Positions 1 to 64,000 of a stretch of DNA of 64,000 bases are shown here, piece by piece. Origin of the DNA: a virus; the IMG/VR virus record IMGVR_UViG_3300027693_000002; one strand, written 5' to 3'. Position 1 is the first letter of the stretch; the number at the start of each line of letters is the position of its first letter. Position numbers and translations under genes: made by a program. Under the pieces are notes generated by a model. It did no database searches. It was not told the DNA's origin and worked only from the letters and a program-made list of their open reading frames with translations.

Positions 1-54
1 GTTAATCAGACAGTCAGGAAAGCCCTACTAGATGTCTTAGATCTGGTTGCTGAG

Positions 55-498
55 GTGCACACCACTTGTGCGAATATGAGTGAAGTCTTGAATAGCACTG
101 TGAACAAGTACCCAGATGGAACTGACTTCAATCAAGTGTTCCGAGTCGAGCGAGGTAAGTGGCTAGACAAGACGCTAGATTTGATCAATCGTACGGTTAA
201 GGCTGCGCACCATTATGTGACGATTGCGGTTGAGGCAACCAACGAGTACGAGAATACTAAGGGGAAGAGAGTCGTAGAGGATTGGGATCGAAGATTCAGA
301 GAGGATACTCGCCCTGTCGCCCCAGTTTCCGAGTATGGGGGAGCCAATATAGATGAGGCTTTCGCTGAAGCTTTCACTCACTACGTGTTGGAGATGGACA
401 TGGATCGAGATCAGCTTGAATCCTTCAGATCCGTCTTCTCGTCGATGGACGACCTCGTGACTTTAGTGGCTCAAAGGTACCTGCAAGAATTTTCTTGA
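55..498 (+). CDS. hypothetical protein (frame is open to window start; may be 5'-partial)
   Basis: ORF track 147 aa; no recognisable catalytic motif. Confidence 0.35.
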   Translation: MHTTCANMSEVLNSTVNKYPDGTDFNQVFRVERGKWLDKTLDLINRTVKAAHHYVTIAVEATNEYENTKGKRVVEDWDRRFREDTRPVAPVSEYGGANIDEAFAEAFTHYVLEMDMDRDQLESFRSVFSSMDDLVTLVAQRYLQEFS

Positions 499-589
499 CC
501 TCCCGTTCTTGGTGTCTTAGGCTTGGGGAGCCAATGGGGGATGACCACTGGCCCTAACCGCTCCGTGAGGAGCTCGAAAGGGTATTGAC

Positions 590-913
590 GTGGAAGACAT
601 AATCGTCGGTCGTTATGACCGTGATCCTCAGGCACAAGGCGTAATTCGTCCCAAGAGTGGCAAGTGGCAACTCGTTATTGACAACGAGGGCTACCCGCAT
701 CTGTTTGTTGAGTCCAATATCGAAGGCGACAACGGAGAAGCCACTAAGGGACTGTTCTGTCTTGAGGACTTGCTCCCAGAAGACATGAAAGTCAAGGACA
801 TCATGAACAGTACTTTTGGGGGAGAGCTTTTGCCAGAAGAGGTAGAAGAAGCCGAAAGAGAGTACCTAGCGGGTAGAATGGCAACTGGGATCCCGTGCCC
901 CCGAGAAATGTAG
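590..913 (+). CDS. hypothetical protein
   Basis: ORF track 107 aa, acidic; followed by terminator hairpin. Confidence 0.35.
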   Translation: MEDIIVGRYDRDPQAQGVIRPKSGKWQLVIDNEGYPHLFVESNIEGDNGEATKGLFCLEDLLPEDMKVKDIMNSTFGGELLPEEVEEAEREYLAGRMATGIPCPREM

Positions 914-981
914 AATCCTTTTATTGGGGATCAATGATGTATTGTTGCTCATCGTAAATTGCCATTTGATGCCGTTCTTCG

Positions 982-1020
982 GCGAGACCCCATTTCCTCC
1001 GACTTGGGGTCTCGCTTTTT
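982..1020 (+). terminator. rho-independent terminator (GCGAGACCCCA / TGGGGTCTCGC 11-bp stem + TTTTT)
   Basis: perfect inverted repeat 982-992/1005-1015 followed by T5, ~70 nt after stop of 590..913. Confidence 0.6.
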
Positions 1021-1200
1021 AAGGCTACATACGAACTGTTCACACTGATTTCGTTTCGGCCTGCAGCTCTTTCAGCTGTATCCGCGGTTTTTTCAGTCAC
1101 GGAGGTTGACCACGATTAGCGTGATGATGACCGTGGTTATTACGAGTATAGCCAAGAAGGACAAGCCGAGTACTAGTAGCATCTCGTTTTGCACTTTTTC

Positions 1201-2556
1201 TCACACTTGAACTTCCCTGGCAAGCTCCAAGAGCTTCTCCCGGGTGTTGAGTTCTGGGTCCTCCGTTACGGCGTCTAGAAGGCTTTCTAGCACTCTTCCT
1301 ATCCTAGGGCCTGGTCCTATACCCAAGTGAGCCATCACGTCGTTCCCGTCGATGGCAAGCACCTTGATTGACGTTGGGATCACTTCGGTCAATTGCAGTC
1401 TGGATACCCGATTCTCCAGGTCATCAATGACTGAATTCTCGGATTCAACTGTGGCTATAGGCCCTTTCCCGGCGATGTCCGCCCGGGCGAGAGTGCAGAA
1501 AGTGGGGACGCTCTCCAATCCAACCTTCCGAACCCAACGACGAAGCGCTGAATTCGACCACTCGTGTTCGTACCGGATGAAGTGGTGCTCAACCAAGTGA
1601 ACAATCTTCTCCCGATCTTCGGTTGAGAACCTCAACCGAGTCAAGATCTCATCGGTCTTCTTTGCCCCCACCAGCTCATGATCGTAGAAAGTGGCATCCC
1701 CATGGACTGGGTGAACCCCTTTCACCTCGGGCTTTGCGATATCGTGAAAGAGAGCCCCAAACCTGAGGATAGGGTTGTCATCCGGACAATGGTCGAGAGT
1801 AACCATCGTGTGGGTCCAAACGTCGTAGGAATGGTACCGATTTTGAGTACACCCAACCATCGGGCGCATCTCTAGTAGGATCACGTCCAAGACTCCGGTA
1901 TGAACTATGGCATTCATTGAACGAGAGGGTGCTTTCGAGCCCATGATCCTAAAGAGCTCGTCCCTGACCCGTTCAACGCTGACCTTGGCTAGGGAGGCTA
2001 GGGAATCAATCTTCGCCATACCTTCGAGAGTACGTGGTTCAATGGAGAATCCCAGAGTACTCATGAAACGAATAGCTCGCATGACTCTCAAGCCGTCTTC
2101 TTGGAATCTTTCTTCAGGAGATCCTACAGCTCGGATGAGCATGCATTCGATATCCTGCACCCCACCGAAGGGGTCACAGAACTTCCCTGTCAAGGGGTCG
2201 TACGCGACCGCATTCATTGTGAAGTCTCGACGAGCCAAGTCCTCGATGATAGAGTCCAAGAACCTGACACTATCTGGGTGGCGCCCATCCGAGTAGGTAC
2301 CTTCACCACGGAAGGTGGTGACCTCGAAGCCCTCGTTTTCAATCATGACCGTGACCGTTCCATGTTGGATACCGGTCTCAATGACACGACTGAACAGCCT
2401 GACGACTCTATCAGGGAGAGCATTAGTGGCCACATCGAAGTCGTGAGCTTCTCGGCCAAGTATAGAGTCGCGCACTGCGCCACCAACAACCCAGGCTTCA
2501 AAGCCTGCTTGATTCAAGATACTGCAGATAAAACGGACTCTTTCAGGGACTTTCAT
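1201..2556 (-). CDS. cca: CCA-adding tRNA nucleotidyltransferase / poly(A) polymerase family with C-terminal HD domain
   Basis: N-terminal GGAVRDSILGREAHDFDVAT nucleotidyltransferase motif (GGxVRD...DxD), HD motif (LFHDIAKP), 451 aa. Confidence 0.8.
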   Translation of the reverse strand: MKVPERVRFICSILNQAGFEAWVVGGAVRDSILGREAHDFDVATNALPDRVVRLFSRVIETGIQHGTVTVMIENEGFEVTTFRGEGTYSDGRHPDSVRFLDSIIEDLARRDFTMNAVAYDPLTGKFCDPFGGVQDIECMLIRAVGSPEERFQEDGLRVMRAIRFMSTLGFSIEPRTLEGMAKIDSLASLAKVSVERVRDELFRIMGSKAPSRSMNAIVHTGVLDVILLEMRPMVGCTQNRYHSYDVWTHTMVTLDHCPDDNPILRFGALFHDIAKPEVKGVHPVHGDATFYDHELVGAKKTDEILTRLRFSTEDREKIVHLVEHHFIRYEHEWSNSALRRWVRKVGLESVPTFCTLARADIAGKGPIATVESENSVIDDLENRVSRLQLTEVIPTSIKVLAIDGNDVMAHLGIGPGPRIGRVLESLLDAVTEDPELNTREKLLELAREVQV

Positions 2557-2590
2557 GGCACGTAGGATTCTACTTTTGAATAGGTAAGGA

Positions 2591-2965
2591 ATGAACCGCG
2601 TTTTGCTGGTGGAGGATGAGTCTGCTCTCAGGAAGCTGATACGGACTTTTCTGAAAGCCGAAAACTACATTGTTGAGGAGACTGACTCCGTAGAGGGGGC
2701 TAAGCGTATCATAGCTACGGGATTAGTCGAAGTAATCGTGGCTGACTTCAAGTTGGGTGCCGGTACAGCAACGGAATTGTATCAATGGCTCGTCGATAAA
2801 GACCTCCAGCTGAAGGACAGGTTCATCGTGGTCTCAGGATGGCCGGATCTTGAGGGTTTTCCTTACTTTCTGTCCAAGCCCTTTCACTTGACCGAGCTGG
2901 TCTCCACCATCAAGCTGGTGCTAAGTGATCATCCTGTGGACGATGGAGTGGCTACCGTTCTCTAG
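2591..2965 (+). CDS. stand-alone response-regulator receiver (CheY-like REC) domain protein
   Basis: LLVEDE acidic pocket, conserved Asp in IVADFKLG, conserved Lys in LSKPF; 124 aa; SD-like AGGTAAGGA upstream. Confidence 0.65.
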   Translation: MNRVLLVEDESALRKLIRTFLKAENYIVEETDSVEGAKRIIATGLVEVIVADFKLGAGTATELYQWLVDKDLQLKDRFIVVSGWPDLEGFPYFLSKPFHLTELVSTIKLVLSDHPVDDGVATVL

Positions 2966-3590
2966 TCGAGAACTTGCCGACAACTGGTAGCAATCGAGTC
3001 AAGGAGAGTGCTTTGGTAGCCATCTCTGGATAACCATCAAGCCTTAGGCACAACTCGTGATATCGAAACAAGTACCTCTTCTGAGCTTTCTGCCAGCTCC
3101 AAGGTTTGATCTTGAAGTCGTAAGGTTGGGCTGATTGATCCCACTGAAGAGCAACGAGCAGGTCTCTCTTCTCAGTGAAGAGCATTCGATTGTCCGTTTC
3201 CTTGATGACTTGGTGGTCCAGGATCCCCTCTGGTAAGTTGAACCGCTTCTCGATCACCCTATCCAGTCTCTTGGAAGCCAAACGGTAGGCTTCCAACTCA
3301 GGCATCACTTTCAACGGACGGACCATGTCCATCAAATAGGCTTCTCCCGAGTCATGAAGGAGAAACGCCAAGGCTAGGATCAAGTTGTGAGTCTGCTCCT
3401 CGACAACGTGAGAGCCCAAGACACAATGTTGGCCGACATAGTATGGGATTCGGGGGTGCCCGTTGAATCGGCAGATTTTCCCCAAGGAACCAGAGATATC
3501 TGCGATTTGTATGTCCTCTGGTTCTGGGTCTAGGACATAGAATCTATGTCCTGTCAGGGTTTGCACCCAATCTCCGTAGCGCGGTCGCAT
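2952..3590 (-). CDS. HD-domain phosphohydrolase, YfbR-like 5'-deoxynucleotidase
   Basis: RFNGH...VGQHCVLGSH ... LLHDSGEAYLMD motifs typical of YfbR-type HD hydrolases; 212 aa. Confidence 0.6.
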   Translation of the reverse strand: MRPRYGDWVQTLTGHRFYVLDPEPEDIQIADISGSLGKICRFNGHPRIPYYVGQHCVLGSHVVEEQTHNLILALAFLLHDSGEAYLMDMVRPLKVMPELEAYRLASKRLDRVIEKRFNLPEGILDHQVIKETDNRMLFTEKRDLLVALQWDQSAQPYDFKIKPWSWQKAQKRYLFRYHELCLRLDGYPEMATKALSLTRLLPVVGKFSTRER

Positions 3591-3609
3591 TCAATCAAGT
3601 ACACCGAAA

Positions 3610-3888
3610 CTAGATGACCGGCTTTCTTTCGTACCGGGTTGGGATCTCTACTTCATACACTTCAAACTTGTCTTCTTCTCCGAGAATTATCGCAGCACCT
3701 GGATGCCCAGATACCTGAGTTGAGATCTGAACGAGCTCTTCGATGTCCCGTTCGCCCATAGAGGTCGGGCGTCGAAAGACGAACAAGTTGAGCTTGCTGG
3801 CTGACGGATTGTCTAGTGGGATCTCGACAACCTCAGGACTTGACCCATTCGCGGGGAGGACCTTTACTTCCAACCTACGCTGACTCAT
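3610..3888 (-). CDS. hypothetical protein ending in TRYERKPVI
   Basis: ORF track 92 aa; shares C-terminal RYxRxPVI motif with 5 other ORFs. Confidence 0.45.
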   Translation of the reverse strand: MSQRRLEVKVLPANGSSPEVVEIPLDNPSASKLNLFVFRRPTSMGERDIEELVQISTQVSGHPGAAIILGEEDKFEVYEVEIPTRYERKPVI

Positions 3889-4024
3889 GGGTTGTCCCGT
3901 TCACTGCTCTCGGTTCTGATGTCACTAGATTAACCATTTCCCCCGATTCAAGACCCTTTGGTATCGACTTACTCGTACCATTGAAGTTGGAGGTGCCTGA
4001 GGAGACTGTATAGCTAGAGCACTG

Positions 4025-4054
4025 TTCAGGTCCCCATCCCGGTGGGGACCTGAA
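4025..4054. other. perfect hairpin TTCAGGTCCCC-atcccggt-GGGGACCTGAA in intergenic region
   Basis: 11-bp perfect inverted repeat with 8-nt loop between convergent/tandem minus-strand genes; no T tract. Confidence 0.5.
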
Positions 4055-4197
4055 CGAAGTCCCTTGGCAGGAGCAACCGAACGGATTGGGTAGCCCATTA
4101 TAATAGGGTTGAAGTTAATTACCTTACCGTATTGCCGGAGTTTCTTGGGTTCCATACAATGCGGAACAGTGCTCAAGCTTCAATACTATGTCAATCC

Positions 4198-4653
4198 TCA
4201 ACTAGGAACCGGAGCCGCGCTCATTGGAGTGGGCACCCTGGGCTCAGATGGGTTGAAGATTTCGGCGAGAGATGATGCTGGTTCGAAGTAGCCCTTGGCG
4301 AACCTCCCGCCAAGGAAGTCCGCATCTCTTATCCGAACAGCAGACCAATGAATGGACTGGGCCAAGAAACGGTCCACCTCCATGTGCGTTACGAGACCAC
4401 CCTGCCAAGCGATGATGGCAGATCGGTGTTCGAGGACGGTGTCGTCTTTGATGTTTCGAAGCATGACGAGGCACCCAAGGTTGAGGAAGTAGTACGCACT
4501 GACCTTCAGGTAGATGGGTTTTGACTCGGTTTTGACTTCACTTTTGGAATTGGCGAGAAGGCCTAAGTAGATGCAACCGTCGATAATCTTTCGACAATCC
4601 ACCTTTTCGTCCAATGTGATAGACCCACCTTCAACCAGAATTGAGTATTCCAT
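4198..4653 (-). CDS. hypothetical protein
   Basis: ORF track 151 aa. Confidence 0.4.
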   Translation of the reverse strand: MEYSILVEGGSITLDEKVDCRKIIDGCIYLGLLANSKSEVKTESKPIYLKVSAYYFLNLGCLVMLRNIKDDTVLEHRSAIIAWQGGLVTHMEVDRFLAQSIHWSAVRIRDADFLGGRFAKGYFEPASSLAEIFNPSEPRVPTPMSAAPVPS

Positions 4654-4720
4654 GGGGTGCTAATACACCAAAATTCGGATTCTTGGTTTAGTTATTGGTT
4701 CTTCATGCGTAATAGAGGGT

Positions 4721-4963
4721 ATGCTGAATGGAGATCGATTGACTGACAAGTTTCAAGGAGAGCCCAAGTTTGTTCTTGACTTTTGGGAACGCGCCCAAAA
4801 GGGTATGGCAGACGAAGTGGATGATACGATTTTCAAGTTCACTATTACCGCTGAGGATGTGGCGAAGTACCCGGAATTGAAGCCGGGGATGCGTCTGTTT
4901 CTTACAGAGTCTACGGATGGATTCGTTTTTCACGAGCTTCTTCCGCCAAAACGATCTAACTGA
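4721..4963 (+). CDS. hypothetical small protein
   Basis: ORF track 80 aa, fills gap between minus-strand genes. Confidence 0.3.
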   Translation: MLNGDRLTDKFQGEPKFVLDFWERAQKGMADEVDDTIFKFTITAEDVAKYPELKPGMRLFLTESTDGFVFHELLPPKRSN

Positions 4964-4977
4964 TTCCTCGTTCCAGT

Positions 4978-6438
4978 CTACGTGCATTGTATGGTCTTTT
5001 TGTAGGCCTTTTCGAGCACCCCTCGCGGGTAGTAACCATGCACGAAATCCCATGGAAGCGGACCACTAAGGTCGAGCTTACCGGTAGTCGTCCCGGTAAG
5101 CTCGACCGCGGCAACTGGGGTAACCGCAGACTTTGACTCAAGTGCGATCAGCTTTGCCCCCACACGCCCTGACCGCATCAGTATACAGGTCAGGGCGTGC
5201 TTTCGTTCCTGTCTCCCGGAACCATGTTCTAGCTTCAGACAGTACGTTTTGCGGATGTTTCTGGCCAAGGCCTTACTCCACGGCTCGCAATCCGGCCCAA
5301 TGGGACACCACTGCAGTGGTGTCCCAGGACAGGGTAGTAACGGTTGCCATCGGATCGTTAGCTGCCCGGTGATTCTCCGTTCCAGCATTGTCGCATCGAG
5401 CCTTCGGATTGTCTGCGCCAGTTCCGCGGTTTCAGATACCAACTCCCCCGGAAGTCCAGAGATCATGTGCCAATTGGTCTTCTCACAGGCTTCACCCTTC
5501 CGCGTTTTCTGTCTCTCGTATAGCCCGCACATAGCCTCAACGATGAAGTCGTTCGTTAGTCTGGCCTTGCCGATTTTGCGGCGGACACGCTCGGTCACAG
5601 CCTCGATTCCGAAATTGAACAACTTGTCGAATAGAAATTCGCTCCTAGCATCGTAATTAGAATCGAGACGTGAGGTACACCCGGTGTCTTTGATTCCTCT
5701 CTCGCGCATCCACTCACGCAACCGAACGATGTCCGGGTAAGCTTCGGCATCGCAAGCCTGCAGGTGGACCGAAGGCACTCCTCGGATAGCATCCCGTACG
5801 TCGTCCAAGGTGTTATGTCGAACTGGACCCATCCATCCGAGTCCGCAGAATGAGCACTTGCTCTTGCATCCACGCGAGAGCTCGATTCTGGCATGCTGTT
5901 CCATTGGTAGGCTTCTGCTTTGAAGTGAAGTTCGTATATCCGGTGACCAACCCATTTTCAGGGTCACCTCATTTTCGTTGTGGATCGAAGGAACGAATAC
6001 CCCAGAGACAGTAGACGCTCCCACCAGGAACTCTCTACTGTTCCCATTTCGCTCCCATATTTGGAGTAATTGAGGCAGCGAGAGCTCTGCATCCCCAAGC
6101 ACTATCAAGTCAGCAATATCGGCAATAGGTAGCGGATTGCGTGTACCTTGTCCGCCCATCCATACGAGCGGGTGACTTCGGTCGCGGTCTTTGGCAAGTA
6201 GCGGCAATTTCAGCTTCTGCATCGCCTTTCCAAGGGACAGCATCGAACTAAAGTCGTGAACCGCTATGAACACTGCGTCATGGCGGTTCAGTTTGTTCGC
6301 GTATTCGAGCTCTAGTCCGTAGGGCTTTCCGATAATCTCGAGTATTCGTAGGGGAAACGTGAGACCGGTGGTCTCAGTTCTTCCGGTGGCCCTTGCGAAG
6401 GCATCCCATGTGTCGAGCGTGCAAGCTAGAGCTTTCAT
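4978..6438 (-). CDS. B12-binding-domain radical SAM enzyme (class B-like)
   Basis: CxxxCxxC cluster in ELSRGCKSKCSFCGLGW; N-terminal cobalamin-binding-like region (LVWMGGQGTRNPLPIADIADLIVLGDAE); start abuts stop of upstream RAMP gene (6438/6439). Confidence 0.75.
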   Translation of the reverse strand: MKALACTLDTWDAFARATGRTETTGLTFPLRILEIIGKPYGLELEYANKLNRHDAVFIAVHDFSSMLSLGKAMQKLKLPLLAKDRDRSHPLVWMGGQGTRNPLPIADIADLIVLGDAELSLPQLLQIWERNGNSREFLVGASTVSGVFVPSIHNENEVTLKMGWSPDIRTSLQSRSLPMEQHARIELSRGCKSKCSFCGLGWMGPVRHNTLDDVRDAIRGVPSVHLQACDAEAYPDIVRLREWMRERGIKDTGCTSRLDSNYDARSEFLFDKLFNFGIEAVTERVRRKIGKARLTNDFIVEAMCGLYERQKTRKGEACEKTNWHMISGLPGELVSETAELAQTIRRLDATMLERRITGQLTIRWQPLLPCPGTPLQWCPIGPDCEPWSKALARNIRKTYCLKLEHGSGRQERKHALTCILMRSGRVGAKLIALESKSAVTPVAAVELTGTTTGKLDLSGPLPWDFVHGYYPRGVLEKAYKKTIQCT

Positions 6439-7092
6439 CTATCCTGGGAGGAAGCAGGCTTCCTCACGAGAGTACATCCAATAGGGGGGTCGTAACGTTG
6501 CGTAACCGGTCCTGGTTGTCGTGGCCACGCCAGGCCAACCTAACGGCAAGGGACGCTTCGGAGTGCCGTTATGAACCACCGGAAACCCTTCACCCCAGGG
6601 TTTACAGCTTTCAACCTTCCATGAGCCTTCAATGATCCGCCCTTTGCCGATTGAGCGATGTTTGCCGAGGTAGAATACATCCGTCAGTAAGTTGTGTACA
6701 CTGACAATGTCTCCCAATGCAAACCATGTCACTTTGTCGTCAACTGCGAACTGGTAGTCATACTCCATCATATAGAGCTTGTCGGGGCCACTAGCAATCG
6801 ATACGGAACCACCACGCTTTCCAAAGTGGCAGTATTCTTCGATTGGTGGGCGTCGTGTTCGAAATGAGCCGAATGTCTCCTCTATCTCAAACATGGCCGA
6901 TGAGCACAGTCGAATCCCAGCAGCTTCGTCAATGGGTACTGGGATCTCTTTGATTTCGTCCTCGGATATCGGAGTAGGCAACTGCTCACGCATTGCTATC
7001 ACTGCGGCCAATAGTGAATCCAACACGGTAGGGGTTCGCATTACGAACCCCTCGGCAAGCTTGCAGCTGACCTTGATTGGCTCGTAGTTCAC
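6439..7092 (-). CDS. putative Cas5-like RAMP protein
   Basis: glycine-rich loop YLGKHRSIGKGRI (GxxxxxGxG) and N-terminal PTVLDSLLAAVIAM resembling the Cas5 motif; 4-nt overlap with upstream gene. Confidence 0.4.
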   Translation of the reverse strand: MNYEPIKVSCKLAEGFVMRTPTVLDSLLAAVIAMREQLPTPISEDEIKEIPVPIDEAAGIRLCSSAMFEIEETFGSFRTRRPPIEEYCHFGKRGGSVSIASGPDKLYMMEYDYQFAVDDKVTWFALGDIVSVHNLLTDVFYLGKHRSIGKGRIIEGSWKVESCKPWGEGFPVVHNGTPKRPLPLGWPGVATTTRTGYATLRPPYWMYSREEACFLPG

Positions 7093-8072
7093 GCTGCTAC
7101 CTCGTGCCGTAACCAGTTCACCAGCTGTTCCTTGTGATCGGTAACGTGCGCTCGGAACAGATCACCGGTTCCTTTTCGCTCACCGATGTCGAGCTCTCCT
7201 GTGTATTGTTTGAAGTGAACCCTGGCACCCGCAAGGAATTCGAGTTCCCCGTGTTCTGATGCTTGTTTTCCTCCGAAACGGAAGTTGTTCAATAGGCAGG
7301 AGTAGGCGTACTCGAAAGCGTCTCGCTCAAGCTCGTTATAAGACCTCAACAAGAACGACAGTTGAAACAATGACCCGCGAATGATTCGCTCGAACGTATG
7401 CGGCATCATGTCGCTCTTGACTTTTGCGGCCTCGATCGCGTTCCCCTCCTCGTGAGCTTTACCCTGTGCTAGTAGCTTGTTATAGACTTGTAACCTCGCA
7501 CCCTCCGAAAGCAGTTTCAGGTTCTCGGGAAGGATCTCCGGGTCCATATTCACCCGTTGAACTTTCTCAAGTAGGTAGGAGCTTTCGCAGATCCCTTCAT
7601 TGTTATCCTTGAGCCACTGTCGCGTCCATGGATTTAGCGAGTGCATGTTTTCCTCGCAGATGAGCTTCAGTGCGTCAACATTGAGTTGTCCGCCTTGGGT
7701 ACGATTGTCGATGCAACCCCCAAGGATCCCAAGAAACGGGAATAGCGTCACAAGCTCGCGCCATCGATCGATGTTGATCGTGGTCCCATCACCCTTTCCA
7801 GTGAGCATTCCGCCGTTGAACAGCAGCCGCATCGCTCCACGTTCGAGTTGGGGATCCCCCAGAATTCCAGCTGCGTCCAATGAACAGATCGCGGCAGCTC
7901 GGCGTAATCGATTTCTAACTGCGTTACCAGTGCCCTCTGGCACGTCTGCGATCTCTCCGCCAGGAAGCCTTACAGCTGCACGCATGATCGTTGCGTGATT
8001 TCCGATACTACCCTTGTGATGCGCGATCGGTTGAACTGCCCTGACCACCGAAATGTATCGAGTTGTCTCCAT
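7089..8072 (-). CDS. putative Cas7-like backbone RAMP protein
   Basis: 327 aa; EGTGNAVRNRLRRAAA resembles the Cas7 [S/C]LKRxIR motif; Gly-rich segments (LFNGGMLTGKGDG, RFGGKQASEHGE); 1-nt stop/start overlap with upstream ORF. Confidence 0.4.
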   Translation of the reverse strand: METTRYISVVRAVQPIAHHKGSIGNHATIMRAAVRLPGGEIADVPEGTGNAVRNRLRRAAAICSLDAAGILGDPQLERGAMRLLFNGGMLTGKGDGTTINIDRWRELVTLFPFLGILGGCIDNRTQGGQLNVDALKLICEENMHSLNPWTRQWLKDNNEGICESSYLLEKVQRVNMDPEILPENLKLLSEGARLQVYNKLLAQGKAHEEGNAIEAAKVKSDMMPHTFERIIRGSLFQLSFLLRSYNELERDAFEYAYSCLLNNFRFGGKQASEHGELEFLAGARVHFKQYTGELDIGERKGTGDLFRAHVTDHKEQLVNWLRHEVAA

Positions 8073-8611
8073 TATGCCGTTTCCTCAACTAACAATCCAT
8101 TCTCTTCTGCTGCTGCCAACATGTCTTCCTTGGTAAGTTTCCCAAGGATTCGCTCCTGCTTCTCTCGCTCCCGTTCTTCTTTGCGAAGTTCGATCTGTTT
8201 GCGGAGCAATGCAAACAAGAACGCACCATCGCGAATTACCATCATTTTCGCTTCTCTGTGGCACGAGTGTTCGTCGCAGAAGCTTACTAGATCAAGGAGC
8301 GTTGAAGAGGCTGAGCTGCCCCACGTGTCGATGCTCTGCATTTGTAGGTCTATTTGAAGCTCGTTCACCCACCGATTGATGGTCGGTGACATTTCTGCAC
8401 TTGTTCTGGCTCGGTTTTGGATCTGTTCGAGGTAGTCCGGCTTTACCTTCCCCCCTTTGTCCTTCACATACCGGTCTCGGATCGATAACAGCATCTCGAC
8501 AAGAAGTGTTTCGAGATGCTTTCTTTCTTCCTGTTTCAACACTTTGAGTCTCCTTGGTTCTCTGTTTGGTCCGTGCCTTACGTTCTTTCTCTGCTGCCTT
8601 CTCGGCTTCAA
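8072..8611 (-). CDS. small alpha-helical protein, Cas11-like small-subunit candidate (true start probably internal, near 8494)
   Basis: position between large-subunit-like and Cas7-like genes; helical, ~140 aa from M40; overlaps 3' end of 8292..9464 in another frame. Confidence 0.3.
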   Translation of the reverse strand: MKPRRQQRKNVRHGPNREPRRLKVLKQEERKHLETLLVEMLLSIRDRYVKDKGGKVKPDYLEQIQNRARTSAEMSPTINRWVNELQIDLQMQSIDTWGSSASSTLLDLVSFCDEHSCHREAKMMVIRDGAFLFALLRKQIELRKEEREREKQERILGKLTKEDMLAAAEENGLLVEETA

Positions 8612-9464
8612 TCCTTATAGCTACTGCTGCCTCATCTCGTTGAGATAGCCATAGCGCCAAACGAAACCACCCAGTATGCCGCCGCTTCGCGTTACGACCC
8701 TCAAATTCACGGATTGCTGTCTCCAAGCGCAGCCATGTGAACTGGCTATATTCTCCGATGAGAATCTCTTCCTTTGTTGCTCCAGCGGTGAGAAGTGCTG
8801 TCATTTCGTCTACCAGCGAGAGACCTGGTGGGATGCTAACAAGCGTCTCCTCGAACAGCACCGTTCCGCCTGGACCGAGCAGGTTCGGTGGTGTATGATG
8901 CACCACATGCTTCTGTCCACTGTCTGCGATTGCAGCGAACCACATGCCGTGGTGGTCACGCCTTAGGAAGTTAAGCACGATCGGTTTTTCTCCCTTTGAT
9001 GCGTTCAGGTAGCCTGGGATCACGGTTCCATCCGGAAGTGACGGTGAATCCCACCCCTCCTCATATAGGTGGCTGTAATTGCGGAAGTTGCCACCGAACG
9101 ACGCTTCGCCCGTACCACCACACTTAGGGCAAGCGTCTCCGATCTTGGACGCCTTTCCTTTGCCCTTGGGAGGAATCTTTTTCACAGTTCCGGTTCCCTC
9201 GCAAACCGAACACTGTCCTGGCGGGCGCCCAGGGACTGGAAAAGTACGTGCAGCAAGCATGCAACATGCCTCACAGACGTAAATTGCTGCAGGACAACGC
9301 GCACGATTCTGATCTGTGTAACTTGAAGTACACCAGTCGACAACGGGTTTTCCTCGAACTACAGGACCTGCGCAAACGTAGCAAAGACCGTTTGCCTCCG
9401 AGCACCCGTCAACCCGCGGGCTTCCTATTGCTTTGTGAAGCAGCTGACTTGGCGAGGGCCTCAT
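8292..9464 (-). CDS. zinc-finger protein, Csf1/Cas8-like large-subunit candidate
   Basis: four CxxC pairs (CYVCAG, CEACC, CSVCEG, CPKCGG); likely start at M25 forming ATGA overlap with stop of Cas6-like gene; low-complexity K/R-rich C-terminus. Confidence 0.4.
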   Translation of the reverse strand: MRPSPSQLLHKAIGSPRVDGCSEANGLCYVCAGPVVRGKPVVDWCTSSYTDQNRARCPAAIYVCEACCMLAARTFPVPGRPPGQCSVCEGTGTVKKIPPKGKGKASKIGDACPKCGGTGEASFGGNFRNYSHLYEEGWDSPSLPDGTVIPGYLNASKGEKPIVLNFLRRDHHGMWFAAIADSGQKHVVHHTPPNLLGPGGTVLFEETLVSIPPGLSLVDEMTALLTAGATKEEILIGEYSQFTWLRLETAIREFEGRNAKRRHTGWFRLALWLSQRDEAAVAIRIEAEKAAEKERKARTKQRTKETQSVETGRKKASRNTSCRDAVIDPRPVCEGQRGEGKAGLPRTDPKPSQNKCRNVTDHQSVGERASNRPTNAEHRHVGQLSLFNAP

Positions 9465-10387
9465 ATTGTCTCTACCTTGATTCGCCCAAATCCAAACGCC
9501 AACTTGCCTCCCAATCCCATGCCGAGGGCGGCACATTCAAGCAGAAGCCTACCAAGCGCATTCACTTCAATGTCGATGCTTCCAGACCACCCACAAATGT
9601 CACCAAGCTTGCTGCCATTGCCAGATAGTCGAAGCTTGTCTAAGAAGGCTTTTGAGTCAAGCAATCTGACCTGAACGTCGTGTTTCTCAGTCTTTATTCC
9701 AAGCCTTCGTGCAACGTTTACCTCAAGAGTCCCTTTGATGTTGTTCGCAGTTGGAGCCATGTAATAAGTCCCTCCAGTTGCGCGACAACACACAGGTGTA
9801 ATAGTTGTGATTCGAAGTTTCCAAGCACCTGGCTTGATCTGTGGTGCTTTGACACGTACGAGCCATCCTAGAGCGAGTTCCTGCTCACGGTCATTGAAGT
9901 TGACCACGTGTGTACGCATGGCAATCGATCTGGCTAACTCAATATCTCGAATGTACGCGGCCCATCCGCACCCTATGTGCCACGGAAACAGTGTAAATAC
10001 TGGGTTGTTGGCTGAGTGAGGTCCAGTGATCGTACTCATCATTCCGTGAAGTGATGCAAGTTGCCAATGTTCGAACTTATACCCACACTCAATAGCAATC
10101 GGGACGCATCCGCCCGGTAGGTATTCGATCATTGGGGCTGGCATCTCCCATTCACCTCTACCAGTTTTTACTGACATGCGTCTACCCCTTCGAGCTACCC
10201 TGTGGTTGAGCTTATTTTCCGGATCGGAGTACCACTTTTGGCTGCGTTTCTTGGATTTTTCAATCTGTTCTGAACGATGCCAACGAGCGCGCTCCTTGCA
10301 CCTAGTACAGCAGTATTGTTGGTATGGATGTGTTGGTTCGAACTCTATCTCGCATGAGTCGAATGCGCATTTTCTTGTTGCTAGCAC
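9461..10387 (-). CDS. putative Cas6-like RAMP endoribonuclease (possible internal start near 10177)
   Basis: C-terminal glycine-rich loop AALGMGLGGKLAFGFGRIKVE matching Cas6 GhGxxxxxGhG; first gene of coupled operon. Confidence 0.45.
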   Translation of the reverse strand: MLATRKCAFDSCEIEFEPTHPYQQYCCTRCKERARWHRSEQIEKSKKRSQKWYSDPENKLNHRVARRGRRMSVKTGRGEWEMPAPMIEYLPGGCVPIAIECGYKFEHWQLASLHGMMSTITGPHSANNPVFTLFPWHIGCGWAAYIRDIELARSIAMRTHVVNFNDREQELALGWLVRVKAPQIKPGAWKLRITTITPVCCRATGGTYYMAPTANNIKGTLEVNVARRLGIKTEKHDVQVRLLDSKAFLDKLRLSGNGSKLGDICGWSGSIDIEVNALGRLLLECAALGMGLGGKLAFGFGRIKVETI

Positions 10388-10570
10388 TCACACCTCATTC
10401 GTCGCAGTACACTACACCAGAATCGTGTTTGAGTTTGGTGTAGTGAAGAAGCGTGGCGGGTGCCCAACTCATTAACGGAGACCTCTCAGAGGCTGCTAAC
10501 CGCCTTGAACGGACTGTGTCGGAGTCGAAGTGATGAGCGACGCTGAGCCACTTCGGGGTCATGCGCCCCC

Positions 10571-10873
10571 TCATCCTCGGCAGTCGGCTTGACTACCGAG
10601 GATGAGTCGATTATCCTCCCGCATAGAATCGATACTAGATTTTCCAGAAACCCAGAGGATGCCCTGAACGAAGCACAACCAACGAACAGCCTTTTCCGGA
10701 TTCGCTGGTATCATCTTCCGAATCTCCTCGCACATCCAAAAGCAGTGATCATAAGCGCAGAGGTTTCCTGGACAAGTGTTCAGAGAGGTATCCCACTTTC
10801 GAGGAGTAGCTCCTGCAAGCTGAAATATTGATCTGTATCTCTCCGATACTTTTAGGATTTGCGTTGTATCCAT
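10571..10873 (-). CDS. hypothetical protein
   Basis: ORF track 100 aa; competing +strand ORF 10589..10831. Confidence 0.25.
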   Translation of the reverse strand: MDTTQILKVSERYRSIFQLAGATPRKWDTSLNTCPGNLCAYDHCFWMCEEIRKMIPANPEKAVRWLCFVQGILWVSGKSSIDSMREDNRLILGSQADCRG

Positions 10874-11137
10874 AATTGGTGCTAGGGTGCTGCTGCGTGA
10901 CTGAAGGACCTAAATCAGTGCGAGGTAGCCTCTCCGGGGCATTACTCCCTTGGGCAAACGGGTCGCCGATCTACATTCAATCGACTACACCAGGTCGCTA
11001 CTACCTACCTTGCTTCAGTAACTTGAACGAGCTTCGACTATTCCTGTTGAGGGCGAAGGTCTTTCAATATGAGGTGAAGAGGATCATAGTGGGCAGTGAT
11101 TTCCTGGAGAGCTTTAAAGGGAGCAATATCACTGTAA

Positions 11138-11623
11138 TTATGAATCCACCTCAACAGGCTGATGGTCAATTGCAGATCGGAGAGTTTCGATTACCGGGGT
11201 CAGGTACGTGGAAGCTCTCTCAGTGCTGACCCCATCATCTGGTAAGTTTGGGTCCACCGCGAGCCAGATGGTATGCGGCTCCTCGTCATAGTCGGAGAGG
11301 ACCTGAATTGATCCCCAGATCTCTTGGTAGGTGCTGTCAATACTAGAGAGGATCTCTTGTCTGATTAGGTCTCCAGCGTACTTCTTCAGGAGTTCCATGC
11401 TTCTGACATTTACCCACACCTTTTCAGTATCCCTAGGGATAGCCGCTAGGAGCTCATTGACAACCTGAGGTCGGAGGCTCTGAAGGATAGCTTCCAGCTC
11501 CTTCACTTTACGCCACAGAAGGACTTCCTCTCGGGAGGCTTCGTGCTCTTCGCAGTGCGAATGGTAGTAGGATCGGTTGATGTAGCTCTCATTTTCACTG
11601 AGAACGAAGTCTAGGAGTGCCAT
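11138..11623 (-). CDS. hypothetical protein
   Basis: ORF track 161 aa. Confidence 0.4.
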   Translation of the reverse strand: MALLDFVLSENESYINRSYYHSHCEEHEASREEVLLWRKVKELEAILQSLRPQVVNELLAAIPRDTEKVWVNVRSMELLKKYAGDLIRQEILSSIDSTYQEIWGSIQVLSDYDEEPHTIWLAVDPNLPDDGVSTERASTYLTPVIETLRSAIDHQPVEVDS

Positions 11624-11710
11624 TCAGATGGGCTACACCGAGGATGCGCCTGGTCACGATTGGGTACAAGGTAGGAGATTTCACCACTCGACAATTTCTG
11701 TTGAATTTTC

Positions 11711-12775
11711 TTGCATCTATGCGTAATAACACGGGGCATGACTACCCACCCTATGCGCTGGATAGCGGGAACGGGGCAGATCATACCAGTTTTCATCATA
11801 AAAGCTGGTACTGAAGGGCATTCGCCGACGAATGCCCCTCCTGATCCTGTGACCGTACGTTCAGTTGAAGACCATTACGAATTCGTGGCCAGCGAGAGCT
11901 GCTTGTTCACGGACCGCAGGCTGGCAATCGTTGAAGCGAGGCGGTTGCAAGAGAAAGAAAGGAGGGCAACCGCTATAGCCGTGATTGAACATAAGAAACT
12001 GCTTAATGGGACAGGGCTAACCCCGACGAGCCCCGCCACCTCAGTAAGTAGTTCCGATACTCGGGCACCTGTGGTAGAGGTGTCAGTATCGGTGGAGGAG
12101 GAAGTTGTGATGTCGGAAGATGAAAAACCTCAAAAGTTACTCGATAGGGTAATCTATGTCATTGGAACTGAGACTCTCAGCGTCGGCGAGATTTGCACTA
12201 GGCTGGAGAAGAGATGTTGGATGCCCAAGCGAAGGAGTTCAGTAAGTAATATACTTTCGGCACACAAGAATCGGTTCATCTGCCCCGTGAGGGGCAGGTA
12301 CTCTCTAGCAACCAAAGCGAAGATTAGCCCAATCCTCGGAGATGACCCCTCAAATGATACCCTAGATCTTGGAGAAGCTCTTCAAGCTATGAGCGACGAG
12401 TCTGATGAGGATGAGGGGAAGAATGATGAGTCTGAGAACGATGATGACGAGGAGGGTGACGAGTCCGATGACGATGATGAGGACGATGCTGATCTCGCTA
12501 AGAGCAAAGCCAAAGTACAGTCAGAGTTCTCGACATGGATGAACCAACCCATGCACTCGGTAAACCCAACTCATTGCCACTACCAGAACGAGGATGTTGT
12601 TCTTTCCGAGAAGCAAACAGGTGGGAAGTGGCACACCGAAATCTTCGTGCACGGTCTTGAACTGTGGTGCGAGGGTAACGATGAGGATCGATCCGTGGCC
12701 CGAATGGCTGCCGAAGATCAGCTCCGGTCCAAGGTCCAGAAGATTAGCCGAATCGTCGACACTTTGGGTTGTTGA
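11711..12775 (+). CDS. hypothetical protein with strongly acidic D/E-rich segment
   Basis: 354 aa; SDESDEDEGKNDESENDDDEEGDESDDDDEDD tract; followed by strong terminator. Confidence 0.5.
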   Translation: MHLCVITRGMTTHPMRWIAGTGQIIPVFIIKAGTEGHSPTNAPPDPVTVRSVEDHYEFVASESCLFTDRRLAIVEARRLQEKERRATAIAVIEHKKLLNGTGLTPTSPATSVSSSDTRAPVVEVSVSVEEEVVMSEDEKPQKLLDRVIYVIGTETLSVGEICTRLEKRCWMPKRRSSVSNILSAHKNRFICPVRGRYSLATKAKISPILGDDPSNDTLDLGEALQAMSDESDEDEGKNDESENDDDEEGDESDDDDEDDADLAKSKAKVQSEFSTWMNQPMHSVNPTHCHYQNEDVVLSEKQTGGKWHTEIFVHGLELWCEGNDEDRSVARMAAEDQLRSKVQKISRIVDTLGC

Positions 12776-12838
12776 CCAAAAAAAGCAAAAAGCCCATCCA
12801 GTCCCACAGAGCGGAGCTGGATGGGCTTTTTGCTTTTT
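12771..12838. terminator. bidirectional rho-independent terminator
   Basis: 17-bp stem GCAAAAAGCCCATCCAG / CTGGATGGGCTTTTTGC flanked by A7 upstream and T6 downstream. Confidence 0.7.
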
Positions 12839-13338
12839 TAGGCTGTCGTGGCATCGGCAAGACCCGCAAACCACGCTTGGTGTCTGACAGGGTGAGTTCA
12901 TTGCGGTAGGTGTGCTTGGCCAAGTTAGTCCTAGAACCAATGGACTCCAATCATCCTTGGGGGAGCGTATTCGCTTGCCCGTCTCGAAGCCCTCGATTGC
13001 TTTGACTGCGTAGGTACTCTGCCGTCGCTTGAAACCCAATTCTTCCGAGATTAGACGCACTAGCATCGCCGAGTCCAAGGATTCTCAGTCAGTAGGCCCC
13101 AACGAACTACCCTTAAGTCCGCCTTACTAGCTTCATTTCTTAGCTCTATCATACAGTTATCATCTACTACCTTGGTCGAAATGCCTCATTTTATATACAG
13201 ATCCCTCACGGGCCTTATGGCTGAAGTTACAGGTTTTGACGATAGTCAAGCTCTGCACGTACTTTTCAGGTTGTACCTCGATCTACTTTGATCCACTATT
13301 GATGGCCACAGCCTAAATGGCTAGAAAGTAATAAGCAC

Positions 13339-13836
13339 ATGGGAGAAAGATTCAACAAATCAGAGTTCATCCGCAGGTTTCCCAACCTCAAGCCTGCAGA
13401 AGTCGTCGAGGAAGCGGCTAAACTGGGGGAAGAAATAAGTCCAGGAACGATCTGGACTCTCCGAAGTGCGGACAAGCGCAAGGCGGAGGGGAAGGTTGGC
13501 AAGGCTGCCAAGAAGACCGCCAAGGCTGCCAAGAAAGTTGAGGGGAACCCCCTCAATAAGTCTGCGTTTATTCGAAAGTATCCCAAGCTCTCGGCTGCGC
13601 AGATCGTCGAGAAGGCAGCTGCACTTGGAGCCGTAATTACCCCGAATACGATTTACACTCTCCGGAGTGCTGACAAGAAGGCGGAGGGGAAGTCCGCCAA
13701 GAAGCCTGCTATTGATGGCGGTTCAAAATCCGTACAACCCCCGGTGCCAATCACCGGACGCGCCTCGATTGCCTTCGATCCCTCGGACCCCGAGGCTCGA
13801 CGGTTTATCGCTCGGGCTTTGGCTGCTCGGACCTAG
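13339..13836 (+). CDS. Lys/Ala-rich basic protein with internal ~40-aa duplication (histone H1/HU-like tail)
   Basis: duplicated segment FIRRFPNLKPAEVVEEAAKLGEEISPGTIWTLRSADK / FIRKYPKLSAAQIVEKAAALGAVITPNTIYTLRSADK; KAAKK repeats. Confidence 0.5.
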   Translation: MGERFNKSEFIRRFPNLKPAEVVEEAAKLGEEISPGTIWTLRSADKRKAEGKVGKAAKKTAKAAKKVEGNPLNKSAFIRKYPKLSAAQIVEKAAALGAVITPNTIYTLRSADKKAEGKSAKKPAIDGGSKSVQPPVPITGRASIAFDPSDPEARRFIARALAART

Positions 13837-13940
13837 GTCTGACTCCTAGCCTCCGATTCCATGTAGTTTGGAGGCGGGATCCTGAAAAACCTATCGAGCA
13901 AATGGAGCTGGAGGAGCTGGGGGCTCCTCCGAGGGTCGCA

Positions 13941-15440
13941 GCAGTTGACTCCAAACCTGATCAAAGTTGATCGACCCTATTCAAACTTGAATTTCGATAA
14001 CTTTTTCTGAACTTGGTGTAAGATACCCATTCTTCATGGAACTTCGGAAGGCGTATAAGTTCGAGTTAGATCCGAACAATCGGGTTCGGACGTTCTTGGC
14101 GAAGCATGCCGGAACGGCTCGCTTCGCTTGGAATTGGTCCCTCCAAAGGAGGATCGAACGCTTCCGAACCCAAGAAGGTAAGGAGAAGTTCACCAACGCC
14201 ATCGCTGAACATCGGGACCTCAACGCCCGCAAGGGCCCTGACTTCCCTTGGATGTACGAGGTTTCCAAGTGTGCCCCTCAGGAAGCTCTTCGTGATCTTG
14301 ACAAAGCTTTCAAAGCTTTCTGGTCCAGAAGATCAGAAGGAGTTGGCTTCCCAAAGTTCAAAAAGAAGCATAAATCAAAGGATTCCTTCCGTCTCTATGG
14401 TTCAATTGAGCCACAAACTAGGTATATTAAGCTCCCTAGGCTTGGGACTATTCGAACCAAAGAGAAGATCAACGGCAGGATTAGTGGGGAGATCCTTTCA
14501 GCTACGATTTCGAGGGTAGCAGATCGATGGTTCGTATCCGTCAATACCGTTGAGGTCGTGACGGATCCTATTCCTATCCAAGGACCAAAAGCTGGGGTAG
14601 ATCTAGGGATTCTTACTTTCGCTACGGTCTCTTCGGACGGGGCCTGTACGAAGATACATGCCCCGAATCCATTGAAACAAGCGTTAAGTCGGTTAAGAAG
14701 GGCTCAACGCTCTCATTCGAGGAAGCGTAAGGGTTCGTCAAATAGGAGGAAATCAGCTCAAAGATTAGCGAGGATTCACTCACGAGTAGCAAACGTTCGA
14801 AGGGATTTCCTTCATAAGTTCACAACGGGGCTGGCGAAAACCAAGTCAGCCATCGTTGTGGAAGACCTTGGTATTCGTGGAATGAGTAAGAATCCTCACC
14901 TTTCTCGGTCGATCTTGGACCAAGGGTGGTTTGAAAGTAAGAGGCTACTTTCCTACAAGACCACTTGGTATGGATCTAAGCTAGAAGTAGCTGATCGATG
15001 GTTCCCATCCTCGAAGATATGTACCAGCTGCGGCCTTAAACGGCCGCAGCTGGCTCTTTCTGTGAGAGAGTGGGTTTGTGAAGGATGTGGAGCTATTCAT
15101 GATCGAGATGAGAATGCGGCGAAGAATTTGGAAAGGTACTCGGAGTTCCCGAGGAACCTAGGCGCCTTCGGCGCTAAAAAGCCTGTGGAGAGTCCTCTAG
15201 CGGCGGAACGAAGGAGAACCCTTCGGCCTACGAGTCATGTCTCGTTGAAGCAGGAAGTGAACATCGGAGTTCTCCTATGAGCAACTTTGAATAAGTTTCA
15301 CAGAACGGTCTTTTGGAAGGCTATACTCAATTTAGTTGAGATTCAGACAAGCTCGCGCGTAAGAGTGGTTGAAGCGGTTCACAGTTCGTCACTGGAGTCA
15401 AGGCGTGCGATAGTTCTTATCGAGGTTCAAGGGTATGACC
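13941..15440 (+). mobile_element. IS200/IS605-family tnpB-only element (IS1341-like); ends not defined
   Basis: TnpB ORF with no tnpA; conserved 37-bp motif 95 nt upstream of tnpB start that recurs at 40049 and 61677; right end/omega-RNA region guessed. Confidence 0.3.
14036..15280 (+). CDS. tnpB: IS200/IS605-family TnpB (OrfB) RNA-guided endonuclease
   Basis: 414 aa; RuvC-I (GVDLGILTFATVS), RuvC-II (IVVEDLGIRGMSKN), zinc finger CTSCG...CEGCG, RuvC-III HDRDENAAKNL. Confidence 0.9.
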   Translation: MELRKAYKFELDPNNRVRTFLAKHAGTARFAWNWSLQRRIERFRTQEGKEKFTNAIAEHRDLNARKGPDFPWMYEVSKCAPQEALRDLDKAFKAFWSRRSEGVGFPKFKKKHKSKDSFRLYGSIEPQTRYIKLPRLGTIRTKEKINGRISGEILSATISRVADRWFVSVNTVEVVTDPIPIQGPKAGVDLGILTFATVSSDGACTKIHAPNPLKQALSRLRRAQRSHSRKRKGSSNRRKSAQRLARIHSRVANVRRDFLHKFTTGLAKTKSAIVVEDLGIRGMSKNPHLSRSILDQGWFESKRLLSYKTTWYGSKLEVADRWFPSSKICTSCGLKRPQLALSVREWVCEGCGAIHDRDENAAKNLERYSEFPRNLGAFGAKKPVESPLAAERRRTLRPTSHVSLKQEVNIGVLL

Positions 15441-15890
15441 CAAGATCTAACCAAGAGAGTTGCCACAAGATTCGCTGCTGAGAGTGGAGGATCCGAAGAG
15501 TTCATCAAGATGGTTGAGTCCCATCTCAATCTTCAGGGCCGCCAGATTAAATTCGACAACGTGAGTAAACTCGCTGGAGTCCGATACGACACGGTGTTTG
15601 TCAATTTCATCAATCTGCCCAAAGGTGTGGGGAGTGCCGGCGGAGGAGCAGAAGCCGAGAACAACCGCATGGCCTTCTCGATCAAAGGCTTCGGAAAGGA
15701 GACTCCACACAGCCCCCCACCAACAGGTAAGGTCCAGGTCGAGCATAGGTTATCGGCTATGCCCCGAGAGTATCGACTCCGAGGGAAAACTGGTACTCCG
15801 GCTCAGGTAGCAAAGCATTTGGCTGACTTTTTGAACAAGGTGGTCAAAGAAGTTGAACCCAGGTACACTCACACCAAGCCCATCTCTTAG
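15435..15890 (+). CDS. hypothetical protein
   Basis: ORF track 151 aa. Confidence 0.35.
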   Translation: MTQDLTKRVATRFAAESGGSEEFIKMVESHLNLQGRQIKFDNVSKLAGVRYDTVFVNFINLPKGVGSAGGGAEAENNRMAFSIKGFGKETPHSPPPTGKVQVEHRLSAMPREYRLRGKTGTPAQVAKHLADFLNKVVKEVEPRYTHTKPIS

Positions 15891-16219
15891 ATCACGGGCT
15901 TTCGCTCGACCTCTTGTTGATCGTTTCGGGGACTTCTTGTGTAGATCTTGTTTCTGTCCAAGTGAGCGTAGATAAAGGCGCTCATGCGTTTCCACTCGGA
16001 TTTGTCGTAGTTCTCAGTCCCTACGGCCTTCGTCCACAAGGTATGGAGAAGGTAGTGGATTGCTTGGTCTGATTCCATGTAGGTAGGTGTACTCTGTCTT
16101 ACTATCTTGGTCAAGAGGTAGATAACATAGGGGTACAAGTGGGCTACCATTACGATCCTAAGGGGAGTCACCAAAGCCTGGTGTAGTTGCCTCGATGGGT
16201 TATTCAATATCCGTTCCAA
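15887..16219 (-). CDS. hypothetical protein ending in VERKPVI
   Basis: ORF track 110 aa; C-terminal motif shared with other ORFs. Confidence 0.4.
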   Translation of the reverse strand: MERILNNPSRQLHQALVTPLRIVMVAHLYPYVIYLLTKIVRQSTPTYMESDQAIHYLLHTLWTKAVGTENYDKSEWKRMSAFIYAHLDRNKIYTRSPRNDQQEVERKPVI

Positions 16220-16914
16220 TTGGGGATAAGAAACTCAGGATGAAGTTCTTCTGTTTCATGGAGGAGAACTTCTTGTCTTGGGACAAGGTGTCAGGAAAGA
16301 ATCCTGACGAATGGCACGGATCGGCAAGTCCCCCCACCGACGACATCTTCAAACGTCCGACTTCCATTGGATTTGATTACCAATCGGGGATGTTCGGATT
16401 CGAACGAGACTACATCTACAGTGTTACTCGTTGGATTGCGATTAAGGTTGGGGACCGAGAGAGTAGGATGTCAACTGATATCAGCTCAGAGTTGGTTCTC
16501 TTTCAAGAGGCGGTCCCCTACTACAACTATGACTGTGATGCTCACAACATTCCTGTACTAGTAGTCACTGAAGAACAGGAGGCGTCCCTCAGTAAGAGAC
16601 GTCGTCATTGGGCTGTGGATCCATGGGGTGTTCGAATCGGCCCTTCCTCTGTGGACCATCAAGGGGATGTTTTGTTTTGGGTGTATGGTCCTGATCGGGA
16701 CAAGATCCTAGAAGAGGTGAGTGCCTTCGGGAAGAGGCCCATGGATGATGAGGATGCCCAAGAGGTCTGGCTCAGTAAGAGACGCGAAGTGTACCTCAAG
16801 TACTTGAAGCCCGAGATCGATGAGAATGTATCCCTTATCAGGCGAGAGATCCAAAGGTTGGATGGCTTGTGGAATGAGAGCTCTCGCCCGCTAATACAAC
16901 GCAGTGAGCGATGA
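16195..16914 (+). CDS. hypothetical protein
   Basis: ORF track 239 aa. Confidence 0.45.
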   Translation: MGYSISVPIGDKKLRMKFFCFMEENFLSWDKVSGKNPDEWHGSASPPTDDIFKRPTSIGFDYQSGMFGFERDYIYSVTRWIAIKVGDRESRMSTDISSELVLFQEAVPYYNYDCDAHNIPVLVVTEEQEASLSKRRRHWAVDPWGVRIGPSSVDHQGDVLFWVYGPDRDKILEEVSAFGKRPMDDEDAQEVWLSKRREVYLKYLKPEIDENVSLIRREIQRLDGLWNESSRPLIQRSER

Positions 16915-17041
16915 TTAGCCCCTACCAAACCGAGCGATCCCACGATGTTCAGCCCCCAGCTCCAAGCAGCGGTAGGCATTGCTAAACGGTATACTTTCTC
17001 ATTGAGTTCCCCAGATCTCGTGCGTAATAGGGTTTCGTCAT

Positions 17042-17413
17042 ATGCCAAAGCAAGCTACTAAGCAACCAAAGTACACCACCTCGGATGGCGCGGTTCTTGC
17101 TCTCTTTGAAACGAGGCATGCATATGCCATCGGATGGTACTATCCTCAAGCAGAGGAAGGATCGGATCCGGCCGATGCCCCCTTGGGGGATTTTAAAACC
17201 TACGATCGCGATTTCACGATAGCACAGAAGGCTGTTAGGTCCTACGCGATTGACCCGAAAGAGGATGTCTTCGAGTTCAACTCGAAGAAACGCGCTCAGC
17301 AAGCGCTAGATGCTGCCAACGTTGCATTGCTGGGAGTTGAACGTCCATGGCCTGATTGGGCCGTGAAAGCTAAGGATGCTGGTTTCCAACCACCTGCTGG
17401 TTGGAAACCATAA
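17042..17413 (+). CDS. hypothetical protein
   Basis: ORF track 123 aa. Confidence 0.4.
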   Translation: MPKQATKQPKYTTSDGAVLALFETRHAYAIGWYYPQAEEGSDPADAPLGDFKTYDRDFTIAQKAVRSYAIDPKEDVFEFNSKKRAQQALDAANVALLGVERPWPDWAVKAKDAGFQPPAGWKP

Positions 17414-17434
17414 CGCCAGCCTGGGTCATAGGAT

Positions 17435-17674
17435 TCAACCGGAAGCAGCCTTCTTGGCTCGAACTTGACTCAAGTAACAAGTATCGCCTTTTTGGATGAT
17501 GTTGTACCCTTCGGAGTTCCCATCTCCAAGGTCATGTGGACCTTTGCCGTATTTCTCGAGTAGTTCTTTGCAGATACTAGAGAGCTTTCGCTTCTGAATC
17601 TCTTGGGCCTTCTCAACCATGACTTGACGACCCTTCTCGAACTTGTAGCTTGCGATCAGCTCAGCCTTATCCAT
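17435..17674 (-). CDS. hypothetical small protein
   Basis: ORF track 79 aa. Confidence 0.3.
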   Translation of the reverse strand: MDKAELIASYKFEKGRQVMVEKAQEIQKRKLSSICKELLEKYGKGPHDLGDGNSEGYNIIQKGDTCYLSQVRAKKAASG

Positions 17675-17942
17675 GTGGGTCTTTACACCGGAAGTTGATT
17701 GGGGTAAACCATCAAGATCATGCCAAAAGTGACCCTGGCCCTTTTACCGGCCCGGTAGACAACCCATCTTGCGGGTCCTCGTCGGAACGAAGTCCCTAAT
17801 CCGGGACGCACAACGAACGATTGTAACGAGTTTTTCGAGCAGTAATCGAGCCTCGTAGCTGAAAGCCCCTAAAAACTCAACCACCTCATTCTGCTTGACC
17901 CAGCACCGCCGATAAATCCACGTTCTTTTTAGCATTTCTTCC

Positions 17943-18518
17943 TTGTCATGGGCCAAAAAGCTCGTGTACCCTCTCGCACAGTCAAATGCCATAACCTACG
18001 TTGCTTCGGGGATTTGGCATCTCGAGGGGTTTCTTTTGGCAATTCGTCGCAATTCGGTACTCAACTTGGTTGGTAGTCCAGAGAGTGCTGAGATCATGAT
18101 GGCACTTTTGGCCTCAACTAAGGACAAGGGTGAGGGTAGAATCAAATGCACCGTTACCAAACACAGGTTGGCTAAAACCGCGATAGTTATAGGCATTCAA
18201 ATACTCAAGAGGAAGCCCCAGAGTACACTTAAGCAGCTAATCGAGAAGTGGGCGCCCCGAAAGGTGAGGGGTCGAATCTGTTCCAACTTCGTCCTGGTGC
18301 TCGAGTGTACTTCCACGCAGGGGTTGCTCGAGGGGGTTGACTACGTGTGGAGGCAGACCTTTGGGGCCGTCAGCCATCGTCGAGTGATGACTGCGGCTCT
18401 TTGCATAGGGATCGAAACGCTGAATAAAGTTGACCACACCAAGATGCGTCAGCTAGTGTCCAAAGTATGCCCAGTGTCGAAGAAGTACTGGGATCCTGAG
18501 GTAAACCAATGGCTCTAA
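17943..18518 (+). CDS. hypothetical protein
   Basis: ORF track 191 aa. Confidence 0.4.
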   Translation: MSWAKKLVYPLAQSNAITYVASGIWHLEGFLLAIRRNSVLNLVGSPESAEIMMALLASTKDKGEGRIKCTVTKHRLAKTAIVIGIQILKRKPQSTLKQLIEKWAPRKVRGRICSNFVLVLECTSTQGLLEGVDYVWRQTFGAVSHRRVMTAALCIGIETLNKVDHTKMRQLVSKVCPVSKKYWDPEVNQWL

Positions 18519-18733
18519 GTTCCAAGCAGATAGGTTGCATAGCTCTGGTCGTAGCAGCGATCTTGTGGTCAACTTCGTTGCTTCTTTGGGTTGGGCACCG
18601 GCAGAGAACGACTTGGAATCAACCCACGTACTTTCGAGATCCGCGAGCCCCAAAGATTTGCATGGGCCTATGGAATCAATCGGCCTTCCAAGTCTCCTGC
18701 GAGAACATTCCCCCCGAGCTACTGAAAAAGTAA
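18509..18733 (+). CDS. small membrane protein
   Basis: 74 aa, hydrophobic IALVVAAILWSTSLLLWV segment; overlaps previous stop. Confidence 0.3.
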   Translation: MALSSKQIGCIALVVAAILWSTSLLLWVGHRQRTTWNQPTYFRDPRAPKICMGLWNQSAFQVSCENIPPELLKK

Positions 18734-18736
18734 CGA

Positions 18737-18979
18737 ATGAAACGCCTAAAACGATTGAAGCCCGCTGAGGAGATCTCAGCCAAGCTCAATAGAAAGCTCC
18801 TCCTTCCAACGGTCATCGACCTGATCCATATGGCACGCACCATTGACCACGCTACCGAGAATTGGACTCTGGGTAACACTGAGGCTTGGATTGACTTCCG
18901 GATTAAGGTTGAGGCTTGGCTCGCGAACGCCCCCAAGGTGCCCAAGAGAGTGGTTGAGAAATCCAAGCCTGCCGCGTAA
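18737..18979 (+). CDS. hypothetical small protein
   Basis: ORF track 80 aa. Confidence 0.3.
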   Translation: MKRLKRLKPAEEISAKLNRKLLLPTVIDLIHMARTIDHATENWTLGNTEAWIDFRIKVEAWLANAPKVPKRVVEKSKPAA

Positions 18980-19028
18980 TACCCAGTATGACAAAGACGT
19001 ACTCTCTCATCCTGATAGGTGAGTCCCC

Positions 19029-19325
19029 ATGACCATCGAGGTCGTCAGGATGGAGGGTTTCCAACGTGCGAGGGTGCAGTACACGCTCCCGAACGATCCA
19101 ACTCTGGGCTGGCACATCACTCGCGTAGAGGTCGTGGCTGACCTCGTCAAGGTAGGAACGCCTCTTACGAGCTACCAAGACCTCTCAATCCTTGAGGTCC
19201 AATCCGTCGTGCAACTTATCCTGGGCCGAGCCGTCCAGGTTGAGGTCAATGCCCTCGACCAGCTTGATGACGTTGAGAGCAACGGTTGCGTCAGGTGCTG
19301 GAAGACCTTCAGACTCGTAGGATGA
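19029..19325 (+). CDS. hypothetical protein
   Basis: ORF track 98 aa. Confidence 0.35.
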   Translation: MTIEVVRMEGFQRARVQYTLPNDPTLGWHITRVEVVADLVKVGTPLTSYQDLSILEVQSVVQLILGRAVQVEVNALDQLDDVESNGCVRCWKTFRLVG

Positions 19326-19474
19326 CCGTGGTCACGAGGATCCTCACCTCCTGGGTCATCTGCTTGATGACCTGTGCCGTCCTCAAGTTCCCGAAAGAAG
19401 CGGCTATTGAGTGCCTCATTGTGGTCACTCTACTGAACCTGATCTGGGCTGGACTAGCTCGAGTCTGGCCTTGA
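19286..19474 (+). CDS. small membrane protein
   Basis: 62 aa with two hydrophobic segments. Confidence 0.25.
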   Translation: MRQVLEDLQTRRMTVVTRILTSWVICLMTCAVLKFPKEAAIECLIVVTLLNLIWAGLARVWP

Positions 19475-19493
19475 AGGTGCTCCCGTCCTACGG

Positions 19494-20198
19494 TTAGGAT
19501 AGCGACCTCATTATCCGTTGGTACCGAGTAAGTACTGGAGCCTTTTCTTGTGGGGAATTCCTCAGCAACCACTCGCGGCAATCGGCGAGTTGGGAGTTTC
19601 TTTCTTCATCACTAACCCCATCAGTAGTATCCCAAGCCCAAGTAGTAGCATCCCAAGCATCAGAAACAGTCCAAGTACCCAAAGCAGCTCCAGCAGCAAA
19701 AGCAGCAGCTCTCGCTGGCCAAACATCTCTAACATCAGAAACAGAAGCGTCAAAAGCAGCTCAAGTAGAAGCAGCCTCAGAAACAACCCTAGCCGCTTCG
19801 TCAGCCGCATTAGAAGCGCTCTCTAGCTCTTCTTTCGGGATCTCTTCCCCCTCAGCGTATCGGTCGCATAGATCTAAGGCTTGAAGGCTACCAGGATGAG
19901 ACCCTTCTGTCTTCGTACAGGCCCGGCGCGCAGCCCGAGCCGCCACATAGACCATTCCCCTCCTCCCAAGAACCTCCTCGTGTAGGAGAAGCCGAACCTT
20001 GTTCTTAGAGGGGATCGATGCTCCGAACACATCCATCACCCCCATCGGGAGTTGTTCGTTCGGGATAAGGTCAGAATTTTCCCACCTCTCAAGGAGTTCA
20101 CTCGTAATGGTTATCACAAGGACCTCATTATCCGCTGATACCTTGTGAGTATGGGGGCTCTTTCTTGTGGGTTTCCCCTTAGAAGCCAATCTCGGCAA
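19494..20198 (-). pseudogene. paralog copy 4; reading frame broken inside the Ala-rich linker (N-domain ORF 19761..20198, C-domain ORF 19494..19682)
   Basis: conserved N and C domains lie in different frames; low-complexity GCAGC-rich DNA between. Confidence 0.4.
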
Positions 20199-20650
20199 TC
20201 AGTAAGTTGGGACCTTCTCTCTATCTCTTCATTAGAAGTAGCAGTCCAAGCAGCCCTAGGAACAGCAATCGCTCTAGCAGCATTAGCAGCAGCCCTAGCA
20301 GCCCAAGAAGAAGCAGCTTCAGAAGAAGCCACCTCAGCCGCCTTAATAGCTCTCTCTAACTCTTCTTTCTGGATATCTTCTCCAGCAGCGTACCGATCAC
20401 ATAGATCTAGAGCTCGAAGACTATCAGAATGGTACCAACCTGTCACTGTACGGGCTCGGCGTGCCGCCCTGGCCGCTACATAGACCAAACCCCTCCGCCC
20501 AAGAACTTCCTCACGTAAAAGAACCCGAACCTTGTCCCTAGAGGGAATCGGGGCTTCGAACAACCTCATCACCTCCATCGGAAGTAGTTCTTTTGGGATA
20601 AAGTCGGAAACCTCCCAACTTTCGAGAAGTTCACTCGTAATTGTAATCAC
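20114..20650 (-). CDS. paralog copy 3, intact 178-aa member of tandem family
   Basis: contains complete N domain, Ala-rich linker and C-terminal TRYQRIMRSL. Confidence 0.6.
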   Translation of the reverse strand: MITITSELLESWEVSDFIPKELLPMEVMRLFEAPIPSRDKVRVLLREEVLGRRGLVYVAARAARRARTVTGWYHSDSLRALDLCDRYAAGEDIQKEELERAIKAAEVASSEAASSWAARAAANAARAIAVPRAAWTATSNEEIERRSQLTDCRDWLLRGNPQERAPILTRYQRIMRSL

Positions 20651-20662
20651 AACGACCTCATC

Positions 20663-21412
20663 TTATGTGTTCCCTTTCAGCAACCACTCTCGACAATCAG
20701 CGAGTTGGGACTTTCTCTCCTCTTCCCTTTCTCCTTCCTCATTAGAAGTGGCTCTAACAGCAGCTGCCTCCACAGCGGCCCAAGCATCAGTCCTGACAGG
20801 GGACAAAGACGAAGCGGCATTAGCAGCCCTTACCGCCTTACAAGTAGCCCATGCCGCCCCCCAAGTAGCATCACAAGCAGACAGAGCCGCCACATCAGCC
20901 ACATTAGCAGCTCTCGCTAGCTCTTCTTTCGGGATCTCTTCCCCTTCAACGTATCGGTCGCATAGATCTAGAGCTCGAAGGCTATCAGAATGAGACAATT
21001 CTGTCTTCGTACAGGCCCGACGGGCAGCCTTCGCCGCCACATAGACCATTCCCCTCCTCCCAAGAACCTCCTCGTGTAAGAGTATCAATAGGGTATTAAT
21101 AGGGGAGATAGGGATTTCAAACAATCCCATAAGCCCCATCGGAATGATCTCTTTCTTATTGGCTATCATATCACCCCCATTATTCGTTGGTACAGGAACC
21201 CTCAGCAACCACTCTCGGCAATCAGTGAGTTGGGCTTCTTTCTCTTCCTCCTCACTAGAAAAATCCATCCAAGCAGTGGCTCGGGCAGCAGTGATAGCAT
21301 TATTCCAGGCATTAGTAGCATCCCAAGTAACTCTAGCATTAGCCCAAGCAGCCATAGAAGCAGCCCAAGCAGTCAATAGAAGAAGCCCAAGCATTCCCCC
21401 TAACAGCTTCAA
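20663..21412 (-). CDS. fused/degenerate paralog copies 1-2 (C domain of copy 1 joined in-frame to degenerate N domain of copy 2)
   Basis: AQLTDCREWLL motif near N-terminus, then EEVLGRRGMVYVAAKAARRA... and second SQLADCREWLL at C-terminus. Confidence 0.45.
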   Translation of the reverse strand: MKLLGGMLGLLLLTAWAASMAAWANARVTWDATNAWNNAITAARATAWMDFSSEEEEKEAQLTDCREWLLRVPVPTNNGGDMIANKKEIIPMGLMGLFEIPISPINTLLILLHEEVLGRRGMVYVAAKAARRACTKTELSHSDSLRALDLCDRYVEGEEIPKEELARAANVADVAALSACDATWGAAWATCKAVRAANAASSLSPVRTDAWAAVEAAAVRATSNEEGEREEERKSQLADCREWLLKGNT

Positions 21413-21474
21413 CGGCTGCCATAGAAGCAGCCTCAGCAGCCTTCTCTAACTCTTCCTTCGGGATCTCTCCCCCT

Positions 21475-21786
21475 TCAGCGTACCGCCCTCGCCGTTACAT
21501 AGATCAAACCCCTGCTACCAAGAATCTCCTCCCGTAGGAGAATCCGAACCTTGATTTCAGAAGAAATCGGAGCATCAAACACTCCCATCACTCCCATCGG
21601 GAAAAGTTCACTTAGGATAAAGCCGGAAGTCTTCCAATTCTCAAGGTGTTCTTTCGTAATGGTGACCATAATGACCCCCATTATCCGGGGATCACCTCCA
21701 AAAGTCAACCGGTGTATCCCTGCCACCGGAGGATCCCCCATGAAAGAGAAGCCTGAACCCGAAAGAAAAGGCTGGATGCCGGTCAC
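21475..21786 (-). CDS. N-terminal-domain fragment of tandem family (copy 1), truncated
   Basis: VTITKEHLENW...LLREEILGSRGLIYVTARAVR then stop. Confidence 0.3.
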   Translation of the reverse strand: MTGIQPFLSGSGFSFMGDPPVAGIHRLTFGGDPRIMGVIMVTITKEHLENWKTSGFILSELFPMGVMGVFDAPISSEIKVRILLREEILGSRGLIYVTARAVR

Positions 21787-21886
21787 TGAACACCATCCCC
21801 CAATCGATGAACCGCTACTCGTCTATCGTCGTATAGATCGATACTCGATCAGCTCAGCCTATCCATGAAGGTCTTTACACCGGAAG

Positions 21887-22456
21887 TTGATTGAAGTAAG
21901 CTTCATTAAGATTATGCCAACGGTACAGGTTCTTGTTCGAGTCATTGGGGAAGGTGGGGACCTAGCCTCCTCTGAATTCACAATGACCGATGAGGTTATG
22001 CGATCCTGGAGCGCTGGTGAACTCGAGGATCCGTTCGACCTGGCTCGCGAGTTGGGTGCCACCTTCTGGAATAGCCTTCGAAACCAAATAGAGAGTGGGA
22101 TCGTCGTATTCAATCCTAATGACATTCAGGTCGTAGTAAGGAGGAATCAGAACCTAATTGAAGAGACGCCCTGGGAAAGGATTCGCCCCGCCATAGGTCA
22201 TATCTATTTCAATTCTGAGCCAGAGTCCGTCGGGCTCATGCCGGTTCGCACAGAACTCACTGAATTGAATCTCCCTCAGCGAAGAACTCTGATTGACGCC
22301 ATCCTGACGGAGCCTATCAGAGAGAGGCTTGAGGTTGTTGTCGAACGGGTGCGAGGACGGTCTGAACCGGAACCTTCATCTTCGAGGAAGAAGGAGCCCA
22401 TGAAAAAAGACCGAACGACCATCCCAAGCCGCTACAAGCGTAGCCCGGTGATCTGA
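21887..22456 (+). CDS. hypothetical protein ending in SRYKRSPVI
   Basis: ORF track 189 aa; shared C-terminal motif. Confidence 0.45.
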   Translation: MIEVSFIKIMPTVQVLVRVIGEGGDLASSEFTMTDEVMRSWSAGELEDPFDLARELGATFWNSLRNQIESGIVVFNPNDIQVVVRRNQNLIEETPWERIRPAIGHIYFNSEPESVGLMPVRTELTELNLPQRRTLIDAILTEPIRERLEVVVERVRGRSEPEPSSSRKKEPMKKDRTTIPSRYKRSPVI

Positions 22457-22508
22457 GAACGACTTGAAAAGTATTGATCTGTAGGAGTGGATACCTATAT
22501 AATCCAGA

Positions 22509-22886
22509 GTGTGGAGAACAGCCAGACAAATGACTCAAGATAACCTAACAGAACTGAAACCGTACGTGAATGCCCGCCTCTTGAGAGCAGCGAAGCGAGG
22601 GCTAGAGACGGTGAGCAACGACTTGGTTATCTACGTTGACTCCGACGCCAAGGGGGATTTCCTGGTAACGGACAGAAATAAGTTCCTGTCTATCACGAGT
22701 TCATGTGGGGATACACTCAAGCAGGCCCTTGACGAGCCGGCTCAAGTGAAAGCATCCAGGAGTATGCCTCTCACCAAGGATGTCGTTGCATTCTGGTTTG
22801 TAGTGGCGGAACCGGAAGGGGTAAAGGCCCAAGTGCTGACCCTAAACAACTATCGTCTCACGACTCCCTTCGTTGGCTTGGCATAG
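22509..22886 (+). CDS. hypothetical protein
   Basis: ORF track 125 aa. Confidence 0.4.
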   Translation: MWRTARQMTQDNLTELKPYVNARLLRAAKRGLETVSNDLVIYVDSDAKGDFLVTDRNKFLSITSSCGDTLKQALDEPAQVKASRSMPLTKDVVAFWFVVAEPEGVKAQVLTLNNYRLTTPFVGLA

Positions 22887-23203
22887 GTCAGCCCAATCGG
22901 AATGAAGCTGACCAAGCAAGGTGTTCGGGACCTCGGTGGGAACGAACGTAGAATACTACGACCACGTAAGAGTTGGTCCGTCTTACGGCAATGTGATCAT
23001 CGGCGTATGCGGGAGTGCCACCGTGGGTGCGGGCATTGGCGTTGCCCGGATTGTGGTCTTGGTTTTGACGACATGGGGGAGGGTGGCAATCCATACAGGT
23101 GTTAAGAACCAATGGTTATCCGGTTCCTTGACGTATTTGGTTAAGCAGCCTGTCACAAGTCGTCTTTTGTCCTAACTATTCCCGTAGACCCAAGGAACGT
23201 GAC

Positions 23204-23527
23204 ATGCTTCCAGGTGGCTGTGACGTAGCTCTTCAAACGAGATTCGGTGCAAATGACACTCTAACTCACGCGGTTGTTGTCATACAGAGAGTATGGGGTT
23301 CCGCCATATTGGATAGAGGGGAACCGTCTGAGATCTTCGTCTATCGAACTAAAGAAGCGATGGATGCTTGGGGTAAGCATGGATGGACTGCGAGATACGC
23401 CAAGGATATGATCCACTTGATAGCCCAACGCGCCGGATCGTTGCTCATAGCCCTCGAAAGCTTAGAAGACAGCATTCTGTCTCAGATTCTTGAAGGCATC
23501 AGAGAGGCTATTAAACCCGGAGATTGA
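23204..23527 (+). CDS. hypothetical protein
   Basis: ORF track 107 aa. Confidence 0.35.
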   Translation: MLPGGCDVALQTRFGANDTLTHAVVVIQRVWGSAILDRGEPSEIFVYRTKEAMDAWGKHGWTARYAKDMIHLIAQRAGSLLIALESLEDSILSQILEGIREAIKPGD

Positions 23528-23571
23528 TCCTAACGTGTCTGAGCTACCTGGGAGCGAACTCAGCCCCATAC

Positions 23572-24024
23572 TCAGTCCAGAATCGATGAGGATCCCGCAT
23601 GAACTCCTCGCGTAGGAACCCACTGGGGAGAACTTGAACCTCCCAGGTTGGGATTCGAAGCACCAAAGGCCTCATGAGCGTTCCCCAATTGAAGCAGCTG
23701 GATGACCGTGTAGCTGGCGGTTAGCTCTGCCAAGGTGCTCTTCCCCGTCCTGCGCCCAGCAGCTAGGACAAGGCCAGGACGGGGCAGCAATGACTGGTCC
23801 TGGACGTTGCACCGACCTTCTTCAAAGAGGTAGCTCAAGTAGTCGTCTTCAGAAAGACTGTATCGAAGCGTCTCCTGAAATGGATCAAAGATCTGGATCC
23901 GACGCTCGGAGGTATTGAGTTCAATCCCGTAGTATAGCTTCAAAATGAAGCGCTGGACCGGCAGGAGAGTCCAGTTCAGCCCCATCGGGCCTTCAACGAA
24001 GTCCAAGATGTTGTTGAACGGCAC
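23572..24024 (-). CDS. P-loop NTPase-like protein (Walker A GRRTGKST); possibly terminase-like N-terminal fragment
   Basis: VLAAGRRTGKSTLAEL Walker A; only 150 aa. Confidence 0.35.
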   Translation of the reverse strand: MPFNNILDFVEGPMGLNWTLLPVQRFILKLYYGIELNTSERRIQIFDPFQETLRYSLSEDDYLSYLFEEGRCNVQDQSLLPRPGLVLAAGRRTGKSTLAELTASYTVIQLLQLGNAHEAFGASNPNLGGSSSPQWVPTRGVHAGSSSILD

Positions 24025-24042
24025 TCATTGAATACACCACAG

Positions 24043-24456
24043 CTAGACTACCCACTTTCTCTGATATCTAGACAATCTCACAACTGGTACGTCATCATTA
24101 GAAAGCCCCATTGGGAGGTAAACCGCCGGGTACCCATTGTAAGGTTTAGAACAGAAGCGAGGTAGCTCACATTTAAGCCTACCATTACTGTAAAACTCCT
24201 CTCTTCGTCTGAGGCAATCAGAACATAGAGTAGGGGCCCCAGGCTTGCGTCGACAGTCATCACATTCGAAGTAGTCCGGAGCCCAATAGAAGGCATGGAG
24301 GTAGTCGATTTTCGTTCTGTGTTTATTGTCCTCTGGGTGGTTGATCCCCTCGAGCTCGACGAACTCCTGAACGATCTTCGTGACTCGGAAGAGGTCGTTC
24401 GGCGTTTCTTTCGATCGAAGATGAAGCCCTACTTGGAGCCAACCTGGGCGGACCAT
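24043..24456 (-). CDS. Cys-rich hypothetical protein ending in SRYQRKWVV
   Basis: ORF track 137 aa; CDDCRR..CSDC motifs; shared C-terminal motif variant. Confidence 0.4.
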   Translation of the reverse strand: MVRPGWLQVGLHLRSKETPNDLFRVTKIVQEFVELEGINHPEDNKHRTKIDYLHAFYWAPDYFECDDCRRKPGAPTLCSDCLRRREEFYSNGRLKCELPRFCSKPYNGYPAVYLPMGLSNDDVPVVRLSRYQRKWVV

Positions 24457-24848
24457 TAGAACTGAACCGTGGTGCTCCTAGCCACGCTACCTTTCTTGGT
24501 CACCTCCAGAATGACGTAAGGCTTCTTGTCGTACCCGGTTCGGGCATCAAGTTCGGTGATGAACTCTTCGAGGTAGGACTTTTCGGTCGTCACCCAGTGC
24601 TCAAACGCATCGAGCGTTTCCGTATGAGCTGGGTATCCGTGACCTGGGCAAGTGCGTGAGCGTTCATCTCCCTCGTGATAGATGCTCCGGGTTGCATAGA
24701 TGAGGATTGCGAAGTGAGGCTCATTGGGGACATCGACGGGTCCTTTAACTCGCTTCATCAGATCTTGATTTCTCATGTCGGTACTCCTGTTGCCAAGTCG
24801 AGTGCGTCGACCAGTGATTGGACGGCACTCACTACACCTTGGTGACAC
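24456..24848 (-). CDS. hypothetical protein
   Basis: ORF track 130 aa, coupled to neighbours. Confidence 0.4.
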   Translation of the reverse strand: MSPRCSECRPITGRRTRLGNRSTDMRNQDLMKRVKGPVDVPNEPHFAILIYATRSIYHEGDERSRTCPGHGYPAHTETLDAFEHWVTTEKSYLEEFITELDARTGYDKKPYVILEVTKKGSVARSTTVQF

Positions 24849-25174
24849 TACTCGATAGGCATGTGAATTAACTCACAGAGTTTGGAGATCTGCTCATCCT
24901 TCCGCTTCAGCAGGGACAAGAGGACCCGTTGGGGCAGCGCAGTGGAGAATACTAGTAGCCGATGATCCGCGTCATAACCGAAACTTACAAACCATTGTTC
25001 GATCGTGTCTGGGTGCTTGGGCGGGAACTCTCCTCGAAGCACTACGCCTTCAGCCCATGCCTGAAGCTCATTGACCTCTTGGTCGGTCAAACCCTCGAAC
25101 AACTGCGTGGTCAAATTGATGGTTGCCATATTATGCGCCAAACCTTTACTTCTCAGCTTGAAACATCTTACCAC
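24848..25174 (-). CDS. hypothetical protein
   Basis: ORF track 108 aa. Confidence 0.4.
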   Translation of the reverse strand: MVRCFKLRSKGLAHNMATINLTTQLFEGLTDQEVNELQAWAEGVVLRGEFPPKHPDTIEQWFVSFGYDADHRLLVFSTALPQRVLLSLLKRKDEQISKLCELIHMPIE

Positions 25175-25192
25175 ATGAAGTAAAAGCGCACA

Positions 25193-26167
25193 ATGATGAC
25201 GATCGAGGAGATCCGTGAGGGCGCTACTAACCTACTAGACCAGATTGGTGCTGATTGGATTCAAAAAAGGATGGATCCAGACACCATCTTCATAGTCGTA
25301 AGCCCTCAAGATGAGGGTAAGACGGAAACATACTTGAACTATCTGATTTTGAATGGGTACGTTGAACGAGTTGTCTATCCTTGGTCAGCGTGGAAGCTGA
25401 CCAAGGAAGGTAAGATGAGAGTCATCCAGAATCTTCCCAAAACCCCTACGTCTAACTCCAAGATGCCAATACTACTCTCACCAATTTTCTATGAGAGTGC
25501 TGCCAACCTCATCAAGTTGGGGGATGCTTTTAGAACAGATCCGAATCTGGAGAAACCTGAGAGTGTTAAGCTCGTAAGTCGAGATGAGAGACTTTGGCCA
25601 GGACTCAACAACACTGAGAGAAGGCTCTTGGAGGACCTGTGGGCAGATCTTTTGTACCTTCGGGAGGAGAAACCTTATTCTGAATCGAGAGCGCCTAATG
25701 GATCTCTCGAGGCTCATTTCAGTCAAGCTAAGGACGACAATGACCTGCTCGAGATGGCTAGGCTGCTCTATGACTGCCCGAAGCTTGCTACTGGGGTCGA
25801 GGGGGCAAATACTCGCCAGCTTCTGTGGAGAGCTCTTGGTTTAAAGGAGGTAGCTAACAGGTTCGAAGCTCTGCAGACCAAGATCACGTTGCGTCTTTCC
25901 TTCAGAGCTCTCAGAGACAGTTGGAAGAAAGACGCCCAAGTATTGTCCGCCATTGACCTGAACCACAAAGCCTATCAAAAAGTCATCCAGATGGGCATGC
26001 CTGTGGTCCCAATCATTCTGGAGGAGCTACGAGATAACCCAGACTGGTGGGGTCCAGCCTTACAGGCTATTACAAAAGAGAATCCTTGTACGGAAGAGAT
26101 GGAGGGGAAGCTTGATTTGATTACTCAGGCATGGTTGGATTGGGGTCGAGCTCGAGGACACATATGA
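25193..26167 (+). CDS. hypothetical protein
   Basis: ORF track 324 aa. Confidence 0.5.
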   Translation: MMTIEEIREGATNLLDQIGADWIQKRMDPDTIFIVVSPQDEGKTETYLNYLILNGYVERVVYPWSAWKLTKEGKMRVIQNLPKTPTSNSKMPILLSPIFYESAANLIKLGDAFRTDPNLEKPESVKLVSRDERLWPGLNNTERRLLEDLWADLLYLREEKPYSESRAPNGSLEAHFSQAKDDNDLLEMARLLYDCPKLATGVEGANTRQLLWRALGLKEVANRFEALQTKITLRLSFRALRDSWKKDAQVLSAIDLNHKAYQKVIQMGMPVVPIILEELRDNPDWWGPALQAITKENPCTEEMEGKLDLITQAWLDWGRARGHI

Positions 26168-26430
26168 ATTCAGGTCGAAAAGGTCAGAGCCGCAATGTTG
26201 AGGGGGCGCTCAACTACTTCCGGGAGGCACTCAAGGTCCTCATAGGCAAGGAGCCACCGATGGAGGTTCCACCTTACGGAGCTCATGACATGGGAGATGG
26301 AGTGATAGCACTACAGGACTGGTGTTCTGAAAATGCACGACCGTCATGGGCAACGGGACTTTCGATGATCGAAGCGGCTGAGCTGATCGTCCAGCAAGCG
26401 CTTGACAACGCTAACATCAAGAAAACCTGA
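26131..26430 (+). CDS. hypothetical small protein
   Basis: ORF track 99 aa. Confidence 0.3.
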   Translation: MVGLGSSSRTHMNSGRKGQSRNVEGALNYFREALKVLIGKEPPMEVPPYGAHDMGDGVIALQDWCSENARPSWATGLSMIEAAELIVQQALDNANIKKT

Positions 26431-26433
26431 ACT

Positions 26434-26649
26434 ATGCCGACCATAAAGCTTCCTGGTAACCTTGGATCTGTAACCACTCACGGGACTCAAGAAGATGCTG
26501 ACCGGGCGAAAGTAATCCTCGATGCTCGTCATGCTTTCGCCCTGAAGTATTGTCAAGATCAAGGCTGGCCTACCGAACTTGGGAAGCTTTCGATTGCGCA
26601 GGTCTTACAGATCCGAGCACAAGAAGGCTGGAAGAAACCAACAGTCTAA
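26434..26649 (+). CDS. hypothetical small protein
   Basis: ORF track 71 aa. Confidence 0.3.
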   Translation: MPTIKLPGNLGSVTTHGTQEDADRAKVILDARHAFALKYCQDQGWPTELGKLSIAQVLQIRAQEGWKKPTV

Positions 26650-27026
26650 GTTGAATAAGCCTTCTTAATCTTCGTGAGCCCCCGAGTATTGATCATCCCG
26701 GTGACCACCCAGCAATTGCGCTCATCCCTGCCACGTTCAAGGCACCCAATCAGGTAGGGCCCACAGGTGATGTGGAGCTCTCCATCGGCATCCTTGCCAA
26801 CGGTCCAGAGCAGATAGCCACTGAGGCCGCAGGCTGCATAGTCATGACCTACAACCAGATCTTCGGTTGTGGGTACGGGCTTTTTCACAATCTTGCCGTC
26901 GAGAATGGAATGAAGAGGAACTCCATTCCATTCGTGCACAACGAACCCAAAGGTCCTTTTCTCGTGGGCATCCGCGGGGAGAACAATCAGTTCAGTTTTA
27001 GCAGGGATTACTAGTTTTTCGGACAT
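26646..27026 (-). CDS. hypothetical protein
   Basis: ORF track 126 aa. Confidence 0.35.
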   Translation of the reverse strand: MSEKLVIPAKTELIVLPADAHEKRTFGFVVHEWNGVPLHSILDGKIVKKPVPTTEDLVVGHDYAACGLSGYLLWTVGKDADGELHITCGPYLIGCLERGRDERNCWVVTGMINTRGLTKIKKAYST

Positions 27027-27071
27027 AGGTCTCCGGATTCGACATCACATCAATTGGTGTAGTAAGCACAC

Positions 27072-27374
27072 ATGTCGATGTCCACAGATGAGAGAAAACC
27101 CCTTATTCTCAAGAGAAACTATGACCCGAGGAAACGTCACAAGGGGGAAGTGTTCGGCCCCTACGAGCTGATCAAGATCGCTGGAGAGGGACCGAATGCT
27201 GACTGGTCCTTCTGGAAGGCTCTCTGTCTCGTCTGTGGGGCCATCGTGACGGTCAGTGTACGTCAGACGAACAACCTAGTTAAGCAGAAGGGTTGCAAGT
27301 GTTGTAGAGGTAAGAGACCAACAGCCCCCTCAGTACTGAATACCGAAGGGGCTATGATTCAGCCCACCGAGTAG
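27072..27374 (+). CDS. hypothetical protein with Cys cluster
   Basis: ORF track 100 aa; CLVCG...CKCCRG. Confidence 0.35.
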   Translation: MSMSTDERKPLILKRNYDPRKRHKGEVFGPYELIKIAGEGPNADWSFWKALCLVCGAIVTVSVRQTNNLVKQKGCKCCRGKRPTAPSVLNTEGAMIQPTE

Positions 27375-27377
27375 TGA

Positions 27378-37222: not shown

Positions 37223-38236
37223 TCAACTATCAAGTAGTTTTTTGGCTACTTCTAGCACATCATTAGTCCAAAAGAAGCCTGTACGTGGCTTTCTAGAGTA
37301 GGGGTTGGTCACCGATGGGCAACATTGGGTTACTCCATCGATCCAATCCTTGGGGACTTGCTCCATCCCGTAAACAGCCCCAAGCAGAGCACCGGCAATT
37401 GCTCCGTTGGTATCGGTATCACCTCCGCGATTGACGGTATCGACAATTCCTTCAGTCAATGACGGGGCGTGTAGTAGTTGATAGAGCGCATTCTGGAAAG
37501 CGAGGACAACCCAACCCATATTCACCATGTAGTTTTCCGGTGGGGCAGTTCTAGCTCGGTCGATAGCTTCGAGGATAACTGGATGGGCTTCCATATCCAC
37601 TGCTGTTGCGGCCAGCGCACCGTAGAGTTGATCTGGGCTTGCATCACTTCCGATTGCTTGATCGATCATCGATACATAAAGTGCATTGATTTGTAAGCAT
37701 ATTTGATTTGGGTGCGTAATAAGGGCATCCTCCATCGCCCAGATCATGGTCTTTCTCCAGTCCTTCTTCTTCGCTCCAAAGATCCCCAAGGGGGCGACAC
37801 GCATCAAAGCCCCATTGGCTTGGCTGTGGAAGTCAGGCATATCCAGGAGTCCATTTTGAGTGGTCCTGCCAACGTCAAATGGTTGGCTATTGAGCCAATA
37901 GCAATACATACTCCGCATAATGGTTGAGCTGTAAAAACCATGGTGAATGAGAGTCCTAGCTAGGGTGATGGCCATTTCGGAATCGTCTGTGCCTTGCCCC
38001 GCCAAGGTCTCCCAGGTGCCCCCATCAGCGAGGTAGCGCACTTTTTCTCCTTGGTGCTCCTGAAGGATGGTCTCCTCGGACTCGAACTCTACGAGGCTCC
38101 CAAGGGAGTCTCCGACCACATGACACAGCAGACAAGCTTGGGCTTTACTCAACGAAGAGGGCATGGTAGCTGATACACCATCGAAATTTAGGTGGCAGCC
38201 ACTCCTATAACCTGAGATTGATTTCAAGTGACTCAA
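37223..38236 (-). CDS. ADP-ribosylglycohydrolase (ARH/DraG family)
   Basis: HVVGDSLGSLVEF, GQGTDDSEM, GNGALMRVAPLG, GGDTDTNGAIAGALLGA family motifs; 337 aa. Confidence 0.8.
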   Translation of the reverse strand: MSHLKSISGYRSGCHLNFDGVSATMPSSLSKAQACLLCHVVGDSLGSLVEFESEETILQEHQGEKVRYLADGGTWETLAGQGTDDSEMAITLARTLIHHGFYSSTIMRSMYCYWLNSQPFDVGRTTQNGLLDMPDFHSQANGALMRVAPLGIFGAKKKDWRKTMIWAMEDALITHPNQICLQINALYVSMIDQAIGSDASPDQLYGALAATAVDMEAHPVILEAIDRARTAPPENYMVNMGWVVLAFQNALYQLLHAPSLTEGIVDTVNRGGDTDTNGAIAGALLGAVYGMEQVPKDWIDGVTQCCPSVTNPYSRKPRTGFFWTNDVLEVAKKLLDS

Positions 38237-39121
38237 GAATATCTGTTCGACATGGAAACGAGTGACCCAGATGACGTGTTCACTCTAGCGCTCCTTGCTA
38301 CTCATCCCCGAGCCAAACTCGTTGGGGCTACGATCCATCCAGGAGGTTTCGACCAGGTCGGGATAGTTCGTCATGTCCTCGATCGTCTTGGGCGGACGGA
38401 CGTGCCTATCGGAATTGGGAGCCTCAAGAAGCAAACTTCTAAGGTGTCCCAGTTCCACTATGATTGGCTTGGGAAGATCTCCCCCTGTCAGCCCCAGGGA
38501 AGCGCCACTGAGGTCATTAAGCAGGTACTACTGGACTTTCCAACCACCCACCTAATCACTGGAGCGGCCCTCACCAACATCTGGAAGGCTAGCAGTGAGG
38601 TGTGGCCGTTTTTCCGTACGTGGACTTGCCAGGGTGGCTTCGCCGGAGACAACATCGTCCCACCCGAACACCGGCTACCCAAGTTCGCCGGCAAGCTCAC
38701 CTGTCCGACCTTCAACCTTGGGGGCGACTCGAAAGCAGCCCTCGGTTTACTGGGTAAAAACTCACCTATCTGGACTCGACGGATGGTTTCCAAGAACGTT
38801 TGTCACGGTGTCTTCTGGGGTCCTATGGTCAATGAGAGAATCCCTTCCGGAGCCCATGCTGGGCTTGACCTCATCAAGGAAGGGATGGCTTTTTACTTCA
38901 AAAAGCGCCCAGAGGGGAAGGCCCTTCACGACACAATAGCGGCTGCTGCAGCCATTGATCCAAGTATCGGAACATGGGTAAGAGTTCAACCTTACATGGA
39001 GAAGGGTGAGTGGGGTTGCCACGAGTACGATGAGTCAACTCGTCAAGCGAACGCTCCGGATCCACCCTCCATCATGATTGTGCTCAACAACGAGGCCTTC
39101 GAGCGAACCTTGGTTCACTAG
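38228..39121 (+). CDS. nucleoside hydrolase-like protein (IU-NH family, tentative)
   Basis: N-terminal DMETSDPDDVFTLALL resembles IU-NH DxDxxxDD aspartate cluster; ~300 aa. Confidence 0.45.
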   Translation: MTQEYLFDMETSDPDDVFTLALLATHPRAKLVGATIHPGGFDQVGIVRHVLDRLGRTDVPIGIGSLKKQTSKVSQFHYDWLGKISPCQPQGSATEVIKQVLLDFPTTHLITGAALTNIWKASSEVWPFFRTWTCQGGFAGDNIVPPEHRLPKFAGKLTCPTFNLGGDSKAALGLLGKNSPIWTRRMVSKNVCHGVFWGPMVNERIPSGAHAGLDLIKEGMAFYFKKRPEGKALHDTIAAAAAIDPSIGTWVRVQPYMEKGEWGCHEYDESTRQANAPDPPSIMIVLNNEAFERTLVH

Positions 39122-39747
39122 GTCTTTTCAGGTATTTCTTCCACCTCGGAGATAATCCGATTTGACATCCACTGAAGGAAACTGCTGACTCGATTGTAGA
39201 TCCAGAGTGCGATCCTACGAACCAGGTCGTGGAAGATAGTGCCAACTATCGAAAACACGCAGAACGCAATCCAACCGATAACCTTCCTCTTGTAGTCACG
39301 GACACGTGGGATCTTCGAAAGGTTGGTCTTCTTGAAGTATTGGCTACGCAAATACTGGTAATCCGTCTTATTGACCAACTCCTCATCCATTGTGTAGACA
39401 GCACCCGAAGCGATTCGAGCTCGAGCCGCTTCCTGAATATCATGGAACTCATCCAAGGCATCCATCCTGGCGTCCTTGAACCGATAGAGGAACAAGAACC
39501 ACTTGAAGGTTGCCCATATGGTGCCCGCAGGGAAATAGCTCAGGACTACGATAAAGGAGGTTCCAGGGTTATGCCTTACTAGATCCACTACTGAGAACGC
39601 ATGCAGGAAGTGACTCAGTACGAGAGCTCCTATGAGGGTTGCGGTGGACCACTTGTAGAACTCGAATTCGACTAGCACAATAAGCCCTACAAACAGTACA
39701 AATTCAAACCCCCAGATCCAAGGGGCCAATCCGAACCAGAAGAACAT
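39118..39747 (-). CDS. integral membrane protein
   Basis: 209 aa with several hydrophobic helices. Confidence 0.45.
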   Translation of the reverse strand: MFFWFGLAPWIWGFEFVLFVGLIVLVEFEFYKWSTATLIGALVLSHFLHAFSVVDLVRHNPGTSFIVVLSYFPAGTIWATFKWFLFLYRFKDARMDALDEFHDIQEAARARIASGAVYTMDEELVNKTDYQYLRSQYFKKTNLSKIPRVRDYKRKVIGWIAFCVFSIVGTIFHDLVRRIALWIYNRVSSFLQWMSNRIISEVEEIPEKT

Positions 39748-39809
39748 ACGATACCTTTTGTGTAAATTGAGGGTAGTGTTAATTTAAGTACTATGTGTCA
39801 ATGAGCTAT

Positions 39810-40013
39810 TTAGCTGGTAACTTCGCGCATTTCCCAGTCCTCGGCTAAGATGTCCTCTTCGGTTGGTACCCAGAGTGTGGAGTCTGGAAATCCAAAGGCA
39901 AAGTCCAATTCCCGGATGTGCCCGTACTTGTCGATATGCAGCCAAACAACACTCCCCTTGCGCTTAATCTGTCGACCAGCTTTGAGGTGAACAAGGGCTT
40001 CGGAGAAAGTCAT
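39810..40013 (-). CDS. hypothetical small protein
   Basis: ORF track 67 aa. Confidence 0.3.
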   Translation of the reverse strand: MTFSEALVHLKAGRQIKRKGSVVWLHIDKYGHIRELDFAFGFPDSTLWVPTEEDILAEDWEMREVTS

Positions 40014-40149
40014 ATCATGGGTTCTCGCTTGTATCGATCAGGGTAGTAGCAGTTGACTCCAAAGCTAGTCAAAGTTGATCAAACCGATCAAACCCATTGG
40101 GGTTTTTGAACTCCTGAGACACTATCGGTGATTACACCGAACCAGCTCA

Positions 40150-40485
40150 TCAAGCTGTTCCGATCGAAGTCTTGCCGAAGATACGGTCGTAGCCGGCTCG
40201 ATAAGCGTCGCTGGTGACCTTGGCTGGGCCCTTCGAGGTGTTGGACTCTTCTCCTTGATGACGAGGATTGTATACAGTTCGTACCAAAAAGTCTCCTTGC
40301 TGGGAATCGTACTTCACCATCAGAATCTCTTGGTCCCCAATGATCGATTGCCCATCTCTCAAAGGTTGGACTCTACCCACGTGGATCTTGTGATCTGGAG
40401 TATGCCTCACGCACGAATGCGACCCATCCCCAAGATCTGGACCTATTATCAGTCTATCCTCAGCCGGACATTCGTCTTTTGACAT
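40150..40485 (-). CDS. hypothetical protein
   Basis: ORF track 111 aa. Confidence 0.3.
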   Translation of the reverse strand: MSKDECPAEDRLIIGPDLGDGSHSCVRHTPDHKIHVGRVQPLRDGQSIIGDQEILMVKYDSQQGDFLVRTVYNPRHQGEESNTSKGPAKVTSDAYRAGYDRIFGKTSIGTA

Positions 40486-40584
40486 AGTAGTAGTCCAAGG
40501 TGTCAGGGTATATCAAGAAAGTCAACATTATGTTGACTTGGCCAAGGGATTGGAGTACCTATCCGTGGATTTATACAGGATCCA

Positions 40585-41526
40585 ATGGAAAAGTACCCTT
40601 CAATCGTTCAACTCTCCGACTGCCCAGAGATCTTTTCTGTCAGGGAAGTAGTTGCCCTCGAGAAAATCCACGGTTCGAATTTTCGTCTCTTTTTCCCACT
40701 CGGGATGAAAAGCATCGAAGAGATTGGTTATGGTTCACGTGACGTCGAATATCAACTTGGGCAGAACTTCCCGCTCGGGAGCATGCTTAACAAGTTCAAA
40801 GCCCAGAAGGACCTTCTAACAAGGATGATGGAGGTCATCAAGTCCTACGGGTTCTCTGAAGTCACCGTTTTTGGTGAAGCTCACGGTCCCGGCATCAAAA
40901 CCAAGGGAGTTCAATACTCAAGTGGTCAGGAGCCTCTTTTCAGAGCCTTCGACATCATGGTGGCCAAGAACTTTGTCACCTACGACCTGTTCATCGAGCT
41001 TTGCTCCAAGATGGAGCTACCTGTAATACCCGAGGTGTGGCGAGGGGAGCCGACTCAGGCAAACTTCGATGCGCTCTTAGAAAAACCCAGCACGGTTGGG
41101 AAGATCAATGGTTTTGGGGATGACAACATCGCTGAGGGGGTGGTCATCCGATCGAATCCTCTTCTCCGAAACGTGTTTGGAAACTGGCTAATCTGTAAGC
41201 ATAAATGCGCCAAGTTCGCTGAAGTTGCATCCGCCGCCAAAGAGAAAACTCCAAGGGGTCCTTCTCCGATTGATGACTTCATCGTCAAGTACGTCACGAA
41301 GGGGCGAGTCATCAACGCCGTCGGACGCCTTAACGACCGAGGGGTTGAATTAACCCATACCATGAAGGACATGCCATTGATCTTGACCACGGTTTGCGCA
41401 GACCTGGCCAAGGATTGCCAACGGGAGATGACCGAACTCGGGGCTACCGAGCAGAGCATCAAGGGGAGTGTCTCAAAAGTGCTAGGCCCGATGTACAGAG
41501 AGATACTTGCCGGTAAGGAGATTTGA
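40585..41526 (+). CDS. RNA ligase, Rnl2 family
   Basis: nucleotidyltransferase motif I EKIHGSNF (KxHG with adenylated Lys) as in T4 Rnl2; 313 aa. Confidence 0.75.
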   Translation: MEKYPSIVQLSDCPEIFSVREVVALEKIHGSNFRLFFPLGMKSIEEIGYGSRDVEYQLGQNFPLGSMLNKFKAQKDLLTRMMEVIKSYGFSEVTVFGEAHGPGIKTKGVQYSSGQEPLFRAFDIMVAKNFVTYDLFIELCSKMELPVIPEVWRGEPTQANFDALLEKPSTVGKINGFGDDNIAEGVVIRSNPLLRNVFGNWLICKHKCAKFAEVASAAKEKTPRGPSPIDDFIVKYVTKGRVINAVGRLNDRGVELTHTMKDMPLILTTVCADLAKDCQREMTELGATEQSIKGSVSKVLGPMYREILAGKEI

Positions 41527-42124
41527 GAACCCAGCCGACTTGGGCGGCTGGGTTCTCAAGAACGTCAACTAGTCGCCCTGCTATGCGGATGCGGGTCCCA
41601 TCTTCTCTAATTTCCCAGGTGTTCGCGATTTGATGAAACATCGCAGGATGGGTCGTCAAGAGAAGCATTTGAGTCAGCATCTGATCCTGAAGGGGTACGA
41701 AATCCCTTGTCACGATGCAGTACTCGAAGGTTCGACGTCCCTCCTCGATTCGAAACACATTGTGTTGTTCCCTGGAGGTGATGAGATAGGTGTAACCATC
41801 GGCACCAAGGACGTGGAAGGATCCAGAGGATTCGAACTCAGACACTTGGGTTTCATCGAGATGGGCCATTAGGATAGCTCGAGCTTTTGCTTCAACACTA
41901 TCACGCTTGGCTTTCCTCTCGCGCCTTTCTTCTTCGAGACGAACCCTCCAAGCTTCAAGTCTAGGTATGTTTCTATCGTAATCCTTGCCGGCGATAAGCA
42001 AGCACGTCTGCTCAATCAAATAGCTTGGATCTTGCCCATCGAGATCTATGCCCGTGTAGGCTCGTTCTACAAAGGCCAAACCCCCACGATCCAGATCCCA
42101 TGCTGATCTGGACCTGATTCCCAA
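41459..42124 (-). CDS. hypothetical protein
   Basis: ORF track 221 aa. Confidence 0.4.
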   Translation of the reverse strand: MGIRSRSAWDLDRGGLAFVERAYTGIDLDGQDPSYLIEQTCLLIAGKDYDRNIPRLEAWRVRLEEERRERKAKRDSVEAKARAILMAHLDETQVSEFESSGSFHVLGADGYTYLITSREQHNVFRIEEGRRTFEYCIVTRDFVPLQDQMLTQMLLLTTHPAMFHQIANTWEIREDGTRIRIAGRLVDVLENPAAQVGWVLKSPYRQVSLCTSGLALLRHSP

Positions 42125-42414
42125 TTAGTAACCCCATCAACAGAATAGACGGACCTGATAGACAGAATCAAGGAACCATCCAGTGGTTGAGGTAACGCTT
42201 GAAGGCGATCTGAAAGTTGGGCAACGAGAACGGTCAGTGGTTCATCAAGCCCTAAGCTGATTATGACTCTATGGTTGACTGTTAAGGGCCTGATGTCCCA
42301 GATTCCTCCATTGGCAAAATTGGAGGCCCCATCCCACTGATAGCTATGCTCTGCCCCTTCTAACTCATAAATGGGGATCTCACCTGGATCAAGAACGCCT
42401 ACGAGGAGATGCAC
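42067..42414 (-). CDS. hypothetical protein
   Basis: ORF track 115 aa. Confidence 0.3.
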   Translation of the reverse strand: MHLLVGVLDPGEIPIYELEGAEHSYQWDGASNFANGGIWDIRPLTVNHRVIISLGLDEPLTVLVAQLSDRLQALPQPLDGSLILSIRSVYSVDGVTNWESGPDQHGIWIVGVWPL

Positions 42415-42476
42415 AAGTTATCTCCTGCTAAGGCTAAGTTCTGATTCAGGAATCCACTGGGTAGTTCTACTACCCA

Positions 42477-42791
42477 TCACCCGCCTCGCATCTGTGGTGT
42501 CACTACGTAGTCCGCCTTGGGGTCAAGGGTGGTCGCTATTTCGGGGGCCACGTAGACGTACTTGCCTGCTTTCGGATCAAATGCTTCTTCCGGACTTTTA
42601 CGTCTACTACGTTTCACCTTAAAGGTGAGAAATCCTTTCGACTTCAACAGGTTGAAGTGTGCCTCGGCGGCCCGGCACTCGTTTTCATTCGTTTTGTCCC
42701 ACGTGTACGTCGTATCCCCCTCGTGATTCAACTGCGCGATAGTTCCGAGATCTGGTTCAGAGTTCAAAGTTGACTGGTCAATACATTCCAT
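42477..42791 (-). CDS. small protein ending in Gly-Gly (ubiquitin-like/ThiS-MoaD-like candidate)
   Basis: 104 aa; C-terminus ...VTPQMRGG-stop; ~550 nt from ThiF/MoeB E1-like gene. Confidence 0.35.
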   Translation of the reverse strand: MECIDQSTLNSEPDLGTIAQLNHEGDTTYTWDKTNENECRAAEAHFNLLKSKGFLTFKVKRSRRKSPEEAFDPKAGKYVYVAPEIATTLDPKADYVVTPQMRGG

Positions 42792-42867
42792 GCTTCAACC
42801 CTACACCAATCCTAGGAATCAGACAATTGCTTGTTGAGTTTCACCCCAATCGTGCGTAATAGAACGT

Positions 42868-43134
42868 ATGGAACTCACAAACCTCGAGGCCATGACTCAA
42901 GACGAGCTTCGAGCTTTTTGGTCGAAGTGGCACGTTACCACCAAGGAAGAGGCCGGCCTCTTCCTTGGTGACCGGAAAGACGCTCGCAAGGTCATGGAGA
43001 GTCTAGCCTGCTACGCCATCAACAAATCGTGTACTATCGGCCTTCGTCTCGAAGGCCAGATTGAACCTGCCCTGACCTATGAGCAGGCTTGCGAGATCCA
43101 GTACGAGAAGCTCCCGGAGGACGTCCGGTGGTAG
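42868..43134 (+). CDS. hypothetical protein, copy 1 of duplicated two-gene module
   Basis: 88 aa; paralog at 44512..44764. Confidence 0.45.
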   Translation: MELTNLEAMTQDELRAFWSKWHVTTKEEAGLFLGDRKDARKVMESLACYAINKSCTIGLRLEGQIEPALTYEQACEIQYEKLPEDVRW

Positions 43135-43322
43135 GTAATCTTACGGGCCGCCCCAAGTGCTACTACTGCCACCGTCCGCTTTACTTGAGCGATGGCAAGT
43201 GCACGAACTGTGGTGCCCCCGCTACTCCACTTGACCCGCTGAAGCCCACTGAAGATCCCAAGGTGCAGGACGAAATCAAGCACCCTCTTCGTCGGGACAC
43301 ACCAGCCATGTTTTTCAAGTGA
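43089..43322 (+). CDS. zinc-ribbon protein, copy 1 of duplicated module (likely GTG start near 43128 overlapping upstream stop)
   Basis: KCYYCHRPLY...GKCTNCGAP; paralog 44767..44973. Confidence 0.4.
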   Translation: MRDPVREAPGGRPVVGNLTGRPKCYYCHRPLYLSDGKCTNCGAPATPLDPLKPTEDPKVQDEIKHPLRRDTPAMFFK

Positions 43323-43333
43323 TGAACCTATGC

Positions 43334-44080
43334 TCAGTAAGTCATCGAGCAAACTGAGCAGTTTGGGTTGCGAGCTCCAAGCGGCATTCGGTCGAAGGAC
43401 ATGTAGAGAGCGTTGTAGTTGAGCATCGTCCCTTCCAACGTCTGTCCGAGCCCCAGGATGACCTTGAGCGCCTCTGTTGCTTGGATAGTACCTATCACGC
43501 CTGGGACAACTCCAAGGACGCCACCGGGCTTGTCAGCCCCTTTGGGGGGCACATCTGGATAGAGGCATCGATAGCAGGGGCCGCCCCGGGTGAAGGTTGT
43601 CACTTGACCCTCATACGAGAAAACGGCCCCGTGGATCCATGGGAGCTTACGTTTTACGCAAGCTTCGTTGATGAGGTACCGAGTTTCCAGGTTATCCACG
43701 GCGTCAATGACCACGTGCCAACCAATCTCGAAGATCTGATCTATGGTCGAGGCATCCACGCGACCGACATACTCAACGGTGGATACGTCAGGGGTCAACC
43801 GGGTCACCGCCTCTGTGACACTTGGGACCTTGAGTTTTCCGACGGTGGAGTGGATGATCTGCCTCTGGAGGTTCGAGAGGCTAACCGAATCAAAGTCCAC
43901 GACCCCCAAGGTACCGACCCCTGCGGCGGCTAAGTAGAGCGCTACTGGGGATCCTAACCCGCCCGCCCCTATGAGCAGGACCTTGCTCTGAAGCAGTTTG
44001 ATCTGCCCAGCTTCCTTGACTTCAGGCAGCCTAACGTGACGCTCATATCGGATTTGCTGTTCAATTGTTAGCTGAGGCAT
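43334..44080 (-). CDS. ThiF/MoeB-family E1-like adenylyltransferase
   Basis: LLIGAGGLGSPVALYLAAAGVGTLGVVDFDSVSLSNLQRQ nucleotide-binding motif; CYRC; 248 aa. Confidence 0.8.
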   Translation of the reverse strand: MPQLTIEQQIRYERHVRLPEVKEAGQIKLLQSKVLLIGAGGLGSPVALYLAAAGVGTLGVVDFDSVSLSNLQRQIIHSTVGKLKVPSVTEAVTRLTPDVSTVEYVGRVDASTIDQIFEIGWHVVIDAVDNLETRYLINEACVKRKLPWIHGAVFSYEGQVTTFTRGGPCYRCLYPDVPPKGADKPGGVLGVVPGVIGTIQATEALKVILGLGQTLEGTMLNYNALYMSFDRMPLGARNPNCSVCSMTY

Positions 44081-44511
44081 AGATCAGAGCACAAAAGATG
44101 GAGGGGGATTACTTGCTTGTCCTCAGTATTGAACACTCGCTTGTCGTTCTCTTGACTCCTAGTACTTAGGTCGACCGGGCTGGAAACCGCTCCGCATCTT
44201 GGGCTCCTCAGTGCATCCTTCGGGTCGAGCGTCTTTAGTCGTGGAGAGGTAGGGCGTCGCCTTGCAGTAGATAGAGCCGCACCGGCAATCCATGTGATGA
44301 AGACTACCAGTCAATCCCTCGCGCTTGGCTATCGAATTGAGTACAGCCTCTTCGAACTTAATCTGTCTCATACGCCAAAGGGGAAGGAATACACGACCTC
44401 CTCTTTGGATGTGGTCTTTTCGTCGAGTATCCATAGCCAGATGATACCATGGGGAGAGGTGGGTAGCAAAGATTCAGTTGAATTCTCTGCTGGTGGTGCG
44501 TAATAGAAGGC

Positions 44512-44764
44512 ATGGAAATCCCAAACTTCGACGCAATGAGCCGGGAAGAACTCCGAGACTTCTGGGTGGCACATCGCCACCCAGAAGGAAGCCGTCGTTG
44601 TCACTGGGAAGCGGAAGGGCGCTCGCCGGATCATGGAGACGCTAGCTTGCTACGCCATCAACAAGTCGTGTGCCATGAGCCTCCGGCTCGAAGGTGAGGT
44701 TGAGCGGGCTACGAAGTACGAGGAAGCCTGTGAGCTGGCCTATGGGAGGCTCCCGGAGGATGTC
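44512..44764 (+). pseudogene. frameshifted paralog of 42868..43134
   Basis: N-terminus MEIPNFDAMSREELRDFW matches copy 1, then a ~5-nt deletion shifts frame; conserved C-terminal part (ETLACYAINKSC...LPEDVRW) readable in +1 frame. Confidence 0.45.
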
Positions 44765-44766
44765 CG

Positions 44767-44973
44767 GTGGTAGTTATGAAGCACACGCCGAAGAGAAGGC
44801 CGAAGTGCCACTACTGTCACAACCCGCTCTATGTGAAGGGCGGCAAGTGCAAGAACTGTGGAGCCCCTGCTACCCCACTTGAGCCTACGAAGTCAGCCGA
44901 GGGATGCAAGGTGCGGGACGAGATCAAGCATCGAGTCCGGAAAGATAGCCCAGCGAATTTCATGAAGAGCTGA
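44767..44973 (+). CDS. zinc-ribbon protein, copy 2 of duplicated module
   Basis: KCHYCHNPLY..GKCKNCGAPATPLEP; same RW-stop/GTG overlap as copy 1. Confidence 0.45.
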   Translation: MVVMKHTPKRRPKCHYCHNPLYVKGGKCKNCGAPATPLEPTKSAEGCKVRDEIKHRVRKDSPANFMKS

Positions 44974-45159
44974 CCGTGAGCTTAACCTCTGCCTCGCCTA
45001 AGAGCCTCAGTCATCGTCTTCTATCCACACGAAGCCTTTTGACCATGGATCGACACCAGGCGACGAGAGTACCTAAGAACGGCAACGCCGTCACCAAATA
45101 AAACGGCAGATCGTGAAATAGGTCTCCACAAAAGTGCATGAACTGGTGTACACCGGGGA

Positions 45160-45423
45160 ATGAATCGTGCTCAATTGAAAGTTTTAGTGACTATCCTGAA
45201 TGATGCAGCTAGTGAATTCTGTCTTCATGGGTACAATGATTTTGACCTAACCAAACAAGGCCTCACACCCGAGGAACTTGAAAATTTCAAGGATGAACTT
45301 ACTAAGTACGTGCCACCCGATGCCCCCCAATACTTAAGAGCAGGGGACGTTGTCGACGATTGGTTGGTCATACGGTACCTGCAAGCTGTAGCCAAGAAAG
45401 AAATTGCAGGTACCGTGACCTGA
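45160..45423 (+). CDS. hypothetical small protein
   Basis: ORF track 87 aa. Confidence 0.3.
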   Translation: MNRAQLKVLVTILNDAASEFCLHGYNDFDLTKQGLTPEELENFKDELTKYVPPDAPQYLRAGDVVDDWLVIRYLQAVAKKEIAGTVT

Positions 45424-45428
45424 CCAAA

Positions 45429-46574
45429 CTAGTTAGATCCTGGGGCAAATGGGCAGAAGCCGGTGAGTTCCACGAAGGCCTCACCGGTATCGCTACCCGT
45501 CACCGCGGCATCCCCTTCCCAATACCGGTCACCAACGGTCAATGTGCCTTCAGGAGCCGGCAAGGGGGCGATGATCTCCTGGGCATCGAAGTAGGGATCC
45601 ACGGTGATGTCAATCCCCTTGCTGGGGACTTGGATGCTCCACCCCATCGGGTAGATGCACTGGAAGTCACCCCAGCCTGGGGGCATCCAAGCCGACTGCC
45701 AGCTACCAAGGGGCGTGATGGTGAAGTCGTTCCGGGTCAGGTGAGTGACTCCGCAGTTGGGATCCGTGAAGGTCCCTTCGATGACTCCGGAGGCGTACTC
45801 GGGGCGAGTCTCGTTCTCGTTCACCTGGACGTCGTAGAGGACGAGCTGCCGGTTGCCCGAGAGTTGGATCCCGAACCACTGCCACGTGGTGACATTCTGG
45901 TAAGCGTCTCGTTGATCCCCAAACTGATGGTCGAACCAGACGGTTCCCGTTACGATCTGGGGTATCCCATCGATAACGATGGCTCCGACTGCAAGCATTT
46001 GCTCGCGGGAATAGTAGTAAACGAGTCCATCGGCACGCTGTTGAACCGGCTTTTTCACCGAGTGAATCGCCAGATCCACTTCGTACCGCTTGCCCGAGGT
46101 TTGGTCGACGATCACTGAGTGGATCGCATCAGTTCCATTACCCCCAAAGACCTGCGAGTGAGGGAAAGTGAACTCGAATCCGTTGGGGACCTTCGTCGGC
46201 AACCCGAGAATAGCTTCTCGTCCACCATAGTTGAACGTGCCGTTACGAAGGTCGGCCACCGTACTGTCCGACCATGTGAGTGGAAGGTAGGTGACGAGGT
46301 CGATCCCCGTGTAGACGATGTTCGAGAACCCAAACTTGCGACCACTCAGTGTCTTCAGGTGGCCCGTCCAGTACCACCACTCGAGGCTATAGGGGGAGAG
46401 CTGAGTGGGATCACATTGGCATCCAGTCGGATCACATACCGTCGGGCAATGTACGGAATCATCTGCCGGAGTGTTGATGGCCCCCTGTAACTGTCCGTGA
46501 CAAGCCGGATGTGCATAGGCTGTTAGGGCTGTGGCTTGGAGAACTAAGGAGATAACTGCTACTGTAGGTTTCAT
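45429..46574 (-). CDS. secreted AttH/CrtC-like lipocalin-domain protein (tentative)
   Basis: N-terminal signal peptide MKPTVAVISLVLQATALTAYA; LEWWYWTGHL motif resembling AttH/CrtC EWWY.TG.L; 381 aa. Confidence 0.4.
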   Translation of the reverse strand: MKPTVAVISLVLQATALTAYAHPACHGQLQGAINTPADDSVHCPTVCDPTGCQCDPTQLSPYSLEWWYWTGHLKTLSGRKFGFSNIVYTGIDLVTYLPLTWSDSTVADLRNGTFNYGGREAILGLPTKVPNGFEFTFPHSQVFGGNGTDAIHSVIVDQTSGKRYEVDLAIHSVKKPVQQRADGLVYYYSREQMLAVGAIVIDGIPQIVTGTVWFDHQFGDQRDAYQNVTTWQWFGIQLSGNRQLVLYDVQVNENETRPEYASGVIEGTFTDPNCGVTHLTRNDFTITPLGSWQSAWMPPGWGDFQCIYPMGWSIQVPSKGIDITVDPYFDAQEIIAPLPAPEGTLTVGDRYWEGDAAVTGSDTGEAFVELTGFCPFAPGSN

Positions 46575-46718
46575 GGTGTTCCTTCCCGCCCCGAATTCCT
46601 TCTAGGCTAGAACTCAACAATTGAGTCACCAAGAAGGAGAGCAGGATCTAGGCAACGTGTCAAGCGAGTATCCGCAAGAGTTCTTGTAACCAGAATGCCG
46701 CAGAGAACCTACTTGTGC

Positions 46719-46985
46719 TTACTTGTCCCCCTCGAACCGTTCTCCATTGATCTCCGCGTCCGTGTAGTTGAATTGTTGACCACAACTGATGCATCGATCT
46801 CGACGTTGTAGCTTGAACGTAGATGAATCGCGGCAGATCATGAGGATCCCATCCTTGCAGGTTGGGCACTTGGACTTGTAAGGTCCATCATCCCATCGTT
46901 CGAGATCAGCGTGAGAAACCTGGATCACGGGCTTATTAGTCATCACTTTCTTCTTGGATTCACAGTGACTTGGACTCTGTGACAT
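46719..46985 (-). CDS. zinc-ribbon small protein
   Basis: 88 aa; CPTCKDG...CISCGQ. Confidence 0.35.
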   Translation of the reverse strand: MSQSPSHCESKKKVMTNKPVIQVSHADLERWDDGPYKSKCPTCKDGILMICRDSSTFKLQRRDRCISCGQQFNYTDAEINGERFEGDK

Positions 46986-47287
46986 TGAAGGGAATCAGCC
47001 AACCAAGGTCCAAGCTCTTGGCCCTCCACAGTGATTGAGGCCTCTCTGATGTCACAGAAGTGCTTCAATAGAGCATAGAGAGCTCGATTTGCCTTTCGGT
47101 AGATTTCCCGAACGTTATCGCCGATAGGTCCTGGACTTTCTATGAGTTCAACTCGATAAGCAGAAGGGGACCCGGTAACCAATCGGTACAGGTAGAGCTC
47201 GATAGTACGATGAGTCTCAGGCCTGTGATACGCTTGCTCAAGTTCCGACCATATGGATAGCGCCTGCTCAAGACTTATGGTGTGCAT
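46943..47287 (-). CDS. hypothetical protein
   Basis: ORF track 114 aa. Confidence 0.35.
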   Translation of the reverse strand: MHTISLEQALSIWSELEQAYHRPETHRTIELYLYRLVTGSPSAYRVELIESPGPIGDNVREIYRKANRALYALLKHFCDIREASITVEGQELGPWLADSLQCHRVQVTVNPRRK

Positions 47288-48252
47288 GATTCTTCGTATT
47301 CTTCCTTGTCCTTGGCAATCAAACCTTCGAGAATCCGCACCATGTCTTTATGGAACCGGAGATGGTCATTCCAAGGAAGATCCTCACCACCTGCGTAGGA
47401 GGGTTTCCAAAGACTTCCTTCTCGATTGCGATAGGAGTTGACCCAGATGAACCAGACCATCTCGGCTACGCCTTGGTAGAAGTCGTTCAACTCCTGGGTT
47501 TGAATCTCGCCCTCGAGAGCCATGAGCCAATGCGATCCGAGTCCGAAGACCCATTCGTCTCGAAGTGTATAACTTGGCAGGTTCGCCACGGGTCCTTCTA
47601 GCTGGATACAACGAATAGTGTTTCGAAGTAACTGCTTGTCAAACTTGCTAATGGGCTTGTTCAACAGGGTGGAGCACTCCCCCCAGTAAGCTTGAACCGC
47701 CCCTTGAAGAGCTTCCAACGTCTCAGGTAGCTCGAAGAAAGCCCTGGTTTTGAGAGGGGTAGCCATGATGGACTGCCAGACATCCTCGCGGATCATAGCT
47801 ACTTGAACGCGAACGTTCCGTATATGTCGCGAAACAACCGGATGGTCTACAACCTCCAAGGGCATCGGCTCACAAAAGCCAATTCCCCTCGAAACGTGAC
47901 CAGGAACTAGTAGCCTTTCTTGCAAAATAGCCACCCACAAGTCATCGAAGTCCAAGTCTTTCGTGACAGCTTCATCTCTTGGGTTCGCACCTTGCGAAAG
48001 CTCGATTAGGTCATCCTGCAATCCCTTGACCCACAGACGCTTGAATACGTCGTCTGGGACGTTCTCTAACGACCCGTAATCGTTGTAAGTACCACGAATT
48101 GGAAAGGTCCTCGGGATGTATTTCGAGGAGTAACCACGCGCAGCGGTACCAAGGGTAGCCCGGGGATGCTCCGTCACGAGGATAGCCCGTACCGGATCCC
48201 GATAGGTGATTGGGATCCCAGAAAGCATGCAAACTTGATTGAATGAGCCCAT
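47275..48252 (-). CDS. hypothetical protein
   Basis: ORF track 325 aa. Confidence 0.45.
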   Translation of the reverse strand: MGSFNQVCMLSGIPITYRDPVRAILVTEHPRATLGTAARGYSSKYIPRTFPIRGTYNDYGSLENVPDDVFKRLWVKGLQDDLIELSQGANPRDEAVTKDLDFDDLWVAILQERLLVPGHVSRGIGFCEPMPLEVVDHPVVSRHIRNVRVQVAMIREDVWQSIMATPLKTRAFFELPETLEALQGAVQAYWGECSTLLNKPISKFDKQLLRNTIRCIQLEGPVANLPSYTLRDEWVFGLGSHWLMALEGEIQTQELNDFYQGVAEMVWFIWVNSYRNREGSLWKPSYAGGEDLPWNDHLRFHKDMVRILEGLIAKDKEEYEESCTP

Positions 48253-48366
48253 AGAAACCTGCCTGATTTCACCTCATTGCACTCGAATCACCCTAGCAGT
48301 CAACAAAAAAGCACTGGCAGCTTGAAAAGTCATTGAGATTGTCGTGACTAGTGCGTAATACAGAGT

Positions 48367-48726
48367 ATGAAACCTGCAAGTGGAGGGGGGGTTAACCTCA
48401 TGAAAGTCTACATAGGGGAACGTGATGAGGATGATATCCTGTCAGTTTTCGTCCGAATTGGTGAGGTCGAAAACAAGATCGATCCACGCTCCGATCTTCG
48501 GAACCATTCGATCGGTTTCGAGTGTGGCTATTCCGGAAGCGGGCCTGCCCAGCTCGCCCTGGCTATCTGCGCAGACGTCCTAAGGGACGACGAGAAAGCC
48601 CTGGAGGTCTACCAGAAGTTCAAGGTAGCTGTTATCGCTGGACTCCCTCGAGAAGTTGATTGGGAGCTCACCGAGGCTCAGGTGCTGGAAGGCATCATCA
48701 TTTTAACCACTGCCGAGCCATTTTAG
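48367..48726 (+). CDS. hypothetical protein
   Basis: ORF track 119 aa. Confidence 0.35.
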   Translation: MKPASGGGVNLMKVYIGERDEDDILSVFVRIGEVENKIDPRSDLRNHSIGFECGYSGSGPAQLALAICADVLRDDEKALEVYQKFKVAVIAGLPREVDWELTEAQVLEGIIILTTAEPF

Positions 48727-48762
48727 GGTTGATTTCGCCACCTTTGGCATGCAATATTCGAT

Positions 48763-49230
48763 ATGGCAACAGAAAGCCTATCAATCGACTCCGAAGGTAC
48801 CGTCTATTGTAACGTTGATGGACGGATGACCAAAGTGAGTTGGGTTAGTTTGGATGGAATTCGCCTCTACCTTAGGGGGCCTGGAGAAATTGACAGCCCA
48901 AACACCGAAACATCCGTTCTCGATTTGGTGGCACAGTGGGCAAAACAGACCCCAGAGCCGGCAATAGGCATGGGGGTGACCTTCCATTGGGGTACGGATT
49001 ACTATCCGTACACGATCATTAGATTCTTGAGCTACAAGACCCTCATCATTCAACAAGATCTGGTCGTTCACTCAGAAAAGGATGGGGGGCTCGAGGCCAT
49101 TCGGGATGCGAAGGGTGAGGTCAGAATCATAACTCTTCGAAAGAATGGGTGTTGGTACGAGCAAGGTAGAAAAATGGGGTGCGGTATGACGTTCGTCATA
49201 GGCCTTCGTAGGTTTCATGTAGAAACGTGA
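48763..49230 (+). CDS. hypothetical protein
   Basis: ORF track 155 aa. Confidence 0.4.
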   Translation: MATESLSIDSEGTVYCNVDGRMTKVSWVSLDGIRLYLRGPGEIDSPNTETSVLDLVAQWAKQTPEPAIGMGVTFHWGTDYYPYTIIRFLSYKTLIIQQDLVVHSEKDGGLEAIRDAKGEVRIITLRKNGCWYEQGRKMGCGMTFVIGLRRFHVET

Positions 49231-49485
49231 GCTAAGTGAGACAAAACCATCGAAGTCAGGGCAACACATGGCAACGTTAGTTAATGTCCAAGGGAAAGAG
49301 AGCGAATGTCACTGTAGAACATACTGTGGCACGATCAGCAAACTAGGTACCCTATGGGACGTCTACACCCTAGGTTTCTGTTCAGTAGCCTCTACTGGAA
49401 AGCCAAAAGTTCTGCTAGAGACAGAGAGTCAACTATTTTCTTTCATCTCAGCCTCTGAGATTCTAGCTTGGGTTGTTGAGGATCC

Positions 49486-49749
49486 ATGAGACCGAAGGCC
49501 ATCGCCCGGGACTTGAAGCCCGACAACACATGGGAATACTCGATACCACCTTACCGAGCCACCCTTTCTTACAGCTATACCACCGAGTGGTTCGCTGAGT
49601 ACTTCCAGGATGGGGCGAGCAATCCGTTCTTCACCTCAGAGCACGAACTTCACCCGAACCTCAAGTTCCGATCGGACCAATTTGTCGGAGCCGATCGGGC
49701 TGTTCGCCGGGTTCTACGATCGCTCGAGCGCGGGTGGTCTGTTACTTAA
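49486..49749 (+). CDS. hypothetical small protein
   Basis: ORF track 87 aa. Confidence 0.3.
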   Translation: MRPKAIARDLKPDNTWEYSIPPYRATLSYSYTTEWFAEYFQDGASNPFFTSEHELHPNLKFRSDQFVGADRAVRRVLRSLERGWSVT

Positions 49750-49979
49750 CCAGTTCGATGTTCCCATTCGATAACTTCGATCTTGCTCTTACGCTTCTCG
49801 TGTAATTCCTTGAGGCCGTTCTCGATGTGCACATTCCTCTTGTTGAGGTACGTCAAGCGTTTGTCACGGCCCTCCAAAGGGACGATTCGCTGCATCTCCT
49901 CAGTGTTGGACTCTTGCTCGGCCTCGAGTAGTTCGATGTTGTCGACGATCTTCCTGAGTTCTTCTTCGTGCGTAGCCAT
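49746..49979 (-). CDS. small coiled-coil protein
   Basis: 77 aa, heptad-like charged sequence. Confidence 0.3.
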   Translation of the reverse strand: MATHEEELRKIVDNIELLEAEQESNTEEMQRIVPLEGRDKRLTYLNKRNVHIENGLKELHEKRKSKIEVIEWEHRTG

Positions 49980-50017
49980 AGCAAAAACCTACACCTGCAC
50001 GAAGGTAATAGTCAACA

Positions 50018-50233
50018 TCAGACCAATCCTTCCTGCACAGCCCACCATTGCTTGACCACTACTTCCCCCTCCTTGTTCTCGCCATCATCGTAGACTTCGG
50101 AGTCGTCATGGATAATAGAACGTGGGATCCACTTGGTCTCACCAATGTCGGATAGCTCAATCTGCAGGGCCTTGTCCGACGCCCTGACTACTTTGCCGTG
50201 CCCAAGGGATTCAGAGGAAGCTTCTTTTGCCAT
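50018..50233 (-). CDS. hypothetical small protein
   Basis: ORF track 71 aa. Confidence 0.3.
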   Translation of the reverse strand: MAKEASSESLGHGKVVRASDKALQIELSDIGETKWIPRSIIHDDSEVYDDGENKEGEVVVKQWWAVQEGLV

Positions 50234-50340
50234 GGGTATTTGCTACACCAAAGGCGTTGTCCCCGCGGATGAACACTCCACGCCAATCGCTTTCGAAACA
50301 CATTGGCCCTGTTTCGGGGCGTAGTCCCGTGCCTTGTCCG

Positions 50341-50928
50341 TTAATCATCGGAACCCTCCCATGATTCAAATTCGACTACGATAGGCCCATCTTCAACTGG
50401 AGGTAGCTCAGCCGGAGCAACCAATAATAACTTTGAGTCAAGGGGTCTTGGAATCCCTTCCGGAATGGACCATAGCTCGTTTAAGTTAACTCGATAAAGG
50501 GACTGACCCTCAAGGTTTACATATTGAGCTCTTTTCTGTGCAATTTTAGTAAGGTATGCCTCTCGATACTCGTCGCTCATTGAGGCCAGAAACTCCTCAC
50601 GAGTTCTTCTAACAGCAGGTATTCCCCCACTAATTCTCGCACGCCTACCATAAAGCCCATCTATGACAACGGGGTCCTGGGATTCAAGCACCTCGTCCTC
50701 GACGGTCATAGTCAAGTCGATGGGGTTAGGGGTAAGTAACACTCGAAAACTGTTGGGCTGCTCCCCAGCTTGTAATTGGTCACAGTATTCCAATGCGGGT
50801 ACCCCATTTGCCTTCAGTATCAAGCATCTCCTGATAGGTGGCTCAAGGGTAGAATTCGAATCTCGAATTAGTAACTCAATTCGAATAGGCCCTTCATCTG
50901 AAGATAACTCAACTCGATAGGTCTTCAT
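50341..50928 (-). CDS. hypothetical protein
   Basis: ORF track 195 aa. Confidence 0.4.
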   Translation of the reverse strand: MKTYRVELSSDEGPIRIELLIRDSNSTLEPPIRRCLILKANGVPALEYCDQLQAGEQPNSFRVLLTPNPIDLTMTVEDEVLESQDPVVIDGLYGRRARISGGIPAVRRTREEFLASMSDEYREAYLTKIAQKRAQYVNLEGQSLYRVNLNELWSIPEGIPRPLDSKLLLVAPAELPPVEDGPIVVEFESWEGSDD

Positions 50929-50938
50929 ATCGAGTTAG

Positions 50939-51403
50939 CTACACCGAGGACATCTTGACCATCATCTGGTAGGCTGCCGGATCGCCGAAGTATCTTTCGT
51001 GATCTCTACCCACTAGTCCACGTGTGAGGAGGTACCTGAGGGCTTCAGAGACCTCCTCAGCCCGTTGCTCCTTCTCCCGATCCTCAGCCTCGAACTGGTC
51101 GCTGAGGGCCTTCTGATACCCCTCGTCCTCGTAATTGTCGTTGGGTGGTTGAATGCATTCCCGATACACTCGATTGGTCTCGTACCAATCATCCTCCAAA
51201 CTACTCTGGGACATGGGGCTCACGAGGAGTTGACCAAAAACCCACCGATAGGATTCCTCGGCGAGGATCTCGCGGTCCTTGATCTCGGCCGCCATTACCT
51301 CACCCAGCACCCGTCGAACGTAGCCAATCTCGATGTCAGGACACATCGAATGAGGTCGATCGATCTTGCTCCAAGCCAACTTCAGAAGATCAGTGGATTT
51401 CAT
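50939..51403 (-). CDS. hypothetical protein
   Basis: ORF track 154 aa. Confidence 0.4.
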   Translation of the reverse strand: MKSTDLLKLAWSKIDRPHSMCPDIEIGYVRRVLGEVMAAEIKDREILAEESYRWVFGQLLVSPMSQSSLEDDWYETNRVYRECIQPPNDNYEDEGYQKALSDQFEAEDREKEQRAEEVSEALRYLLTRGLVGRDHERYFGDPAAYQMMVKMSSV

Positions 51404-51455
51404 GGAAGTCAGCTACACCGTTGTGCTGGGCGGAGTCAAGGCATCGAGCAGCTTC

Positions 51456-52391
51456 TCACTCACCTCGCGCGACTACGTACTTGTAGATGTCTGCTCCATA
51501 GCAACCCGAGTACTTGGACAAGTACTCTTGAGCCTCTTCTTTGCTGATTGAACGCTCAGCAAGTCTGGCTTCGTAGAGGGTGGCAAGAACCTCGGGAGTG
51601 CCCCAGAGGTACTCTCGGCTGTCGTCGAAGCCGTAGGCACTCTCGATGTAGACCACATTAGCATCACCCATCTCGACCCGGGTGATGCTAATGTCCCACC
51701 CGTGCTCACTCTTGTAGGTACCAACCGAGGTCTTGGTACCTGCAGGGGTGCTCAAGCTATCACTTCGCGTAAGGCCTGCGAGAGGTGCCCGAGCAGCCGT
51801 CTCCGCTGCCATCCGAGCATCCTTGGCCTGTTGGGCCGCTGAGTCCTTCGCAGCCTTCGCAGCAGCTTCCTTGGAGGCAAGTGCAGTAGCCTCTTCCTCG
51901 GTTGCGTCTCTGTAATACGAAACCGTGTAGTACCCATCATCCATTGGTAACCCAAAGGAGAGACCATCTTCACTACAGTAGCCCGTCTGCCACCCCACTA
52001 CAACAACTGGAATGCGGTTTCCACCCGCACGGAGGAAGCAGACTCTCCCGATCTCGTCCCCCGTATCGCCCTCGCGGGATGATGAGTATTTGCCCTCTTG
52101 GGCGCCCTCTTTCTTACCGCTTTTCCGGCTGCTTCGCCGGGTAGAAGTGGTACGAGTAGAACTACCTCGAGTAGAGCTGCTACGGGTCGAAGACTTAGAG
52201 GAAACACCCTGTTCGGCAATTCTAGCGTAGCAGAAGCCGTCAGTACCTTTCCAAACAATCTCTCCCACTATTTCTTGCTTGGTCTCACCAGATTTCTTCG
52301 TGACCGTCACGGTCCGGCCTGTCACAAGATTGCGCCCCTGAACTCCCCACGTGCCATCCCGAAGTTGCTTGTAGTTGATGTTGCTTGCCAT
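51456..52391 (-). CDS. hypothetical protein with Ser/Thr/Arg-rich linker
   Basis: 311 aa; SSKSSTRSSSTRGSSTRTTSTRRSSRKSGKK low-complexity linker between two domains. Confidence 0.45.
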   Translation of the reverse strand: MASNINYKQLRDGTWGVQGRNLVTGRTVTVTKKSGETKQEIVGEIVWKGTDGFCYARIAEQGVSSKSSTRSSSTRGSSTRTTSTRRSSRKSGKKEGAQEGKYSSSREGDTGDEIGRVCFLRAGGNRIPVVVVGWQTGYCSEDGLSFGLPMDDGYYTVSYYRDATEEEATALASKEAAAKAAKDSAAQQAKDARMAAETAARAPLAGLTRSDSLSTPAGTKTSVGTYKSEHGWDISITRVEMGDANVVYIESAYGFDDSREYLWGTPEVLATLYEARLAERSISKEEAQEYLSKYSGCYGADIYKYVVARGE

Positions 52392-52488
52392 GCCCAGTAT
52401 TACGCGTAAGCCTACTCAAAACTCAACTGGGATGCCAATAAATATCGAAGTTTGAACTTAAGTCCGACCGTCCTAGAGCATGAGGGAC

Positions 52489-52938
52489 CTACAAGGGCGA
52501 CAATGTCGCCCTTGACTTAACTCCAAGAACCTCCTCAGCATAGTCAAGCTCACCGCTGATTACCGCTAGAATGAAAGGATCTTCTCGGACGATAGACGCA
52601 TAGAACCTGTGATTTCCGTCCACGATAGGCCAGTCAATGTAACAATTCAGGCTTGGTACCCCTACGTCGATCTCAATCGGATCATACCATCCGTTCATTA
52701 CCAAGTAGGCCACGCGTTTGATGTGATACTGCCGCTTCCTCTCTGTAGGCCACCCGGGGAATCCCCTTCTGGGTTTAGGCGCTACTCGACCGGCACTTAC
52801 AGCTTCCCGAATCTCTTCGGGGTTTATCGGATAACCCCATGGGGTTATCCCGTGAGTAACGTCACACATCTCAGAAAGACGTGAAACCGGTACTTGGATG
52901 AGGTCAAACCCACTTTCCGAACCCAACTTGACGACCAT
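52489..52938 (-). CDS. hypothetical protein
   Basis: ORF track 149 aa. Confidence 0.4.
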   Translation of the reverse strand: MVVKLGSESGFDLIQVPVSRLSEMCDVTHGITPWGYPINPEEIREAVSAGRVAPKPRRGFPGWPTERKRQYHIKRVAYLVMNGWYDPIEIDVGVPSLNCYIDWPIVDGNHRFYASIVREDPFILAVISGELDYAEEVLGVKSRATLSPL

Positions 52939-52941
52939 GGG

Positions 52942-53394
52942 TTACTTTCGTAGCACATTCACGAAGGCTTCCTTGCAACCTTCGTTGTTGTAGGTCCATT
53001 TGGCCGCGCATTCGATCGGAACCCGGGAGAGGGAGCCGTCTTTCTCGACCACGTTGAGAGTACACGAGACGTAACCATCCCCGTCTATGTCACGGTTCAT
53101 ACAGGAGACGCCCTTGAGAGTCCTATCCATCTTCGCGGCGTAGTTTCGGGCTTCTTCTTCGGCCAAGCCCTGAGATGATGACCACGTGATGACTTGCATC
53201 CCAATTAAGACCGCGAAAACCCCAAGCAGAGCCACGCAGATGATCACCTCTATAACGGTAAACCCACGCGATACTCGATTCCTCATACTCTTCTCCTCGA
53301 ATGACTGAGCTTTGCTCAAAACCTGGTCAGGCCAACTCCTATTACGTACAAGCGGTCTGATGTTCAACTGAAAATCTGAACTTACGGCCACCAA
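52942..53394 (-). CDS. type IV pilin-like / pseudopilin protein (probable start at M37, ~53286)
   Basis: class III signal: MRNRVSRG|FTVIEV followed by hydrophobic helix (prepilin peptidase site G-F-T-x-I-E); C-terminal Cys pair. Confidence 0.5.
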   Translation of the reverse strand: MVAVSSDFQLNIRPLVRNRSWPDQVLSKAQSFEEKSMRNRVSRGFTVIEVIICVALLGVFAVLIGMQVITWSSSQGLAEEEARNYAAKMDRTLKGVSCMNRDIDGDGYVSCTLNVVEKDGSLSRVPIECAAKWTYNNEGCKEAFVNVLRK

Positions 53395-53846
53395 CCCTGA
53401 CGATTGAGGTACGTTAGGTCAGAAAACAATGCCTTCACATGCTCCACCGAGATTCCGTACTTGACCGACAGTTCGAACATCCTGGCATTGTATCTTTCAG
53501 CACGAGCTATACTCTCGGCTATGGTCTTTTTGAAAGCCTCATCTCGAAGCCTTTTGGCTTCAACCCACTGAGGGGAGGTCTCAGGCTCCAGGCAATCAAG
53601 TTGGGTTGTAATGCCCCCTGAGTAGGACCCATCTAAATTCAAACCTGTAAACTCAGCATGGGTTGCGGTCAAGCTAGTAAGGAACCCGACTTTACCCACG
53701 ACCTGAACAATCAGGTGCTCTGGCTGACGGACTACTCGAACAATATCTCCGGCACTGAATTCTGGCATGCCCCGGAATGTACTTGAATGACTAGGAAACA
53801 GCAAGTTCTTGGTGTATGCTCTCTGGTGCCAAGGGTTATTGAGCAC
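53382..53846 (-). CDS. hypothetical protein
   Basis: ORF track 154 aa. Confidence 0.4.
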   Translation of the reverse strand: MLNNPWHQRAYTKNLLFPSHSSTFRGMPEFSAGDIVRVVRQPEHLIVQVVGKVGFLTSLTATHAEFTGLNLDGSYSGGITTQLDCLEPETSPQWVEAKRLRDEAFKKTIAESIARAERYNARMFELSVKYGISVEHVKALFSDLTYLNRQGWWP

Positions 53847-54405
53847 TCAGCCTACTTTTATGATCTACCTCATCCCACCAGTCCCGAATCAAGAGACCAA
53901 CTGGCGCCTTCGTGCAGAGTACCCTGAGGGAGCCCCACGAGTCATCCGCTCATTCACCATCAGTGAGGACGTGGCCAAAGTCTTTGCTGACAAAGGGATA
54001 CCCGTTGTCCGACTCGGGAGAAAACCTGTAGGGGCTACTGAGGCTGCACTGATTGAGGCTTTGGACGAAATAGATTGCCAGAACCTTAGGATCAACAAGA
54101 GAGTTCGCCGAGAGATCCTCTATGCCATCGACCTCTTGGGGGGAGAATCTCGGCTCCCTGAGGTCTACTGGGAGAGTCGGAGAACCTGGGAGAACTTCAA
54201 AGAAGCCCTCTCGAGGTACGAATCTGTACACGCGGACTTGATGAAGTATGCTGCTGAGCAGCTTGGTTTGCCTGAAGGTACAGTCTTAGTTGAAGGCACT
54301 CATAAGTGCGTCAAGAGTCCAACTCGAAGTTGTTTGTACAATCATGATGAGGATCGATGTCCCGATGAGTGCTTAGTCTGTGGTCAACCTGGAGAACGGA
54401 AGTGA
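53809..54405 (+). CDS. hypothetical protein
   Basis: ORF track 198 aa; C-terminal CPDECLVCG. Confidence 0.4.
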   Translation: MVYALWCQGLLSTQPTFMIYLIPPVPNQETNWRLRAEYPEGAPRVIRSFTISEDVAKVFADKGIPVVRLGRKPVGATEAALIEALDEIDCQNLRINKRVRREILYAIDLLGGESRLPEVYWESRRTWENFKEALSRYESVHADLMKYAAEQLGLPEGTVLVEGTHKCVKSPTRSCLYNHDEDRCPDECLVCGQPGERK

Positions 54406-54457
54406 TGCCCTTGCCATTATTGTGAACGGGTCATCTGAATCAGTGTAGGTACTACTT

Positions 54458-54853
54458 ATGGTCATCATCGAAAGAGAAGAAGTCAAACGAGCCTACGTGC
54501 TAACTCCTGATATCCTCGGAGGAATGCTAACTCCTGAGATTGAATACGTCTGGGTGTCTCCTTGTACATATGCTGACATCCGCAAATGGGGAAGAGACAT
54601 CTACACGATTGAGTCCGAATCGAATCCTGCTTCGCTGAAGATCGGATTCATGGGAACCTTCCGTGGAGCCAAGATCTATATGTCCAGAGGGGTACCCGAT
54701 GATTGCTTGGCCTTGGTGCACCTTGGTGAGCCAAATCTTGTTCGAAACCAAGTCGGAAGAGGCCAGGTCTTCTACAAGTGGTTAGACGAGGGAGAGGTAT
54801 CCTGGGAGGTGCGTAACGATACCTCTAAAGTCCCCCAGAGCGTATTACCGTAG
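54458..54853 (+). CDS. hypothetical protein
   Basis: ORF track 131 aa. Confidence 0.4.
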   Translation: MVIIEREEVKRAYVLTPDILGGMLTPEIEYVWVSPCTYADIRKWGRDIYTIESESNPASLKIGFMGTFRGAKIYMSRGVPDDCLALVHLGEPNLVRNQVGRGQVFYKWLDEGEVSWEVRNDTSKVPQSVLP

Positions 54854-54881
54854 AGCTGACAGATCCGGACGCTTGTATAAC

Positions 54882-55238
54882 CTAGGAAACCTTTACCACC
54901 TCGAAGAACTGAGGCTCACCAAACATCTCAACGATTTTCCCAGTACCTAGACTACCTTTACTATATGCTGCAGTCGTCGGTAAACCAAGCTCATGAGCAA
55001 TATCAATCTTTCGCTTGAGAACAGTCAATGTTAATGTATCGGACCTAAATACTGTGTTCCACACCATTACATCATCACGATACTTGGGGTGTAGGATGGT
55101 TATCTCGTACTTGCAGCTCATGATTTCACCTGAAATTGATGGTAACCGGCATTCCATCGATCTCATCAGGGACTCCTGAAGCCTTAGTGACTCCTTGAAA
55201 GTTGGCCACGAGAGTGAGTTCATCCTCTGAGACTCCAA
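54882..55238 (-). CDS. hypothetical protein
   Basis: ORF track 118 aa. Confidence 0.35.
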   Translation of the reverse strand: MESQRMNSLSWPTFKESLRLQESLMRSMECRLPSISGEIMSCKYEITILHPKYRDDVMVWNTVFRSDTLTLTVLKRKIDIAHELGLPTTAAYSKGSLGTGKIVEMFGEPQFFEVVKVS

Positions 55239-55551
55239 CGAACTCGAATCCTGGGATCCTCATCCTTCGAATGCTGTTCGTCAGGTGCTCTCGGTGAAGA
55301 GCAATCTCGTCGGGCCTAAAGAACCTTCGGAGCTCCCATCCGGGTTCGAGCTGGTAAGCTGGGTGGTCCGCAGCTATCTCGACATACCATGCCGGTGGGG
55401 CTGGTTCTCGCAGGACAACTCCAGGCTCCCGGATCACGTTTCGAACATGCCAGTGGATTCCCTTTGGGTCGACGTACTCCCCACATGTTGGTGGAGTATC
55501 CTGGAACACGAGGTAAATCCAAGTCAAACGTTGGGGGCTTGAGAGGAGCAT
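55126..55551 (-). CDS. hypothetical protein
   Basis: ORF track 141 aa (overlaps neighbour; start uncertain). Confidence 0.35.
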   Translation of the reverse strand: MLLSSPQRLTWIYLVFQDTPPTCGEYVDPKGIHWHVRNVIREPGVVLREPAPPAWYVEIAADHPAYQLEPGWELRRFFRPDEIALHREHLTNSIRRMRIPGFEFVGVSEDELTLVANFQGVTKASGVPDEIDGMPVTINFR

Positions 55552-55596
55552 GAATTTCCTGGGCCAAACTTGGCATTCAAGTACACGCAGTCTCTA

Positions 55597-56079
55597 TCAT
55601 GACCACTCCGATTCGAGTTTGAGAATTCTCCGAGCCAGTAGAGTGATGGCCTTCTGAGCTTCCTCAGGGACATATTTGGGAGGGTTCGGGGGTAGTGTGG
55701 AGTCGAGCATCTGAGCCTCAGCCCACGCTCGTTTGAAGTCGATAGAATCAAGAGACCCATACCTCTCTTGATACTCCTTAGCTCGATCTCGCGCATAGGA
55801 GCTAGGAAGCGGGTGCCCAGATACGTTCTTGATTTGACGACTACCTTTGTTGGACATTGTATCCTCGCAGATAGCTTCATAGCTATCTTGATCTACTGGA
55901 AGTCGAAAGATCTGACCATTCTTAGTCCTAACATCGACGAATGACTTCTGAGAACCACTCACAGCGGTGAGGTACTTTACTCGATTTGAACCTGATTCCT
56001 TGACGGCTACTACCTCACGGAATTGGTCAAAACCCACAACTTCGAGTACTGCGAGAGTTGGAATGGTACTTTCTGGCAT
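55597..56079 (-). CDS. hypothetical protein
   Basis: ORF track 160 aa. Confidence 0.4.
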   Translation of the reverse strand: MPESTIPTLAVLEVVGFDQFREVVAVKESGSNRVKYLTAVSGSQKSFVDVRTKNGQIFRLPVDQDSYEAICEDTMSNKGSRQIKNVSGHPLPSSYARDRAKEYQERYGSLDSIDFKRAWAEAQMLDSTLPPNPPKYVPEEAQKAITLLARRILKLESEWS

Positions 56080-56109
56080 AGTGGTCTAAATACACCGATC
56101 TGTTTAGAC

Positions 56110-56397
56110 CTAACCGGATCTTAGGCGGGAGATTGGAGCACTCTCATCCAAGCTTTGGAACTCGAGTCGACTCACCTCAACATTGTCAACGAAGGCTACG
56201 ACCTTCCATGGGATTGATGGGTACTTCTGAGTCAGGTAAGAGCCGAGGGCTAAAAGTACCAAGGAGTTTGAAGCTTGTTCCTTGACACTCCAGAGGATAG
56301 AGATCAATTCCAAGTAGATATTTTCGTGAGGGTTGTCTGGAACCCCCTCTGTTCGAGTGATCTCGAATAAGTTTAAGTCAATATGTACTTCGATCAT
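56110..56397 (-). CDS. hypothetical protein
   Basis: ORF track 95 aa. Confidence 0.35.
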   Translation of the reverse strand: MIEVHIDLNLFEITRTEGVPDNPHENIYLELISILWSVKEQASNSLVLLALGSYLTQKYPSIPWKVVAFVDNVEVSRLEFQSLDESAPISRLRSG

Positions 56398-56600
56398 GAT
56401 GTTTTACAGGGTGAGTTCAGGATATTCGGCCCTTGACGTCTTCGCACCGTAGCACGCTTTCTCTGACCTGGTAAAGTCAATGACCAGTCGAGATCGAGAT
56501 CGAGGCTACTCGCTCAAAGATGATGCCGCTGACTCCCGTAGCTCCTTCGCAGTCCCCGAGATATCGTCCCGAACCACTGTACAGCCAGCGTGTTAAATGC

Positions 56601-56630
56601 GAAGGGGACCCCACTCAGAGGGACCCCTTC
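56601..56630. other. GC-rich hairpin GAAGGGGACCC-n8-GGGACCCCTTC downstream of 56650..57318
   Basis: inverted repeat read directly; no T tract. Confidence 0.4.
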
Positions 56631-56649
56631 AACATTCCGATGCAAACTA

Positions 56650-64000: not shown

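Follow-up and report, generated by a model that had tools for sequence, protein, structure and literature searches.

A probable type IV-B-like CRISPR-Cas effector operon of a huge phage carries a B12-type radical SAM enzyme in the position of the CysH-like partner

Of the CRISPR-Cas subtypes, type IV-B is the principal one that still has no known function. Its complexes form on RNA with filaments of Csf2 and Cas11, while the function of its CysH protein is unknown, a nucleic-acid-modifying role having been proposed for CasCysH (PMC7937560; PMC8175902). The RNA in the solved IV-B complex is heterogeneous and non-CRISPR. Reviews have named the 'nearly invariant' CysH-like partner as key to IV-B function (PMC7038947, PMC8175902), and a Cas6 has been reported in only 12 IV-B loci (PMC7038947). 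Among the other subtypes, IV-A (csf1-3, Cas6/Csf5, DinG and an array) and IV-D (with RecD) have a dedicated accessory enzyme that joins the complex. An atypical IV-B of archaeal 'Fuxiviridae' viruses is a virus-encoded module without adaptation genes that keeps the CysH-like gene together with a mini-array (PMC10848311).

Here we analysed a window of 64,000 nucleotides, the whole stretch of DNA under study, in which six minus-strand ORFs read from the sequence occupy positions 4978-10387. The locus is probably a phage-borne type IV-B-like effector operon (cas6-csf1-cas11-csf2-csf3), without array, in which a B12-type radical SAM enzyme replaces the CysH-like PP-loop ATPase characteristic of canonical IV-B. 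The genome that hosts it is that of a huge CasΦ-carrying phage of lytic type. The original prediction had described six coupled genes, and their coordinates proved correct and its junctions exact to the base: an ATGA at 9464-9461 holds the stop of cas6 and the start of csf1, the single base 8072 within TAATG is common to the cas11 stop and the csf2 start, a GTGA at 7092-7089 joins the csf2 stop to the csf3 start, and the TAG of csf3 is followed directly by the ATG of the radical SAM gene (6439/6438). The genes are thus translationally coupled, and no terminator-like sites were found on the operon strand. This arrangement is not due to chance, because a 98.9% identical relative is collinear with the operon with zero indels and mostly synonymous changes (38 synonymous versus 21 nonsynonymous differences) and because the same gene order is found again in dozens of divergent contigs.

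The four effector genes, a putative Cas11 included, are those of the Csf complex of Mycobacterium sp. JS623 (subtype IV-B; PDB 7JHY) and follow one another as they do there, and like IV-B the locus lacks helicase, nuclease and adaptation genes as well as an adjacent array, and resides on a mobile element. It differs from this subtype in that the near-invariant cysH-like gene is missing and a radical SAM gene is present instead, in having a Cas6 gene with a Zn-ribbon, in an overlap of approximately 250 nt between csf1 and cas11, and in being carried by a huge lytic-type phage and not by a plasmid. The Csf2/Csf3 core and a Cas6 family RNase are common to the locus and to IV-A and IV-D, which it also resembles in its accessory enzyme; unlike these subtypes it has neither helicase nor array and does have a putative Cas11. 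The Fuxivirus module is likewise virus-encoded and without adaptation genes, but there the CysH-like gene and a mini-array are found where our locus has a radical SAM gene and no local array. We call the locus type IV-B-like because a Cas11-like gene is present, because the closest solved Csf2 is that of IV-B, and because sister loci of the same Csf2 clade carry cysH, as canonical IV-B does; the earlier call of 'type IV-like' was therefore right and can be narrowed.

Identities of the effector genes were given by profile searches, in which the ORFs matched type IV Csf families, in agreement with the RAMP assignments first proposed from sequence motifs. The type IV signature gene csf2 (7089..8072, minus strand; 327 aa) encodes the Cas7 backbone subunit, contains the VRNRLRRA motif and matches the PADLOC typeIV_Cas7 model at 9e-33. 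A profile built from 28 Csf2 homologues had as its best PDB match the type IV-B Csf2 of 7JHY (6.6e-19), followed by IV-C Cas7c (2e-9) and by the more distant Csf2 of IV-A (7e-8 or weaker), all of these solved structures standing ahead of Csm3. The Cas5 subunit is encoded by csf3 (6439..7092, minus strand; 217 aa), identified by PADLOC typeIV_Cas5/Csf3 (1.3e-29) and NCBIfam cas5_csf3 (8.9e-8) and carrying the predicted Cas5-like loop LGKHRSIGKGRI; its divergence follows closely that of Csf2 (Spearman 0.88). The Zn-finger protein Csf1 (8292..9464, minus strand; 390 aa), the Cas8-like large subunit, matches PADLOC typeIV_Cas8/Csf1 at 1.4e-13 and NCBIfam cas8u_csf1 at 4.2e-5, and has homologues in at least 40 loci. 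Its four CxxC motifs (residues 28, 64, 85 and 112), which had been noticed before, include a DnaJ-type CxxCxGxG pair inserted in this clade only.

Between csf1 and csf2 lies a small ORF (8072..8542, minus strand; 156 aa from GTG 8542), which is a candidate Cas11-like subunit by its position, its size, its helicity and the homologues it has in IV-B loci of the cysH type. Helical ORFs of 125-160 aa occupy the same place in 28 loci, and as these begin at an equivalent position the most likely start is GTG 8542 and not the 8611 given in the original prediction, which had described a small helical Cas11-like ORF. The ORF found no match in Pfam, NCBIfam or PADLOC, and its profile ranked the Cas11 of 7JHY second in the PDB, though without significance (E 0.41). 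Counted from GTG 8542, the first 251 nt of the ORF lie over the 3' end of csf1 (stop at 8292) in the +1 frame, so that these two genes would be joined by a long overlap and not by simple stop/start coupling.

The operon begins with a Cas6-like gene (9461..10387, minus strand; 308 aa). Its product has an N-terminal Zn-ribbon (C7/C12...C26/C30), a helical linker and a two-RRM Cas6 domain that ends in the C-terminal glycine-rich loop GLGGKLAFGFGRI; a fold test found the two RRM/ferredoxin folds and the loop by which the Cas6 family is recognised, as the motif GLGGKLAFGFGRIKV quoted in the original prediction and present in the operon ORFs had suggested. Residues H114 and H124 are invariant in these proteins; about half of the related loci encode a homologue, and the others lack Cas6. 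No repeat RNA that could serve as substrate was found near any locus, and CRISPR arrays or repeats were absent within 10 kb of all 57 loci. That our operon has no array near it had been foreseen; the window nevertheless does contain a single array, of five 37-nt repeats (58743-59074), which lies 48 kb away and belongs to the adjoining CasΦ/Cas12j gene (59107-61488). The absence of Cas10, helicase and CysH-like genes was borne out in the window by Pfam searches of ORFs of at least 250 aa outside the operon, which yielded no helicase or Cas10 domain, and by iterative searching with the sister loci's cysH-like protein, which matched nothing in the window. Within 10 kb of related loci no helicase, Cas10-HD or adaptation genes were seen, the specific screen covering the six genes and cysH.

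The last gene of the operon (4978..6438, minus strand; 486 aa) encodes the radical SAM protein, in which a B12-binding-like Rossmann N-domain is followed by the radical SAM core C191xxxC195xxC198. The CKSKCSFC at residue 191, a Pfam match to PF04055 (1.4e-8) and a predicted structure (pLDDT 90) with the expected partial TIM barrel bear out its earlier description as a radical SAM enzyme, and the three cysteines are invariant in 36 sequences. The closest folds are MgmA, RimO, CysS, MiaB and TsrM; the first two, which are the top matches, modify proteins, and the tRNA modifier MiaB is also among these relatives. The cobalamin-type, class B-like enzymes MgmA, CysS, TsrM and TokK, together with MiaB and RimO, have the same order of Rossmann N-domain and partial TIM barrel with CxxxCxxC, but our protein is only 13-18% identical to them and lacks auxiliary-cluster cysteines and TRAM. 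Membership in the MiaB/RimO methylthiotransferases was rejected, there being no conserved cysteine outside CxxxCxxC and a C-terminal region that is helical and not a TRAM barrel; no other recognisable nucleic-acid-binding domain was found in the protein either. The protein reaches no NCBIfam cutoff and has no Pfam B12-binding match, although its N-domain, a putative cobalamin binder, has GG and GDAE motifs that fit the B12-domain pattern. AprD4 has the same architecture and has been reported not to use cobalamin, so that cobalamin dependence cannot be read from sequence.

The nearest sequence relatives outside the family are cellular TIGR03960/Radical_SAM_N2 proteins (E 1e-25 and weaker), which have the PF19864 N-domain in common with it, are often DUF2344 fusions and are encoded in dcw clusters following ftsZ, csf genes being absent from the neighbourhood, thus marking a sharp family boundary. 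Membership in TIGR03960 itself was rejected (67.6 bits against a curated cutoff of 462, matching over the N-domain only), and these relatives give no functional lead, being themselves without known function. The family is small (approximately 16 clusters at 50% identity) and an N-terminal segment of some 50 residues is peculiar to it. Within the family the linkage to csf3 is observed in 29 of 30 informative metagenomic contigs, mostly in phage-like contexts: the radical SAM gene directly follows csf3 in 27, at times with one small gene between, and is convergent to it in two, L050 being the only informative contig without csf genes. These loci range from 51% to 76% GC, and their radical SAM homologues from 29 to 98% identity.

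In 19 sister viral loci the same csf1-cas11-csf2-csf3 core is followed after csf3 by a PAPS-reductase/PP-loop cysH-like gene, whose product carries SGGKDS and matches PF01507 at 2.5e-10. An iterative search with cysH-like proteins, which matched 19 distinct loci, found no locus with both enzymes; the two are mutually exclusive, and the radical SAM enzyme stands where IV-B has its CysH-like enzyme. In the Csf2 tree, built by simple neighbour joining and lacking support values, loci of the two kinds are intermingled, and radical SAM divergence tracks that of Csf2 and Csf3 only weakly (rho 0.24-0.29, versus 0.88 for Csf2 with Csf3), as expected for a swappable cassette. Closely related IV-B modules have therefore repeatedly exchanged their CysH-like partner for a radical SAM enzyme. 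This suggests that the accessory slot may be a general docking position for an enzyme that performs chemistry, and that IV-B systems more likely have in common the covalent modification of something bound in the complex than a role in sulfate or ATP metabolism proper. Literature searches, including the 2025 CRISPR classification, found no searchable paper that ties type IV to radical SAM, nor any class 1 system described with such an accessory, as had been anticipated. The subtype thereby gains a second enzyme that is biochemically tractable, with SAM cleavage, 5'-deoxyadenosine and product mass shifts as easy read-outs.

Taking these results together, the most likely mechanism is chemical modification of nucleic acid directed by a ribonucleoprotein. 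Csf2 and Cas11 would polymerise along an RNA with Csf3 and Csf1 as caps, the Cas6-like subunit would hold or supply the RNA end, and the resulting particle would be a platform on which the radical SAM enzyme meets a bound nucleic acid; this could be a complementary target or else the scaffold RNA. There the 5'-deoxyadenosyl radical would initiate a modification, for which C-methylation or some other C-H functionalisation is the most plausible choice. The nucleic acid would thereby be marked, silenced or disabled, from which the phage would profit during infection or when mobile elements are in conflict; in sister loci the CysH-like enzyme would act on the same kind of substrate by a different, adenylation-dependent chemistry. 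Against a nucleic-acid substrate weighs the fact that MgmA and RimO modify proteins, and against 'guided' targeting the lack of arrays and repeats around the loci. We tentatively propose, as one possibility, that IV-B complexes are programmable or RNA-scaffolded delivery platforms for nucleic-acid modification, here a radical SAM 'writer', directed by RNA, which C-methylates or otherwise covalently alters target RNA or DNA and with which phages silence host or competitor genomes without cutting. If so, no CRISPR-derived effector before it would have recruited radical chemistry, and the complex, were it guide-programmable, could serve as a basis for tools that modify base or backbone at a chosen sequence.

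It is also conceivable, though rather unlikely, that the Csf complex is an anti-defence sponge, as already proposed for IV-B (PMC8175902, PMC7038947), capturing host guide RNAs (crRNAs or others), perhaps with the Cas6-like protein aiding repeat-hairpin capture and with the radical SAM or CysH enzyme damaging or tagging the RNA against reuse. A phage-borne system without array, a Cas6 that has no cognate array in its vicinity and the heterogeneous RNA of the solved complex would all suit such a role, but Pinilla-Redondo et al. deemed a complex-type anti-CRISPR unlikely, no host repeat was matched, Cas6 is missing from about half of the loci, and a costly Fe-S radical enzyme is not obviously needed.

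Type IV arose from type III, in which Cas10 synthesises cOA or SAM-AMP, and the cofactors of the two accessory enzymes, SAM and ATP, are both of the adenine-nucleotide kind. The match of the Csf2 profile to Csm3 fits this affinity, with which the literature agrees, and one could imagine that a target-bound Csf complex activates its accessory enzyme to produce from SAM or a nucleotide a small molecule, for instance a second messenger or a chain terminator of the viperin type, with the PP-loop CysH-like protein as the ATP-using equivalent. We consider this improbable: the module is not accompanied by any conserved gene for a sensor or effector, what recurs beside it being only a gene for a protein of approximately 90 aa in 11 loci, and the fold is far nearer to macromolecule-acting B12-type enzymes and methylthiotransferases than to viperin. 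Least probable is that the radical SAM protein methylates or methylthiolates a Csf subunit or host protein, as MgmA and RimO do with theirs, with the complex as substrate or adaptor and not as a device that targets nucleic acid, for despite the tight translational coupling to csf3 a PP-loop ATPase would need the same role in sister loci, the enzyme is exchanged among Csf2 and Csf3 proteins that diverge freely, a poor fit to a co-evolving enzyme-substrate pair, and the N-terminal auxiliary-cluster cysteines of RimO are missing.

With CasΦ and a IV-B-like module in one huge phage, we have a further example of several CRISPR-derived devices stacked in a phage genome. Upstream of the operon lies a structured leader (10388..10640, minus strand) with an RNA fold z-score of -4.4 relative to shuffles; its conservation is uninformative because the sequence is identical in the 98.9% relative. 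It contains a perfect 16-bp hairpin at 10570-10606 (inverted repeat I13), which may be the terminator of the upstream gene or a regulatory element.

The six minus-strand open reading frames of the operon (4978-10387) lie where the original prediction had placed them, and direct reading of the sequence bore out every junction claimed between them: an ATGA overlap between the cas6-like gene and csf1 (9464-9461), a TAATG in which base 8072 is common to the stop and the start, a GTGA overlap between csf2 and csf3 (7092-7089), and a TAG abutting the ATG of the radical SAM gene (6439/6438), all on the minus strand. The second protein does have its four CxxC motifs and the last one its CKSKCSFC, and the other quoted motifs are present too. 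The small helical open reading frame exists, but not with the start proposed for it, alignment with 19 homologues pointing to GTG 8542 as the most likely one. As a consequence, the 3'-terminal 251 nt of csf1 (8292-8542) are shared, in the +1 frame, with the 5' end of this cas11-like gene. The same frame relationship was found in 13 of 13 loci checked, and in most of 13 loci other than the window the overlap measured approximately 240-300 nt, being below 100 nt in three (loci named for this overlap are the window and the related contigs L002, L004-L006, L009, L011, L015, L020, L024, L027 and L028). The purine-rich composition of the region could account for the open csf1 frame, and both a real overlap and a +1 frameshift fusion are admissible readings of it.

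Comparison of the window with a 98.9%-identical 120-kb relative (L057) revealed 59 differences over the 5,410 operon positions, mostly synonymous and with no indels. A 94-aa open reading frame (4703-4986, minus strand), whose first 9 nt, start codon included, are also the last of the radical SAM gene, was considered as a further member of the module and rejected; since its homologues are absent from the other loci, it probably lies outside the module. Scans for promoters and terminators gave counts at chance level. The leader upstream of the operon (10388-10640, minus strand) folds far better than shuffled sequences (z = -4.4); it includes a perfect hairpin at 10570-10606 (16-bp stem, 5-nt loop) and, nearer the cas6 start, another of 10 bp.

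Pfam alone yielded few matches across the operon proteins; defence-specific profiles were clear and upheld the predicted Cas character of four of them. On the minus strand, csf1 (8292-9464) matched the type IV Cas8/Csf1 profile (1.4e-13), csf2 (7089-8072) the type IV Cas7/Csf2 profile (9e-33) and csf3 (6439-7092) the type IV Cas5/Csf3 profile (1.3e-29), while the C-terminal 120 residues of the cas6-like product (9461-10387) matched Cas6 profiles (2.9e-5). NCBIfam matches for csf1, csf2 and csf3 agree with these assignments, though they are weaker. When a Csf2 profile built from 28 homologues was compared with the PDB, the best match was the type IV-B Csf2 of the solved Csf complex 7JHY (6.6e-19), followed by the IV-C Cas7c (2e-9), the IV-A Csf2 (7e-8 and weaker) and then Csm3. 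The Cas11 identity of the small helical gene remains positional: its profile gave no significant match in the PDB, the Cas11 of 7JHY ranking second with a non-significant E of 0.41. About half of the loci have a Cas6-type gene, which may precede or follow the core. In the related locus L001 csf3 and the radical SAM gene are separated by a gene (3850-4557) with the C-terminal domain of Csb2, the Cas5-Cas6 protein of type I-G/I-U (2e-35), so the module has here recruited a Cas6-like component of different origin.

Genomic contexts were gathered through exact look-ups and by scanning viral, metagenomic and genome collections with alignments, and were annotated using iterative HMM searches seeded from the six proteins of the window. 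Alignments were needed for the scans, since viral contigs gave no match when queried with Csf2 or the radical SAM protein as single sequences. The gene order proved to recur widely, csf3 adjoining the radical SAM gene in 29 distinct contigs, including the window and its 120-kb relative. In 27 of these the radical SAM gene comes immediately downstream of csf3 in the same orientation, in some cases after one small intervening gene, and in the other two the genes are convergent. The loci span GC contents of 51-76%, and even a radical SAM homologue of only 29% identity (L051) is found downstream of csf2-csf3. Only one informative contig (L050) carries the radical SAM gene (37% identity) without csf genes, three further contigs being too short to judge adjacency. 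Several contexts include phage genes (Gp77/Gp80-like proteins, endolysin, DUF3799, DUF5131) and others come from IMG/VR. The operon has no DNA match among GenBank phages, where protein matches are remote (27% identity for the Csf2 of Skermania phage SPI1 and 24-29% for the radical SAM protein).

Two neighbourhoods give a weak hint of a DNA-modification theme: in L050 (4478-11175) the radical SAM gene is flanked by an HNH nuclease, a gene resembling methyl-directed restriction enzymes and a C5 DNA methyltransferase, and in L006 a DNA methyltransferase-like gene separates csf3 from the radical SAM gene. A conserved protein of approximately 90 aa (HAxxRYxER...WR..KPRRLRF) is encoded in 11 radical SAM loci, either in the gap separating the radical SAM gene from csf3 or immediately behind the radical SAM gene (L002 2619-2885, L006 11464-11784, L033, L041, L044, L048 and others), and is absent from the window; it has no match in Pfam or PADLOC.

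Scanning viral contigs with the Csf2 alignment identified 20 loci with the same csf1-cas11-csf2-csf3 core; one of them, L014, is on the contig already represented by the radical SAM locus L006. In most of these the gene after csf3 belongs to a single cluster with an SGGKDS PP-loop and a PAPS_reduct match (PF01507, 2.5e-10), and is the canonical cysH-like accessory of type IV-B, whose association has been described in reviews as "strictly conserved" or "nearly invariant" and as key to IV-B function (PMC7038947, PMC8175902). The two accessories exclude each other: none of the 19 distinct cysH loci has a radical SAM gene and no radical SAM locus has cysH. In the neighbour-joining tree of Csf2 both kinds of loci are interspersed, with several cysH loci being sister to radical SAM loci. 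Csf2 and Csf3 diverge in close concert (Spearman 0.88, reached in none of 2,000 permutations), whereas the divergence of the radical SAM enzyme follows theirs weakly (0.24-0.29, reached in approximately 5-9% of permutations); the enzyme is also the more conserved (median pairwise identity of 51% versus 35%). Taken together, the mutual exclusion, the interspersed tree and the weak co-divergence indicate repeated exchange of two alternative accessory cassettes in one slot.

The radical SAM protein comprises a PF19864 N-domain (3e-18) and a radical SAM core (1.4e-8) according to Pfam, and scores far under all NCBIfam cutoffs. Sequence search of the PDB gave no match, so that only the fold search was informative, its matches being MgmA, a cobalamin-dependent glutamine C-methylase (21.9), RimO (19.6), CysS (18.6), MiaB (17.7), AprD4 (17.5) and TsrM (16.9). 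The modelled architecture is that of a Rossmann N-domain followed by a radical SAM barrel. Only three cysteines (C191, C195 and C198) are invariant among 36 family members, so that an auxiliary cluster of the methylthiotransferase kind is absent, and the protein contains no TRAM domain. The family is sharply bounded, with 49 homologues at 35-98% identity before a drop to E of about 1e-25, and some 16 clusters (50% identity) matching end to end among 1.84 billion representatives. The next-closest homologues are cellular: they follow ftsZ in dcw clusters, csf genes are lacking from their surroundings, and these contexts offered no functional lead. DUF2344, to which cellular TIGR03960 radical SAM proteins are often fused, was also considered as a possible RAMP/Cas6-like domain, which if true would have meant an ancestral tie between this radical SAM lineage and RAMPs; hhalign of the DUF2344 region against Cas6-like alignments gave a probability below 1% and we rejected it.

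The gene set, its coupling, the near-exclusive linkage of the radical SAM gene to csf3 and the equivalence of that gene's slot with that of cysH are matters of observation. The feature is real and well conserved, and it is a new type IV-B variant in which the defining accessory is replaced by a radical SAM enzyme; our confidence in the identity and linkage of the module is high. As to its function, we propose that the Csf complex would assemble on RNA, in the manner of the solved IV-B complex, and that the radical SAM enzyme may dock to it and modify the nucleic acid that it holds. We favour this model, with modest confidence, on three grounds: two chemically unrelated enzymes, each belonging to a family in which many members modify RNA or DNA, alternate in one slot; divergence of the effector proteins is independent of that of the enzyme; and no partner sensor or effector gene is conserved alongside. 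What speaks most against it is that MgmA and RimO, the enzyme's nearest relatives by fold, modify proteins. Three rivals are each rated lower: an RNA sponge accompanied by an inactivating enzyme, small-molecule signalling and a protein maturase.

Full-text searches for type IV CRISPR or Csf2 together with radical SAM returned coincidental co-mentions only (supplements and subscription journals were not exhaustively covered), in keeping with the claim that no class 1 system with a radical SAM accessory has been described. Such an accessory is mentioned neither in the 2025 classification update, the 2023 rare-systems survey, the type IV survey or the type IV review, nor in the huge-phage paper.

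The lack of an adjacent CRISPR array, also part of the original prediction, is borne out, as no locus has one within 10 kb of the operon and no CasΦ-type repeat or mini-array was found near it; the window as a whole does contain an array. A 793-aa open reading frame (59107-61488) encodes a CasΦ/Cas12j protein matching CasΦ-2 (PDB 7LYS, 5e-140), and downstream of it lies an array of five 37-nt repeats and four spacers (58743-59074). The presence of this gene and array identifies the window as a CasΦ (Biggiephage-type) huge phage. Reverse-complemented, the repeat has a CCCAA-TTCG-TTGGG hairpin and then AC at its end, so that the array is probably read from the minus strand, as is casΦ. A solitary degenerate repeat (61598-61622, two mismatches in 25 nt) is located upstream of the casΦ gene. 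The minus-strand open reading frame at 58227-58700, which ends approximately 40 nt before the first repeat, encodes the C-terminal part only of an ABC-transporter ATPase domain, suggesting a gene fragment.

Neither the Rfam nor the tRNA scan gave a match in the window. Its other cargo is of the sort typically carried by huge phages and comprises a CCA-adding enzyme with an HD domain (1201-2556), a stand-alone receiver domain (2591-2965), an ADP-ribosylglycohydrolase adjoining a nucleoside hydrolase (37223-39121), an RNA ligase (40585-41526), an 850-aa protein with a vault "MVP shoulder" domain (27378-29930) and a CrtC-like lipocalin protein (45429-46574). Upstream of the operon and on the opposite strand there is a complete TnpB (IS605 OrfB, with HTH, OrfB and Zn-ribbon; 14036-15280, plus strand). 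In L057 about 2.6 kb less separates it from the operon, so that indels distinguish the two intervals. Directly after the open reading frame at 11711-12775, a 26-nt inverted repeat with many A/T runs (12776-12842; 15-nt spacer, 96% complementarity) has the appearance of a bidirectional terminator. Finally, dispersed through about 1.8 kb at 19650-21440, where GC skew is strongly negative, are imperfect coding repeats of approximately 21-25 nt with a high content of GCAGC/CAAG (Ala/Gln-rich).
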